In this document: positions 1 to 64,000 of the stretch, piece after piece
How the letters are laid out: every line of letters starts with the position of its first letter
Numbering within the stretch: position 1 is the first letter of the stretch
Source of the DNA: Amphiscolops sp. MND2022
Lineage: Eukaryota
Length of the DNA: 64,000 nucleotides
NCBI GenBank assembly: GCA_964187785.1
Contig: OZ076409.1
Location: 23,128,001 to 23,192,000, forward strand
Reading direction: 5' to 3'
Made by a program: the position numbers and the translations under genes
The notes under the pieces: model-generated
What the model saw: only the letters and a program-made list of their open reading frames with translations
What the model was told of the DNA's origin: nothing
Database searches by the model: none

Positions 1-770
1 AAATACATCCACATATAATCAAGTAGTTTCTTCTTGAGATTCTCCGGGTTGAAAAAGTCGAGAGATCTCTGCATGACGTTTATTCTGAATCCAGTTCTGT
101 GCCAAAAATTCTGCCTCTGTATTCCATATCTAGTGTCTGGGAGCACAACACGTCTCCTTCTACCGCTGTTTGTGATTTTGAACTCTTTCGAAAAATCCAC
201 ATTGTAACTTCCTTCCAGTAGGTTACTGAAAAGTAAAAGGTCTTTGAGCACTTTAAAGTAGAGTGGTGATAATAGGTTTGATTGGACCAAAGCATCCTTA
301 TAATCCAAGTTCCCGCAAATCCACTTCAAAACTTTTTTGTTGAATGTTTCGAAGATTTTGAAACCTAGTTTTTCTTAGTTCCCAGCATTCGGAGGCAAAA
401 AGTAACGACGCTGTTATTATTGGTCGGTAGAGATGGGCTTTACTTAGGGTACAAATGATCGGGGACGTACTTCTTCTTAGCAGAAAGAAAGATTTTGCTG
501 CCTTCCCAACTCTAACTTTGACGTGCTCGGTCCAGTTTAGTGATTCGTCTATCATCGGGCCCACGTCACAAACAAGGCTTTTGTGGTTTAAACTTCGACC
601 CGCCATAATGAAACAAACTCCTTCCAGAGTGTTCTTAATTCTGCCGAACTGAAATTCGCTGATTGAACACTTTTTCAAATTGAATAGTAGATGATTTTGC
701 ACACTCCAGTTGTGAAGGGCTTGTAAGTCGATTTGTAGTTTCTCTAAGGATTTTCGTCCTGCTCTTCCAT
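1..770 (-). mobile_element. Decayed non-LTR retrotransposon (LINE, CR1/L2-like), copy 1: C-terminal part of RT
   Basis: ORF 298-849 contains LQIDLQALHNWSVQNHLLFNLKKC and the LNWTEHV region typical of LINE RT downstream of YADD. Bases 1-~425 are near-identical to 955-~1378. Frameshifted. Confidence 0.8.
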
Positions 771-794
771 TGAAATGCAGTTTCAATTGTCGGC

Positions 795-795
<1 letters not shown>

Positions 796-828
<33 letters not shown>

Positions 829-2896
829 AGGGCTTCGTGGATATGCCACCGGGGAATTATACCCCGCTATTACAATCTAGGATTGGCACGACAGTCCACA
901 CATAAGCAAATAAATATCCAAGTACAGGGATTGTTTTCAGTATAATGTCTGTTAAAATACCTCCACGTATAATCAAGTAGTTTCTTCTTGAGATTCTCCG
1001 GGTTGAAGAAATCGAGAGATCTTTGCACGACGTTTATTCTGAATCCAATTCTGTACCAAAATTTCTGCCTCTGTATTTCATATCTAGTGTCTGGAAGCAC
1101 AACACGTCTCCATCTACCGCTGTTTGTGATTTTGAATTCTTTCGAAAAATCCACATTGTATCTTCCTTCCAGTATGTTACTGAAAAATAAAAAGTCTTTG
1201 AGCACTTTAAAGTAGAGTGGTGGTTATAGGTTTGATTGGACCAAACCATCCTTATAATCCAAATTCCCGCAAATCCACTTCAAAACTTTTTTGTTGAATG
1301 TTTCAATGATTTTGAAACTAGTTTTTCTTAGTTCCCAGCATTCGGATGCAAAAAGTAACGACGCTGTTATTATTGTTCGGTCGATAACTGGTCACCTACT
1401 CGCACTTTCTGTGTTCTTCCCAATAGGTAGTCTTGTATTAGCTCAAATAATGCCTTGGAGATGGGAATTTGCAGCAACTTTTTCATCAGGATACTATACT
1501 TTATTTTATCAAACACTTTAGAGAAGTCAAATAGGACTAATAAATTAACAGAGTCTCTCGAGCTCAAGTGTGAGTAAATATGAGTTAGGCAGTATAATTG
1601 CAGTACAACTGAACATCTTGGCCTGAAACCAAATTGGAAACTACTTATTAAACTAGCAAACGCAGTACAAATTGGTGCAAGGATGAATTTTTCAAATGGT
1701 TTTCAGATTATGTTCAGGAAAGTAACTGGCCTGTAGTTCGAAACTTCTCTTTTGTCACCATCTTTTTATATCGGACTGACAATTCCAGTCTTCCATGCAG
1801 ATGGAAATTTGCGCAATCGCTTGATATTATTGAACAAATTTCGAAGGGACGTAGCGATTGATCCACCGCATTTCTAAACAATATGGGTGGTATCGAATTG
1901 TGACCTCTAATCTTCGAGGTGTTAAGTGACCGCAGCTCTGCTCTGTTTTTATCAAATCTTCCGTTGTCTTGATGTCATTTTCGCCGTAAATATGCTGTTC
2001 GCTTGGTTGGAAGTATTCATAATCATCGTCAGTCACTACCGTAGCAAAGTAATTGTTAAAAAGGTTTGCCTTCTCAAGATCCGTGGTAGCTTCCTTTTTC
2101 AAGCTCTCGGTTTTTTTAACTGGCGGTAGACTGTCCCTTTTCAGGCTTTTGAAATATTTGAAAATTCGTCCTTTGAGTCTGCTGGCAAAAACCTTTTGTT
2201 CGTAATCCACTCTGTCATTTGTTTGCAGTTGATCACATTCTTTAGTTAGCCTTTTCAGTTTTTCAGACGTACACAGTCCTTTTTTTCCGCAGTTTTCTTC
2301 CCTCTGTTTCAATCATGTTCATGTGATATGATGTCCCAGCAGATGTCCATGCAGGCAGTAGTTGCCAGTTTTTAGTTCGGATAGTAACATGTTTTTCGAT
2401 CAATTGAAAAATCCATTCATACCAGAGATTCGTGTTAACATCCACATTGCTATAGCAGCACGGTTCGAATGGATTGGCAATGATATCTTCATTCAACGCA
2501 TCGAAATCACAATTGCAGTAACTAAAGTATCTCGTTGACAATTTCTCTGGAACTTTACTATTTATGGACACATTGATGGCGATAGGAAAATGGACTGAGA
2601 ACCGAGATAGCTTTCCGCACAGCTTTGTATCATTATTGATTGAAACTTCATTGCAAAACACAAGGTCAAAACAGCTTTTCTTTTTTGTATTGAAATCAAT
2701 GTATTGTTTTAAGTTCAAATCGAACACCAGCGAAGCGATCTGATTTTCATAATCATTGACAGAGTCGTAGGAACTCCATTTAGTGCGAGGCATGATGAGG
2801 TCACCGGTAAAAAAGAGACGCTTGGAGCACGTTTCTTCAAAGAAGCGGAATACCTTCTGTAAGTCCTCAATAGATATCTGGTATTTGCTGGATCCA
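796..2896 (-). mobile_element. Decayed LINE copy 2 (endonuclease remnant plus RT), internally deleted, with (TAA)n tail
   Basis: Fragments CFDLVFCN (APE end), KANLFNNYF, a NYRPV-like motif (~1725-1740), DFSKVFD and RTQKVRVG, plus a C-terminal NPCTWIFICLC. A junction at ~1380 skips the QG/YADD core. (TAT)n on the + strand at 796-827 reads as a 3' microsatellite tail. Confidence 0.8.
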
Positions 2897-2989
2897 AGTT
2901 GTTTCGATCCTATTCAAAAATTTGGTATGTCGACCTGAAGACTAACTCTGATTTTCGATCCCGTTCCTTCGACCTATTTCCGCCCACCC
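2897..2989 (-). mobile_element. Truncated copy of ~350-bp MITE family A (one terminus only)
   Basis: Reverse complement of the GGGTGGGCGGAAATAGGTCGAAGG end seen at 18389, 18757 and 37688. Confidence 0.8.
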
Positions 2990-3024
2990 AACTCATTGAT
3001 GTTGTCGAAAAACTCAACTAAATT

Positions 3025-3500
3025 TTTAGGCGAAATGACCAAACGGGAATAACGTCTAAATAATCATGTTTCGAAAAAGGCTTTCTGAAAGCGAAAATAT
3101 CAAAATGTGGGGCATATGCGGTGTATGCACACTCGCCCTCACCGTCGCAAAGACCAGCTCCCACTACGATCGCTTCGCGATCTCCGTTCCCGCTAGGTCT
3201 TTGCTCCTGTTCGACCTCGCTTAGCAAGATGGAACATAAGCGGCCCCAAGGGGCCGCGGGGCACTAGAAGGAATGGGACATATCCGAGGCACGTTTTCTA
3301 TTTTATATCACTTTTTAGTTTTAGATCTTAAACGATTTATTTGTTTTCCAATTTCATGTGTTTTTCACGTTTCTGAAAAAAAATTAGGCGAAGTGACCAA
3401 AGTAAAAGACGTTTCGCCTAAAAAAATTAGGCGAAGTGACCAAACACGTTAGGCGAAATGACTTTAGGCGAAATGGCATTAGGCGAAATGACCATTTCCC
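3025..3500. mobile_element. MITE-like element with TAGGCGAA(A/G)TGACC subterminal repeats and shared core B
   Basis: About six copies of taggcgaa(a/g)tg(a/g)c, ending in ...gaccatttccc at 3500. Its interior 3118-3288 matches 18988-19160. Confidence 0.6.
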
Positions 3501-4243
3501 ATTTGTACAATGCCTTTTAGTAATTATCCTCCAAACGATAATTGAATCAGTCACCATGATGATAAGAACACGCGGTAGTAAAGCCTCAGTTTAAGAGGCA
3601 ATTGAGACAATTGCGTGCTAAAATGACTGGTGCTTGCGGTCATACTGGATCAAACATGAATAATTAAACGCCGATTATCACCCGTCACGACTGTAGCCAC
3701 CAGTCGTCAAGTGCAATTAAACAGCAATTAGTAAATCGAATGTCATTGGCTAAAAGCAAAGGTGCTAACACACCTTTATAGTTACACAATCGGGTAAAAC
3801 CGAACTCACTCACAAGTTGTAACCATTGATATAACCAGTTGCCTACTACCTTGCTTACGAGTTGTCAATCCTTATTTTAACATTAAAACATTCCAATTCA
3901 ACTTAAATTTCCAGACTTTTCATGGTAATTACCAGATCTCAAAGTAGTCAAAATAGACAAGTAGAAACTGAAAATATGGATAGATCAAGCGATAACGAAA
4001 GTGTAGCCAGTTTCCCTGAACTTTTATCCAGAGACCAAATGGTAGACCTTGACTCTGACGACGTTTTAACTAGACGTCAAAACAGTAACAGTTATAACAT
4101 TGACCAGCGATTTAATGAGATAAATAGACAAATCGGAGACCTTATCAATATAGTCCTTACACTGACCAATCAGTTTGCCTCCGTTAATGGAGAAGGGAAC
4201 AGACTGAATCCAGCAACTACAAGTACTGACGGTCGTTCCGACA
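3501..4243 (+). repeat. 5' LTR of Gypsy 1 (3' 743 bp only)
   Basis: Near-identical to 17316-18058 (about 5 mismatches seen by eye). Ends ...TTCCGACA immediately before the PBS. Confidence 0.95.
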
Positions 4244-5461
4244 TGGTGACAGGAGTCTCGAACCCACGACCATCAGGATCTCGAACAACACCACCCAACG
4301 GGACACCAAGGAGGACTGACGAAAGTATTCCGCAGATAGCAGATGTGATGACGGAAATCCACCATCTCCGCAGTACAATGGGGGAAACCTTGACCCATCC
4401 AAAAATCCTGCAGACCCAAGTACCTCTATTCAAGGGAAATCGAGACAAATACAATGAATTCGAGCATTTATTGCTCAACCACTTACGACCACATGCCCAC
4501 AAACTAACCGAAGAACAAAAACTCAACTACTTTCAGAGTCTTCTCAGAGATGACGCAATTGAGTTTTGGCAAACCCTAACAATCACGACAGAAACGACAC
4601 TGAGAGATATACTGACGGCATTCAAAAAAGAATAAGCAAAGGAACAACTCTCAGAAGTCTCGAAGTTCAAATTCGACCACCTACGATACGATCCGGCCAC
4701 TGAGTCATTCAGTACCTTCCTCGCCAATTACAAAAAGATTGCCAAACAAGCCTACGGCGAAAAGGCACAGAAAATTGTCCAGACCTTCCTATTTGCCAAA
4801 TTACCGATCCAGCTCCAAAACGAACTGGCAATTGCAGGAAAACACAATGCCAGCATTGAAGACATCAAAACATTCGTCCAGAGAAGATGTCAATATGCCC
4901 AGTAACTACCAAACCAACAACTCCTCCAACCGTTCAACCAAGCTATCCAGACACAAGAAGTCCCAAAAAAGCCAGTTGTTCAGAAGAGGAACGAAAACGA
5001 ACGACCAACAATCAAAAAGAAATTCGATGGCAACTGCAGATACTGCGCAATTTACGGACACAAATGGGCTGAGTGCCGAAAACGACTGCGTGACGAAGCA
5101 GCGGGCAACAACAACTCACAACCTCAGAAAAAAGCCCGAACAGCAAAATAACAACGCAGAAACACAACCAAAATACAATGCCAAACTGGTCTGCCAAATT
5201 TGCGGATATACAGGTCACTCCGCAAAAGACTGCCGTTACAGAATACCCCAAACCTCCGCCTACGGAAGCGTGCCATACAATAGGCAAACCACAAATTAAA
5301 ACAGGGACCTCCGACGCGACTTCCGAAGAGCACACAACTACCCTTACCCAGCAAATGAAATGAACGAACTTGCACCAGGGGACCAACAACAGCAAACCAG
5401 TGATGACTACTACCAACAGGAATTCACCGAAGGATCATCCAGCCAGCCAAAAAACTTCTGA
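3922..5461 (+). pseudogene. gag: gag of Gypsy 1, disrupted
   Basis: Starts MVITRSQ inside the LTR. Capsid-like region VPLFKG...FEHLL...EFWQ. CCHC knuckles CRYCAIYGHKWAEC (5035-5076) and CQICGYTGHSAKDC (5192-5233). In-frame stops at 4633, 4903 and 5297, and a frameshift near 5130. Confidence 0.9.
4244..4256 (+). promoter_or_regulatory. Primer-binding site (TGGTGACAGGAGT), most similar to a tRNA-Leu 3' end
   Basis: TGG directly follows the LTR-terminal CA. One mismatch to the usual tRNA-Leu(CAG)-type PBS TGGTGTCAGGAGT, so tRNA identity is tentative. Confidence 0.7.
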
Positions 5462-8400
5462 AGCCACGTCATCCGACTGACTATTACAATAACAAAGTGC
5501 GCAACATGAACAACTACTACTACACAAAGAACTACAAAAACCGGGCAACTGATCTTCGGCAGGATCAGAAACCTAAGGCTACAACTACCCACGAAACAAC
5601 CAATGACAAAGTGAACCCTCCCTCCGAACCAACGGACGTGAACTTACAAACGACAGAAGACAAACAGCACTCTAACTCGACTACAACGACTGACTGTACA
5701 AGGAAAACAATGAACCGAAAGAAAGACGTGGCGATCCAGGTGTTAACAGCAACACTCCAATTAAACAAAAAGGACAAGATGTTGTACGTCCCATTGCAAT
5801 TCCGAGAATACGAGAACCACGGACTCCTCGACACAGGAGCAATAAGAAGTGCAATGTCAGAAGACGAACTCAGACGAATCCTGTCTGCACACCCAGCCGC
5901 ACTTCTCGAAGAGTACCCAGCACCGGACTTCAAAGTCCAAATCGCAAACGGAAGCATCGTCCCGGTCCGGAAACAGGTACTACTTCGCTTCTTCATCGGA
6001 GGTAAAGTATTCGAGGAAACCTTCATGATTCTTCCAACCATGGATAACATCTTGATCGGAATGTCATTTTTCAAAAAGTATTCAGTGACACTTGACCTTG
6101 CCAACAACGTAGTCAAGTTCCCGGATATTACCCTGCAACTGAAACCAGAACGAGGACGATACAAAAATCCAGATGATCAAATTACGAACGACACAGAAAA
6201 CAGTCATACAACCGGACCACCAAATCATTGTCCCCGTCCTAGCAGAAAGGGACCTCGGGACAATCCAGGGCACAGTGGAAACCTTTCCTGCCTTTGAAAG
6301 GAAGACACAATTACTGGTGTCCCCCGCCCTAACGCAAATCACTGAGAAGAAAAGCCATGTCCAGATCACCAACCTCACTTGCCATACAATTACCCTCAAC
6401 CCGAACACGACAGTGGCCACCTTCAAAATAATGACTCCCAATCAAGCAAAAAACCTACAATCAATGTCAAACGAACAATTGACACTAATAACCAAATACC
6501 CGGACGAAGCCAACAACGTACTGAACCAACTGTTCCAGGAACCCGGCACTGAAACCAACCGCAGATGGTACCCAACCCCGGAGACATGTGACGACCCGTC
6601 CAAGCTGAACCGCATTGAAAGGCGGATATATGACGAAATCACTCAACTCCGTGAAGAAGAGAAACTGGACCCAACAGCAGACGACCAACAACGCAAGGAG
6701 TTCCTTGCTAACTTCAAATGGGAGAACTCAATCCTGAATGAACACGAACAACAACAAATTGAGAACCTCCTTGTGAAGTACAACAATGTATTCGCCAGAC
6801 ACCGCCTCGACATAGGCATCAATACTGACTTCAAAATCAAACTCACTCCGAAGCATGATGAACCAGTCTACGCGCAGAGCTTACCTACACTCACCAACCT
6901 CAAAGATGACCTGCTCGTCGAACTAGCGCTGATGCAAGAGTACGGGATCATCACGACGTTGCCGTACAGCAAGTATTCCTCACCAATATTTGCCCAGCGC
7001 AAACCCAATGGGAAACTTCGCATTCTTGTAGACCTGCGCAGAATCAACCACCTCTTGAAAAATGATTAAAACCAACATAATCATCCAGTCACCACCATCG
7101 CCGACGCCGCCCAGCACATGGCAGGGAAGAAGTACTTCTGCAAGCTGGACTGCTCGCAGGCGTACCACTGTTTGCAGATGGCGGATGAACAATCCATACA
7201 ACTCTTGGCATTTAATTTTGGAAGTCGAACCTTTGCTTATCTACGACTGGCACAAGGACTCAACCGATCCCTATCAGCATTCAACAGCACGGTGCGAGAA
7301 TACGTTGATGCACTGGTGAAAGCGGATAAATGTGCCCAATATGTCGACGACATTGGGATTGCTGCCCACACTGTAGATGAGCTACTGTCAAACATTGAAG
7401 CTGTGTTCCAACAAATCCAAAAAGCAGGACTGAAATTGTCGATGTCAAAATGTGCGTTTGGCCACCCACAGATCGACTTCCTCGGGAGAAGCATCACATC
7501 AAAGGGTGTCGCCCCACTCGAAGACAAGATCGACGACTTCCTCAAGAAGATCAAATTGCCCACATCAATCAAATCCCTCCAAAGGTACATCGGGTTTGTC
7601 CAGTTCTACAGGCAGTACATACCACGCCTAGCAGAAAAACTCACCCCACTGTACAAACTACTCCAAAAAGACGTCAAATTCCAGTTGACCCAGCAGCACA
7701 AGGACATCATCTTCGAGATTAATGAAAATCTTGCCAAAGCTGCGAAACTTTCGCTGCGTCTGCCGTTACCCGATAAACAGCTTGTTATAATGTGCGACGC
7801 CAGCGAGCAGGCGGCAGGATATGTCCTCCTGATAGAAGACTATACCGAAACAAACGATGGACCACTGAAAACGTACGCCCCAGTATCATTTGGATCCCAA
7901 CGATTCACGGAGGGCCAAATGTCCCTAACAATGTACGCAAAGGAATTCCTGGCGATGCATTTCGCATTCGATGAATTCGCACACATACTCTGGGGTGTCA
8001 AGAAACCAACAATAGTAATGACGGACAATAAAGCACTGACCCGATTTTTTCAGTCTAAACGGATTCCCCCGAAGCTATGGAATTACTGCGATCAGACGCT
8101 CCAATTCGAATTCGTACTTGCCCACGTTCCTGGAACTGAGAACCCTGCTGCAGACTACCTGTCTCGTCTTGACATACGACCAGAGGAAAGAATACACCTC
8201 AAACTCAACAACGAGATACCAGTCTTCCACGTCGAGATCGACCTGGCATCGAGAACACCCAAGCAGGACGAAGAAGAAGAAGAATACATACCTGATGACC
8301 AACACACTACCACCACCAAACAAAATGAAGCCATCAACGCCATCCTGGACCAGATCCCCATGTGCAGCAACGAATCGAGTGGACAGTTTCTCGAGAGGAT

Positions 8401-10254
8401 AGAAACCATCCGTCATCAAATCACACCCATCGTCACAGGGCAACATGACGAGATGACGTTCACCAGATTCAGACGAAAGCTTCATGACAACGTGGTAAAC
8501 CAGGTATGCCCCAATGGGGAGTTTCAAATCATCCAGGATCAAGTCGTAAACCTTGACATCCAACGCATGATTAGAATTTTGAACCTAAAGGAAACCCTTC
8601 CTAATCATGTGAACTTTGAAAGTCAGTTTTTCCAAAAACTAGTTAAAAACAAGAAAAGACTTGAAGTAGTGAGCAACGTTTTGTACAGGAGTTTTTTTGA
8701 TGGTACAGGTGAAATCAAGTGTAAACAAGTTGTCACTCCCCCTGAAACCATTCGGAAAATCATTCAATCCCTGCACGATGACCCTCTGCAAGGTCACCCT
8801 GGCTGTAACAAAATGCTCCATGAACTGCGTAAAAGGTACTACTCACCAAACCTCTCTGAACTGGTACTGCAATACGTCTCGAACTGCCAGGACTGCATCC
8901 GCGCAAAACCAATCCGAAAAGCTGCAATCACACCACCACTTCAACAAATATACGACCCCTGCAACGGACCAGAAGACATACTAGAAATCGATTTAGTCGG
9001 TGAACTCCCACCTTCCAACGGATGCACACACATCCTCACTGCATGCGACTACTTTTCTAGGTACCTCTTCGCAATACCAATCCGTAAACCGGACACAAAG
9101 TCGGTCGTAGAAGCACTCATGCAAATCTTCACGCAGCACTCGTATGTACCCAAAACAATCTTAACTGACAAGGGAACGACATTCACATCTCAACTACTCA
9201 ACGCCCTGATGGAGTCTGCCGGTATAAAAATCAACACGCCTCTGTAAAGCACGCACAAACGATCGGGATGGTTGAACGTTCACATCAAAAACTGAAACAA
9301 ATTCTCAAAATCAACATCTCAGCTGATTCACCACAATGGCACAAATACGTCAACATGGCCGTAATGGCCCATAACACAACCTACCACCAGGCTATCCGAT
9401 GCACACCCACTGAAGTTTTCCACGGACGTGTTCCGTTCAATGCCCTTGACGTCAAATTTGGCCATCCATTAACCGAACAACGTAACACCACTGACGTCAC
9501 TGGAATACTAGATAACATGAACAAAAAATTCCAACAAACACATGACAACATAATCGAAGCCTTTCACAAATACAAGAATTACTACGACCGAAAAGCGCAA
9601 GCTTCACCTCTGAAAGTAAATGATTTCACCTTTCTGCTAAACAAAAGACTGTCTCAGCAATCTGAAAAAATTCCTTTCAAGGAATTCAAGTGGGAAGGCC
9701 CATACAAAGTGGTCAAAGTCTTGTCAAATTCAAATTACATCATACGTAAGATTGGCACTCTTCGCACCCAATGCGATCACAGAATGAGGCTTCGCCCATT
9801 CACGCCAAACGCACCAATCGAAGACATTCAAGACAATGCATCACAATATTTCGAAGATCCTGACGCCCTCAACGAGCAGGAGTTATTTGACAATAACCTA
9901 CCTGATCATGTCCATGAACAGCCACAACAAGTAATACCTGAACAATCAAACTTCGAAGAGTTACACGCAGACCATGGAATGATCTACTACGAACGGCAAA
10001 ACATAGAACCTGATCAAAACATCTCCATACCTGAAAGCCAGGCTGAAACACAAGAACCACAACCGGATAATGCTAGCATGAACAATTCTGAACACCAAAC
10101 AAATGATCGCCCTCCAGCGCCATCACGACACACCATGTCTCGATACGGGCTCAGACACAACCCAAAACCTACCACGTACCCTGATTTCTTAATGCACGAA
10201 TTACATGGTACGCCTTCACTGCAACAGTTACTTCTGAAAAACAGAAACCTGTAA
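5449..10254 (+). pseudogene. pol: pol of Gypsy 1 (aspartic protease, RT, RNase H, integrase), disrupted
   Basis: Motifs LLDTGA; RILVDLRRIN; YVDD; CDAS...KEFLA...TDNKAL...ADYLS; H..GH..C..C; integrase core EIDLV...TDKG...VERSH. Frameshifts at ~6165 and ~9237, stop at 7067. Confidence 0.96.
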
Positions 10255-11998
10255 AACACCCATCCCTCATTGCATTTCTCAAACCAACGACTGCTAACAG
10301 CAGTCATAAACAGTCTCGCTCCTTGACCGTAAAAGTAATTGTTTTACAATTACGACCCTGTATACCAGTACTCAACAAGCAGTATTTAAAATTCCGGACA
10401 ACCTAGCACACAATCCAATTAATACGATTAAATGACCATCCACTTCCGTCGTCACTGTTTGAGCTGTCTAATTACTTAGCGTCAACTACTACGTAAGAAG
10501 CAAACAAACGGTAACGCAACGACTGCAAACGCCAATCATCCCAACACTTGCGGCCCAGAAGCACACGTAGCACGCAAAAATTTGAACGATAATTTATTCA
10601 ATTCTCACCAAAACTACCACTTCAACAAACGAAACGAAACACTTCGCTTAGAAAACCGTCGAAACACAACTAACGAAACGTGAAAGAAAACAACGTTCCC
10701 TACAATCGCAACAAACTAACAGTGACGATCTGCTGCCTGGAAAACGTTAAGACAACACAACCAATACTCCACCCATTTCGACTTAAACCCATAGTGCTGG
10801 CTGTGTGGGTGCGTCGTCGAAAAGCGCGCTTGTGTGGTTGGTCGTCACCATACAGATGAAGGTTGCTCTTTAGCAACTGGATTCAGTGTTAGTTTTGCAT
10901 AGGTGGTTCCGACGGGAGTTCACCTTTTCCAATGAACTGAACACCAAAAATAACAAACCAACCATAGACGATAACACAACGCCGGTAAAGAACAAGAGCT
11001 TGCCAAATTCAGAAAACAATGAATACCCGACCCCTTAAAAGTAACCACATATGCGAAGGCTTCGCCTCGCTTGGGAAAAGATTCAGGAGTGCGCGGCCCC
11101 AACCTCTGCTTAGTATTAAAATCTACACACACCCATAGTTCTCAGTCTAACAACTTCCTACCACCGAAGTTAACATAATGTAAGAACTCGCGATCTTGAC
11201 GACACACATCACGTATGATGACGTCCCAGGACACACATCAACGATGATGACGTCGCGTACACAGACCGCTACATGTAATATATTGAAACACACTAAAATA
11301 CATGTAAAATAGTCCCTAAAAATTATAACATGAATATTACATACACACAAAATAAGTCATGCATCAAACCAAGGATACACTCCTTGAGCCTTCCGTCATC
11401 GTAATGAACAAGCTGCTCAGTCAAGTACCTTACAGTGCGGCGCTAAGGACTGGAAGGCCATGGTCTGAATGTCTCGTTACCATTCTCGAGCCTTCACTAA
11501 CAACTTACATGAAAACCTGGCTCTCGAGTACCATGCACAGCACAGTTTGACGCGTGAAAAAAAATGTTTATGCTAATGGTTACCACAGTGACAACCATAA
11601 CCAACATGAACTTCCTCAATAAATTCCCTGAACACGCCGTAACAATTAGAGCGTAAGTCCACTCGAAACCATAGCGAAGTATGGGTTACCCCATACACAC
11701 ACTTAAGAAAGACAAAGCCAGTCCAGCATCATGCATAAACGTACATACAAGCAAAACAAGTGAAAAACCTCTTGTGACGTCCGAACTGTCCAGTCCTAAG
11801 GAAAAACAAAGAAGAGTACTATGACGGTTGCAACCATCTAATTAAATCACTAGAAAGTGCAAGACCTACTAAGGCCAAAACAAAAAAAATTGCAGCCTAT
11901 AAAGCAAATCACAATATCAGGACTCAATAAATACACAAAAAGCTGAATACACAAAGAAGTATGGAAAGTCTGATTACTAATACAAGTCCTTCTGCCAA

Positions 11999-14900
11999 CT
12001 AATACTCTGTAGAACGGCTGGAGCTGCCCTCGTTACTGCTTTCTTCGAGTGAAAAAGCCCGCCTGCTGGCTTGTACAATTTCAGTCTCAAAGGTAGCCAG
12101 AGTGCGCTTCCCTTTCTTGTCCGGCTTCCCACCGGTCCTCCGTCCGTGATTGCCCCCTGACGTCCTACTGACTGCTTTGCGCTTCGGAGCTGACTCACTC
12201 GGACCTGCTGACGACACTACGACCTCGGATTGCAATTTCGGCGCTTGAGCTGCTGAACGCCTTGATTTGACAGGACTCCGACGGGGAGCAGTTGGACTCG
12301 ACTCCATTGTCCGCAACTGATTACAAACAGCAGACACATAATCGTCAATGACAGGGCGAGTAGGTAGTCCACCAGTCGTCTCCAGTACTGTGACACAGCG
12401 CCCAAGCGATTCATAAACCCCCCTCTTAACCAATTGGTCCCAAGGGATAGCTCTGCCTTCATCGGTTAACCGCGAAACCTGCATGTCTGTAGTGCCGCAG
12501 TGTCTAACAAATCCAATCATCGAGAGTCGAGAATGCCCGCCGAAACCACTCGACATCCAGCTTCGAATAATGTTCAAACTTGACAGCATGATATCGAGGG
12601 CTGTGTCTCCTACATCCTGAAAATCAGCAGCATACGAATCATGGAGCATTCCCACAAAAAGAATCTCCACAATGCCCCGGAATTCTTGGCACCGGTCCCA
12701 CGAAGGATATGACAGCCACAAAGACATGGCATCGTCAATAACTGGCACCACCGAAGCATTGGACTCCCATCGATGCTTGAAGTAGTTGACTACCTCGCGA
12801 TACTGCTGCAAGATGATGGCACCTTGATCTCCTCTGCATAGATCTCCAAAGCTGAGGACAGAAAGTGTACCCACAAGGATGTCTGTCAGCCGATCCATTG
12901 ACACCGACTGTATAGCATAAGGATCCAGCGGCAACAAGCTGAGGTGCCTAACCCACCCTTGGTCATAATCGCCAATGCACGACTCGCACACAGTCCTGAG
13001 GAAATTCTGCACTTCTTTATAAAAGAAAGGCTTCTGGCTGACCACGTCGAAGCGGAAGTACTGGCCGAACAGCACTTGAAATCGGGCCTTGTCAACAGGC
13101 TTACTCTCGCCCAATCGCAACTTCAACACGGCGAGGACTTCAAAATCAGGTGGTAGCGATGAGGGTTCGACGACCAGAGACAATAACTCCCGAAGGAAAG
13201 CAGCCAGCTCCCGCTCGAACCAGAAGTTCCGATCTCGCCCAGCAGAACACAAGCGAGGACACTTTGCAACAACTGAAACACACAGGCGAATCACAACCAA
13301 AATGTTGAAAAACTACACACCCTAGCAACTCAGACGTCGATAACACCCAAATCCACAATTACAACAAAACTAGTACCGACACACCCGTACACAAGTAACA
13401 CTCAAAACTCTTATACTGACCTGTCTCTGCCAGAAATTTCAAAACTGCAAATCGCGGCCTCGACAAAGCATCGTTGAAGACTTGAGTTTCCATACTGGCT
13501 ATACTCCGCGTTTCGGACACAGTATTTGACCGGTGAACACCGAAGTAGGCACCGAGGTCGTCCCATCGCTCCACAAGTTCGGTGCACAGTGCCGACAACT
13601 CCTGGAAGCGCGCAGCACCACCACGGACGAACTAAAACAAAATTAGCACCGAGTTAGAACGAAGCAGACCACGACCACACATTACCACACATACTCACAC
13701 CAGTCCCCGAAAAAAAAATGCGCTAACAAACTTAAAATCAATTACCTCTCGAAGCCTTGGCATATTGTCAAACGACGAACCACCGATGACGGCGGCTAAA
13801 CGGAACCGGAAATACTCCAACACGCAGAAGGGTTCCAGTCCACTCAACTCTCGCAGAAACGTGCGCCGCAGCAAATCCTTCAGCCAGTCCACATCGAGAC
13901 GACGGGTAACCAAAGGTATGGCTGGGTGCGCGATGCTAGCTAAAGCACGCCCAAGACGCAGATTCTCTCCCACACTCACAGCACACAGACCCGCATGAGA
14001 CTCCACACAGGCCAGAAAAGAGACAACGATCTTGAGTAGTGAGCGTTCCCACTCACCACCACCAGGAATAGCAGCTAGCACAACCATCTTGACTGTCAGA
14101 GCGTCAAAAATGTGGCAATTCACCCGCTTCAACGACCCATCAGTGCGGACGTGCAGACCAAACCGCGCCCCAGCAGAGAGTAGATCGCTCAGTTTCTCCA
14201 TGACAAATGGATACAGGCCGTATAACACAAGACTCTACAACAAACATACAACAGTGACACTTCTCAGCAAGTACTGCCAACGAAAACAGTAAGCAACTGC
14301 AAACACGAACTAGCAGACAAGAACCAACATTCACGAACAAAACATGTATTACCTGACATTTCGGGTATGATAGCACCCTCTCACTGAAAACCAGCTCGCC
14401 CCGCATGCTACTGGACCACACTTCCATGGACCGCACAACGCTCGAAAAGTCCCTCAGTTCAACAAAGTTATTGATGAAGCAGCATAGCCAGAGGTAAGAA
14501 CTGGACTCCGACTACTCGGGTTTCGAACCAGCTGCCTCCTCTTCTAATTCAACTGCAATCCGCTCTTCAACAGTCAGCTTCACCTCTGACTCCAGAATGA
14601 CAGGTGGCTCTGACACTCTGGCTGCCCGAATTCTCCGATCCTCGTCCAATGACACGGGCCTACAGGACTTGTCCAATAGAGGCCTATTAGACATGATGCG
14701 GAAGCGCTGCTCAAGACGAGTGTGCTCTCGCCCTTTCCAATGATCCCACAAGTTGTGTAGCCTACGTCCGGCAATGCTTAAATCAACGCGGCACAGTCGA
14801 CACCTTGCGAACCCGTCCACCACACGTTTGTTTCGGGGAAACCAACGAAGGTCCCCACGACCCCAGAAACGAAGAATGAGGGTTTCAACGTTTTGATAGC

Positions 14901-16160
14901 ACGTTTCCGTCCTGCTAACACACAACACAAATCACTTAGCACCACTGTCCAGCCAAAACCTTCCAAAAACAAAAAAAACGTGTTTGTCCTTAATCAGTAG
15001 TAGTACGTTACATACACCTCTTATTTCTTTGTTTACCACCTAAAACTAAAACCCCTCACGTGATCTTTTGAGAGTTCTTACCAGGCTTTGATGTGGAGGC
15101 AACAGCGGACGAAGTCCCCCAGAAGGAACGACGCTCTTTTCTCCAAACTCAGACGGCACATCAGATTCCACTGCCGCACGACGATCGTCCACACCAGAGA
15201 TGCTCCCAGCTACGGAGCGTGGTAGAGAAGAAGTCTCACCACCACGGGGAACGAGAGGAGCTTGACCCAGTTCTCGCAACGCTTCCTTCATTTTGTCCAG
15301 GAATTCCTCGACAGCCAGAGCACCCACTGTCCCTAGCCGGCCCAAACTAGACTCGATTGCAGCCTTCAACCACTGCTGAATTTCCCGTTCTACACGTTGA
15401 AACAATTCAGTGAACTGCCCCACAATGACATCAGCTCGAACGTTGGCATCTGCAAAGTAACCCTTAGTTCATAGCACCTACTTTGGACTCAACGACTGAA
15501 GGCATCTATCACCGCCTGGTTAGAGAACAGCAACCGTATACTGCATGCATTGGTATTGAACAACAAAAGAACCAAAAGACCCCCCAGCAGATAACTTAAC
15601 TTCACAGTAACCGTGAATTCACCTACCAAGTTGCGATGTCAGAAAGGCATCCAGTCGACGAAGGATGGGCGCCGCCTCCGTCTCAGAACCCTCAGCAGTT
15701 CCAGTGGCTATCGAAGCACGAAAGCGACGTAAATAACTGACCACGTCGGACATGTTGACATCAGCTACAAACACGAGAACACCCTATTTAAAATGCTACG
15801 CCTGACACTCCCTAACATTACGGGACTCAAACTTGAAAGTATGCAAACTTGAAGGAAAGACTTAACTCTCCCTTACGCTTTAGACATACCACTGATAGTA
15901 GTACAATATAGGAAGTGAGCACTTACCAAATTCCTGGGAGAGAACGACATCCAATAAATCGCTTAAACCAGCGATATTAGCAGAAGATACCCGAGCCGCA
16001 AACTGACAGCAGTAACTAGTCTCCAGCAATAATCCTGATAACTCCAGATCGCCTCCACTTCCACCTAGCTGAGCCCCTCTCCGGCCATCTGATTCTCCAC
16101 TTCAGCGACTAACTCAGCTAATCCGGGACCAAAGGACTGACCTGCCTCATCATCAGACAT
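11999..16160 (-). CDS. Antisense 7-exon cargo gene in Gypsy 1: zinc-finger protein derived from a hAT-type transposase (this copy has lesions)
   Basis: Predicted exons 16160-15927, 15764-15627, 15449-15060, 14911-14353, 14234-13746, 13631-13421, 13272-11999, all GT-AG with compatible phases. Zn finger at 14802-14722. Stop at 14512 and probable frameshifts near 16075 and 14830. Confidence 0.78.
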
Positions 16161-16962
16161 ATTGGATAACGCTGGGAGAAAAGGAAATAACTGAAACTCT
16201 CCGGGGAAATAATAATCGGCGACGAAGACACGACTGCAAAAGCTCATTCTTCCATTTATTGTTGTTATAGACTGATCACCTATTCCAATATACAATGGAT
16301 ACCTGATCTCCTCATCAAACAGTTTTACTCTAGTAAAACTGGACATTCAAGGAACCATATTTTTGGACCTACTTCCACCAGACATCAAATGCTAATTACA
16401 AGAAGCAGAAAGAAAGCAGTCGTATTTCCCGGCCAAAAAAGACTAATTCCCCGAACAATCTTATCAGTACAAGCGATACCCGAAAAACACAGGACTAACA
16501 GTGCAAAAAACAAAACATGGACATATTTTCATCATTGTGGAAGAATGAGCTAAAGGTTGACAAACGGAGGTGAATACTCTCAAATTAAAGCGGGATCAAA
16601 TTTCAATTCAAACAGTAATTGACTCGACTGACTTTCACTATGGCAACACAACAAATCAATCAACTGCCGATGATCGATGAAAAGTTGCTTAAACAAACAT
16701 CACACTCAATGCGCACTACACGGATGACGTGGCTGTCAAACCGTTTCTATAAATAGACTTCAACTTCCGACTACCTACTATTTGCCTGCCTCACCTTGTC
16801 CATTCACGCTTCCGAATGTTTCCGGAAGCTACATTGCCACCCACGCGTTTCTCTATACCTTGCAGGCCACTTCAGCCGCTGTTCAATACTCCACTCAGAT
16901 ATCTGCTACCTCTCAACTCGACCGTTCACCTTACCCATTACCCCTACAGCCTGCTCTCTCTC

Positions 16963-16976
16963 AAAAAGGGGGGGAA
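16963..16976 (+). promoter_or_regulatory. Polypurine tract
   Basis: AAAAAGGGGGGGAA immediately precedes the TG start of the 3' LTR. Confidence 0.9.
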
Positions 16977-18058
16977 TGTCATGCCCGCCAAGCGTGAAGG
17001 AATTAAACGAACTCTAAAACATTAATTTATACATCAAACTCCCTAAAATACAGATCATCATGAAAATACATTGCAGTAATTTATTCCCCGAACAATACAG
17101 TTGAGAGTATAACGACTGGAACTAACAGTCATCAATACTAAATTCATTCATATTATTGTGCATCGTTTAGAAACCAAGACTGAAACAATCAGTCATCAGC
17201 TATCGTGATAGTTTGTGATTTAATCATTCTTCATCCATTTTTTATATTACATGTAAAGTATTACCAGAATATTCAATCATTCATAACAACTACATTTCGT
17301 TCATTCATATTAGCAATTTATACAATGCCTTTTAATAATTATCCTCCAAACGATAATTGAATCAGTCACCATGATGATAAGAACACGCGGTAGTAAAGCC
17401 TCAGTTTAAGAGGCAATTGAGACAATTGCGTGCTAAAATGACTGGTGCTTGCGGTCATACTGGATCAAACATGAATAATTAAACGCCGATTATCACCCGT
17501 CACGACTGTAGCCACCAGTCGTCAAGTGCAATTAAACAGCAATTAGTAAATCGAATGTCATTGGCTAAAAGGAAAGGTGCTAACACACCTTTATAGTTAC
17601 ACAATCGGGTAAAACCGAACTCACTCACAAGTTGTAACCATTGATATAACCAGTTGCCTACTACCTTGCTTACGAGTTGTCAATCCTTATTTTAACATTA
17701 AAACATTCCAATTCAACTTAAACTTCCAGACTTTTCATGGTAATTACCAGATCTCAAAGTAGTCAAAATAGACAAGTAGAAACTGAAAATATGGATAGAT
17801 CAAGCGATAACGAAAGTGTAGCCAGTTCCCCTGAACTTTTATCCAGAGACCAAATGGTAGACCTTGACTCTGACGACGTTTTAACTAGACGTCAAAACAG
17901 TAACAGTTATAACATTGACCAGCGATTTAATGAGATAAATAGACAAATCGGAGACCTTATCAATATAGTCCTTACACTGACCAATCAGTTTGCCTCCGTT
18001 AATGGAGAAGGGAACAGACTGAATCCAGCAACTACAAGTACTGACGGTCGTTCCGACA
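16977..18058 (+). repeat. 3' LTR of Gypsy 1 (1082 bp, TGTC...GACA)
   Basis: Follows the PPT, has TG...CA termini, is followed by TSD TGCAC, and contains a copy of the gag N-terminus (ORF 17737). Confidence 0.96.
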
Positions 18059-18388
18059 TGCACCAATTGAGCCTTAGATACAGATCCGACTCTAGACGTT
18101 CACGTCTTGTTTGAAAACCGCCGACTAATAACAAGAAATGGTCCAAGTCGGCGCCCTGTTAAAAACAGGAAGAGCAAATTTGTTACATGTTCAGGGATAG
18201 TCAAGAAAGCGTACGTTCGCACCGGAGGCCTTCACGGAGCAGGAGTGTTTTTTTCCGTTTTTTTCTCTCAGATGACACAAATCGTAAGTAATCTGGTGCG
18301 ATGTATGGCATCAAGTAAGGGGGAGGGGATGGCAAACACCCGTAGTCTGCAAAAAAAACAAACGATAGGCGCACTACTATTTCTCATG

Positions 18389-18738
18389 AGGTGGGCGGAA
18401 ATAGGTCGAAGGAATGGGATCGAAAATCAGAGTTAGTCATCAGGTCGACAATACCAAATTTTTGAATGGGATCGAAACAACTCGGATCGAAATTTTTATA
18501 ACGTAGTCAGATATGTTCACATACCCCTAGTGCCCTGAATGCAGGAGCGAAGCGAAGCGGAGCGACGTGCCATATGGCCATGCCTCAATGTTGCTACTTC
18601 GCGAAGGGAGCGAAGCCACCGAGCCATACAACAAATACGATAAAATTCGACCGCATTCCATTCGATCCCTGTAATTCGATCAAAAGGTTCGACCTCAGTC
18701 CTTTCGACCAGAAAAATTCGACCTATTTACAGCCACCC
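18389..18738 (+). mobile_element. Complete 350-bp MITE family A with 9-bp TSD (Mutator-like)
   Basis: Imperfect TIRs (A/G)GGTGGGCGGAAATAGGTCGAA and TTCGACCTATTTACAGCCACCC. TSD TTTCTCATG at 18380-18388 and 18739-18747. Confidence 0.9.
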
Positions 18739-18756
18739 TTTCTCATGCCAGCCACT

Positions 18757-19498
18757 GGGTGGGCGGAAATAGGTCGAAGGAACGGGTTCGAAAATCAGAG
18801 TTAGTCTTCAGGTCGACATACCAAGTTTTTGAATGGGATCGAAACAACTCGGATCGAAATTTTTATAACGTAGTCAGATATGTTCACATACCCCTAGTGC
18901 CCTGAATGAATTCCGGACGTTTCGGCAAAAAAATATGCCGAAACGTCTCAGGCTAAAAAATTTGCCGAAACGTCTCGCATGATATATGCGATGTATGCAC
19001 GCTCGCCCTCACCGTCGCAAAGACCAGCTCCCACTACGATCGCTTCGCGATCTCCGTTCCCGCTAGGTCTTTGCTCCTGTTCGACCTCGCTTAGCAAGAT
19101 GGGCATATAGGCGGCCCCAAGGGGCCCCGGGGCACTAGAGGAAATGGGGACATATCCGAGAGGGGAACAGGACGTTTCGGCAAAAGACGTTTCGGCAAAA
19201 ACATGGCGGCGGACGTTTCGGCAAAAAAATTTGCCGAAACGTCTCGGATTTCTTTTTTTGCCGAAACGTCTTTGCCGAAACGTCCTGTTCCCCCCTGAAT
19301 GCAGGAGCGAAGCGGAGCGGAGCGACGTGCCATATGGCCATGCCTCAATGTTGCTACTTGGCGAAGGGAGCGAAGCGATCGAGCCATACAACAAATACGA
19401 TAAAATTCGACCGCATTCCATTCGATCCCTGCAATTCGATCAAAAGGTTCGACCTCTGTCCTTTCGACCAGAAAAAATCGACCTATTTACAGCCACCC
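18757..19498 (+). mobile_element. MITE family A copy interrupted by a nested element
   Basis: Both TIRs are present and the copy is split at 18908/19293. Its outer flanks (ccagccact and tgattaaat) do not form a TSD. Confidence 0.88.
18909..19292. mobile_element. Nested foldback-type MITE with GACGTTTCGGCAAA repeats and core B
   Basis: 9-bp TSD CCCTGAATG at 18900-18908 and 19293-19301. Palindromic array at 19162-19292. Confidence 0.85.
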
Positions 19499-19748
19499 TG
19501 ATTAAATCACAAACTATCACGATAGCTGATGACTGATTGTTTCAGTCTTGGTTTCTAAACGATGCACAATAATATGAATGAATTTAGTATTGATGACTGT
19601 TAGTTCCAGTCGTTATACTCTCAACTGTATTGTTCGAGGAATAAATTACTGCAATGTATTTTCATGATGATCTGTATTTTAGGGAGTTTGATGTATAAAT
19701 TAATGTTTTAGAGTTCGTTTAATTCCTTCATGCTTGGCGGGCATGACA
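19499..19748 (-). repeat. Displaced, inverted 5' end (250 bp) of the 5' LTR of Gypsy 1
   Basis: Reverse complement of 16977-17226. The outer flank GTGCA (19749-19753) is the reverse complement of TSD TGCAC at 18059-18063. Confidence 0.93.
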
Positions 19749-20877
19749 GTGCAGTTTTTGAAATATGCGCAGGACGTGTTCATGAAACACTCTTGTTTTC
19801 GAACCTCCACCTCCTTTTTAATAAAACGCCATATAGCTCGGATAGTATTCAAAAAATTATATTGAATAAATATTGACAAAATTTAATATCACCCAAAAAT
19901 GAGAATTTTGAAACAAGTCTCGAAGTGCCGCTTAAATTGAAAGTTAGTTCATCGAAAGGAATAAATTTTGGTGGTTTCTGTAAAAAGTGGACCTTTCAGT
20001 GTGACGTCTGTGGTCTGGAGTAAAAAAAGGTCACTGTGAGAGTCTGGCAATTTTTGCTTCACAAAAAGCACTGACTATAAATTGCCCAATTTTTACAGTG
20101 GGTAGTTTTTGAAGACACGTAATGTCCATTTTTTGTTCAACTTCAACTACGGATTTCTCAAACATATTCGAAACGTCGGAACCTTGTCCAAAATTGAACC
20201 GACGTCCAGAACCTCGGAAACATACTAAGAATCCCTACTTTGGCTATCTTGGTTTTTTAACTAAGATTTTTTCGGCACAATAAAACCTTCTTTTCGACTT
20301 TTTCTCTCGTTATTTTTCAACAGAATTGATGGTAAAAAATTCCAAATGGTTCCGCCTTTCACATTTTTCGGCACTATCAAAATGTTCAAAATTCTCACTA
20401 AGAATATGTGAGAATATAATGTTTTATCTGATATAGTGTTTTCTCAAGAAATATCTACCGATAATTTTCAATACTATCCGGATTTTGAATGTCGAGGTTC
20501 GAAAATTTTGCGGTATATCCAAATTTTTGACGTTATATCCGAACTATGTTGCGTTTTGCTAAGGAGGAGGCGGAGGTTCGAAAACAAGCGCTCCCATGTG
20601 TCCCAGCACGCTGTATCCGAACTTTGAATGTTATATCCGAAGTATTTTGCGTTTTACTGAGGAGGAGCCGTAAGATAAGAAAAAAAGCGCTCGTATTTTT
20701 GTCTCAGCACGCTGTTTCCGAACTTCTGAAGTGTTTTCTGAGCACTAAAGGCTTTGTGTGTTTCAAAAAAACTTGAATGAATTTTTCATTGAAAAAACGT
20801 CCTGAGTATATATTTTAAAAGTTTGCGCTTTTTGAGCCTTAGGTATAGCGCCGACTTGAAACGTTCCCGTCTTGTTC
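19749..20877. repeat. Interspersed repeat family D (terminus ...GCGCCGACTTG..CGTTC.CG.CTTGTT)
   Basis: Similar termini occur at 18064-18111, 18130, 46060, 47208 and 53401. Internal gttatatccgaa repeats. Reading from the TSD leftward on the minus strand gives the inverted counterpart of 20780-20830. Confidence 0.6.
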
Positions 20878-21035
20878 AGTCTTCTTGTTACATAAATATG
20901 CTTATCCTTGTTCTTTCCAGGAAAACGTCCAAAATTCAATGTATTGAGATATGAAGTGAGCATGACACGAATCAGACTTCCCTCTTTAATTAATCTCACC
21001 TAAATCTTTCATGAACGTTGTTTTAAAACTATAAT

Positions 21036-21391
21036 AGTAGTTAAGATTTCCGCCGGCCTTTCAACGGGGGGGGGGGTCCTCGGTTTTCACGGGGTGGGTC
21101 CTTGCTCTGAAATTTTAGGACCTATCCCTAAAAGGAAGGGGTCCTTCCAAATTGGTGTTCGGAAATACTTCGGCTTTTGACTACGAAAGTAAATTATTGG
21201 TCGGATTCTTTTTGTATTCGTTTTTTGGATTCTTTTTGTATTCGTTTTTGGAATCGGATTTTTGCGAAAGTACATGTAAAAGCGTAGACACTCTTGTTTA
21301 TTCTTTGAATGTCTGAAAGTTTGGAAAGTACTAACCTTGAAATTTTGTTGTAATTGAATTGTAAAGCTGGATTGACTAATACTGGTACAAC
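21036..21391 (+). repeat. Left TIR of Polinton (~356 bp)
   Basis: Near-perfect reverse complement of 37766-38122. Confidence 0.95.
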
Positions 21392-21711
21392 TTTCTTGTA
21401 AATAAAGGGAGTGGTATTTCCAACTTTCTTATCTGTATGAACACTTAATATTATTAGGAATAGTAATATGCGTTCCTCCAAATGTAGTGGTAGCGGTGTT
21501 CTTATTTCTACCTGTAAAATATCTTAACGTCACAACAAATTCGTTTTGAATCTACATGTTGTTGCTAACCCCTGACCTACCCAAGTTAAATTTAATATAA
21601 CTGTAAACCACCATTCTTCGTTTCAACTCTTGTTTGAAAACAAAATGAATTTCACAAATTCAAGCTTTATTATGCTGTTAACGTTATACAAAGAAAAATT
21701 AGTGAATGATA

Positions 21712-24700
21712 TTACTGTAATTCATTATCAATATAAAATTTGACTTTTTTCTGAGGAGGGGGACCACGGGTGGGAACTTCCACTGCTTCACAGTCTAAAA
21801 ATACATTTGGTTGGGTATTGGGTAAGTCTTCTTCGAAATCAGACAACTCTGTTAGGTCAATAACGTCTGGTAATTCACTTTCTTCTATTGCATCTTGATT
21901 AAGTCCAGGGTCGGGTGGGGAAAATAAAGCTGGTTGGTTGGAGTTTGACTGTATCGGTGACTGAATAAAGTCCTCCTCCTCGTCCCCCCAATCGCAATCC
22001 GCTCCAATTTCTCTGAATATTACGTCGTCTCGCAAAGAATAATGTCCAAAAGGTAAGGTATCAACGCCGTTTCGCATTATATATCTTTTATCGTCAAAAC
22101 AGCTTAGAGAAATTTTTGTCGTCTGCAAGGTAAACAGATTATGTCTTTCACTATTTATTGTGTAGTTTAATGTTCTAAGTAGTGTTTCTTTTTCGAGAAT
22201 TCGATAAAATACAGAGTGTTGTAGGTTCTTTTGTGCATGTTTGGTGGTTCCTTTTGCAGGAATTTTTTGTTGATCACCCATCGCGATTGAATACAATTTT
22301 GATTTTAGTGCAACAATGCTGTGTATGATTTTACCACCAACTTCGTCTTTGAATTTCAAAGTTTCCAACTTTTGATGTTTGGAATATAGTTGATTATCTT
22401 CTTTATAGTTTGAAAAGTCAAACTCTGGGTGCACTTGTTCGTTTTCTTTGAGGTCAGCGTATATGTCTTCCGATTCGATTTCATAAATTAGGGAATCTGT
22501 ATCGGAGTAGAGCACTAATGTTCGGAAGTTTGGTTTCATGTACATGTAATGAAACCAGTACATATGTCGTTTAGATAAATCCAAGATGGTAGCGCCGACT
22601 ATCGTTGGCTTGTCCCAGTAAATTTTGCGCTGTGCAAACGTTATGGCAGCCAACTGGTTGTTGAAAATCTTGAACGTTTTCATCCACATTTTGCTTGTTT
22701 GCTTTTGCAACTCATCTTGCGTGCGGACAATCTCAATGGACAATCGTTTTCTTTTACTTTCCATGGTTTTACCAAAAGCAGAGTTGCTCATTAGTTTGAA
22801 AAAGTTTTCTTCAAACTTGTTTGTAGACGCTTTTCGTTTCATTGTGTTTAACTGTATATATGGCTGAAGCCATTTTGACTGTTCAAATTGCAACACTCTA
22901 TGTACTTTGGTAACTTGTAACCCCAGTTCACAGTATAATTTCAATGTCATGTAATGTATAGTATAATTGGTTTTGTCGTAGAGTGTTTGGATCAACTTTT
23001 TGTTTTTTGTTGAAAAGGTCTTTGTTCCACTCATTTCCAGCAATCGTGTTTGATATTCACCGAGCCAAAAAAAATTAATTGTTTCCTTCGTAGGAGCCAA
23101 AGGGAAATCAGTGTGTAAATCGTGCAAATGATCAGGATAATGCAAGTCAACTTCCAATACATATCCAACTGGTGAGTCATTTGGAGTATTTAGTATTTCT
23201 TGTAGGTCAACTTCGCCTTCTCTTTTCAATACAAAGTTTTTTAAAGGCAAGGGGAACTTTTCCATGATTCCTCCATACAAGTTGTTTGCATCAATAAACA
23301 ACCCAAATGTTTGCTTCTGTGAAGAGTTGTATGTTGGTAGATATTTGTTATTTGCTTCAAATTTGCGTTTTGCAAACACGGAAGAAATTCCTACGCGGAT
23401 TAGGTTTTCAGCAACTTCAAGGTGTTCTCGATTAGTTAGTAATTCGATATCTGCGTTGCACACTTTAAGGAAGGCTTCACCGGACAAATTTGACGCAGTA
23501 TAAAAATGAGCACAATCCAGTCCGTAAGTTGCATAACACACTTTTCTAAACTCTTCGAATACCGAGGCCAAAATCAAAACATCGGTGTGTAAATATAAAT
23601 CGTGATAGTGACCTAGTGTTTTGCAATCAAACTCTTGGTATACAAGACTAGCATGTTGTAAATCCTGATCACTAATTGTGACTTCACCCCCTGCGAGAGT
23701 GTTTTTCCAAAACTCTTTTGGGGGAAGCTTTTCCTCGGCAAATTTATCGAAACTGTCCATGTATGAATAGGGATAAACACCTTTCCTTTTCAGCAAGTCA
23801 ATTTGCGACGGTGTTTTGTATGTATTGAATTGACTCTCCAGATAAATGAATTTATCCTGTGGTAAGAAACCCGCCAGTTTATCTAGTGACTGGGGCATGA
23901 ACTTGAAAGAGTCCAAGAATCGCATGTCTTCATATACATTTTTTGTCATTCCATTCTTGTCAGTATATGAGTTTACCCACACAGAAAATGTGAAGGAAAT
24001 GTACTTTTCGTCAGTTGTAGGAATAACTGAAAACTTGTTCTTTGGATTACAATTGTTGATTGCCGAACAAATGTGGTGTATATCATATCCAGCCATGTTG
24101 TGTGCTATCACGGGGGTGAAGTTTATTGACTTCCTTTGTAGATTACATTCTGAATGTGCCCACCCTAGGAATGTACCACTGTAATGACAATGGTCCAACA
24201 CTTTCTGCTCGTCATTCGTGAAAGGTTTTTTACAAATCCAACAATCATTTACAGTGTCTTTGTGCGTCGAAGGCTTGCCCTTGTAAATTCGGTGACTTTG
24301 TTTTCTATGATAAATGTCTGTTGCCAATTTTTCCAATTCTTTTATTAAATCGTCCAAGCAATCGGGACCTCGCATGATTCTGTAAGACAAAACTTTATCA
24401 TTTCCATGTTCTACAATTACAAAAGCATAACCACAAGGCACATGTTTTTCCAACTTTACTTGACTGCTAATACTGGGTGAAGGAGCGCATGTAGATAAAG
24501 GCACTAGGAGCGCTTCAGTATCAAGGTAAATAACCAGTGGAACAAACCAAACTGCTCTTGTATTTTTGAATTGATGTATGTTTTTATGCTCATCGGGTAA
24601 AATGATCGCCGCGGCCTCGTTTTCGTAACAGTTGAGCTTGTGTATTTCGAAACTCCCGGTTGAACTACAAATATGAAAACAGTTTCTGCAAATTTCATCC

Positions 24701-25879
24701 CTCGATCTACTTTGTTTATTTTTCAAAAAGTTTACAAAATGTTTCAAATCAGTAATCAGTACGTAGTGATGAGAACCTCCTTCTGACAACAATAAAAGAT
24801 CCATGATAAAGTCACTAGGGAATTTAGAGACTCTGAGAGGTAACAAATCTTTCTTCTCCAATATAAACACATTGACTTGGACTTTGTTGAGTTTTTCGAA
24901 TCGTTCAAGTTCATGAAACGGCATTGGCATCCGAAAGTTGCCTGCATGCTTTTTTGCCAGAGGATTATATGTAGGATTATAAGTGCCTGGGTTTGTTTTG
25001 CAGCGCCACGAACTTGTTTCAACCAATGGTATGTCTGTGTGCAAGTGGTAAGCGGCCGTATAACAATATATAAAGCAATTCTCATCTTCAATGTTCCGAA
25101 TATTGAGTAGTGACCTACAACCTTGAAGTTTATTTGGAAGTGCGATGTAAGAGCTACCCCGAATGGGAGAATAGGATGTAAATTTAACAAAAAGGTTTTT
25201 AATTTCGGACAAAATCCACCCACTTCCTTGGGATGCAAAAGTAAATAAAGCTGAAGTAAGTTGTTCTATCAATTGATAATAGTCGTTGTCTGTGATCCCA
25301 TAAAAGTAAACTGGTTGCAACTTTGTGTTGGTATAAATTGTGATTGTCTCTTGAGAGTCATCATCAACTTTCGGTTTAACTAACTTCAATTGAGTTGTTA
25401 ATTGAAATTTCTTGGGTCCATTGCGACATTTTTCTCTAATAAGGTTTTGTATTTGATTTTTTTCCTTACAAAGTAGTTCGAATAAATCAATTGATGTGAT
25501 CCTTCGCTTGAGTTGATACGTTTCCAATGATCCCCAAAAGGCTTTTTCCACCTGTTGATAACCGGTCATTCTTTCGATGTTGTCATTTTCGGGGGGTGTA
25601 AATATTGTTGGTAAACCATGATCATGCTCAAGATGATACGAGTATTTCATAGCTTCACCGTAAACTATGTTGCAATAAAGGCAATGATTTACTATTATAT
25701 GTCCATGTTTTTGTAAAAAATGTTGTTTCATCGTAACCAGAGAAGTGTTTTGAAAATCACAATCGGAGCAAGCAAAAGGTTGAACTTTGGGTTGTGTGTT
25801 GTGTATATTTTGCTTGTGCCGACGCAAATTTCTCAAAGAACTATATGTTTTTAGACAAAGATCACACTCCACACCCATT
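21712..25879 (-). CDS. polB: Protein-primed family B DNA polymerase with N-terminal C2H2 zinc fingers and an embedded endonuclease VII-like domain
   Basis: Motifs DANNLYG, KLMSNSAFGK, YSDTDS; exonuclease HNMAGYD and FLDSF; CWIC...DHCH...AHSECN. Three C2H2 fingers follow the probable start MGVEC. The frame is open from 25944. Confidence 0.96.
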
Positions 25880-25944
25880 TTGGAAAGTCGAGTGTTCCTC
25901 AATGTTGAGATTGAGAAAATGTTTTTGCACTTCGCTCCGATCAA

Positions 25945-26192
25945 TTAAGGAGGTGATTACCATTTATGGTATCCCGAGCGACTGAATTCTTTGAATTCTG
26001 ATTCGATCACTATTTATGGTATCCCAGGTGCCATTTTTACCAGGAAAATTGTTTGCATGTTCGACTTTTAACAAGGCGATAACCAATTATGGTATCCCGA
26101 GAGACTGGATTTCTTTAAATTTTGATTCGACCACCTTTTACGGTATTCCAGGCGCCATGCTTTTTCCAGGAAAATTGTATGCATGTTCGACT
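25945..26192. repeat. Two diverged ~125-bp direct repeats upstream of polB
   Basis: tatggtatcccgag...ccaggaaaattgt.tgcatgttcgact occurs twice. Confidence 0.75.
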
Positions 26193-26251
26193 AACTTTTT
26201 TTGTTTCCGTATATTGACTGCTGGGCATTATAGGGGGGGGGGAGGAACGGG

Positions 26252-27677
26252 AATTTTTTTCATTTTTTCAAAAAGGTCAAATTTTCCATGCACCCCCCTT
26301 TTTCGAATTTCATTTTTTCAAAATCGTCTTGCGCACCTACCTGCAAATTTTCAGACCGATCCGACCAACAGTTTTTGAGAAAATTGACATTTTTTGTCAA
26401 AAAATGGCATTTTGAAAAAATGCATTTTTTGGTCAAAATCTCAACACTCGGTAAAGCTAGCGCCCTGCGGTTTTCACCAGCGTTTTCAGCGTCCTCTTTT
26501 CTAGTTGTGTGCCAAATTTTGGCTCCGAAACTTTTTTCAATGTTGAGAAATGTTTGTTTTTTTGACCGAAAATGATCAAAAATTGAGTTTAAAAAATGTT
26601 CAAAATCTCGTAAACTACGCGACTTTTGAAATTTACTCCTGTGGAAAAGTCTTGTAAATTTTTCACAAACTCAACTCTCAAATTTGGTTTCTAAACAACT
26701 TTGACTGCTTGAACAATCAAATTTCGCCTATAATAGAGGAGTGCAAAGTCAATTTTTCCATTTTTTCAAAAAAATCAAAATTTCCATGCACCCCCCTTTT
26801 TCGAATTTCATTTTTTCGAAATCGTCTTGCGCACCTACCTGCAAATTTTCAGACCGATCCGACCAACAGTTTTTGAGAAAATTGACATTTTTTGTCAAAA
26901 AATGGCATTTTAAAAAAATGCATTTTTTGGTCAAAATCTCAACACTCGGTAAAGCTAGCGCCCTGCGGTTTTCACCAGCGTTTTCAGCGTCCTCTTTTCT
27001 AGTTGTGTGCCAAATTTTGGCTCCGAAACTTTTTTCAATGTTGAGAAATGTTTGTTTTTTTGACCGAAAATGATCAAAAATTGAGTTTAAAAAATGTTCC
27101 AAATCTCGTAAACTACGCGACTTTTGAAATTTACTCCTGTGGAAAAGTCTTGTAAATTTTTCACAAACTCAACTCTCAAATTTGGTTTCTAAACAACTTT
27201 GACTGCTTGAACAATCAAATTTCGCCTATAATAGAGGAGTGCAAAGTGAATTTTTCCATTTTTTCAAAAAAATCAAAATTTCCATGCACCCCCCTTTTTC
27301 GAATTTCATTTTTTCGAAATCGTCTTGCGCACCTACCTGCAAATTTTCAGACCGATCCGACCAACAGTTTTTGAGAAAATTGACATTTCTTGTCAAAAAA
27401 TGGCATTTTAAAAAAATGCATTTTTTGGTCAAAATCTCAACACTCGGTAAAGCTAGCGCCCTGCGGTTTTCACCAGCGTTTTCAGCGTCCTCTTTTCTAG
27501 TTGTGTGCCAAATTTTGGCTCCGAAACTTTTTTCAATGTTGAGAAATGTTTGTTTTTTTGACCGAAAATGATCAAAAATTGAGTTTAAAAATGTTCAAAA
27601 TCTCGTAAACTACGCGACTTTTGAAATTTACTCCTATGGAAAAGTCTTGTAAATTTTTCGCAAACTCAACTCTCAAA
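26252..27677. repeat. Tandem repeat, 498-bp unit, ~2.9 near-identical copies
   Basis: catgcacccccc recurs at 26287, 26785 and 27283, a spacing of exactly 498. Confidence 0.95.
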
Positions 27678-27806
27678 AACGATTTCCTAGGCTACTTTAA
27701 ACAGAACTCTGCATAAAATGTCTTTAAATTTCGACGTGGTTAGTAAGCTTTTGACAGTATTTGGTTAGATTGGTTAGTAAGCTTTTGACAGTATTTGTTA
27801 GATTGG

Positions 27807-28406
27807 TTAGAATCGCTTCAAAAGTTTCTTTTCCTGCTGTTTTGCCTTCTTCACTGGTGGTGGCTCCAACGCTGCAGTTCGAGTACTATCAGGCGTCACA
27901 ATTTGAGGACTCACTGTTAGATCATCACCATCTTTCGTCTCTTCGTCTTCTGTTGTACAGACCAGAACTTCTGGGGAGACTTGTGGTGATGGAGATTCAG
28001 GATCATGTTCAACTCCCCAAAAATCTTCAAGTGAATCAACCTCCCTGAAGAAACCCATTTGATTCTCCGTTAATGGAACCATTGCGCAGTCGTCTCTACA
28101 CAGGATGCGTTTGATTTGTATAGGTAGCATTGGTAGGTCACAACGATGAAGACTTTCTATATCCCAGTTAGACGCTGCTTCACAGTCCACAGAGTCAATC
28201 TTTCTCTTTCTTTCCAGAATCGTCTTTTCAGTCGGTTGTTTGCTCAACTTGTGATAGACCATGTTTGGTAACAGAATATGTTGCTTTGTTTCCCACCGGT
28301 CATTTTCGTCAGACCTCATCTGTTCAATTATTGAGAGCGCTTTTTGAAATTGTGTTTCATAAATGATGAAGCGTTTGCTTGTAAAATGTGTAAAGACAGT
28401 AGCCAT
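27807..28406 (-). CDS. Polinton hypothetical protein (199 aa, acidic/basic tail with NLS-like PPVKKAK)
   Basis: Clean ATG-initiated ORF with no recognised domain. Confidence 0.6.
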   Translation of the reverse strand: MATVFTHFTSKRFIIYETQFQKALSIIEQMRSDENDRWETKQHILLPNMVYHKLSKQPTEKTILERKRKIDSVDCEAASNWDIESLHRCDLPMLPIQIKRILCRDDCAMVPLTENQMGFFREVDSLEDFWGVEHDPESPSPQVSPEVLVCTTEDEETKDGDDLTVSPQIVTPDSTRTAALEPPPVKKAKQQEKKLLKRF

Positions 28407-28820
28407 AGTTGAATCGTCGACTTGGACAAGACCAACTGTTTGAGCGGTAGCGAATTTATCGAATAACGGCTTGAGTTTTGAACGCTAGTGAATCTACAGT
28501 TTTTTGTTTCTCACGGTGGTCCGATTTCCACATGGTAACAATGTGTTTTGAATTATTACATTGAGTCTATTTTGATTTTTCAGATGTTTTGAATTTTAAC
28601 ACCAGTGTCGTGGCCTGGGCGTTTGCTGTCTACTTGAAAGATCAACGTGGGTGGCAATGATCTTGATTTATCAGTCGGCGGTGCAAGCGTTTGTTGTTTA
28701 CATGAAAGATTAAAGCAGGGTGACCAAACCTTGAACCATAAAAGCCCGCCCACCTCAGACATTGACCTTGCAATATTTACCAGGTTCTTCATACTTTTGA
28801 TTTTGTTTCCAACATTCAGA

Positions 28821-29216
28821 ATGTTCTCTGGTGATTTTACTCTTGCTAAGGACGAGGATTTTGGAGACTATTACTGTGACTTATCAGAAAAATCCAACAG
28901 AATATTGCGAGCAACGGTGAAAACATACGAGCATACAGGAACCTACGTGTTTCTAAAACTCTTCAAAAAGAAGCCAGACGCCGAATTTGCTCTGGTTCAA
29001 AAAATCACGTTGACAAAAGAAGAGTTTGAAATTCTACTGTGGAAAGGAAAATCAGTTCTACAACCGTCGAATATCAAAAAAGTTACAAAAAAGTGCAAAA
29101 AAATTAAGAAACCCTCATTTGTTGATTCTGTGGCGGAGGAGGATGACGGGGACAACGTAGACGGAGAAAACAAGGAGAATATTGATCCTAGAAAGTATTG
29201 TGGAAGCAATGTTTGA
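28821..29216 (+). CDS. Polinton protein with a possible PC4-like ssDNA-binding domain
   Basis: RILRATVKTYEHTGTYVFLKLFKK...QKITLTKEEFEIL resembles the PC4 strand-strand-helix pattern. Acidic tail. Confidence 0.5.
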   Translation: MFSGDFTLAKDEDFGDYYCDLSEKSNRILRATVKTYEHTGTYVFLKLFKKKPDAEFALVQKITLTKEEFEILLWKGKSVLQPSNIKKVTKKCKKIKKPSFVDSVAEEDDGDNVDGENKENIDPRKYCGSNV

Positions 29217-29787
29217 GCGTTCTCCCGATTACTTTAAGCAATTTAGAAAAAACTTTCGCTTCTTTTTATTCAAGGAAAAACCCAAAGCTGGCGTGGACTT
29301 CCCATTAGATGTTGTTATTTCCATTGGCTTACACTCACCTGTGCATGATGGGCTTTGTAACGCTTTGCCAGACAATCACTATCATGTTTTGGCCCAGTGT
29401 TTTGGTGAAAATTATAAAGGGCAACCCAAAAGTTATTTATTACCATGTTTATATTCAACCTACGCCTTACTAATTGCAAACAGTGATGAAAAGGAAATAT
29501 GTGGTGAAATTTTTGAAAAATTGGATCAAGCCGTTCAATACAATTGTGACCCTCCTAATCGAAACCCAAAGAAACTCTTGCCATCAATCTGTTTTTCTGT
29601 TCAAAAATGTGACAAGGCTGTGCAAGTCAGCTCTGGGTTGAGTCAAGGAACAATACAACGCTTGGAAAATGTTATGCTTGGACCGTATGGTGGTCATTTC
29701 CTACTCATTGCTGATATTTTTCAAACTGGTCACGGATCGCTTAATTTTGTGCCTGTACTAACCTTTTCTCTGAATGAAATTGTTTGA
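29210..29787 (+). CDS. Polinton hypothetical protein with an HYH motif
   Basis: ATG (MFERS) overlaps the end of the previous ORF. Contains DNHYHVL. Confidence 0.55.
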
Positions 29788-29817
29788 GAATAAAAATGCT
29801 TGAAATTAAACATTAAA

Positions 29818-30258
29818 TTACATGAGAGTTTTTACAAAGCGAAGCAAATCAGTTTCAGAAATGTAAGAAATCAATGGATAATACGAACTTAACAAAAAAT
29901 GAGCAATGTAAATACAATACAAACCACACAAGTTTGAATTTTGATTTTGTAACGGCGTCTTTGTGGCATCTTTTAATGTCTGCTGAACTTGGATTGGTAT
30001 CGCGGAGATTCTTTTAGCAATATTAGGATAATGTAAAAATAGGTCTAGTCCAAGGGGATCTGCAAAGTTGAAAGTACCTTTCACGTTGCTCCAAACAATC
30101 CAATGTTTCCCAGCGCTGTTTGAGTTTTCTGAATTGACAATTACAAAAGTGTTGTTGGGTAATAGGATAGGAAACTTGTCTGCGGGATAAATTCCTCCAA
30201 ACTTGTATTTCAATCTTGGGCTGTTTTTTATTAGGTGGGCAATGTAATCTTCATCCAT
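29818..30258 (-). CDS. Adenain-like cysteine protease
   Basis: IVNS...GKHW...FADPLG...LQ....NLCGLYC (His-Asp-Gln-Cys pattern). Confidence 0.92.
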   Translation of the reverse strand: MDEDYIAHLIKNSPRLKYKFGGIYPADKFPILLPNNTFVIVNSENSNSAGKHWIVWSNVKGTFNFADPLGLDLFLHYPNIAKRISAIPIQVQQTLKDATKTPLQNQNSNLCGLYCIYIAHFLLSSYYPLISYISETDLLRFVKTLM

Positions 30259-30261
30259 TTT

Positions 30262-31567
30262 TCAAGTGGTAGGGTTTAACATGACGTTTTTGGAGACTTT
30301 TCTATGAGAGTCAATGTAAATTGTTGATGCTTTTTCGCCCAACAGAAACACCTCAGTGTTCACTGCCAGCGCTGCTGAAAACTTCAACTCGAGCGAAATG
30401 GCAGCGTTAGTGAGCTCAGGATAAAGAAAATCATGAGATGCTTGTTGGGTGCTAGTCAGGTCAAACACCATTACAAAATGATTAGCATAGTCGGCGAAAG
30501 GAATTCCATGTCCATGATGACCAAAGGCGAGAGCATCCATTGTTGACATGTAAACTCGTTTTAGATCATCTGTTGCCAAAGGAGTTCCTGCAACAGGGTA
30601 TCCTTTCCGGTAAACAGTAACTTCGTTTAGGTTATGTTTTTGGTAATGAAATGGATTTGTGTCTTTTGAACCAAGAAAAGACGCATTACTGACGAGCGCC
30701 AAAGCGAATCGTCGAATTGGTTCTCGACTGAAAACGTCTTCCTTACTCCAACTGCGACTACCTGTCGGAATGAGAAAAGTTTTGGGTAGAACCTCTGTGT
30801 ACCGATACAGAGCTGGAGTTTTTGTCAGAGTTTTCTCTATGGCTATGAAAACCTGCTCAGAAACTGTCATTTTCCGGACGTAAAGATTGGCTTGGGTAAT
30901 GGTAATTTTGTAATTTTTTGCAACGTCATCATGAATCAAAACAAACTCTGGTTTCGAACAGACAAAAGAAATTCGCAAAGTCACTCCACTCAGTAAATGT
31001 TTATCACAAGAAAATACATCAGCTGCAACTTTTCCAAAAAATGTTAATTCTCCAGACTGTCTCGACTCCAATTCTCTGTTTGTAAATGGAGTTGTTGTAC
31101 TGTTCCCAGGATGCTGCTCATATGTATATCCTTGGAACGTAACCATGTATCTTTGGCTTCCTTGCCATTCGAATATTCGGTTTCAATAAAGGCCTTGTGT
31201 GCGTAACACCGTTTGCATTGGAAATTTTTATTCCATTAGCAGTAACAGTGCATTCGGAGAATAGAGAGTGTAATGTATTATTCACAAAAATAGGAGTGTC
31301 TGTTTGTGTTGGATCCGTTGCATCATATCGTAAGTCATTTCCATCGCTTTGTTTAATTTTGCATTTTATCTCGAGAAAAATTTTTTGTAGGTCCAAAAAA
31401 TTATTTCGGTCTCCTACAACTTCAAATTCCAATGTTGGTCCATTGGGGGAGTAAATCGGGCCAATCTTTTGTTCAAAGGAAGAGTCAAATGTAATCAAAA
31501 CTGGTGATCGCTCAAAAATGTCGAGGGAACTATGTGAAGCTTCGAGTGGTAAAATATTAGGCAACAT
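30262..31567 (-). pseudogene. Major capsid protein (double jelly-roll), frameshifted
   Basis: Polinton MCP-type motifs SLDIF, GPTLEF, NNTLHSLFS, ANLYVRK, NPFHY and FDLT. Frames are joined by two shifts at ~31205 and ~31135; the middle frame reads YAHKAFIETEY. Confidence 0.88.
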
Positions 31568-31931
31568 TTTTGACTTTTGAAAAGAAATCGGACCGACTTC
31601 TCTGTTTGCGTTTTGATTTCGTAATGGTTTTTCGTTTCTTTGAAGAACGTTTGCTTTTTCCACCAATCTGCTTCTTTATCGTCTTTTTCATAGCTGTTTT
31701 AGCAGCCTCACGTGGCGATTTTCGCTTTGCAATAACATCAAAAACCTCAGGGACACTTTGAACGAGCAATTCTTTGCCAATTTTTTTTGCAGCAGGTAAA
31801 ATAAAATTTTTTGCAAAGGGTAAAGCCACTCGGCCAATACCGGCTGCCAGTGCACCAATTCCACTACCTCGTTGTCTGTTGTAACTGGCGAAATGGGGTA
31901 AATACACTTGCTTTGAGTAATAGTCTTCCAT
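31557..31931 (-). CDS. Basic virion core-like protein (QRGSGIG motif)
   Basis: YY..Q...QRGSGIG...GRVALP with a Lys/Arg-rich tail, located between the minor and major capsid genes as in other Polintons. Confidence 0.75.
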   Translation of the reverse strand: MEDYYSKQVYLPHFASYNRQRGSGIGALAAGIGRVALPFAKNFILPAAKKIGKELLVQSVPEVFDVIAKRKSPREAAKTAMKKTIKKQIGGKSKRSSKKRKTITKSKRKQRSRSDFFSKVKNVA

Positions 31932-32798
31932 TAGGCGAATTTTTTAAATTTTAGGGTCAAAACAACTTGAACTTTACCACAAAAGGGTACCAGGATCCCA
32001 GTCTCTGTTCTGAGTTGAATGCTTATTGTTTGAATATTTTGAACCAACAGTTTCTTGTATTGTAAATCAAAAAATGATCTTGTTTCCAAATTCTGGGTTG
32101 TCACGACCTTGCCACTTTCAACACGTTTCCCACTATCAATGATTCTCAAAACGGGTGCTTTTACGTCGCCCGTGTTTTGATATTCAATCAAATCAGTGTA
32201 AACAAGAATTAGACTAATGCCAGAAATCAAATCCACCGGAAAGTCATTCACAACCCATCTACTGTTCAGGATGTCTTCGTTTCCTATATGAATACCAAAA
32301 GCAGTCTCTTTTCCCTTGAATCCAAGTAGGTTGGGAATGTTTCTGTTAGGAAAAGTGTAGCCAGCATATGCATCAAATTTAATTTCTAGGCCATTTTCGG
32401 TGGATCTATGTTTACCGTCTTCCGTGAGTAAATTTACTTTTGAACGCATTTCAAAAAGTAGGTTGTTGATATGACTGTACATCGAAGGTCTTATCTTTAG
32501 TTTTTGATAATATGGAACAACTGGTTCAGAGTCAATTTCAATTTCCTCTGCTTTTTCTTCATCAATTTCGTCAAGGTTTTCTTCATCGTCCTTCTTTTTG
32601 GTAGTGTGAACGTAATAAAAAAAAGTCTGTGTAAACGTTATTAATTTCCGAGGGAAAAATAATTTCTGATAGAGCCACACGCCAGTCGCCTTCCAGGGAA
32701 ATATTTTGTGGGAGTTGATTTTTGAATGCTGCCAATGTATTGTCACCAAAAATTTCTAATGACGCTGTGGATAATAAATGAACTTCAAATTCGTCCAT
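31931..32798 (-). pseudogene. Minor capsid (penton) protein, frameshifted
   Basis: N-terminus F...L.S..S...F.DNT...F.N.LP....LEGDWRVALSEI. C-terminus VYTDLIE.Q..GDVKAPVLR...I.I.LRTETG. Shift at the homopolymer near 32617-32624. Confidence 0.85.
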
Positions 32799-32816
32799 TT
32801 TTCTTTTTCACCAAAA

Positions 32817-33782
32817 TCAATTCAGGCTGATAAAACTTGCCCAAGAGTTTTCCTTCTCAGAGTCCAGTAAGTTGTAAGTTGGGGGATTGAGAGTTGCGAT
32901 TTTTTCAATTTGAAAAATTTCGTCGGTAAAATTCTGTTTGTAACCTTTTTTGAAGGGTAAGTTTTCTTTTGACACTCTCACAAAGTCACCGACTCTGAAT
33001 TTCGGCACTCGTAGCTGTTTAGTGGACTTGTAAGAAACCAGAGAAATCAAATGAGGTACATCTTTATCTGAAACCTTCTTTGGAGCCAATCCTGTCACTC
33101 GGTTTACTCGTGAATTTATGATGTCAACAAAGTCATGGAGTTTTTTGATGTATTGATAAGACCATCTCTTTTCCAAATGTTTATATATAATGTTTTTTAG
33201 AGAACGAATATTACGTTCTGCAAAAGCAGATTTTGTCTCACTATGAGTGCTGTAAATGTCAATGTTTTTGGAATCGCAGAACTGCTTAAATTCCCCTTTA
33301 AACTCTGATCCCTTGTCTGACCAGATTTTTTCGGGAATGGACTTTGTTATCATTCTTTTGAATGCTCTTGTTGAATCTGCTGCACTTTTTGTTTTCATTG
33401 GTTCAACCCGTAGGAATCTCGATAGTACATCAACTGCAACTAGCAAGTATTTCACACCGTTGTTGTATTTTGCTAATTTGTCCATATAAGCAACATCTAT
33501 CGACCAAATCTCATTGATTCTGTAAGCTTGAACCTTCAATCGTGGAAATTTTTTTCTGGGAGCGTGATATTTTGTATGAGCGTCTGTTTGAGCCAAAAAT
33601 GTTTCCACTTTCCTTTTTGGAAGCCTACTAGCTTTTTTCAAGTTTTCAACGCTACCATAAGCAGCTGGACCTTGTGTGTAAAGTTTCTCGAGGGTTTTTC
33701 TTTCAGATTCCGAGAGATGTCCATATTTTCGATCCAGACGCTTTGCTTTTAGCAATTTCTTCAGATTCTTCGGTGCTGGCAT
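32817..33782 (-). CDS. int: Retroviral-like (rve) integrase of Polinton
   Basis: DDE motifs WSID...VDVLSR...SDKGSEF...AERNIR. The C-terminal GKFYQPEL motif lies in another frame (shift near 32850). Confidence 0.93.
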   Translation of the reverse strand: MPAPKNLKKLLKAKRLDRKYGHLSESERKTLEKLYTQGPAAYGSVENLKKASRLPKRKVETFLAQTDAHTKYHAPRKKFPRLKVQAYRINEIWSIDVAYMDKLAKYNNGVKYLLVAVDVLSRFLRVEPMKTKSAADSTRAFKRMITKSIPEKIWSDKGSEFKGEFKQFCDSKNIDIYSTHSETKSAFAERNIRSLKNIIYKHLEKRWSYQYIKKLHDFVDIINSRVNRVTGLAPKKVSDKDVPHLISLVSYKSTKQLRVPKFRVGDFVRVSKENLPFKKGYKQNFTDEIFQIEKIATLNPPTYNLLDSEKENSWASFISLN

Positions 33783-34287
33783 CTGATTCGTCTCGAGTGG
33801 GTTCTGCTCTCTTTCCTGTTGTACTAGGGTTCAAAATGTTTTTGGCGTTCCGGTTAGGCACTAAATTAGGATTTACCATCAATTCTTTAAGAATGATAGA
33901 GTATGAAGGATCAGTTAGGTTTTTGTTGGGTTGCTGCAGATTATAAAGAAATGTTGAGAGCGAAATTTTTGTGGAAATTTTGTTTACTGTAATATCGCCT
34001 GTTTCATCAAAATCAATTGTTTCGGAAGATTCAATTTTGTTCAAAATTTCTCTCGTTCTTTGTTTTTGTGCCGCTGTGAGCATATCCAAAGACTTTAAAA
34101 TATTTTCTTTACTGGTTTTTTCTTTCTTTTCTACTGTTGAGGGGTCCGGAAAAGTATTGTTTCTTTGCAGTAGAGTGAGAGACTTTGCCTTTTGTTCAAC
34201 TTCTGGGTCTCTCAAAACTTGCAGTGTGGAGTGTTTCTGTTGAGTATAAAAACTTTTTGGGATAAGTACAAATTCTTGGGTGTTCAT
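33703..34287 (-). CDS. Polinton hypothetical protein
   Basis: ORF within the tightly packed co-directional cluster between ATPase and integrase (EFVLIP...PNLVPN). Confidence 0.65.
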   Translation of the reverse strand: MNTQEFVLIPKSFYTQQKHSTLQVLRDPEVEQKAKSLTLLQRNNTFPDPSTVEKKEKTSKENILKSLDMLTAAQKQRTREILNKIESSETIDFDETGDITVNKISTKISLSTFLYNLQQPNKNLTDPSYSIILKELMVNPNLVPNRNAKNILNPSTTGKRAEPTRDESDASTEESEEIAKSKASGSKIWTSLGI

Positions 34288-34295
34288 AACGGAAT

Positions 34296-34598
34296 TCAAT
34301 CTGTCAGGTAACAGAAACAAGGCCGAATAATAAAGTTTAACAATTTGAGACCTTTTGGTGACATTAAAATTTTTCTGCGTTCCTTATTGGAGGTAGACCT
34401 TTTACAAAGTAATCTGAGTTGGATTTCGTACTGTTTTAATTCGTCCACGTTGATACCAACCGTTCCATTCACAATATTGATTGCACACTCGCAACAAAAT
34501 TTCAAAAATTCCTTGTCACAATGTCGTAGAAGTTTTTGTTGCTGTACTGAAGTGAGTTTTTCCAAGAGACTGAGTGTATGCAAATTTTTCTCGCTCAT
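34296..34598 (-). CDS. Small conserved-type Polinton protein (CECAINIVNG)
   Basis: The C-E-C..N...G pattern and position directly after the ATPase recall other Polintons. Confidence 0.65.
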   Translation of the reverse strand: MSEKNLHTLSLLEKLTSVQQQKLLRHCDKEFLKFCCECAINIVNGTVGINVDELKQYEIQLRLLCKRSTSNKERRKILMSPKGLKLLNFIIRPCFCYLTD

Positions 34599-35241
34599 TG
34601 TTAATTTCTGTAATTTTTGCTTGTGACGAAGGCAAATAAAATATTGTTGGTCCTGGTCCTACAATGTTTGAAAAAAAGCGTAGATATTCACTTGTCTTTG
34701 GATCCAAATCAATGAGTAAATGACCATGTGGTTCTGCAACAGCGTCTGTGTAGCACTCTTTTAGAAATACAGCTTTGTTTAATTGTCTTCCAAGATATTC
34801 AATTTGCTGTGTGTCACGAGGAGAATTAAAAAGAATAATGTGGGTTGTGTTGAGGTCAATTGTACGTGACCACTTACTTTGATGATACAAATTATGTTTG
34901 ACAAAAATACAGTTAAATCCTCTGTGTCGGCCAGAGACTGCAATTTTTGCAAAGTTTTTATCTTGGTAAATTTCTTCGCAAGAGTCGTCAAATATCAGCA
35001 AACACTCCTGAAGCGTCTTTATCAAATCAAAATCTAGACAACTGATAAACTCGATGTTCATCCGTTTTTCCACTTCTTTGAAAATTTGTTGGAACTCGCG
35101 ATAAAAGTAGTAAATTTTTTGAAAGCGTGGATAAGAGGTCTTGGATGTGAGCATAGAAAAAATCAGTCGGGTTTTTCCAGATCCAGATGGTCCAACAACT
35201 GACATGAAAACTCTTTCTGTAGTAAAAATGATTTTGTTCAT
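34516..35241 (-). CDS. A32/FtsK-like DNA packaging ATPase
   Basis: Walker A GPSGSGKT, Walker B LLIFDD, SGRH motif, LLIDL. Confidence 0.93.
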   Translation of the reverse strand: MNKIIFTTERVFMSVVGPSGSGKTRLIFSMLTSKTSYPRFQKIYYFYREFQQIFKEVEKRMNIEFISCLDFDLIKTLQECLLIFDDSCEEIYQDKNFAKIAVSGRHRGFNCIFVKHNLYHQSKWSRTIDLNTTHIILFNSPRDTQQIEYLGRQLNKAVFLKECYTDAVAEPHGHLLIDLDPKTSEYLRFFSNIVGPGPTIFYLPSSQAKITEINNEREKFAYTQSLGKTHFSTATKTSTTL

Positions 35242-35516
35242 AATTTTGGGCTAGGTAAAAGATATCCAACTGATCCAGCCAAAAGTGATGTCCAAAATGG
35301 CATGTCTTCACATGATACTTCAAAAAAGATTAGTTTCACCAGACAAATTGTTATCACAAAGAAAGCTGAGAATACATGAACAAAAAATATAACTTGCGAT
35401 CGTGGTATGTTTGTAGCAAAACAAAATTTCCAGGCTGGTCTCTCATTATTATCTTTATCGAACACAATTTCTTGACATGATAATACATCTGGTAAATCAA
35501 CTGTTTCTGAACCCAT
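35238..35516 (-). CDS. Small two-helix membrane protein
   Basis: Two hydrophobic segments ending GYLLPSPKL. The stop overlaps the ATPase ATG. Confidence 0.7.
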   Translation of the reverse strand: MGSETVDLPDVLSCQEIVFDKDNNERPAWKFCFATNIPRSQVIFFVHVFSAFFVITICLVKLIFFEVSCEDMPFWTSLLAGSVGYLLPSPKL

Positions 35517-35846
35517 TTTTCAAAAAGTGTACTACGAAATTATTAAATTCAATTCCAGTTAATTGTACATTATTACACACACGTTGTATATCAGAAATGG
35601 TTCAAAATTGTTAAATAAAATGTTAGTACAAAAGATACAAAAAAATTGTACTGCGGAACATCATGCATTGTTTCCTTAGTACGTGCCGGACCTTGTGTGT
35701 CGTTTACACAAGTTTTTTGTTGGCAGTCAATGTTGAGGTAGGTTAAGGTGCAGAGATTTTTCTTGCCATTGAGGCACCGAAGGACTACACTACAGAGAGA
35801 GTTAGTTTCAAAACAAAAAAAGCATTATATCAAATCACACAAAAAG

Positions 35847-36191
35847 TCAGTTCAAACTTTTGCTCCTTGGTAAGACGAATATTCTTTGGGTTTCCAGCAT
35901 TATAAATGAATTCCATTCTTTATCTTTTGTTTCCAAATCGATTTTGAATTTTGAGCCAGTTTTCCCAGATCCGTAATAGAACCAAATTCTGAGGACACTT
36001 TTGGATTTGACTACGTCCCTCACTTCTTGTGGTAGATTCGGGCAATTTTTGTCAATTTCGACAGGAGGAGGTGGCCTGGAAATGTGCATGTTTAAAGGAG
36101 GTAGTTTCTTTTTCATCCTGGACAGTTTTGAGTCTCGTGCACTAGAAGCTACTGACATATTCTTTCCAAAAGTCCTGCTTGCTTCCACCAC
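35847..36191 (-). CDS. Polinton hypothetical protein (start uncertain)
   Basis: Co-directional ORF with no recognised domain. Confidence 0.4.
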   Translation of the reverse strand: MVEASRTFGKNMSVASSARDSKLSRMKKKLPPLNMHISRPPPPVEIDKNCPNLPQEVRDVVKSKSVLRIWFYYGSGKTGSKFKIDLETKDKEWNSFIMLETQRIFVLPRSKSLN

Positions 36192-36195
36192 ACCA

Positions 36196-36765
36196 CTATT
36201 GTTTGGAACAGCCTACACACAAACGCTCAAGTTTGGAGTCAACTTTTGATTGGTTTGCATTGCGCCTACTCTCTAACCACTGATAAGCAACAGCAGTTTT
36301 CAATTTGCTGCAATGCCAGAAATGTTGTTGTTGACTATTCCATGGGAGAAAGTTTGCGTGGTTCCCACAAGAAACCACAGCATTAACACATAAATGTTTA
36401 ATTGGGGGACAACCAAGCCTTTGCAAAATGTAAACTTTTTTAAAATAGTTGGAGATAAATGCTCTCTTCACATGTCCGTCGACAAAAACAATTGCGTTGG
36501 GAAAACGAAGTCGTAAACTGGCCAAATAATTATGGATAGAAGTGTAAGGGTAAACGCCACTGTCCCAGTCAATACCGTGTATTCTTTTTGTTAAGAATAT
36601 TATCGAGTCGCGGTTAATAGTTGAAATTGTGGAAAAGGCTTGAGGAGGTTTAAAAAGTAGGGTTTCTTGATAATTTGTACTGTGAACGCTCAGCTCTTTA
36701 ACGATAAGACCGTTGTAGTCAAACCCTTCAAAGTCAATAACAAGAATTTCGTTCTCATTCAACAT
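36196..36765 (-). CDS. DEDD/DnaQ-like nuclease-fold protein
   Basis: ILVIDFEGF...IVKEL...HGIDWDSG..PY with a C-terminal C/H cluster. Confidence 0.65.
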   Translation of the reverse strand: MLNENEILVIDFEGFDYNGLIVKELSVHSTNYQETLLFKPPQAFSTISTINRDSIIFLTKRIHGIDWDSGVYPYTSIHNYLASLRLRFPNAIVFVDGHVKRAFISNYFKKVYILQRLGCPPIKHLCVNAVVSCGNHANFLPWNSQQQHFWHCSKLKTAVAYQWLESRRNANQSKVDSKLERLCVGCSKQ

Positions 36766-36808
36766 TCCAATTCACGGAACCAGTGGGCTTGTGCTGAATA
36801 TTTGAGTT

Positions 36809-37138
36809 TCAAAATGCTCCGGAGAGGGCGAACTGAGCATGACCAAAATTTTGCAATCTGGTTCTTCTATCCAAGCAGTCACACACGTCACTAAACGTCC
36901 CCATAAGCTCTTGCGAGTCGCGAACAATCACAAATAATCTGTACACTTTGCAATACTTGTAGAAAATTTCACATTTGATTTCTGGTTCTTCTTTCAGCAA
37001 ATATTTCAAATGGCCCAAAGTAATGTTGTTGAAGTTGCAATTTTTTAGATATACCAAACAAAAACTTAGCACATACTTTTGATAAGTTTCGAATTTGTCC
37101 GAATTGTCTAATGAAAGTCTATGAAAAGTTTGCTGCAC
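36809..37138 (-). CDS. Polinton hypothetical protein (start uncertain)
   Basis: Co-directional ORF with no recognised domain. Confidence 0.35.
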   Translation of the reverse strand: MQQTFHRLSLDNSDKFETYQKYVLSFCLVYLKNCNFNNITLGHLKYLLKEEPEIKCEIFYKYCKVYRLFVIVRDSQELMGTFSDVCDCLDRRTRLQNFGHAQFALSGAF

Positions 37139-37338
37139 TTTTACAACGTCTATTTTTTGGGGGCCATTTCCAATTTTGATTCTCGATTCTCAGCATTCCT
37201 TCCTGCTGCTGATATTTGCTTTATAATGAATTTTTATCAAAACACGTTCGTAACATCAGACGAATAATGCATTCGAACAAAACTGTACATAAATTTCACA
37301 CCCTCTCGTACCCTATTAAACTTTGGTGTGAATTATAC

Positions 37339-37688
37339 GGGTGGCTGTAAATAGGTCGAATTTTTCTGGTCGAAAGGACAAAGGTCGAACCTTTTGATCG
37401 AATTGCAGGGATCGAAAGGAATGCGATCGAATTTTATCGTATTTGTTGTATGGCTCGGTCGCTTCGCTCCCTTCGCCAAGTAGCAACATTGAGGCATGGC
37501 CATATGGCACGTCGCTCCGCTTCGCTTCGCTCCTGCATTCAGGGCACTAGGGGTATGTGAACATATCTGACTACGTTATAAAAATTTCGATCTGAGTTGT
37601 TTCGATCCCATTCAAAAAATTTGGTATGTCGACCTGAGAACTAACTCTGATTTTCGATCCCGTTCCTTCGACCTGCTTCCGCCCACCC
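37339..37688 (-). mobile_element. MITE family A copy inserted into the Polinton
   Basis: Full reverse-complement copy of 18389-18738. TSD AATTATAC(G) at 37331-37338 and 37689-37696. Confidence 0.92.
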
Positions 37689-37765
37689 AATTATACGACA
37701 AACTAGATTACTTTTTATTGGCCGATCGATCGCTTGACACAACAATACTACAACCCGACTTAGTT

Positions 37766-38122
37766 GTTGTACCAGTATTAGTCAATCCAGCTTTACAATT
37801 CAATTACAACAAAATTTCAAGGTTAGTACTTTCCAAACTTTCAGGCATTCAAAGAATAAACAAGAGTGTCTACGCTTTTACATGTACTTTCGCAAAAATC
37901 CGATTCCAAAAACGAATACAAAAAGAATCCAAAAAACGAATACAAAAAGAATCCGACCAATAATTTACTTTCGAAGTCAAAAGCCGAAGTATTTCCGAAC
38001 ACCAATTTGGAAGGACCCCTTCCTTTTAGGGATAGGTCCTAAAATTTCAGAGCAAGGACCCACCCCGTGAAAACCGAGGACCCCCCCCCCCCGTTGAAAG
38101 GCCGGCGGAAATCTTAACTACT
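37766..38122 (-). repeat. Right TIR of Polinton
   Basis: Reverse complement of 21036-21391. Confidence 0.95.
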
Positions 38123-38212
38123 TATAATTAATTTAACTTCCGGGTTCTATTTCAGTGCAATTTCCTTGACTGAACAATAATTGTTGACTGATTCGTTTTT
38201 CAGTGGAATTCA

Positions 38213-41200
38213 ATGTACAAAAGTTATCCCAAACCTCAAAATGCTCTCAAGAGAGCCCAAGGTAAGTTTTTTCCCTTTTCAATTCCCTTAGAAAGGGTTA
38301 GTCTTTCAACGCCCTTCAAGAACATTTCAATGCTCCTCTTTTTTAGAACTCTGTGCCATTGGCAACTATGAGGAAGCTTTGGAGCTTCTGCAAGAAGTGG
38401 TCAAAGGCAAGCGAGTCCCTCGTGTCTGGCAAAAGGATATACATGAGCCGATCATGCAACTGTATTTGCAGTCATGTGTCCGACTCAAAAAATCGCAACT
38501 GGCCAAAGAGGGCTTGTATCAATACAAAGCTCTCTGTCAAACTGTTAATATAAAATCCCTTGAAGATGTCGTCAGAGAGTATTTGAAAATGGCGAAAGAG
38601 TTCACTGAGGATGCGAAAGCAAGATCGCATCAGAGTGTACTGGACATCGAAGACTTGGACAGCATCAATTCACCTGAATCGTTAGTTGACTCGAAGTTCA
38701 AAAATAATAATGAACAACAAGCGTGCTTGGTTTCGTAAATGATCGGCAGATTTTAATCCTCCAACTGAATTGGCCATGAAATCCTGTTTTAAACCTTAAG
38801 ACTGTATGCAGATAAAGACGGCGCATGAAGCTTTCAGCTGTAATTTTTATTGTAGGGTTCTGATGAGTGCTGTATCCAGTGAAGATACACAAGACAGGAC
38901 GAATCGCACAGTGCTGATGCCATGGCTTCGTTTCTTGTGGGAGTCATACCGACATTGTATGGATGTGTTCAAGAATCATAATAAATTGGAAAGACTCTAC
39001 CACGACATTGCTCGTGAAGCTTTTCAATTTTGCCAAGTTTACGATCGAAAAACTGAATTCCGTCGTTTGTGTGACAATGTTCGTTCCTGATTTTCATACT
39101 GTTTTTGCTCATAGAAAGTACATTGTTGTACAAGGTTTTTAATTTTTACAGCTGAGATACCACCTTGGTCAAGTACAGAAGTATCAAGGAATTGCTGCTA
39201 CCATTGATCTCAGCAGTGAGGAGACATTGGAGTATCACACGAAGACCAGGTTGCTGCAACTAGAAACAGCAATTGCTATGGATCTTTGGCTGGTGAGTCG
39301 CAACTTTCTTTGAATTATTGAAACTTGTGTGAAATTATATATTTTTGAAGCGCTACAGATCAATGACTACATTATTGTGTTATAGGAAGCATTCCGTGCC
39401 ATTGACGATTTCCATCTGCTTCTGGGCTATTACAAAAAGCCACCCAAGCCTCAAACCATTGTTGACTACTACCAGAAGTTTGCACTTGTTTGCTTTCAAT
39501 CCCGCAATATGCTGTACCATGCTGCCGCTCTTCTGAGGGTTTATGTCATCTTCCGAGACTACAAGAAGAGCTTCTCACAGGAGGAAATTTCAAGGTATAT
39601 TTGAATTGTTATCCACTTCAATGCTCGAGATTTATTTGAATTAAATATCAGATTTTCAATTTAACGTGTTCCACTGATCTTTTTAGGAGTCGGAAAAATT
39701 TTCGACTACTTATGCAATCGTGTTTTTTTTTCTCCCGACCTTTTCATGAAAATTTCAAATTTCTCAAAAACTGTCCATACGATTTTCACGAAATTTTGCA
39801 CAGTCATTCAACACCCAATAGGGCCCCTGCGTGTGCAAAGGCATCAAAATCGTATGGCTGGGATGTGAGAAACAGCCAAAATTAGCCCAAAAATGGCCAA
39901 AAAACAGCCATTTTTCGACTTTTTTCGATTTTCCCAAAAACTGTCCATACGATTCGAACAAAAGTTTCTACAGTCATTCTACACCATATTAGAGTCCTAT
40001 ATGTGCAATGGCATCAAAATCGTTTGGCTGGGATGTGAGAAACATTGCCAAAATTAGCCCAAAAATGGCCAAAAAACAGTCATTTTTCGACTTTTTTTCG
40101 ATTTTCTCACAAACTGTTCATACGATTCGAACGAAAGCGAGTCAGAAGGAAAAAGACTTAAGCCGACTCCTTTACCGCATATGCGGCTCTGGTATTTTGT
40201 TGTGACACCATTCTTTTTCTTATTTTTCAATACGTTGACTGGTTACAACTTGTCTGAGCATAAGAGCAATCCAACTTGGTCACTTCTGTCAGAATTGTTT
40301 TCTTTCAATGTGAGTATGTTCCAGTTTGTCCAACACGGTGTTGCTGGCTACTCTCACTATTCCGGTGCAGCCACATGAGTCGTGGTTGACCAAGTATCTG
40401 GATATGGGTGCCATCCACACGGAGAACCAACGCAGACTGTGTGCCGTTCTCAACTTGGCAGCTCCCCCTACTCGTAACCAGTTGCTCAATGATTTGGTAA
40501 TTTCACGATTTGTCTTGTCTCAAAACTTGTCACGTTGTAAAATTTGCATCGAGTTAATAACACCATCACATCTATTTGCATATAGTTTGAACAGTGTTTG
40601 AAATGGGAGGCGGAAATTTCGTCGCCAGAAATTTCGTCGCAGGAAATTTCGTCGCAGGAAATTTCGTCGTATTAGCAAATACAGAAGTTTCGTCGTCAGA
40701 AATTTCATCGTCGGAAATTTCGTCGTATTGATAAAAATTAACAGCGTTCGCGAAAAGAGCTTATTTGAACTATTCAATTATTTAATTAATAAAATAAGAG
40801 ATCTTAACAAGTTTCATTTTGACACCACAACTGGGTCAAAAAGTTGATTGCATTCAATCAATTCATCAAGACGCTTATTGAGCAATGGTATATTTTCAGT
40901 CCTGAACCATTGTACCGGTGTATGGTGATTCACACCATACTAGCCAAAATTTTGCTTTTCAAACTTGCACTATTTGTAAACAAAGCGCTAATATTGTTTC
41001 ATTTTTTTTGTCAATGATTCAAAATGGAGCTCTTTTTGTTGCTCAATTTAATTTATGGCGGAGAATATTTGCATTCCGGAAAATTGGCTTGTTCCGGAGG
41101 TGAATTTTTGCTTTTTTTTGTCAAAAAAATATTGGAAATTCCGGGGAATTTTTGCTTCAAGTGTCGAAACGGAAGCGGATAAAAAACAATGTGTATTTGG

Positions 41201-44200
41201 GGTGGGAGGGATAAGGAACATGATCTGAAACTTTCTCTGTTAAAACCATTACTAAAAGTCAATAAAAGCAATAATTGCACAATTACCGATAAATATTAAG
41301 ATAATTATCAAGACTCGATAAATTTTAAGACATCAATACCATTAGACAATTCCTAATAGCTTAGATAAATGCAACGTTTTATAGAGCGTAATTTCCGACG
41401 ACGAAATTTCTGACGACGAAATTTCCGACGACGAAATTTCTGGCGACGAAATTTCTGACGACGAAATTTCCGACGACGAATTTTCTGGTAATCTTTAAAA
41501 TACTTCTCATGTTTTCAGGGTCGGTTTTTCAAAGGCCCTTTCTTTAGTTTGAAATTTCAATACGAATTTCGATTGGTAATGCCTGACATTCTGTAATTTT
41601 ATTTGACCATGTATTGTTTTCAATGAAAACAATTTCATTATTGTGTCTCGGTTACAAAAACGACTGGCCAGATTACTTTTCTTCCTGAAAGGCTGTCATG
41701 GTCACTGATTTGATTGATTTATGACTATGAAACAGCGAAAGCGACGCGACGACTGAACTTTACGCTCATTTGATTGGTCGGAAATTTTGGCTATTTTGGT
41801 TTTTTTTTAAAAGTGTCCAACTCACTTTTTTGTACTTGGCGTTTCACCCGACACCAGTACAGTTGAAAGATTTCCAAAAGTTCAGAATGTTATCAAAAAA
41901 TTGCAGCGTTTGAGTACTTCGCTGGACCAAAGCTTTCTTCCAAAAAGCGCCGCTTAAGCGTTAGCGGGCCAGTCACAGGCGCAAAAGGCGACAAGCGCGT
42001 TTTTTGGTAAAACCTAATTTGCTAATGGTTACTATGATATTTTGCATGTCTACGATGAATGTATGAACTGTTGATGCATTTAGGAGAAATATGGGGTTTT
42101 GCAGTATGCCTCTAAGCCCCTGGTTGAATTGTACCACTGCCTGCAAACTCGATTCGAGCCACTCAAGATGCACGATAAGGTTTTGGAATGCATTGAGGGC
42201 ATAAACAGCATTCCTTCGAATGACAATCTGAAGAAGTACATTGATCTCATCGAGCCCGTGATGGTCGTCCGAATTCTGAAGCAGGTTAGAGTGTGAACAA
42301 AGAAGATTGACACGAAAACTGAAAAAAACATTTTAGGGTTATTCTTTGCTGTGTTAGTGACTGAATCAAAATTTATGTTCCGGTTACTGTTATTCAACAA
42401 GGAAAAATTTGTTGTTGAAAGAAAATGAAGTCAAGGCAAATTGGCTGTGATGCCATTTCTGGTTATTTTTTACCGTCAAAAGTTTAGCGGGACACCAAAT
42501 TATGTAATCTCAAACTGCAATTCATGGACTCCCGAATTTTTGCACATGACGAAGTCAATGTGCATTGCAGTCCAGCTAAGAAAGTTTTTTTTCCACAGTA
42601 GCCAACTTCATAATAAGCGCCTTTTAGAGAAAAGCCAAAACCCCAGAGAGATTCGAACCTGCAGCCTCCCGATTGCGCGGCATAAGTGTTAACCACTGTG
42701 CCATAAGGACGTTATTGAATAAAGTTGAACTGTTGAATATATACGCATGCGATTAAAATAATATATATACGCATATTAAAATAATCGTTGTCTTCGTCAT
42801 GTGTTGCGAAGCACCGCTTCGCCTCTGTGTATGAAATATTTGACTGATAGCTCACCAGTGGTTTTCTTTCCAAGTAAGGAAGCGTAGAGTCCAAAATTTG
42901 AATGTTTCCAATGAAACGTGCAGTTTCCACTTTCGCAAAATTCGAAGTTGTTTGCAATGGAAATAGATTCAATATTAAATAGATTTGGAATTATTTGGAG
43001 TCCCGAATCGGGTTATTTCACAAAATTGTACTTATAGACTTTTATGAATATTGCTTCCCTTTGTTGTAATTCAGTTATTCGAAACCGTTGTTTTAAGTGG
43101 CAGTTAAGAATACAAACTACGTCTTAAAACTTCCATCGGTTATAGTTAGTTTTTAATAAAATGCAGTTGTTGGTATCGTGACGATTGATGAATGCTGTGT
43201 TAGTTGATTGATGAACACTGGGTTAGTTCATACATGTGTTACTTGAACCTGTTTTAGAGGCATGGCTGTTTCAGATTTCGGAAATATACAAGCTAATCAA
43301 GATCGAGAGACTGCAGAGCATAATGCACAGTGTGAAGCCTTCTGACCTGCAGAGTTTCTGTCTGTGTGCTGCTCGCAACGGAGACGTGCAGCTGTCCATC
43401 GACGAGAGAGGCAAGTGCATTGTGTTCGGGTCTGACGGGGGACTCTCCTCAGAGGTGGGTAATGAGTCATCCACAGTTCAGCCCATGGAGAGTGAGGTGA
43501 TGAGGGAGATGATCAACGGAGTGGCCGCCACCCTCGACAAGAGTGCACAGCTCATATACCCTGAGACCTTCCAGGTTGGCTCATTCGTCACACGCAACTT
43601 CTTCAGTTATTCAACCAATTGTGCCACGCCAATTCAGCCCTATAAGTGCCTATCGATACGTCGTGTTTGTTGGTTCCACTGCAACACTGACTGACTATTT
43701 GATATCAAATTTGATCGTAATTTTCGAAAAAAAAACTTCATTTCGAGTACACGTTTAAAGTTGACTTGGGCCCATTTTGTGCGCAAAAATCAAAATTCTT
43801 GATTTTCTGTTGCCTTTTCGAAATTAGCAAAAGATTTATTGGTAACTTAGACAAACTAAAGAAGAGTTGTTTGATCTTTAAATTGGTCCAATTTAATGAT
43901 CGAAGCAATTCTTCTTTAGTTTGTCTAAGTTTACGATAAAAATCTGCTACTTTCGACAAGGCAACCCAAACATCAGCAATAATTCTGAACAATTTAGTGG
44001 TAAATTAAGGTTTTGAGGTTGAACACGGTGGATATGTGGAGATTTTGAGAGGTGTATTTTGGTTTTGCAGCATCAGAGAAGCAAAGTGCGAGACTGTGTG
44101 TCTACACTGTACCTCACTTACAGACAGAAGGAACACGAGCGGATGATGGAGCGACCTGAGAGGATAGAGAAGAGGTTGGAAGACATCGAGCGCGAGTGCA

Positions 44201-47200
44201 GAGCCAGGGAAGAAGAGCAGGTGAGAGAGCAGCAGAAGAGGGACGAGGAGCTCCGTGCTGAGGAGGTCCAGAGACTCCAGAGGGAGGCCCAGATGCGAGA
44301 GGATCAGCGCAAGTTAGTGTCTGTCACCTCTCCCGTCCTTGAAGAATTCTCTTTCAAGAATATTCTCGAGATACTCAATGATAGTCGTCTGGCCCTATTC
44401 ATGCACATGATTAACAGAAATTTCGACCACGAAGTTTCTGAATTTGCTGATACGGCAACGAAATTTCCGCCTCCCTATGCGCATATTTTCATAGATTCAC
44501 AGCTAAAAGTTGACATGATTCATTGACAGTTTTCAAATTCCGAACTGGAGTCCGATTGTAAATTGTCTTTCCAGTTGCCAAACAATTTCGTTCAAGCTAA
44601 AACTTTGTTTCACTTGTTTCTGATACATGTTAAAAATTCTTTCCTAGAAAAAAATTAAGAAGACCCTAGCGATATTTCGTAATTAATTAAAACCAACGAC
44701 CCCCTTCTTCGTAGTTTTGCGTTGATCATTTGAAATGGTCGAATTGTGGTTTACAGTAAAGAGGAGATGAAGAGACTGGAGGTGATGCGTCTCAAGGAGC
44801 ACTTGGAGGGTCTGAAGAAAGCGGGCGGCAACATCTTGCATGACATCCAGGACGAGGATTTAGAAGAGATGAACCCCAACGACCTGCTGGCCAGGAGGAA
44901 AGAGGAGCTCATGAAGGAACAGAGGGAGCGGGTGGAAAAGCTCAAGAAAGAGGAGAAAAAGGTGGACCATTGGGAGAGAGCCATGCGCGAGGTAGAAATT
45001 CCCGCCATACTCGACTGGGCTGCTAAGCAGATCGCGATGCGCAAGGAACAGTGGGACAAGAGCGAGCAAATCAAGGTATGTTGCTAAAGATTGCAAAGCT
45101 GAATCATTTTTTTTGTGTCAGGTTGAACTTATTCGGTTCATCAATTTACTTTCACTGTTCACCTAAAAACGTCAATGTACGCCTTCGATTTTGTTTTATC
45201 GATACTTCTAGAAATGCTTTCCAAACGTATCAAGTTGTTAAGTTTCGACAAATAAAGGTTGTCCATTGTTTCCTGTGTTCAGCATTCTGAAATCATAATA
45301 AATCCTCCACGCGAAAACTTGGGATTTTCCAGTCAAACTCGGATAAAAGAAACGCAGAGGGCGGCTAGAAAAGTTTTTTTTATCAGTTGTCATAACCATA
45401 AAAAGTTAAACGTAAAAGTAAAAAACGTTTCTTATATCGAAATGTTTCTTTTATCCGTGCTTTTATCCGACTTCGACTGTACTATCAATATCTGTTTTTG
45501 ACAGTGAGTCTTTAAATAAAGCTGTAAACGACACCTTAGCTTTCTGGAAACAATATATCCATAAAAATGTGTGGATGGTGGAATAAAGATGATGGAAAAG
45601 TCTATGTTTCGTCTCATTTTCCGTGCTTGTTTATTATTTTCCGCCGACATATTATAATAGGGGAGGAAAATCATAATCTGTGTTGCGTTTTTTTTACAAA
45701 TTCTGCCAAATCTCCACTTTATTAATCCATTTAGTAAATTCTAGTCACCATGGCGCAGTTGGTAGTGGGTTCGAACCTGTGCTGATGCGTTACATTTTTC
45801 GCGGAAAATATCCCGGTGCTTAGCGGGCGTCTTGTTAAAGTTATGTGTGGGAAGCCAATCTTGTATTAGTTCGACGTGATTTTTCTCCATTTTAACGACA
45901 AATACGTACATACTTGCGTCATTTCAGATCGATCACTGCAAAGAGGAGGCGGAGAAGCGGAAGTTGATGCGAGAGAAGTGCATCTTGATGGTGGACGACA
46001 AGGTCGAGTTTGTCAAGAAACTCAACGAGAACAAGGCCGACCTACTCAAGGTAAGATACAACAAGATCAGAACGTCTCAAGTCGGTGCCTCGCTGAAAGC
46101 TCCAAAAGCGCCAAATCTCAAATATGCCCAGAGTGGCTTTAACCAACAGGGGCACTCTGTTGCCTTGAAAAACGCTTTTCCTCTGACTAAAATTATCCAA
46201 AATATGAAAAAGTTGTCAATTGCCAAAAAAGCACCAGTCAGTGTGACCAGACAAACAACTTGCCTCTGTTTGAGTCGACCACTTGTTATAAAAAGCGCAC
46301 GCTAAGAACAGCACAGTTCTTATTCAGCATGGAGTATGAAGTTTTTATATCACAAGTTGTGGAAAAATCACTATGCAATTTTCGGTATCCGAGTATCTGA
46401 AAATAAGTGATATGACATCGGTCTCTCCACAACAACAATGAGTTCATGGCAAAATCACGCCTCTAAATTTGACAAGAGAAATTTTGTTATTTTATTTTCG
46501 CGCGTTTTGGCTCAACCAAAATAGTATATAATATGTTTCACTTCACCGTTATTTCATAACGGTTTGGAGTTTGGATTTTATTTTGCCAATGATGCAATGG
46601 CTCAGAGAAATGCATGCAATGTAAGATTGTTGTTGAAATAGGTCATTTTCATTTTTGTTAATTTGAGAATTGTGGTTCTTTTTAATGAGTGTGAAGTATT
46701 ATGGAATATTTACAATCTGTTTTTAGTCGGCGCTTTTTGTAACAAGTGCCAGACTCTCACAGGCAAGTGTTTTTAGTCAGACCACCTGAATGTTCCACTT
46801 TTTGAACAGAGTTTGCTCACTCCTCTTGGCGTAGTGGCTACGATTCGTGCTTTTGAGGGGGGAAGTCGTGGGTTCGAATCCCGCTCAAGATTATTTTTGT
46901 CATCAATGGGTCCCCTTTTTCTCCCTGTTTTCACTTGAGAAAACACGTTTTTCGAACCTAAAGGATCACCCCTTTGGGTCTTTTGGCACTATGCGATTTT
47001 TCGATGGAAGATATCCAAAAATTTTTTGCCATCATTTGGAGTTTGTTTTAAGTTAAGAGTTTTCGAGGCCTCGGGTTCCCCTTTCCGTTTTTTGGCATTC
47101 TGAAATCTGTGAAAATTTCCTGAAAGCCACCATCAGCATAATAATGATGAGACTTTGCGCTCTTTGGGTTTGAAGCGGCGCGCCGACTTGAGATGCTCTC

Positions 47201-50200
47201 GCCTTGTTCGCTTTGATCAAGCTACTGTTTTTGAGAGACTCGTTTGTGAGACACATTGTGTTAACAGGCTAAACTGGCTGACTGGGAGAAAAATCTTGAG
47301 GCGGAGAAAGCTAAGCGATTGGCTGCCAGGCGAGCAGCGAGGAAAGCGGACAGACGAAGACACTTCCTCACCGAGCAGAAGAGGGAGGAGAATGCAGCCG
47401 CCGAGGCAGCTGAGGCCGAGGAACGCGAGCGACGATTGCGCAAAGAAGCTGCCGAGGAACAGGCCCGCAAGGAAGAGCAAATGCGTATGTTTAAATGGCT
47501 TTATAAGCATCTTTTGGTTACTGTGATCACAGTTGGTGGTTTTGATAATACTCAATCATAAAAATTATATACACTTAGTGTGTACTTAAGGGTTTGCTTG
47601 TACAGGTGGTAGATTGTATAGCCGAACGGTAATGCAGAATGAATCTATAGCAGAACCGAACCGAATTCTTAATTTTAATTAGTCGCTCTGTTCGACAGTG
47701 AACTTTGAATGTAGATTTGCAACCGGTCAGGGTAACTGAAAGCAAAAGTGGTATTTTGTTTATTTCGTCGTCCCATCAGATTTGAGATCCTTCTATTCGT
47801 TCTTCTCAAGCATCGTTCTGTTATACGAACGGCTACCGCTTTTGCAGAGAACGTCATTATGCTTCATTTTTGTTTCTTTTTCATGATGCTGCTGCTGCTT
47901 TCAATCTATCTAAAAATCGAATCAATCTCAATTATTGATTGATTGTAAACATTTTAATTTAAAACTTTTCCGCCATTTTGATTGGTTTCTTTTGACTCAT
48001 GCACTAGTGTAATGAAATACTTTAGTACTATTTCACAAGGCATGTGCAAAAATTATTACTTCATCATCCGTTGTAGATTCATATTTTCTCGGTACGGTGT
48101 TACAATATATAAAAGTTTTGAAACTTTCTCAGTTGCCTCTGCAATTTGTAGAAAAGTTATCCTTAAAAATATGGGTCTTTTCTTGAAGTTATGGGGCAAT
48201 CGTTGATGATCCACTGAAACATTTTTGGTTAGATTGAAGTCAGTGGTTTAGGTTGTAGGTATGGTATAGGCCTAATGAATCCCTTCAGCCACAACGCTCG
48301 CAACCAAATGTAACTGGTTTGGTAAATACCTGTCCTTATGAACTACTTTTTCTAAGTGTTTCACTATCTCGGCTCTACAATCTCGCTGGCAAAAATTTGT
48401 CACTAATATCTGGATTTTTAAATACCTAAATCTTTTTGCCATCCATTCACATTGTATCAGTTATATATGATTTTGTTATAATCCAAAACTGTCATTTGAA
48501 TACTTAACTTTAATTTCAAAAGACGGGGACTTCTCAGAAAAGCCCATAACAATTCTGGTGACCTTTTACCGTTTTTTGAAACCACTTTTGACTTTCTATA
48601 CCACTTACATCGGTCATTGGCAGGTAGTCATTCTGAATATCTATGATGGATGAATGGCTAGTTTCGTTGTGAATGTGAATTAGGCAGTCAAATGTTTTTT
48701 TCTCGTTTAGGAATGGACGAAAGACGGGCTCCTCGAGACAAGGTAATCATTGACCCTAACAATGCTTTTTGTTGGTTTTTGTTTCAATTGAAGTTTTTAT
48801 TTTGCTATCATCTTTTAGATGTCGAGAATTGAGGATGTTGATAATGAGAATGTGCTGCGGGGATCCGAATTTAAGAGGTATGTGAAATCTTACAAAACTC
48901 TTTGGATTATTTACACAGTGCAAATTAAAAGTATATCTTTTCACACCAATAAATGATCATCAGATTGAGCAGTAATAAGTTTTGATTAAAATGTAGGAGG
49001 AAATGGGTGACATCTCTAATATTGTAATTGACCAAAAATTATGAATAGTGAATGCATAGTATTATACATTGTACTTTGTGATGTCATATTCTTTTCAGTA
49101 ATCCTAAATATTAATTTTAGCAGCAAATAAAACATCTTGTGTAGTTTTGATTCTGTAATTATGGTTTTTGTTTCAGGCAAGAGCCACCGAATGAAAGACG
49201 ATGTAAGTATCATTTGGATTTTGCGAATTTGATCTCGAGAACTCTACTTTGGAACAACGATTGACTTCCGAACTGTTCCAAATGAAGCAATGATTCTTTT
49301 GTCTACCCTGGGGATTCAAATAAGACGCCCTGGGGATTCAAATAAGACGGACCCCCGCGTAATTTTTTGGACGAAAAACTGGTAACCCCTAAGTTTTTTG
49401 CGGAAATAGTTTCTGAAATACAAATTCGTCAACGAGAATTCATTTTGTCGGTTATCCCCCATACACATTCCTGTTTACCATATTCAAGATTTAAGTATTC
49501 GAGTTTTTTTTATTCAAGTTTTTCAAGCTGTGAACGTTTTTTTTTTCATAAGCGTGTTTATCAAGTATCTGTTATCAGACCCCTTGAAAATTCTCGAGAC
49601 AAGAAGAAGAATTGTTTGACTTCCTTGTTTGGATCCCCAATGTAACAAAAATTGCACTGTTTTTGTAGTTGAGAATTACAATGGAAGAAGAGATGACGGA
49701 AGTGAAATTCGAAGGGGAGCGTCTCCGGCTGGCAACCGAGGCCCGCCTGTGGGAGAAAATCGCTATCGACCGCCTGCATTCCGCGAGGGCGACCGAGACC
49801 GGGATAACTTCCGACGAAACGATGACAGGGATATGCGGCGAGATGGACCACCGCCCAACAGGGACCGAGAAGATGACTTCCGGAGGTTCGAAGGAGGCGG
49901 GCGACGCGATCGGGATATGCGAGGTGGTGACGATGATGAGTTTGCGAGAAGGAGAGACGACCGACCGCCTCCTCCTAGGGACGATAGACTGAGAGACAGA
50001 GACCAAGATGACTTGAGGCGACGGGATGATATGGATTCAGGATTCAAGAGAGGTTACAATGCTCATTCTTGTAAATATAGCGCTCGCTAAGTATCTGCAT
50101 AATTTCCGCCCTGAATTAGTTTCTTTTATTACACAGTGGACGAGTTCTAATGTATCAGTGCGTGAAAAAATGTTTCAATGAAGTCAACTCAAAATATGTC

Positions 50201-52279
50201 AAGAAAATTGTAGTGAAAAGAATCATGATATTTAAGCTTTGAAGTTTTCATACTCCTAAATTTTAGTTGGTCAACTTCTTCGCCAAATGTGTTTTAAACC
50301 TCTAACAATCGACTTGGCCTATATAGTACTTCAAATTGAAAAATGTTTAAATTCCAAAGCGGAAGTACAAGCTTGAAATAGGAGGGATTCAACTTCAAAT
50401 ATTGTTGAAACGGAACGAGCACAAGTGTTAGCTGTAGGTAAGACAATTCAGCAATTATTTGACCAAAAACTGGCGCTTTCCAGGCGATGATCTGAGAAGA
50501 GGCGGCCCTCCACCCGGGCGAGACAGGGACGATGGCTTCAGGAGAAGAGAGGACGGAGGCCCCAGAGGGGGCGATCTCTTCAGACCTGGCATGCGAGGAG
50601 AAGGGGGTCCTCCTAGAGACAGAGACAGAGATAACTTCCGACCTCCCCCATCCTCCAATTTCAGAGGAGGCGATGACCGCGATGATTTCAGGCATGTTCC
50701 TTTCGTGATAGTTTTTTATGAGTCGTCGAATTTTTATGCAATCGTACCTTTTTTCTTGCGACCTTTCAATGGAAATTTCAAATTTCTCAAAAACTGTCCA
50801 CACTATTTTTATAAAATTTAAGTCATTCCACACCCAAAGGTGCTCCTGCGTGCGCAATGACATCAAAAAAAGTATGACTGGGATTTGAGAAACATAGCCA
50901 AAATTACCCCAATAATCGGCCATTTTTGGACTTCTTCGATTTTCTCAAAAACTGTCTGGGAAAAGAATATTGTTTAAAAAGATGAATTAAATTCATTTCA
51001 AAGCCCTTCAAACTTTGATTTATTCAAGCAGAATAAAAGTTTGGCAGCTTTTTCGGTCCTTCGATCTTTCAAATTTCTTCGGAAAATCGGCAGATTTTCG
51101 ACCGGTAACCATCCCTACCTGAAAAAAAATCAATTTTCTGATTTTAATTTTTACAAATCATGATTTCAATTAATGATATAAATCAACGGTATAAATCAAC
51201 CATTCCTGATATTAGGGTTCTATGTGTGCAATGACATCAAAGTCGTAAGACTGGGATCTGATAAAAATATCCCAAAATGACCAAACGACAATAAAGTAGG
51301 TAATTTGTTTTTCAATATTTTCATCCGTTTCCGACTCCTTTACCGCACATGGGGCTCTGCTTCCTTTATCCGTGGGATCAGTTATTGACACTGCAATGAG
51401 GTCAACAGCTTGCAGCATATTTGACACAACCAATGTCTATTTCTGACTGGCCGCCTGTTGTACGGTGTCAGTAATATTGCTGCCTGTCCACTCTTGGCTC
51501 AAATATGCCCCTTTTAGGCTGGCAATTCCCAGTTGGTGATTAAATTTTCCATCAGTGCGAATTGTTATTATGTTTGACTCATACAATTTTATCAAATCAG
51601 AACCGTAAAATGTCCAAAATTTTGTTTTTATCAATGATTCGCGCTGTGGCTTCAAAATGGATTTTTCAATTTGTAGACGAGGCGGTGGATTTGGTGGTGG
51701 ACGTGACTCATACGGCGCGGGTGGTCCCCCCAGAGACAGAGACCGAGAGAGGGACTCGTTCATGGGTGCCCGTGGATCAGACATGGGTCTTCGGGGCTCC
51801 GATCGAGGACCTCCTCCTGGGGAATCGAGAGGTCCACCTCCCGGTAGAGGAGACGGGGGAGACTACGGTGGGGGCAGGTTCAGACGGGGAGAAGACGTGC
51901 CTCCTAACCCGAGGTCCTCCGACCAACAGTCAGCTGCACCTATTCGACAGTTCAGAGCACCCAACCGAGAGAAAAAGGAGAATGAGGTTAGCTAGTTGCT
52001 GTTTACATCATGCAATCAATATGATAGTCTATATAACGGAGATATAATTATCAGACGGCAATATAAATATGCAGGATCTTTTGTAAATGTCAAAAGATTT
52101 TTTGCATGCATTGATTCAATTTGAACTGAATGTATAAAATTTAATGCATGAATCTGCTTTATGTCAAATGTCAAAAAGTTAGGCAGCTCGTTTAGAATCT
52201 AAGAGTCATTTTTATCCTTTTGGCGTTTCAGCGACCACAGCCGTCCGAGGATGGATGGACCGAAGTACGAAAGCGCTGA
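38213..52279 (+). CDS. eIF3a: Eukaryotic translation initiation factor 3 subunit A (19 predicted coding exons)
   Basis: N-terminus [38 protein letters not shown]; coiled coil with [11 protein letters not shown]; Arg/Asp/Gly repeats; C-terminus DGWTEVRKR*. Exons: 38213-38261, 38347-38680, 38856-39078, 39152-39292, 39386-39594, 40325-40496, 42084-42284, 43275-43574, 44071-44312, 44757-45075, 45928-46050, 47268-47484, 48711-48742, 48819-48877, 49177-49202, 49669-50052, 50484-50691, 51677-51986, 52232-52279. Confidence 0.95.
39690..40200 (+). repeat. Intronic interspersed repeat with ~170-bp internal subrepeats
   Basis: aaaactgtccatacgatt...ggcatcaaaatcgt..ggctgggatgtgagaaaca is repeated. A related copy lies at ~50735-51365. 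Confidence 0.7.
40605..41492. mobile_element. Foldback-like MITE with inverted arrays of 15-bp GAAATTTCGTCG(T/C)C(A/G)G repeats
   Basis: Array at 40612-40726 and its reverse-complement array at 41390-41485. Confidence 0.8.
42640..42705 (-). repeat. tRNA-derived (SINE-head-like) sequence
   Basis: The minus strand reads TGGCACAGTGGTT...GGTTCGAATC (A box and B box). No convincing cloverleaf. Confidence 0.45.
46060..47208. mobile_element. Intronic TIR element of repeat family D, containing a tRNA-like segment (46828-46890)
   Basis: Inverted ends AACAAGATCAGAACGTCTCAAGTCGGTGCC and GCGCCGACTTGAGATGCTCTCGCCTTGTT. Internal TGGCGTAGTGG...GGTTCGAATCC. Confidence 0.65.
50735..51365 (+). repeat. Second copy of the intronic repeat seen at 39690-40200 (interrupted)
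   Basis: Shares ttatgcaatcgt...aatttctcaaaaactgtcca...ccgactcctttaccgca.atg.ggctctg. Confidence 0.65.
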
Positions 52280-53597
52280 TGCTGAATCGGCTGATTTGAG
52301 GAACTTGTCTGCAGGTCCTTTTTCCCTTTGGTTGATCTCTATGCTTGTCATCTTTTGTGTTTCTCTGATGAGAAGAGAATTTTGGACTTGCGCTCAGCTG
52401 TAACCATGATTTGTTACTGACAAACATGGCTAATTGTTAATTTTATTGCTTGAATGTTTGTGGTTGTGGTACCGATCGATAATATATTAAGTATTGGGTA
52501 TATGCAGTCGTGTAATCATTCTCTTGAATTGAACACTTTGCTGTTTCTTCGATTTCTCTTTCGTAACCAGAAGCTTCAAAAGCTTAAATTGTAATTACTG
52601 TACGCACACTTTAGTCAAGTTATCAATGAGCCACGGTAATGTTTGAAGTTTGCTTAAAGAATATCCTGACTAGAAACATGGTTAGCAAGCCGAGAACGGA
52701 CCGACTTTAAAAAGCGCTCAAAATGAAAAGTGCCCAGAAAGTATCAGAATGCCCTAAAATGGAGAAATTTTTAAACTTTCGTCTTTTACTTTAGTATAAT
52801 GTTTGTAATATTTCCGTCTGTATGAATATCAAACGACGGCGCACTGGCAACGAAATTTTCGCAAGTTTCCCAAGGCGGGGCCTTTCAGGATAAAGAAAAG
52901 ACTTTCTTAACAAAAAATATCACAAAAACCCGTTGTGATTTTTTTCCAATGAAAATAGTTCGAAAAAAGTAGCACTGACGAAATTACCCAAAGGTGTAAC
53001 CCTTTAGGCTCGAAAAAAGGTGTTTAATAAATTGCAAACTTGCAAAAACGAAGCGGCCAACGTTTATTTCACCAGAAAAGGTCACCCTTAAAACTCGGAA
53101 AACGGTTTTCCTTAACATGAAACCTCAAAAACCAAAATTTGTGAGAATATCGAAAAACGTTACTTTTCGAATGTTTTTCAAAATGTTATTCAAAAAATCG
53201 GTGTCGCACACTGACGAAAAATTCTCAGGGGCCCCTGTATTGTCGCAAAACGCTTTGTTTCTGCCAAAAAGACCATGCGGGTCCTGAAAAAAAATCAGGA
53301 AGTCGCATAATGCCTCCATCATGAGAAATCCGTGTTGACCGCTAGGTGAAATAGAAAGTATTTTCTATGCGCGACTATTGGAAGAAAAAGTTGAACGAAA
53401 ATAAGCCGGGAACGGCCCAAGTCGGCGCCCCGCTCAAGGCACAAAATGGTACCCAGGGACGTGGTTTTAGTATCATTTGTTGAATGAATTCGAAAATGCA
53501 AAAATGTCCTATTGTACTGAAACGCTGACTCTACAGTTTTACAGGACGCAAATTGTGTAATTTTAGGGGAAAAATCAATTACATTACACAAAAACTG

Positions 53598-53705
53598 AAA
53601 ACGCTATATCGTAACTTTAAAAACGTTACATCCGAACTTTGAAAACGTTACGTCCGAACTTTGAAAACGTTACATCCGAACTTGAAAACATTTTATCCGA
53701 ATTTA
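53598..53705. repeat. 22-bp minisatellite (AAAACGTTACATCCGAACTTTG, 4-5 copies) within a family-D repeat
   Basis: Tandem array visible directly. Confidence 0.85.
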
Positions 53706-54817
53706 AGGACTTGTTAGAAATTATATGAGAAACTTTTTGCTTTGCACTTTTTACAGTTTTGGAAAATTCTCAAGTTATAACGGTTATACGTTACAGCCTA
53801 TAAAGCTTATAAAATCTGTCAATTCGTCCGTTTTAAAACGAGCCACTACTATAGTCGTCTCTTTCTACGAAAGCGCCCTAAAAACCTGGGGGACACAGAA
53901 AATCTGCAGCTAAAATGAAAACTTCAAAGGTCAAGAACAAACCAATTAACTACTTTAGCATACTTTTAATGTTTCTACAAGAAATTGGAAAATTCGAATG
54001 TTTTCAACTTTTTATGTAGGTTTTGTGCTACTCTCGAGCCCTGAAAATGTTTCAAGTCATGAAATACCATTTAATTATTTGTGAGGTGTTGTACTAACAA
54101 GCGGTGAATACCCGGAATCAGTGAGCATTATAAATCAGGGCTGTTATAAAGAATTCCTGAATCGCCGTCGAAAGGTCATGTCGATCGTTTTGGGGACCCT
54201 TTTGGCAAGCTGATAATTCATCAAAATAATATCAGTACAAGGACTTAAAAAATTAATTTTGCCCAAAATCTGATTTTTATTAATTCAGCGATAGCAGGAA
54301 TAATATTAAAATCTCAATTAAACTTTTATTCTGTTCACTTTTCGTCGTGATTTTGAGTACCTACTAAAAAATATAGACAATTTGTTTGGCAGTGAGTCAA
54401 AATTAATAATTGAACTCAAATTTGTTGCTCTTTAGAGCTTGCAAATTACACATTGGTTGTGACATCACAGCATAGCACAACTTAAATTGAAGTCCATAAT
54501 CTTCGTGCGACGTTAAATTTATAAGTGGTCGCACAACCAGCCACTGGGGCTGCACATGAAAATAAATGTATTCACGATTAATGATTAAAGATCAAGATTT
54601 AGGCCTGCCGATAATCTTGGTCGCATTCGACAATTTGAAGAGCATGTTGCAGTCTCAATAATATTTCCCGACAAAAATGAGAAAGATTTTTCAACTTCTC
54701 AACGTCACCTGTGTTCAAAATCCTATCAAAGAGCACAATACTAGGGCATTCCAGGCAAGAAGTATTCAGATTTTGTTACGATATTCGTGTAGTTTCGTAC
54801 ATTTGAGCAGCAGATGG

Positions 54818-55214
54818 TGTTACGACTAATACTCGGGTCGTTTTGAGTTGAACTTATTCTCACTGATTTTGTAGGAGTATAAAAGTTTCTAGTTTCCTCT
54901 TCTACTTCTTCCTCAGTATTCTCCCTAATACTTCCCCTTGTTTCAGGTTTCAAGAGCTTCAACATCTCCTTCTGAGATTCGACAAGAAGATTCTTATTCT
55001 CTGATGTTATTTCCTTTTTCAAGGAAGCCCTTAAACTTTCTAAGAGGCTGTTTTCAATCCGGGGGAATTTTGGGTCAGAAGGCCCCGCTACCTCATCGTC
55101 TTGGTTTAAGGAACAAGGATTTCCTACTACTATGGGTGAAATCAAGCCTTCACTTACGTTCTCACTGGTGCTTTGCTGATCGTTCCTTCTTTTCTGGCTT
55201 CTTGTTGTTGACAT
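54818..55214 (-). other. gag N-terminus encoded in the 3' LTR of Gypsy 2
   Basis: MSTTRSQKRR...DPSISRN ends at the LTR-terminal CA in the same codon phase as MVITRSQ...GRSD in Gypsy 1. Confidence 0.7.
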
Positions 55215-57227
55215 TTTGTAGAAAAGTTTGATCTTGAAGAATTGAATTTCTTTCAAAGATATTTTCTGACAAAGTAGAACAAGACAAGGTTTTGGTGAAA
55301 TTGAAAATTCAACTGAATTGTACAATTGCGAAAGACTGAGTCCCTTAGTTAGCTAAAATCATCGTATATATACCCTTCTAGCATCATTTGATCACGAGTT
55401 AAGTCCTAATTTCCTTCGAATAATTAGTCATTTCCTGTATTTTCGGTGCAAAAATCATTTTGTTCCCAATTTTGCGTCGACATTCCGTCAAATTTTAAGA
55501 CACGGCAAATCTAATCTAGCATTAGTCATCAACCGTAATCATATTATTTCAGCTCGGCGTCCTTTTGTTTCCTCCCAAGCAGGAAGTAGATATTACTTCA
55601 GTCTGTCAAACCGGAAATATTTCCCTGTTTTGCTGCTTTGGTTCGTAAGAAACTGACACTGAGGTGACGCCGGCATGAACAACTAATGCCTGAATTTTGA
55701 TATTTCGCTCGAGAAAAATGCTATGACTAATGTTTTCAGCTCTGTAATTTCCAATGATGCTAAGAAGGAATGAGATCAAGATTAAAGAATTAGCAACAAT
55801 CTCAAATTAGTTTCAAATTAAATAATTAATGGTTAACAAAATAAAACAACGACACATTGACGCTTGATGGCTTGATAGACTAAATTGTCTAATTCAGACT
55901 TCTGCCCCAATTTAATAATATTTCAATCACAAATGCTGACTAATATTATTTTAGCATTCATCCGATGAATATACATAACACACTGTCAACAGATTTTAAC
56001 TTGCACGTAAAATAATATTTCGAACAAAAGTTTGACGACGTGAGAACGGCACTTCGTGGATTTTCTGAACAAGCAAGAGTTCAAAACCTTTTATCATCAG
56101 ATCTTAATCATTACAAAAATGTACAATAGCAACACAAACATTTATTCTGAATTTATGCACATTGGGGTTAAAGCAATGACCATCCTGATTAGGGGACGAC
56201 GACGTGCCGGCGTCCAATTAAACACAACAAGGTAATAGCACACGCTTTATGTAGTACAAAATACAAACATATGAAAATACATTTCCAATACGAAAATACT
56301 ATCGATTTACTTTCGTCATGTCCATAAACTGTGACTTTCACCTACATTATACGGGGATTTCCATTTCAACTTAAGTTTTAGAGCAGAATTAACCCGGCAA
56401 AGGAAATGTTTGACGGAAACGTGGCGTAGGTTTTCAAATTCCCCACTAATTGTCTTGTTAAATCACCAAACACTTTAAACGTATTCCTAGCACTAATTAG
56501 TTTGATTGATATTCATCATAACTTTTGGATGGACTAAAACAGCTTGTTTTGATGGAATTTGGACGTACCGTGGACGTACGTATTAGTATTAGGCCTGGTC
56601 CAGAATAGTGGACGTAACGTGGACGCAAATTTGAAGTAAGAATTAGTCCGCGCCTAGAAGACAACACCGTGACGTCACTATGGCGGAAAATCGGAATGAT
56701 TTTAAGTAGTGTCACTAATATAGGCGGTAAATTGGAATGGTTCTCTAGTGAGCGCGGACGGAACGGTGACGTCACACTATATACTTTCAAGTCTGCTTCT
56801 TACCGACATCTAATATACATGTATTCTTTATTTTGTTTACTTAGCGCAGTGCCGACGTCCTAATCCGCACTAATTGCTGTTCAAAGTGCAATTAAGCTGC
56901 CTTTCTTAGAAAAGGAGTGAATATCTCAGTGTGTCATCTCAATGTAGTTTCTATTTTAGATTCAGATAATGTCCTTTTTCCAATGGTGATTTTGGGTATA
57001 TTTTCATTTAGATCGGTCTATGGTCTTTATTTCACTGCGTGTTTTAATTTAGTTTTCAGGTGGCAAATGTTTCTATTTTGGCGCACTAAGGACGTCCTAC
57101 CGGATGTGCGTGAAATCATCTTATTTCAATTTAGTTTCAGTTCTCATTTTTGTTTAAACTTTTCGTAAGTTGGGCGTTCGTTTTCGTATTCTTAGTCACA
57201 GTTTATTCCAAAGATAAGGTTTTAAAG

Positions 57228-57926
57228 TTACCAGTTAAAATAAGATTTGGGGAATCTCAGATTGCCTCCGTGTCCTCTCCCGATCTTCAGTCGTCTGCAA
57301 CCACAAGCCAGACCGGGAGCGGGCTGTGACAGGGCCGCTCTTGTAGGAAGATTGACTCTGCCCGGGGCTCTGAGTTGTGAAGCAATTGTCGGAGTAGTGG
57401 CGACTGGCTGTACTCTCCTCTCCAAATCGTTCAAAGGACTTGCCTGCAACAAATTTATCATCCTTGGCGTTCCCGGCGGGGTGTTGAAGTAAGAAGAGGC
57501 GTCTTCCTGGTGCACTTTTTCGAGATATTCTGCTACTTTACTGCTCGTTGTCGATTCTTTATCGTCTGCCGAGGGTTCAACAACAAATATGTCAGATGAC
57601 AAGCTCTCATCAGGGCTCTCTGGAGAGTCGGCCATTACTTCTTCTTCGGGGCTTTCCGACTGTGGGTATTGACCCGATTCCACAGTTTCGAAGCTCGTGC
57701 TGAGCTTCATTCTTTTGCATTCAGCTTCCAGGGAGTCTAGAGAGAGGTCGAGAAATTCTTCCTCATCTGCAGTAGCTTCCGCAGATGAGTTCAGTATTTC
57801 GACAATTATTCTGGGATATTCTTTGTTGGCCCTAGGTAGCGGGGTAGAAGCCCTCGTGATCTCACCTTCCTCTTCGCTTGACGACGAGATGTCGATCAAT
57901 TCGTATATATCTAGTAGATTATTCAT
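57228..57926 (-). CDS. Acidic Ser/Pro-rich, probably disordered protein within Gypsy 2
   Basis: Open 233-codon frame from MNNLLDIYELIDISSSSEEE, in the retroelement sense orientation. No domain recognised. Confidence 0.55.
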   Translation of the reverse strand: MNNLLDIYELIDISSSSEEEGEITRASTPLPRANKEYPRIIVEILNSSAEATADEEEFLDLSLDSLEAECKRMKLSTSFETVESGQYPQSESPEEEVMADSPESPDESLSSDIFVVEPSADDKESTTSSKVAEYLEKVHQEDASSYFNTPPGTPRMINLLQASPLNDLERRVQPVATTPTIASQLRAPGRVNLPTRAALSQPAPGLACGCRRLKIGRGHGGNLRFPKSYFNW

Positions 57927-58029
57927 CTTCTTTGTGAGGTTTCTTTCCTTTTGCAACTGTCGTTCGTATTTAATTGTTCCACAATGAATTTGGGATTAAT
58001 TAGGATTAAGGAGAATATTGGGATAAATC

Positions 58030-58335
58030 CCTCCATTCTGATTGGTTAAACAATCATTTTAATCCTTTTTAATCTTCAGGTGTTGACGCTGTGCCAACGT
58101 CGTTTTTTATTGGCTGCAAATTGAATTAATCCGTTCAGCCAAGTTTGTCAACGTTATGCTGACGTCATTTTCGCTAGCTTAGCTAACTTTTGTTTTGTCA
58201 CCGTTATGATGACGTCATTGTAGGTCATATGATTAGTTTTCTAACCTTAATGACCTTTTGCCGACGTTATGCCGACGTCAATTTCGTTGGTTCTCATCCA
58301 ACTTTAGTTTTGTCACCGTTATGATGACGTCATTT
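58030..58335. promoter_or_regulatory. Putative bidirectional internal promoter (CRE-like TGACGTCA x3, inverted CCAAT x2)
   Basis: TGACGTCA at 58160, 58210 and 58325 within a duplicated ~70-bp module. ATTGG at ~58041 and ~58109. Lies between two divergent ORFs. Confidence 0.5.
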
Positions 58336-58369
58336 TTGGGTTTGTTTTCAGATTCTCAGCTGTTTCTTG

Positions 58370-61300
58370 ATGGACTCCCGTCCAATTGCTTCTGTTGCTG
58401 ATCCTGGGGCCCAGAGTGGTCATGAGACACAGTACGTGTTTTCGGAGGGAGAAATGCGTCATAGTGACGCGGACAACGTTCGTTCGCGGGCAGTTGGTAA
58501 GTATTTTTTATTGCCTGATCCATTAAGCTTTAGTGAATGATACTACATCCAGATAGGCCTTTTCTGTTTCATATCTTCACAGCTTAGTTTTTCTTGACGC
58601 GTCGATGTTGGGATTGTACTTTTCTTTCAGAGCCCGAGGTGGTACCTCCTCCTCCTCCTGACGTAGGTTTGGACGACACTCCTGCGGTCAGTTCTAGTGT
58701 GGTCCCTTCAGTGGGTCCATCTTGTACTCCTTGTGTTTCCTCTGTTCCCGTCTCTGGTGGTGCTGAGACTCCTGAAGTGTCAAGGTCAAAACCTGGCATT
58801 ACTCTTCCTGGGCCACCTGTTGGTTCTTCTTGCGGAGGCGAGATGACATCCCCCGCGGGCGGTGATGACGTTTTCGGGGCGACAACTCCAAGAGCTGGGA
58901 TCCTTAGTCAGACCTCCAGATCTCCTCGGTTGTCATCTTTCTTGCCGGGTTTTGGAAAAACTTGTGCTGCCCTAGCGCAATCAGAATCGCGGAAGAGAGG
59001 TAAGCTTGAAGTATCATCTTGGTGTCTATATTGTGTGATAGTTTTGGTGTTTCATTTTTCTTTCTCTTTCCTCTCTTCTTCTAACGATTGTATCTTCGTT
59101 GGTATAATATATTGATGTTATAGTCGCGTCTACTGCTGCTGAAAGAACTGGGACAGGGTCTTCTGGCAAGAAAAAACGACAAGTGCGCGTCCAGACGGCT
59201 AACTTGCAGCTCGCTCAGCTGACTGTGAGCGGTAATAAAGATTTCTTTTCTTGTAACCATAACTTAGAGAGTCGTGATGACAGTTTGAGTATGGATCGAT
59301 TTTGTTTGTAGATTCTGGTGATTGTACTGCTCAGGACATCTCTGGAGTTAGCGATATTCCGGAAGTTGAACGTGCTGCAGTTGGACCTGTTCTGGCGAGT
59401 GAGTATTTGTATTATGATTGTGTTCATTGTTTTCTCTTTTCCTTTCTTTTCTCATTGGTACGTTTCGTAATCGTCATTTGGGCATTTTCTGTTGTCGTGT
59501 GGTTGCTATAGTCATGTTTTGGGTGGTATTAGTTCGTAGTTGTGTCGTTACATAGGGATGCAAGATCTCATGTCCCGAATGGAGAGTAGCCTGGAGGCTG
59601 TCGCCCTGCGTGAGAGTCCTGTCAGGAAGTATAGCAGTCGTCATCACTTGCGGAAAGACATGGTGGGCAATCATCCAGTCTTCAGCTTGTTCGTCAGTGG
59701 GGCCAGCAACGGGTCTGCATCGCGCTTCCACTGCATGATCTGTAAGCGCGATGTTTCGATGCAGTCTCGAGGTGCACGAGAGTTCGTTCGTCATTTCTCC
59801 GGAGATCGCCATTGGACACGAGATGTGGCATATCGAGTGCAGCATGGTATGCCAGTCTTTGATCAACTGATGAAACCTCTCGAGTTGACGTCTGAGCAGC
59901 GGGCTGAGTATCTCAGTCAGGACGTAGTCGAGAAAGACGAGGGTTTCAGTTTCCCCGAAAATTTGTTGCCTGCTTGCACTCGGGTCGATTCGACGATTCC
60001 TCTTCTCACCATGGTGAATTGTGTCGCTGAATTGTGTAGGTGGGGCGGCAGCTACGTCTTGCTTCGTAAACTGTGGGGCAACTTTCGCGCTACTCTGGGA
60101 CCTGACAATCCTCTATATAGTCTTCATTGGAATCGCCCTGAGACACTGGTCAGTAGGTTTTTATAGTATTAGTCTGTAGTATACGTAACGTAGTATTCAT
60201 TCTGCTGTTGTTATTTAGATGCGGGGCACTGACACGCTCGTCTATTCCGAGACGACGAACAAATTGCGACTGGGGATGTTGCTTCATGTACTTGATCTGT
60301 GTAAGTTGTTTTTGGTTTTTCACTTTCGTCGTTAGTATGGCCAGTCTTTGATAGGTTGTGTAGTATGGTGGTCACTCTGTTGTGTTTTCGTCTAGGTGAC
60401 GTAGTCTTCGATAGTTTGTTCTTAGTTTTCTCTTGTGTTTAGATCATTGCACTTTTAAGAAGCAGAAGTCTGGCCGTGCTGACTACGCGTTCCATGCGTA
60501 TAATGAAGTATGCCAATTTGTGTACTGTTTGCTGACCCGTAGCCGCAAGTTGTCTAGTCTGCCACCTCTCGACGATTGGGAATCTTACATGGATTCTTCA
60601 AAATTGGAGTCGTTTGAAAAGATTAGCAGTGACGACTTCTTGACCAATCATGAGTTCGGAGCTGAGTTGCATCGATCAAGTACCAGCGAGGTGTGCGAAT
60701 TTCGCAATCGCTGTCGGGAATTCGTCAAATCGTTTGGTTGACGTGATCTTGAGTCAGCAGGTCGTGTCCTCCGATTTCCTTCAGGGTCTGTATTGCTTCT
60801 GTCCTGAGTTGCTGCTAGAGGGGGACGATCGCCATATCTTCCAGCTGTTCTTTCGGCTGGTTCGTGTGCTTGAGCGTTGTGGCTGTCTTTCCAGTAGTGA
60901 TGCCCTGACTAGTCGTGAGGAATTTGCTACGTTACGTTTGTCGTCAGTGCTAGGACGCGACATCGTGACTCAGAGAGAAGGGCAGAACAGATTAAAGATG
61001 TTACTGTTTATTTGCTCTCTGATTACAGTTTTATGTCGCGAAGGAGTCTGGTGCGAGTCTTGAAAGTATGCTGCTTGGTGATAGATCGCCCTCAGAGGAA
61101 GATGCCTGATATTGAGATCGACTTGAAAGATTGTGCTGTTCCTGCTGCTGTCGTGATGTCGTGTTTGAGGGGCGTCCAAAGTCATGTGTCCTCTCCTGAT
61201 TACAAACAGGGTGCTTTCTTCACTCAAGGCACGATGGAGAGTGTTCGTGATGCGATCGCTAGCAGTCGCAATTTCATGTCGTGTGCTGGTTTTGATCCGT

Positions 61301-61764
61301 GGGAGGGCTTGGCGATTGGCGAACGTTCATCTTTCGTCCAGAAGTATTCGTCAGCTTTTGATGCTTATCTGAGTCGCAAGAAGAGCGAGGCTACTAAGCA
61401 GCTTCATAGTGCGAATCGGCAGCCGCGTCATGTTCAGTTCTCTGATTCAGGTGGTTCGGGCAAGTCAAGTGCCTGTAATTCTCCTCGTGCTGTGTTCCCG
61501 AGTTCCTCATTTGCTGTTGCTTCTTCAGAGTCAGGTTCTGAAGTTGGGACGTCAAAACAGCGCTCATATACTGCTGAGTCTGCATTAGCTGCTATTTTGG
61601 GACAGAAGAAGGAGGCGAAACCCACTAGTAAAGAGTCAGCTGTGCGGAAAGAGGCCTCCCCTAAGCTTGTCGTCAAGGATTCGGCGAAGAGTCAGAAAAA
61701 GGATGCCACGAAGAGTTCAAAGCCGTCTAGAAAACGGCCGGGTTCCAAGTCAGAGCTCGATTGA
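58370..61764 (+). CDS. Antisense 7-exon cargo gene in Gypsy 2: zinc-finger hAT-transposase-derived protein (frameshifts in last exon)
   Basis: Predicted exons 58370-58496, 58631-58999, 59124-59231, 59312-59398, 59556-60148, 60219-60300, 60443-61764, all GT-AG and phase-compatible. Zn finger at 59732-59812. Shifts near 60730 and 60940. Confidence 0.78.
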
Positions 61765-62067
61765 AACTTTTAACTGAGACTTTGATATTGCTGTTATTTT
61801 GAAAACTCTAGTGGTAGTCTTTGTAGTTCCATAGTTCATCCTGATGTATCGGGTTGTATTTGCTGTATGTTTGATGATTTTATTTTGCTGGCATTGAAAT
61901 TAGTTGATGATAGATGGCTCCTCAGCAAAAAAAATAGTATAGAAGTATTTGGAGTCAGAAAGAAAAAGAAAAATCCAGAAAAAAGGGAAGAAAAAAGGCC
62001 GTAGTATGCCAATAATTAAAGTTGTCAGGTCGGTTCGGTCTGGACACTTAGTGATACTGTTTTCTTT

Positions 62068-64000
62068 CTAGTGAGTCGTAGTGATAGCGTCAAGTCGTCT
62101 GAAGTCAGGATTAGCGTTAGGTTTAGGATTAGGTCGTAAATTGTATTTTGCTATTTTTCTTGGGTTATATCCGACAGCTGTAGGCGGTGATCTTGGGGGA
62201 ATAGGTGGACTTTCAATGGGTGGGGGGCGTCGTATGTATGGGTTATCTCCCACGTCTGTTGTAAGATTTGAAAAGTCCGGAGACAACGGCGCTGTGTCAT
62301 TTGTATCTTCGATGTAATTTTTTGGCGTTTGCGACGTTGCGTCTTCGTCATTTGTATTTGTCGCTTCTTGTGTTTCTGCGTGATGGTTGTTTCTTGTGTT
62401 TTCTGATGTTTCGTGTTCATCAATCTGTTTACCAAAATCCATTTCCCATGATACTGCATACCATTCATTGTGTGAGATTTTAACGTCTGGATCAGAAAGG
62501 TAGTCGTTGGCTCGTACTGTGTCGTCAGGCAAGCGTTGTTCAGGTACGTAAGGTCGTATTCGGACTCTATGTAGCGTTTGTGTGTATCTCGTTCCAAGTT
62601 TTCGTATTGTGTAGTTGTTATTTGATAGTGCTTTTATCACAATATACGGTCCTGTCCAAATGCAATCTTGGAACGCGAACTTTGTCGACTGATTGTCGGC
62701 TTTCGGGTTCAGAATGTAGCAATAGTCATTTACTTTGAGCGGGGCTGCCGACGCTTTGCGGTCGTAATATTTTTTGTATTTGAGATAAGACAGCATGATG
62801 TTGTCCTTCGCTGTCGCCCTCACTTCGTTGATTTGTTTTTGTAGTTGTTCTGCTATGTCCGAGTTAGGGGTGGTTTTCCACTTTGGCTTGATGCCCAGTT
62901 TTAAATCAAGAACGTTGTAGGGTATACGTCCATGGAATACTGTGGATGGTTCACAACCTAGTGTTTCATGATACGTTGTATTGTAATTCATGACTGCAAT
63001 TTGGACATATTTGTGCCACATTGAACGTCTTTCACCCATCGATATTTTTAGGGCAGTTTTGATTGAAGCATGAGTTCTCTCCAAAATTCCGATTGTTTGT
63101 GCATGTTTTGTAGACGCGTGGCTAATCTGGATTTCGAGTATCTGAGTTATTTCTGCAACGACTTCTGATCGGAATTGAGATCCCTTATCCGATAATATCA
63201 GTGTTGGCAAGTATGCGTGTCTTGTCATGACGTCGACAATGCAGCGTCCGATTGTTTTCGCTGTGACATTCTGTGTTGGGTATGCGAATAGGTAGCGTGA
63301 AAATACGTCAATCATCGTAACAATGTTTTGGTATCCTGCAGAATTGGGTAGGTTCGGCAATATATCGATTTCGAGAATGTCCTCCGGACCTAGGACGTGT
63401 TCCGTATTGTTGATCATCTTCGGTCTGATTTGACTGTTGTTGATTCGTTTGTATTTGATGCAGTCTTCGCATCGCATCACCCATTGTCTGATCCGTTTTG
63501 CTAGTCCGGGATAATAGTATTTTGATCTGAATTCGAGGATCATTTTTGTGATCCCTGGGTGTTTTCCCATTTGTCCATGGAGTGCTTTCAGAAGTTCAGT
63601 AATCAAATGCTCAGGGATTAGTATTTGGTGATGAGTAACCTGACCGCACTCTCCGTAGTATTTGCGCATGAGTATTCCATCTTTGACTATGAGTCTGTTT
63701 TCATGGACTAGGAGACGTTTTGCTGTCGGGTCAGTTTGTAAAAGATGTTTGTCATATTCTTCGCATATCAACTTCTTTTTGATTGCTTTGAAAACTTGGT
63801 TTGAGTCTTGCTCTACTCTGATGCGTGCGTCTTCTTTTATTGCCCCAAAGGTGTAAGAGGCTTTATTTATCGGGATTGGTGTTGTTTCTTTTATGGCTAG
63901 TTTTATTTTTGTCGTCTCTTCATCGCGCGCATTTTGTCTTGCTTGTTCTTTTTGTAGGAAGATTTCTTCTTCGGTTTCAATTGTTTCATCTGGAAGGAAG
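62068..64000 (-). CDS. pol: pol of Gypsy 2 (integrase region; 5' part outside the window)
   Basis: H....KHPG...C..C zinc domain, DDE core EID...SDKG...LERTH, GPY motif. Confidence 0.95.
   Translation of the reverse strand, partial: FLPDETIETEEEIFLQKEQARQNARDEETTKIKLAIKETTPIPINKASYTFGAIKEDARIRVEQDSNQVFKAIKKKLICEEYDKHLLQTDPTAKRLLVHENRLIVKDGILMRKYYGECGQVTHHQILIPEHLITELLKALHGQMGKHPGITKMILEFRSKYYYPGLAKRIRQWVMRCEDCIKYKRINNSQIRPKMINNTEHVLGPEDILEIDILPNLPNSAGYQNIVTMIDVFSRYLFAYPTQNVTAKTIGRCIVDVMTRHAYLPTLILSDKGSQFRSEVVAEITQILEIQISHASTKHAQTIGILERTHASIKTALKISMGERRSMWHKYVQIAVMNYNTTYHETLGCEPSTVFHGRIPYNVLDLKLGIKPKWKTTPNSDIAEQLQKQINEVRATAKDNIMLSYLKYKKYYDRKASAAPLKVNDYCYILNPKADNQSTKFAFQDCIWTGPYIVIKALSNNNYTIRKLGTRYTQTLHRVRIRPYVPEQRLPDDTVRANDYLSDPDVKISHNEWYAVSWEMDFGKQIDEHETSENTRNNHHAETQEATNTNDEDATSQTPKNYIEDTNDTAPLSPDFSNLTTDVGDNPYIRRPPPIESPPIPPRSPPTAVGYNPRKIAKYNLRPNPKPNANPDFRRLDAITTTH

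Follow-up and report, generated by a model that had tools for sequence, protein, structure and literature searches.

Natural inversions in animals have mostly been ascribed to ectopic recombination or to the repair of breaks, and alternative transposition has been documented mainly in plants and in laboratory stocks, according to the available sections of the relevant reports (10.1101/2021.03.08.434479, PMC2775673, PMC12312487). One form of alternative transposition, reversed-ends transposition, predicts that transposon termini mark both junctions, that one element comes to lie within the inverted segment and the other outside it, that the intervening DNA is lost, and that the junctions have a common new target site duplication (TSD) (10.1101/2021.03.08.434479, as described in its available text). 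In the sequenced Ac/Ds inversions from rice for which the available text gives data, the TSD was kept in 11 of 11 (PMC3470690). Among MULEs, inversions and deletions at VANDAL21 and VANDAL5 are ascribed to alternative transposition in the accessible part of one report (PMC12312487), while for CitMule of the citrus Arrufatina it has been proposed that the MULE ends inserted at two targets ('dissimilar TSDs') and that the DNA between them was lost (PMC4334395, available portion). In rice, mPing lies at one or both break points of 9 of 16 variants, as given in the available text (PMC7584900). MULE-end alternative transposition (PMC12312487) and rearrangements at MITE termini (PMC7584900) are already in print, going by these same portions, and the locus described here contributes a further case that arose naturally in an animal, the mechanism itself being known from Ac/Ds, VANDAL and mPing. 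No report of cross-family end pairing or of an acoel inversion was found by title or abstract opening within an incomplete coverage of the literature, which is weak evidence.

All of the structural evidence comes from the sequence of the 64-kb window itself, i.e., the whole stretch of DNA that was analyzed. The rearranged element has an intact 3' LTR of 1082 bp (TG...CA; 16977-18058, + strand), an internal region carrying a primer-binding site, gag, pol, a 3' region, and a polypurine tract (4244-16976, +), and a 5' LTR remnant corresponding to LTR positions 340-1082 (3501-4243, +). The hallmarks of LTR retrotransposons are TG...CA LTRs, a primer-binding site, a polypurine tract, and a 4-6-bp TSD. 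All are present here, with a TGG-type primer-binding site directly 3' of the 5' LTR remnant, a polypurine tract immediately 5' of the 3' LTR, and a TSD of 5 bp. Pfam domains are arranged as protease (a match under the curated cut-off), RT, RNase H, and integrase, an order by which the element reads as a Ty3/gypsy LTR retrotransposon, and the best solved relative is Ty3-G Gag-Pol (E 2.7e-33). Gag and pol are broken into six separate frames (3907-10254), indicating that this copy is defective. The 3' region extends over 6.7 kb and contains antisense ORFs.

The initial annotation had proposed that an inversion of about 16 kb split the 5' LTR, and comparison of the LTR copies bears this out. The first 339 bp are absent at 3501, and LTR positions 1-250 lie inverted at 19499-19748 (-). 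The remnant differs from LTR 340-1082 of the 3' copy (17316-18058) at 5 of 743 bp, and the inverted fragment differs from the reverse complement of LTR 1-250 (16977-17226) at 2 of 250 bp. Self-BLAST of the window pairs the same stretches (3501-4245 with 17316-18060 at 99.3%, and 16977-17226 with 19748-19499, reversed, at 99.2%). With 7 differences over 993 sites and zero indels, the combined LTR comparison indicates a young insertion. The loss of LTR sequence, put earlier at about 90 bp, comes to 89 bp (LTR 251-339), and this stretch has no 16-mer match elsewhere in the 64-kb window.

The copy of TGCAC that directly follows the 3' LTR (18059-18063, +) recurs in reverse complement at 19749-19753 (-), where it precedes LTR 1-250 on that strand, and the 5-bp TSD recognized in the initial annotation is thereby upheld; the chance of such a 5-mer match is 7.4e-4. 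To extend this comparison outward, the two outer flanks were aligned separately against the window, with random window stretches as a control. The right host flank (18064-18111, +) aligns to 20832-20876 of a host-repeat arm that served as the empty-site reference (20515-20876, +), and 0 of 2000 random window stretches score as high as its 18067-18111 portion. The left host flank (19754-19860, -) aligns to the same arm in two parts, its distal part at 20515-20588 and its TSD-proximal part at 20784-20820, with 6 of 2000 random stretches scoring as high as the latter. Together, the two flanks cover one intact host-repeat arm end to end, with a gap between the flank matches of 11 bases in the reference and 10 bases at the site, including the TSD. 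The empty site had previously been aligned to about 20797-20848, and both flanks do match there, but the reference string quoted was one AT pair short, and the 'intact repeat', although usable as a reference, most probably represents the second inverted arm of that host element. A derivation of the inverted 250 bp by copying from the 3' LTR was considered and rejected, as what lies ahead of the fragment is host flank and TSD rather than the polypurine tract.

LTR 1-250 and the left flank are thus found on the - strand, and the + strand carries LTR 340-1082 together with the body of the element and the right flank. The matching of the flanks on opposite strands and the improbability of the 5-mer by chance show that the 15,998-bp segment 3501-19498 has been inverted with respect to the sequence from 19499 on, which is the minimum statement of the rearrangement. 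The span of 3501-19753 given initially was correct in describing an inversion of about 16 kb, but the segment ends at 19498, and 19499-19753 is outer flank. Positions 1-3500 would formerly have lain beyond 19498, with DNA of whatever length possibly lost between them.

Both breakpoints had been placed at MITE termini, and 19498/19499 and 3500/3501 do fall on GGG/CCC ends, but the two ends belong to different MITE families (M1, M2, and M3 are labels coined in this analysis). M1 is a 350-bp MITE with four copies within the window. The breakpoint copy (18757-19498, +) meets LTR position 250 with its right-hand CCC terminus. This terminus is defined by two other full copies with 8-9-bp TSDs, one at 18389-18738 (+; 9-bp or 8-bp TSD), which is intact and lies 18 bp from the breakpoint copy, and one at 37339-37688, within a Polinton. 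The fourth copy, absent from the first reading, is truncated to its left 97 bp (2893-2989, -), is inverted relative to 18757, and adjoins LINE fragments; it offers a same-family partner end or a substrate for recombination. Perfect 8-9-bp TSDs accompany two of the four copies, the others being the breakpoint and truncated copies, and the earlier observation that the breakpoint copy has no TSD holds for lengths of 5-11 bp. The inverted pair (2893-2989 and 18757-18853) shows 4 differences over 97 bp, and the longest exact match is 37 bp. Private differences number 8, 5, 9, and 2 in the individual copies and are evenly spread along the 18757 copy. Dating the copies by these differences was abandoned, given that the copy with 9 lies inside a Polinton with 99% identical terminal inverted repeats (TIRs), which also implies that diverged M1 copies may still be recent movers. 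The M1 terminal pattern had no match in the viral contigs searched; single matches, one to a bacterial MAG and one to a contig from a gut metagenome, were taken as chance.

At the other junction, the CCC terminus of the M2 block (2990-3500, +) is joined to LTR position 340. The block consists of a 33-bp spacer, a left-arm remnant, a core (3114-3288), and a right arm, and the M2 arm carries GGG, a 10-bp motif, and 12-bp repeats from positions 11, 26, and 41 (15-bp period). The terminus has no second copy in the window (the 1 match at ≤4 mismatches is itself), but this architecture, together with an in-register alignment to M3's terminal arm that was equaled in 0 of 1000 shuffles, makes 3500 a probable M2 terminus. 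Neither of the block's candidate left ends gave a TSD, the spacer (2990-3022) has no other match in the window at ≤9 mismatches and is unlike the lost part of the LTR, and the M2 terminal patterns had 0 matches in the viral, genome, and metagenome contigs searched. M3 is an insertion nested in M1 (18909-19293, +) with a perfect 8-bp (or 9-bp) TSD; it is without a left TIR, has a 175-bp core in common with M2, and ends in a complete 132-bp mini-element with GGGG...CCCC TIRs (19162-19293). The presence of a left-truncated M3 and a mini-element in the same MITE cluster suggests one-ended or repair-truncated events.

The ends of M1 and M2 have only GGG in common, and their terminal and subterminal motifs differ. 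A weak 36-bp core match between them (equaled in 8 of 1000 shuffles, and one of six comparisons made) suggests that the two may be related and may formerly have been in direct orientation. A GGG terminal motif with 9-15-bp subterminal repeats is clear in M2 and M3 and loose in M1, TSDs of MULE length (8-9 bp) occur at two of the four M1 copies and at the M3 insertion, and the MITEs appear MULE/foldback-like, of Muta1 type. The MITEs may instead derive from Merlin or hAT elements, which likewise have an 8-bp TSD. No transposase family was recognized among the 26 ORFs scanned of the 107 listed in the window. Like Muta1, a type 2 foldback MULE of Aedes aegypti, as described in the available text, the elements have a 10-bp terminal motif that begins with GGG, subterminal repeats of 12 bp set apart by short linkers, and TSDs of 8 or 9 bp (PMC5225508, PMC5499845). 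Unlike those of Muta1 in the same text, the terminal motifs here are non-palindromic, and no transposase was found in the window (PMC5225508, PMC5499845).

Both LTR junctions are blunt, and the absence of microhomology follows from the fact that LTR identity ends at the first base past each break. Each junction adjoins a GGG/CCC terminus of a MITE, whereas a random break would be expected to fall on a recognized terminus with a probability of about 9e-5 per junction (11 termini over 128,000 oriented positions; partly post hoc for M2). No common TSD of 7-10 bp was found at the two junctions, where the 8-mers differ (TTTAATCA vs ATTTGTAC) and 89 bp are missing. Blunt joints without microhomology on GGG/CCC termini indicate junctions made by transposase, a conclusion that we consider well supported.

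We regard intramolecular alternative transposition of the reversed-ends type, combined with a small end-adjacent deletion, as the probable origin of the inversion, taking two versions of the event together. The Ty3/gypsy element would recently have inserted into one host-repeat arm, about 330 bp from a MULE/foldback-like MITE cluster. Two facing MITE ends past the 3' side of the element would then have been cut by transposase and reinserted in the same chromosome, inside the 5' LTR, so that the whole stretch from the target to the right end of M1 would be inverted and the segment between the two MITE ends would be lost. The missing M1 TSD fits this predicted loss of intervening DNA. As reversed-ends transposition predicts, one element lies inside the inverted segment (M1, 18757-19498) and one outside (M2, 2990-3500), and when the inversion is undone, the three local M1 copies are all in direct orientation. 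The 89-bp loss in place of an 8-9-bp TSD would reflect either ends joined to separate targets or a later end-adjacent deletion; insertion at two targets, or a second step, is needed because there is no common TSD and 89 bp are gone.

The first version, in which the M1 right end was paired with the M2 end at 3500, is plausible but falls somewhat short of an even chance, and it has against it that one transpososome must pair unlike ends, the M1 and M2 motifs being different. The second, which we advance more tentatively, pairs the M1 right end with the same-family M1 left end at 2989, M2 having inserted separately in the LTR and been trimmed; the inversion would then begin at 2990. It is the only version in which ends of the same family take part, as in reversed-ends transposition, but it calls for an extra M2 insertion about 90 bp from the break. 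Two features that define the textbook process are therefore at issue, in that a common TSD is lacking and M1 and M2 are not of the same family, and the locus is a working likeness of reversed-ends transposition, not a proven case. The initial proposal of alternative transposition by MITE ends is sustained as to transposase-made junctions, but it did not reckon with the lack of a common TSD or the origin of the ends in two families, and it overlooked the M1 pair. The class of mechanism is likely right, and the exact event is not fixed by the window. The final sequence is identical under both versions and under the rival explanations considered below, and the LTR junctions are transposase products in all of them except an assembly artifact and an independent insertion or random breaks.

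Compared with the Ac/fAc and Ac/Ds inversions (maize p1-wwB54, 10.1101/2021.03.08.434479; rice, PMC3470690), as far as their available text describes them, the locus is alike in having termini at both junctions, one element in and one out, and a lost donor TSD. It differs from them in the 89-bp loss instead of a common 8-bp TSD and in drawing its ends from two families, and, while those inversions come from selected or transgenic lines, natural non-autonomous elements in an animal are involved here. In Arabidopsis met1, the head-to-head VANDAL21 pair likewise associates closely spaced MULE ends with a rearrangement, as does the VANDAL5 knob inversion to which the same report refers, but in the available account those are same-family elements with read support, in contrast with MITE ends in a single assembled sequence (PMC12312487). 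CitMule, in the portion of the report available, resembles the locus in that its ends became attached to two separate targets and the stretch between them was lost, although one element and a 2-Mb deletion are concerned there, and two elements, an inversion, and the loss of 89 bp here (PMC4334395). With Galileo in Drosophila buzzatii (PMC2775673) and the 120-kb mPing inversion (PMC5724284), as partially available, the locus shares a natural origin and related, oppositely oriented copies near the breakpoints. According to the accessible text, Galileo inversions show exchanged TSDs and chimeric copies and lack a deletion, features that are not demonstrable in this inversion (PMC2775673).

The comparison with Galileo bears directly on the rival that survives best, which we nonetheless consider unlikely. 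Under this explanation, a composite block of M1, spacer, and M2, bounded by the same two outward ends, entered the 5' LTR with an 89-bp target deletion, and its M1 part then recombined ectopically with the opposite M1 copy downstream of the element, in a Galileo-like exchange or by template switching, inverting 2990-18756. Oppositely oriented M1 copies do flank the segment (2893-2989, -; 18757-18853, +), and a flip at this pair restores a colinear LTR in which a single GGG...CCC block replaces the 89 bp. Precedents, as given in the available parts of the reports, are Galileo itself (PMC2775673), inversions between inverted Ds copies in 33 of 300 rice plants (PMC3239180), and an mPing-flanked inversion ascribed to template switching (PMC5724284). 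However, one event more is needed than with direct pairing of the M1 and M2 ends, unlike ends must still move together, and the homology now amounts to merely the 97 bp with 4 differences and a longest exact match of 37 bp described above. Exchanged TSDs are also not seen, the flank at 2990 (AACTCATT) differing from the LTR 8-mer TTTAATCA and the other flank being deleted.

An assembly artifact, arising from a chimeric read or from false joining of the inverted M1 copies, is conceivable given the repetitive nature of MITE clusters, but we consider it very improbable. The LTR junctions offer no overlap for an assembler to misjoin, and even if the sequence had been flipped at the 97-bp M1 pair, the MITE-in-LTR junctions would be genuine. 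Moreover, the contig separates 99.3% identical LTRs 13.8 kb apart as well as 98.6% identical 498-bp tandem repeats, which suggests long reads. We attach a similarly slight probability to the view that the inverted 250 bp come from a separate insertion or a solo LTR and match the 5-mer by coincidence, or that random double-strand breaks underwent end joining. Two of the five differences in the 5' remnant, at 3505 and 3520, lie within 20 bp of the M2 junction (P about 0.007, post hoc) and could derive from error-prone repair, as random breaks would have it. Against both forms of this rival stand the low chance of the 5-mer match, the tiling of one reference arm by both flanks, and the position of both breaks on MITE termini. 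Least likely of all is replicative or sister-chromatid (hybrid-element) transposition of one M1 that left duplicates at both breakpoints, since, although M1 sequence does lie near both ends in opposite orientation, near-identity would be expected of a duplication postdating the LTR insertion, the copies differ at 4 of 97 positions vs 0.7% between the LTRs (P = 0.005), and the M2 junction is left unexplained.

The surroundings of the inversion contain several other elements. LINE fragments occupy 1-2913 (-), with matches to RT (E 7.9e-09) and endonuclease (E 0.007) and a direct duplication of 431 bp (1-431 vs 955-1384, 93.7%). A Polinton/Maverick-like element (21036-38122) has 357-bp TIRs at 99.2% identity and a 6-bp TSD, TATAAT, and encodes an integrase (32817-33830) and an A32-like ATPase (34516-35250). 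Its 1410-aa ORF (21712-25944), which gave weak C2H2 and endonuclease VII matches and no polymerase match in the domain search, we take from its position to be probably the protein-primed polymerase. Tandem 498-bp repeats lie inside this element (26255-27677; identity 97.7-98.6%). A host eIF3a gene with many exons (38200-52320, +) follows. Of the 120 matches listed for one of its exons (38349-38681), the Convolutriloba macropyga protein has 89% identity and that of Symsagittifera roscoffensis 85%, the remaining 118 reaching no more than 68%. The window is thus animal DNA, and its host is most probably an acoel of the convolutid group. A GGG-starting element at 40605-41490 has 14-bp subterminal repeats in inverted arms, and its right terminus looks truncated.

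A second, divergent gypsy element (62151-64000, -), represented by its integrase end, runs off the window and has 40-57% amino-acid identity to the first. In its 3' region, each of the two gypsy elements carries a multi-kb, apparently spliced gene antisense to pol (11999-15468, -, and 58300-61764, +). The two antisense genes have a C2H2/BED-like finger segment in common (14515-14931 vs 59540-60163; 0 of 300 shuffles, z 12; the sole such pair of 20). Its Pfam zf-BED match is under the cut-off (E 0.1), and the 437-aa frame had no Atlas match at ≥0.9. The antisense gene may have been captured, either as a transposase-like or as a regulatory gene, and it is possibly more interesting than the inversion.

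No host gene was identified inside 3501-19498, and the inversion disrupts nothing beyond an already defective retrotransposon. Its junctions are unusually legible because the young LTR element shows which order is ancestral and gives the event a recent date. There is a rather doubtful but consequential form of the favored alternative transposition, in which a single transpososome paired the ends of two MULE-like MITE families and inserted them 89 bp apart in one step. If this were true, the locus would represent cross-family alternative transposition in an animal, and any neighboring pair of GGG-ended MITEs in this lineage could drive inversions. More generally, should MITE-end junctions of this kind prove widespread among acoel genomes, small rearrangements would readily arise from MITE clusters.

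Follow-up and report, generated by a model that had tools for sequence, protein, structure and literature searches.

Organization of the locus

The window analysed here, a stretch of 64,000 nucleotides from an assembly of 1.07 Gb, contains a Gypsy retrotransposon (element A) and part of a second element (element B), each with a gene antisense to pol, which we call cargo A and cargo B. Element A has the features of Ty3/Gypsy elements, namely LTRs, a primer binding site (PBS), a polypurine tract (PPT) and the order PR-RT-RH-IN. Cargo A lies on the minus strand, with pol on one side and the 3' LTR on the other, and positions 12300-14234, in which the original prediction saw a transposase-like but catalytically dead cargo, correspond to predicted exons 5-7 of this seven-exon antisense gene. 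The features are as follows.

3501..4243, plus strand: 5' LTR remnant of element A, 5' part missing (repeat comparison), directly followed by the PBS-like sequence TGGTGACAG
3907..10254, plus strand: gag-pol of element A with zinc knuckle, protease, RT, RNase H and integrase, several frames broken (Pfam, ORFs)
11999..13272, minus strand: cargo A exon 7, predicted helical insertion-domain-like part, then a Ser/Arg/Lys-rich tail
13421..13631, minus strand: cargo A exon 6, covering the hAT RW motif region, which here reads ARF (R 13608-13610, F 13605-13607)
13746..14234, minus strand: cargo A exon 5, predicted RNase H-like core (AF2 model, Hermes alignments)
14353..14911, minus strand: cargo A exon 4, BED-like CCHH finger (14722-14802) and helical region
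15082..15449, minus strand: cargo A exon 3, predicted, 1-base indel (boundaries, comparison with relatives)
15627..15764, minus strand: cargo A exon 2, predicted (AG/GT boundaries, conserved block)
15927..16110, minus strand: cargo A exon 1, start approximate, 1-base indel (GT donor 15926, conserved in relatives)
16963..16976, plus strand: PPT (sequence reading)
16977..18058, plus strand: 3' LTR of element A, TG...CA (PPT and TG start, repeats)
58370..61764, plus strand: cargo B, lineage B, antisense to element B pol, start approximate
62071..63999, minus strand: integrase end of element B pol (ORF; related to the element A integrase)

The two LTR copies of element A (3501-4245 and 17316-18060) differ by five mismatches in 745 bp, and the 5' end of the 3' LTR sits just upstream of the start of the antisense gene. 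RVT_1, RT_RNaseH, rve and Integrase_H2C2 scored above the Pfam cut-off in element A; the protease and zinc knuckle scored under it. The gag frame starts inside the LTR, about 320 bases ahead of the PBS (3907-4243; 17722-18058), and positions 19499-19748 repeat the initial part of this LTR in inverted orientation (250 bp, 99%), beside small palindromic repeats at 18909-19296. Downstream of cargo A, at 11201-11254, are two 25-bp repeats ending GATGACGTC, and just upstream of the cargo B start, at 58144-58336, are four 28-bp repeats with a GACGTCA core, which we take to be CRE-like; both sets are candidate regulatory or cargo-binding sites. Element B also has a 255-aa acidic, Ser-rich frame at 57231-57995 (minus strand, the same as its pol), situated between the start of cargo B and what is presumed to be the 3' LTR; a Pfam search returned no family for it.

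Structure and state of the antisense genes

The seven exons of cargo A were predicted from blocks conserved in relatives and from GT..AG boundaries; the introns are 114-177 bases long, and the phases join correctly through exons 5-7. The helical region of exon 4 is located where hATs have their dimerisation domain. Exon 6 was placed by a profile alignment and by its correspondence to residues 351-420 of an intronless relative, directly after exon 5. In the lineage of that relative (lineage C, described below) the core is contained in a single frame of 862-918 aa (at least 51 scored matches; 11114 candidates), in which the window exon 5 corresponds to residues 185-350 and is followed by exon 6 with neither gap nor overlap. 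Since the intronless proteins join exons 5 and 6 exactly, they support the splice model of cargo A independently. A search for longer proteins with exon 7 as the query found none, although the intronless lineage exists.

Both cargo copies in the window are broken. Cargo A has 1-base indels in exons 1, 3 and 4 and an in-frame stop in exon 4 (14512-14514); exons 5-7 are open frames. Cargo B retains the finger, and comparison with two close copies showed that its RNase H exon has been deleted (about 745 bp, at about 60193). The deletion joins two introns, and both flanking junctions are of phase 0, so that the frame would be kept. Multi-sequence alignments of lineage A and B cargo were colinear; a direct profile comparison of lineage A exon 7 with the cargo B frame of the window gave no significance.

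An antisense gene family with at least four lineages

Relatives of the cargo amount to hundreds of copies and fall into at least four lineages (A-D); in a quick tree, each of these is separated from the rest by a branch with SH-aLRT 99-100. Searches of the genome yielded at least 133 scored matches with exon 7 (1056 candidates; 56-100% identity; 23 with an internal stop) and at least 150 with the second cargo (4578 candidates). The integrase lay on the opposite strand from the cargo in 40/40 and 35/40 fetched loci. Among the individual loci, contig C13 (45783680-45791748) carries four close exon 7 copies in two pairs 1.6 kb apart, L078 and L201 have internal duplications, and L041 (755-2112) has unrelated frames with a zinc-finger-like start upstream of the cargo gene, possibly a nested element.

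The dN/dS ratios, which are rough, as six of 20 pairs were saturated and most dS values exceeded 1, were 0.04-0.12 in 13 of the 14 measurable pairs and 0.24 in one near-identical pair. They show that the cargo has been retained under purifying selection, in agreement with the retention assumed in the original prediction. The finger, CxxC-16-H-5-H, is near-invariant, its four residues being present in 27/27, 27/27, 26/27 and 27/27 copies and the motif in 38 of 40 further loci, and conserved P, W, S and F residues lie in the helical domain, far from the active site. For four database proteins (P0023, P0177, P0161 and P0121) the best match in this genome reaches no more than 58, 53, 35 and 39% identity, respectively, and because these values are low the family is likely to be present in other organisms.

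Intron positions also record the history of the family. Intron 4 occurs at the identical codon and phase in lineages A, B and D, the last intron is of phase 1 at a matching place in the same three lineages, and intron 5 is common to A and D, whereas lineage C lacks all three. A tree with an outgroup groups C with B and D (SH-aLRT 94; a quick tree with a long-branch warning), but an AU test did not reject the placement of C as sister to all the others (p 0.17; 26/38 rows). Intron loss in lineage C is the best reading of the tree, although a single gain in the other lineages is compatible with the AU test. Loss, if it occurred, suggests that the antisense mRNA was spliced and then copied back, and would thereby be an indirect sign of antisense expression.

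Probable relationship to hAT transposases

The system with which we compared the cargo is that of the hAT transposases, represented by Hermes (PDB 4D1Q, 8SJD, 8EDG and 6DWW) and by a clade comprising L157-L160 of this genome and proteins P0152, P0179 and P0180. Like these, the cargo has a CCHH finger, which is followed, in the predicted order, by a helical region, an RNase H core, a helical insertion and a C-terminal helical part. It differs in having no DDE, CxxH and RW set, no terminal inverted repeats (TIRs) and no match to PF05699, in being fixed inside an LTR element, and in having extra N-terminal exons and a basic tail.

The AF2 model of exon 5 (pLDDT 79.7) has the RNase H-like topology helix-b1b2b3-a-b4-a-b5. 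Among the Foldseek matches, chains of Hermes took ranks 2, 3, 7, 8, 9, 13 and 19, that is, seven of the top 19 (best TMq 0.51, E 1.1e-3); the sole match with E < 0.001 was an unrelated chain with TMq 0.27. In VIA, Hermes had Z 6.3 (rmsd 3.6, 103 residues aligned), and on the Foldseek shortlist Z 6.9 (rmsd 3.6, 105 aligned, 1..111 = Hermes 152..265); an alternative alignment takes in 154-156 of 163 residues at rmsd of about 7 (Hermes 152-324). With the exon 7 model (pLDDT 68.1, below 50 beyond residue 210), Foldseek gave no match, and Hermes came fourth in VIA (Z 4.7, rmsd 5.6, 149 aligned, 1..221 = 368..579), this alignment being the longest of 50 rows and in the correct order after exon 5. 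A comparison with Hermes had been proposed with the original prediction; for the two exons, folded as separate pieces, it gives a suggestive match at middling Z scores (6.3-6.9 for exon 5, 4.7 for exon 7). With the RNase H topology of exon 5 and these alignments, the hAT-like fold that had been claimed is likely.

Sequence profiles were also compared. A profile of the finger exon matched 341 proteins at E 0.001, the 150 of these that were listed being mostly short and apparently cargo relatives (14 inspected); one listed match, P0152 (E 1.8e-11), carries PF05699. A cargo profile (28 rows) aligned with a profile of the nearest hAT clade (6 rows) over 480 colinear columns, with a score of 38.5 and E 0.0012, against 18.1 for the reversed control and a maximum of 23.8 in 20 block shuffles. 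Because this clade had itself been discovered through the finger, the alignment was repeated without it, giving 382 columns, a score of 26.8 and E 0.025, which was above 40 of 40 shuffles, narrowly (maximum 26.2). The hhalign probability was 19% with the finger and 2% without, identity to the clade was about 15-17%, and a profile of the core scored no more than 1 bit on any individual hAT protein. Colinearity extends until just before the C-terminal PF05699 region, for which Pfam found no match in the cargo. Nor did Pfam assign a family to exons 5 or 7 or to the intronless full-length proteins, its zf-BED model did not match the cargo finger, and a PDB sequence search with the cargo gave no match. 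In the ESM Atlas, nine of the ten best family-bearing matches shared a family or clan (scores 0.82-0.86, to be read as leads only), the listed families including FAM200-ZBED5, ZBED1 RNase-like, DUF4371, DUF659 and Dimer_Tnp_hAT; exon 5 alone gave no usable match.

In the genome, the nearest hAT clade (L157-L160, L183-L189) was found only as near-identical copies with different internal deletions, and it carries an intron inside the finger. Searches of the genome for it gave 22 matches among 63 scored in one case and four in another; further searches gave three proteins, and no match in the metagenome contigs searched; it had no match to DUF4371, for which the control was likewise silent. The proteins P0152, P0179 and P0180 are hAT derivatives with several fingers, from which catalytic residues have likewise been lost; they probably come from another organism that domesticated them as host genes. 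With the Ac-type hATs of the genome, the match was confined to the finger (score 22.8, E 0.13).

There is a slim chance that the core is not derived from a hAT at all and that a BED-like finger became attached to an RNase H-like or actin-like fold of unrelated origin, which would make a "missing" DDE meaningless. Generic RNase H-like folds do rank above Hermes in VIA, where Pelota was first and, with actin-like folds, exceeded it (Z 8.1 vs 6.3-6.9), the core-only profile score is marginal, and the Pfam and PDB sequence searches were blank. However, the generic folds span only about residues 23-113 of exon 5, which Hermes alone among the listed folds covers end to end, and five features occur in hAT order and spacing: the finger, a helix before b1, the RNase H strands, an aromatic residue at the RW site with W..v..yF after it, and a helical domain ending D..s.w....L. 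Since individually weak lines agree in order and spacing, we consider the cargo likely to be a hAT descendant.

Probable loss of the catalytic sites

The key residues of Hermes are given as D180, D248, R318, W319 and E572 in the part of PMC6027215 drawn on here. We tabulated the corresponding sites for each copy, anchoring them by hand within each lineage and by range end-points, not by atomic superposition; re-anchoring by lineage was needed because MAFFT, given whole proteins, misaligned b4 of lineage A with that of B/C. The strings quoted in the original prediction, FGLHVRTDG and LCAVSVGE in exon 5 (14234-13746) and ILFVGMLHDSY in exon 7 (13272-11999), are all present on the minus strand, and their placement at the catalytic sites agrees with both the structure and the hAT alignments. 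In the window copy, the D180 site falls at V29/R30 and was taken as R30 (14145-14147); the D248 site falls at G89/E90 (13965-13970), a placement ambiguous by one residue, with Glu at 90; the CxxH site is R111..D114 (13893-13904), R111 aligning to Hermes 265; and the E572 site is A214 (12629-12631) or A215, in a stretch modelled with pLDDT < 50. The Hermes numbering that we assume for CxxH fits the alignment with exon 5.

Across the family, the first Asp site, where b1 ends, had Asp in 2/65 rows and Asp or Glu in 13/65 (Arg in the window), the chosen column of the second, where b4 ends, had Asp in 7/66 and any acid in 13/66, and the Glu site had Glu in 3/63 (Ala in the window). Cys and His of CxxH, which follows b5, were each present in 0/66 rows, and the RW site had Trp in 0/47 and Phe in 39/47 rows of the lineages other than D. 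An exact DDE triad was found in none of the 62 rows having all three sites, a count that excludes five lineage D rows with one or more sites missing. Eleven columns carry an acid in 70% or more of the rows in every one of lineages A, B and C, and no DDE site is among them, so the family consensus contains no conserved acidic cluster of the kind that would contradict the claim. Complete loss of DDE was thus borne out as regards the triad, but not for every position: the second Asp site was Gly in 17/17 B and 15/15 C rows, and in lineage A the G89 or E90 column had Asp or Glu in 14/15 rows. Similarly, the claim that neither cargo gene has CxxH or ERxFS holds for exons 5-7 of cargo A, which contain no CxxH or ERxF; the cargo B frames over 60131-61764 contain no ERxF but do have two chance CxxH strings (CFLH and CLDH), and with its RNase H exon deleted, cargo B is unreadable in the window at the first Asp, second Asp and CxxH, where it too had been judged. 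For comparison, the five long hAT frames of the genome keep D, D, E and TRW in 5/5 and CxxH in 4/5 (read by eye), and the motifs of the nearest hAT clade are CGRTK, SDASN, TRWLS and ERVFS, that clade being compared without the D2-CxxH stretch of any intact member.

Traces of the acidic residues do persist, and some subfamilies at least might still encode a working nuclease or transposase whose active site is shifted or non-canonical. For example, two lineage D rows have Asp at both the first and second sites, three lineage A rows have Glu at the second and third, and, with a slack of one position per site, five of the 62 rows, all from one B subfamily, are acidic at all three. Such residual catalysis is nevertheless extremely improbable: no site is conserved between lineages, CxxH and Trp are absent from all rows examined, including the five B rows, a one-residue shift along a strand would be expected to turn the side chain away, and no convincing TIRs flank the gene, none having been found in 10250-17320 or 55300-62100. 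Given hAT ancestry, it is therefore highly probable that the cargo has no cutting activity.

Comparison with known systems

Antisense ORFs located between pol and the 3' LTR (aORF-3R) are described in PMC11963269 and PMC7264820, in the portions used here, from the plant elements Retand (TRP28/PF04195), Grande and RIRE2 and from the fungal Boty, and their products are there proposed to be DNA-binding regulators. As characterized in these portions, aORF-3R genes share with the cargo the position, the orientation and the conservation across the family by which they are recognized, but the cargo encodes a different protein family, has a likely animal host and contains up to six or more introns; PF04195 (TRP28/Transposase_28) was not matched by the cargo at E 0.1 or by the intronless proteins at E 10. 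The same portion of PMC7264820 calls the origin of most aORFs unknown, for lack of similarity to other transposable elements, and judges nested transposon insertion unsupported for want of such similarity. Unlike most aORFs in that account, the cargo has a traceable likely transposon origin and so would be a traceable likely case of the nested-insertion route.

Among host genes, ZBED1/DREF and DAYSLEEPER, as far as our partial sources describe them, resemble the cargo in being hAT-derived and selected, in keeping the finger and in being DNA-binding factors, a function that is putative in the cargo; they differ in that the keeper of the cargo is a mobile element, the gene being multi-copy and mobile, not a fixed host gene. 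The VANC proteins of VANDAL elements are likewise element-encoded accessory proteins in the account taken from PMC6719617, but their activity has been shown, whereas the cargo is known here from its sequence, and the analogy is one of function that does not imply a sequence relation. The part of PMC6431247 drawn on here lists other cargo of Gypsy elements but not the gene described here, and a literature search outside subscription journals, Repbase and supplements found no LTR element described as carrying a hAT-derived gene. Gypsy elements with antisense accessory ORFs are known, and what is likely to be new is the traceable likely hAT origin. The case would be one of a transposase domesticated by another transposon, not by the host, in hundreds of copies or more in a genome of 1.07 Gb.

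Proposed role of the antisense protein

We suggest, with a probability of about 0.5, that the cargo is a non-catalytic, sequence-specific DNA-binding protein that acts on the DNA of its own element and keeps it expressed. An ancestral Gypsy element would have received a hAT transposon in reverse orientation. Because the genomic RNA of the element is the other strand, the introns of the hAT could have persisted there; the hAT would then have lost its ends and active site and been kept for a product that helps the element. The near-invariance of the CCHH finger makes DNA binding plausible, and a regulator of the element's own copies is favoured because the BED domains of Hermes bind short subterminal repeats, according to the part of PMC10368747 used, and because VANC proteins are described in the part of PMC6719617 used as family-specific anti-silencing factors encoded by VANDAL elements. 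By analogy with these, the finger and the former dimerisation region might recognise short repeats of the LTR or the internal region, and the protein might be a family-specific, VANC-like activator or anti-silencing factor, a proposal with about even odds. A fuller version, in which an ancient Gypsy lineage domesticated a hAT as its own sequence-specific anti-silencing or transcription factor and the precise absence of three successive introns in lineage C records reverse transcription of its spliced antisense mRNA, is tentative and rather unlikely to hold in all its parts.

The retained finger, and a fold that is that of a protein binding DNA ends, would also suit a dead hAT derivative that tethers cDNA ends or integrase to chosen genomic sites or chromatin. 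In addition, Arg or Lys occupies the first Asp site in 14 of 15 lineage C rows (one with Arg after Ile) and in many lineage A rows, which would suit phosphate binding. Such a tether is nonetheless unlikely, in that the cargo would be expressed from the opposite strand, separately from gag-pol, and nothing places it in particles. Somewhat less probable still is action on RNA, on a host small-RNA pathway or on host proteins instead of element DNA, with which the lost catalytic pocket, the conserved helical domain with its invariant P, W, S and F and the basic low-complexity tail would be compatible. Against this reading, conservation is highest in the CCHH finger, and that of Hermes binds repeats in DNA (PMC10368747, in the part used). 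The original prediction had also named dominant-negative action on hAT proteins. An inhibitor acting on host hATs through mixed oligomers or occupancy of their ends would be expected to carry the finger and dimerisation-region helices, which the cargo likely keeps, and would have many targets (at least 150 scored hAT matches, 2215 candidates), but this seems very unlikely: identity to the nearest clade is only about 15-17%, all the copies of that clade found in the genome carry internal deletions, and a retrotransposon would gain little. As for the proposed role in DNA binding and expression, the four lineages, one of them encoded by a single, easily expressed open frame, allow a direct test of accessory gene function.

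Other features of the window

Between the two Gypsy-associated genes, positions 21036-38122 hold a Maverick/Polinton-like element with 357-bp terminal inverted repeats (99.2%), an rve integrase, a Pox_A32 ATPase and a 498-bp tandem repeat (26255-27677); a 1410-aa frame in it was read as polymerase-like, with no Pfam polymerase match. A host eIF3a gene (38292-52047), from which the host was judged likely to be an animal, starts about 170 bases from the right end of this element, and its exon at 38292-38735 scored 137 bits on the top PDB chains, which we take to be mammalian, and about 40 bits on a lower group, presumably from yeast.

Follow-up and report, generated by a model that had tools for sequence, protein, structure and literature searches.

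Antisense genes within LTR retrotransposons are known from plants, where Retand TRP28, maize Grande gene23 and rice RIRE2 occupy the same slot, between pol and the 3' LTR of Ty3/Gypsy elements, and are both old and lineage-wide (parts of PMC11963269 and PMC7264820). According to these sources, the antisense gene of Grande is preceded by a promoter of its own, and its product is nuclear. In their relevant parts the plant antisense ORFs are said to be of unknown origin and function, with a regulatory role proposed, and no likeness to other transposons is reported (PMC11963269, PMC7264820); a passage of PMC8220671 restates that the function is unclear. Captured genes occur in animals as well, as in the ORF3 genes (DEDDy, GDSL, env-like) of bdelloid rotifer LTR elements, which are non-env acquisitions placed after pol and shared between element types (part of PMC5408684). 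The rotifer enzymes keep their catalytic residues, apparently unlike the product of the gene described below, and the main text of that paper mentions no transposase. A further parallel is offered by VANC of VANDAL elements, TnpA of En/Spm and the ASY2-like domain of ATLANTYS, captured accessory factors of an anti-silencing or regulatory kind that outpace the core enzymes in their rate of change (part of PMC13547354), although these belong to plant elements and have other folds.

Here we describe a gene, referred to as the cargo, that lies antisense in Ty3/Gypsy elements of an animal, Amphiscolops sp. MND2022, and was followed from a window of 64,000 nucleotides of contig OZ076409.1 (positions 23,128,001 to 23,192,000). 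The cargo fits the class of antisense additional ORFs termed aORF-3R, as it is antisense, occupies the slot between pol and the 3' LTR, occurs in most copies and is conserved. The protein is unrelated to Retand TRP28, an identity ruled out by the absence of the Transposase_28 domain (PF04195), and it differs from the plant antisense ORFs in belonging to an animal genome, one with Wnt genes, in its multi-exon structure, in its length of about 1000 aa, in being swapped as a cassette and in its predicted whole-hAT fold. The layout is already known from plants; what differs is an apparently hAT-derived cargo in an animal Gypsy element. A search of the literature, outside of which lay subscription journals, supplements, Repbase and Dfam, found no captured hAT transposase antisense in Gypsy, and unannotated versions could be present in repeat databases or supplements.

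The host elements and the structure of the cargo gene

Two elements in the window carry the gene (Table 1). Gypsy 2, on the minus strand, is a Ty3/Gypsy LTR retrotransposon, as seen from its paired LTRs, target duplication, PBS and order of pol domains. The 5' LTR lies at 68047-70560 in extended coordinates, past the end of the window; the LTR pair shows 99.3% identity, TG...CA termini and a target duplication of 5 bp. The PBS begins with TGG, as it does in Gypsy 1, and the Pfam domains RVT_1, RT_RNaseH, Integrase_H2C2 and rve follow in the Ty3/Gypsy order. The cargo gene sits inside this element in antisense, with pol on one side, on whose end at 62068 it converges, and the 3' LTR on the other; a location outside the element was rejected, as the LTR pair encloses the gene. 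ORF3, for which Pfam returned no match, lies on the strand of pol, is divergent from the cargo and reaches past the PPT region to end within the 3' LTR. The conserved stretch between the two divergent starts contains three of the seven TGACGTCA sites of the window and is probably an internal promoter.

Table 1. Features of the two elements and their cargo genes (positions within the window)
Feature	Position	Strand	Evidence or remark
Gypsy 1 element	3501..18060	+	LTR matches 3501-4245 and 17316-18060; several broken gag-pol frames
Gypsy 1 homologous antisense gene	11999..16160	-	core exons 14911-14353, 14234-13746, 13631-13421, 13272-11999
Gypsy 2 3' LTR, about 2.5 kb	54818..57331	-	TG...CA ends; partner LTR outside window
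ORF3, 232 aa, acidic, Ser/Pro-rich	57228..57926	-	conserved across Gypsy 2 subfamilies
Conserved intergenic stretch between divergent starts of cargo and ORF3	57927..58369		candidate internal promoter
Cargo exon 1, ATG and start of disordered N-terminus	58370..58496	+	ATG and GT donor kept in five subfamily copies
Cargo exon 2, low-complexity, rich in Ser/Pro/Gly	58631..58999	+	AG/GT conserved, phase 1
Cargo exon 3, less certain	59124..59231	+	AG/GT, open frame; arrangement differs in more distant subfamilies, to which it aligns poorly
Cargo exon 4, less certain	59312..59398	+	AG/GT, phase 1
Cargo exon 5, C-x2-C-x16-H-x5-H zinc finger, then helices	59556..60148	+	genome matches; acceptor and donor common to Gypsy 1
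Deletion junction, about 750 bp gone (RNase H-fold exon of the family)	60192..60193	+	alignment gap
Cargo short exon	60219..60300	+	phase-1 donor at the aligned position of Gypsy 1
Cargo last exon, helical insertion domain, hAT-like C-terminal region, Ser/Lys-rich tail	60443..61764	+	frameshifted here, stop at 60739
Gypsy 2 pol 3' end (integrase)	62068..63999	-	Pfam Integrase_H2C2 and rve above cut-off

An earlier note on this DNA had modelled a plus-strand gene of seven exons just 3' of the pol of Gypsy 2. The exons were confirmed, as were their splice sites (GT at all six donors, AG at the acceptors) and a reading frame that is open from the ATG up into the last exon. As the structure of the family, the seven-exon model had to be rejected: when the 30 copies with the best-scoring finger exon were compared, 29 had a further exon of about 207 codons (intact in 25), and the window copy, from which it is deleted, was the only one without it. 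The last exon of the window copy carries frameshifts near 60727 and 60925, whereas more distant siblings have open frames of 445-453 aa for this exon. The cargo of Gypsy 2 in the window is therefore a broken family member, one exon short; the copy in Gypsy 1 is broken as well, near 14838 and 14512, and with both window copies in this state family-level conclusions were drawn from sibling copies.

Searches of the genome with the finger exons of Gypsy 2 and Gypsy 1 gave 8251 and 3177 first-look candidates, respectively, and in each case all 150 scored candidates matched, while a search with a distant homolog added further families that have a single long core ORF of 820-923 aa. Of 29 copies, selected across identity levels with long frames favoured, 28 were bounded by direct repeats (LTRs), in three pol clades, and 26 of the 29 had remains of pol on the opposite strand; the exceptions were one fragment beside a nested element, one copy with gag only and one without pol. 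In six elements the ends were read, and all six show TG...CA LTRs and short direct flanking repeats of the Gypsy type. The LTR pairs of carriers are mostly above 98% identical, and the carriers are numerous and young. In a cargo-blind control, none of ten Gypsy stretches (7.5 kb each, chosen by RNase H alone) matched the cargo. The pol of the nine that could be aligned is 23-26% identical to that of the carriers, compared with at least 46% among carriers in the pairs compared; it is this identity that sets the carriers apart, as the wider pol tree has supports near 0 and neither supports nor refutes a single clade of carriers.

Database homologs of the cargo numbered 321, some being 99% identical to families of this genome and others 27-51%; those looked up were ENA or Logan records. 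Of these homologs, 35 hits extend to the end of the exon, and in 23 of them the residues that follow are those expected if the donor site were read through. Searches of JGI metagenomes and IMG/VR gave no related loci, a search for longer relatives of the cargo found none (which counts as weak evidence), and one database homolog, P0075, had no match in the genome at E 1e-45.

Common ancestry, selection and exchange of the cargo

The earlier note had found that the Gypsy 1 and Gypsy 2 genes could not be aligned by eye as DNA, and indeed BLASTN gave no match between them at E 1e-10. At the protein level its view that the two are homologous was upheld. The spacing of the zinc finger, C-x2-C-x16-H-x5-H, is identical in both genes, and BLASTP aligned the finger exons at E 4e-7 with 14 of 57 residues identical, bringing together the peptides that the earlier note had quoted; the last exons alone gave no BLASTP alignment. 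Core models were built for 15 spliced copies, with AG acceptors and GT donors throughout except in three places. Pairwise BLASTP between the cores of the two families reached best E values of 3e-7 to 6e-13, with 20-29% of residues identical; HHalign of the sibling-based models returned 97.4%, E 1.2e-11, over 601 columns at about 20% identity. The suggested similarity of the helical C-terminal regions was recovered too, FDPW of Gypsy 2 meeting AIPW of Gypsy 1 in the multiple alignment.

Two core introns fall in the same alignment columns and the same phases (0 and 1) in both families, and the acceptor ahead of the finger exon is of phase 1 in each; one intron is private to each family. The shared positions and phases point to a single capture that predates the split of the Gypsy 1 and Gypsy 2 families, in keeping with the idea of an ancient component, and independent insertions were rejected on account of the shared introns and the congruence of the trees at depth. 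That the cargo is kept under selection was likewise shown: dN/dS is 0.06, 0.08 and 0.12 in the three of 19 pairs with unsaturated dS (in the remaining 16, dS is saturated and dN is 0.15-0.52), and splice sites are conserved while introns diverge. Selection on the cargo is purifying, and the gene is a genuine accessory of the element.

Vertical inheritance, as claimed earlier, holds for the deep nodes and fails among close subfamilies. The trees of pol and cargo for 19 elements, broken or short copies having been left out, share eight of 16 splits, including the three clades and the main subclades, and the Mantel correlation of the two is 0.99 (0 of 2000 permutations), a value driven by the deep branches. 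The other eight splits differ, and four pol splits with supports of 84-100 are in conflict with the cargo tree. Cargo genes may be only 55-62% identical where pol is 93-97% identical. In one example the LTRs are 98.5%, pol 99.7% and the cargo 75% identical, in another pol is 99.3% and the cargo 62.5%, and in a third the relation is reversed, with LTRs at 73%, pol at 94% and the cargo at 96%. Close relatives have therefore exchanged the cargo as a unit, irrespective of their pol and LTR; the fast change of the cargo also fits relaxed constraint. VANC acts sequence-specifically, and specificity of that type would predict that cargo and LTR co-vary, which is not seen here.

With one outgroup, Gypsy 1 is the first to branch off (support 94), which makes the introns ancestral. 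In the third clade the 3' introns are gone without any alignment gap, yet seven of the eight copies read retain the acceptor that precedes the finger exon. Precise, 3'-biased intron loss is the product of recombination with reverse-transcribed mRNA, and such loss suggests that splicing of the cargo took place in cells through which the element is passed on.

The predicted fold and its catalytic status

The fold was modelled on a database homolog with a single ORF, P0064, whose family is about 29% identical, and not on the spliced protein of the window. AlphaFold, with 30 sequences, gave a model (pLDDT 73.8) that comprises a finger, a sheet of the RNase H type at residues 273-360 and an extended helical part. 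In Foldseek, Hermes took all of the top ten rows (best E 2e-4), with TM-scores over the query of 0.27-0.32, and VIA laid residues 233-729 of the model on Hermes 133-609 with Z 12.8 and an rmsd of 5.7 over 398 residues, the next row having Z 6.6. A profile of the P0064 family, run against the window, matched exons of Gypsy 2 at E 6e-37 to 6e-8 and three exons of Gypsy 1, in order, at E 1e-5 to 4e-4. The cargo protein is thus predicted to have a hAT transposase-like fold of the Hermes type, which agrees with the label of transposase-like gene in the earlier note. As in Hermes (PDB 2bw3, 8edg), an RNase H fold, a helical insertion and a C-terminal region follow in order, and a predicted Cys2-His2 finger stands at the N-terminus. 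Unlike Hermes, with which it shares about 10-13% identity, the protein gives no Pfam hAT match and does not conserve the presumed equivalents of D180, D248 and E572, and its gene is housed in an LTR element, where that of Hermes lies between terminal inverted repeats; among 25 listed of the 29 inverted pairs (at least 30 nt), none flanks either gene.

The link to hAT transposases is one of structure, and sequence searches with the cargo gave no match in Pfam, in the PDB or among the resident hATs. Pfam scans of 20 and 9 proteins reported nothing above cut-off on any cargo exon or on P0064, PF05699, PF14291 and PF04195 included, a PDB sequence search gave nothing beyond one chance row, and a cargo profile reached a best E of 0.5 (HHalign 0.2%) against 17 resident hAT ORFs of the Ac type. 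The nearest named Atlas clusters, with scores of 0.79-0.82, were DUF4371/FAM200/ZBED5, which serve as leads only; a second query of the Atlas yielded nothing usable. A query for DUF4371 had no match in this genome, and neither did its control. ZBED5, FAM200, GTF2IRD2 and the ZNF862/DUF4371-type proteins are host genes with a hAT body that no longer transposes; the cargo appears to resemble them in this and differs in being multicopy and in being kept by another transposon.

Catalysis by Hermes requires D180, D248 and E572 (part of PMC2533014). The presumed counterparts in the cargo protein are where strand 1 and strand 4 end and at residues 690-697, as judged from secondary structure and the range of the alignment rather than from residue-level superposition; at these positions no D or E is conserved across 43 sequences from three clades. 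Acidic columns conserved in all clades are found at 384, 390, 431, 492, 659 and 698, the last only a few residues from a presumed DDE position, and the CxxH motif of the resident hATs is absent from the cargo. The DDE triad has apparently been lost, and the protein would then be unable to cut DNA. The putative zinc ligands C108, C111, H128 and H134 are conserved in all 43 sequences. The finger exon of the window was modelled by AlphaFold as beta-beta-alpha (pLDDT 88.6), and this model by itself had no significant structural match, the BED domain of ZBED1 appearing at E 7.9. The finger may bind DNA, and the basic, Ser/Lys-rich tail would suit a nuclear location.

Possible roles of the cargo protein

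Taken together, these features suggest that an ancestral Ty3/Gypsy element took up the gene of a hAT DNA transposase together with its introns, antisense in the slot that separates pol from the 3' LTR, and that the introns may have persisted by lying opposite the packaged RNA strand. The captured protein would have kept its zinc finger and hAT body and lost the DDE triad. We regard this identity and history, an ancient captured and disarmed hAT transposase, as very probable. The conserved splice sites and precise intron losses would fit a cargo with an internal promoter and a spliced transcript. We tentatively favour a role for its product in trans as a nuclear, chromatin-binding factor that would keep the elements transcribable, either by shielding them from the host silencing machinery or by tying up that machinery, though we hold this with somewhat less than even confidence. 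A protein matched to the integrase or LTR of its element would be expected to follow them, which the cargo does not, whereas one that faces the host is free to diversify and to be exchanged. Of the three roles that the earlier note had put forward (targeting integration, binding element DNA and countering host silencing), the swapping thus weighs against those that need a tight partnership with integrase or LTR and favours a host-facing one.

The same exchanges bear on an integration tether, in which the disarmed transposase would bind host chromatin or DNA and guide the integration complex to safe sites. The retention of finger and transposase body, and the presence of the cargo in all sampled clades of the lineage, suit such a role, but a partner of integrase should track pol, and cargo genes have been exchanged under nearly constant pol, as in the pairs described above, so that a tether seems unlikely. 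The spacing H-x5-H could instead be that of a matrin/U1-type finger, which would bind unspliced element RNA for its export, protection or packaging, with retroviral Rev as the analogue. A Pfam match to the C-terminus of SF3a60/Prp9 over the finger (E 0.036-0.039) and a VIA row to TUT4 (model residues 33-98, Z 4.3) lean the same way; both are below significance, the remainder of the protein has the predicted fold of a DNA transposase, and an RNA handler is accordingly an improbable reading.

Nor is it easy to see the cargo as a brake, whereby the protein or its antisense RNA would limit its own element, or the dead subunit would poison competing hAT transposases, with the host tolerating the carriers in return. 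The antisense layout converging on pol and a dead enzyme with its body kept would suit such a dominant-negative or antisense control, the latter raised for plant elements by Vicient and Casacuberta (part of PMC7264820). The carriers, however, are numerous and young, and in sequence the protein does not resemble the resident hAT ORFs that were compared, which makes a brake quite improbable. A nuclease with a shifted acidic triad, providing the element with a second DNA-level activity, could draw on the six acidic columns conserved in all clades; it is very unlikely in view of the ends of strands 1 and 4, which have no conserved acids, of the missing CxxH motif and of the Gypsy-type ends of the six elements read. 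A nested hAT insertion carried as an inert passenger, which the two broken window copies might suggest, is scarcely credible, being already contradicted by a dN/dS of about 0.1, by splice sites kept while introns diverge and by an additional exon intact in most copies.

Returning to the favoured role in countering host silencing, a bolder proposal, which we consider possible but doubtful, is that a class I retrotransposon lineage, and not the host, domesticated a whole hAT transposase as an exchangeable, dead counter-defence cassette that is paired with ORF3. If so, the cargo would be an anti-silencing module of an animal retrotransposon with a known structural origin. It is in any case an antisense gene of animal LTR elements for which an origin, a DNA transposase, appears traceable, where origin and function are open for the plant genes, and its copies run into the hundreds, spread over many subfamilies and no fewer than three deep clades. 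The natural swaps, with near-identical pol and LTR and different cargo, mean that genome and expression data would suffice to test its function. Should the cargo counter silencing, it would be a rare animal example and may help to explain how this lineage came to fill a genome of 1.07 Gb. The arrangement suggests that one kind of mobile element has made the enzyme of another its helper.

Gag start and ORF3 in the two Gypsy elements

The start of the gag frame falls within the LTR in both families, so that each 3' LTR includes the opening codons of gag and the PBS is located in the gag frame. Gypsy 2 carries, on the same strand as pol, a second accessory frame, ORF3, which is kept across the Gypsy 2 subfamilies and whose short motifs, hydrophobic and then acidic, we take to resemble SUMO-interacting motifs. 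No counterpart of ORF3 was seen in Gypsy 1, and the ORFs at its position in the intronless cargo clade look unrelated to it.

Features of the window and of other extracted stretches (L-numbers, own coordinates)
Feature	Position	Strand	Remarks
ORF3 of Gypsy 2	57926-57228	-	acidic, Ser/Pro-rich
Gag frame beginning within LTR	54744-55352	-	one per family
Gag frame beginning within LTR	3907-4635	+	one per family
1410-aa ORF	21712-25944	-	weak C2H2 and Endonuclease VII matches
15-bp tandem units, inverted arms	40596-40744; 41372-41491		~740 bp between
250-bp inverted repeat	16977-17226; 19499-19748		99% identity
Two sense ORFs 3' of pol	L159:3037-7017; L160:3036-6971		another Gypsy lineage; also L158, L166
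Antisense ORFs 3' of pol	L161:2980-4134; 4742-7498	-	downstream of a Gypsy pol; may lie inside the element

Other repeats and ORFs in the window

Further minus-strand ORFs follow the 1410-aa ORF up to ~37000, and the whole run is possibly a Polinton-like element, which is our guess. The inverted arms of 15-bp units are probably a small non-autonomous DNA transposon, and of the two copies of the 250-bp repeat, one is an insertion lying just within the 3' region of Gypsy 1.

Cargo and other genes elsewhere in the genome

Matches to the cargo, the hAT-transposase-like antisense gene, occur on one contig (G000:C10) at 2574432, 2588071 and 2601710, a constant spacing of 13,639 bp that suggests tandem elements with LTRs in common; an LTR-cargo unit lacking pol is repeated in tandem (L059-L060). 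Several resident hAT transposases are also encoded in the genome, in ORFs of 597-697 aa whose catalytic motifs can be recognised (L112-L116).

Extra ORFs also lie next to pol in other Gypsy stretches. NIPSNAP repeats and a TIR domain (E 1.5e-20) were found in the L161 antisense ORFs, which may belong to the element. In the L158-L160 and L166 lineage, one of the two post-pol sense ORFs (~350 aa) has a DnaJ domain over the Pfam cut-off. For the other (~800 aa), a single copy gave a weak match to Baculovirus F that stays below the cut-off (E 3.6e-5). This retrotransposon lineage may thus combine an env-like gene with a J-domain gene.
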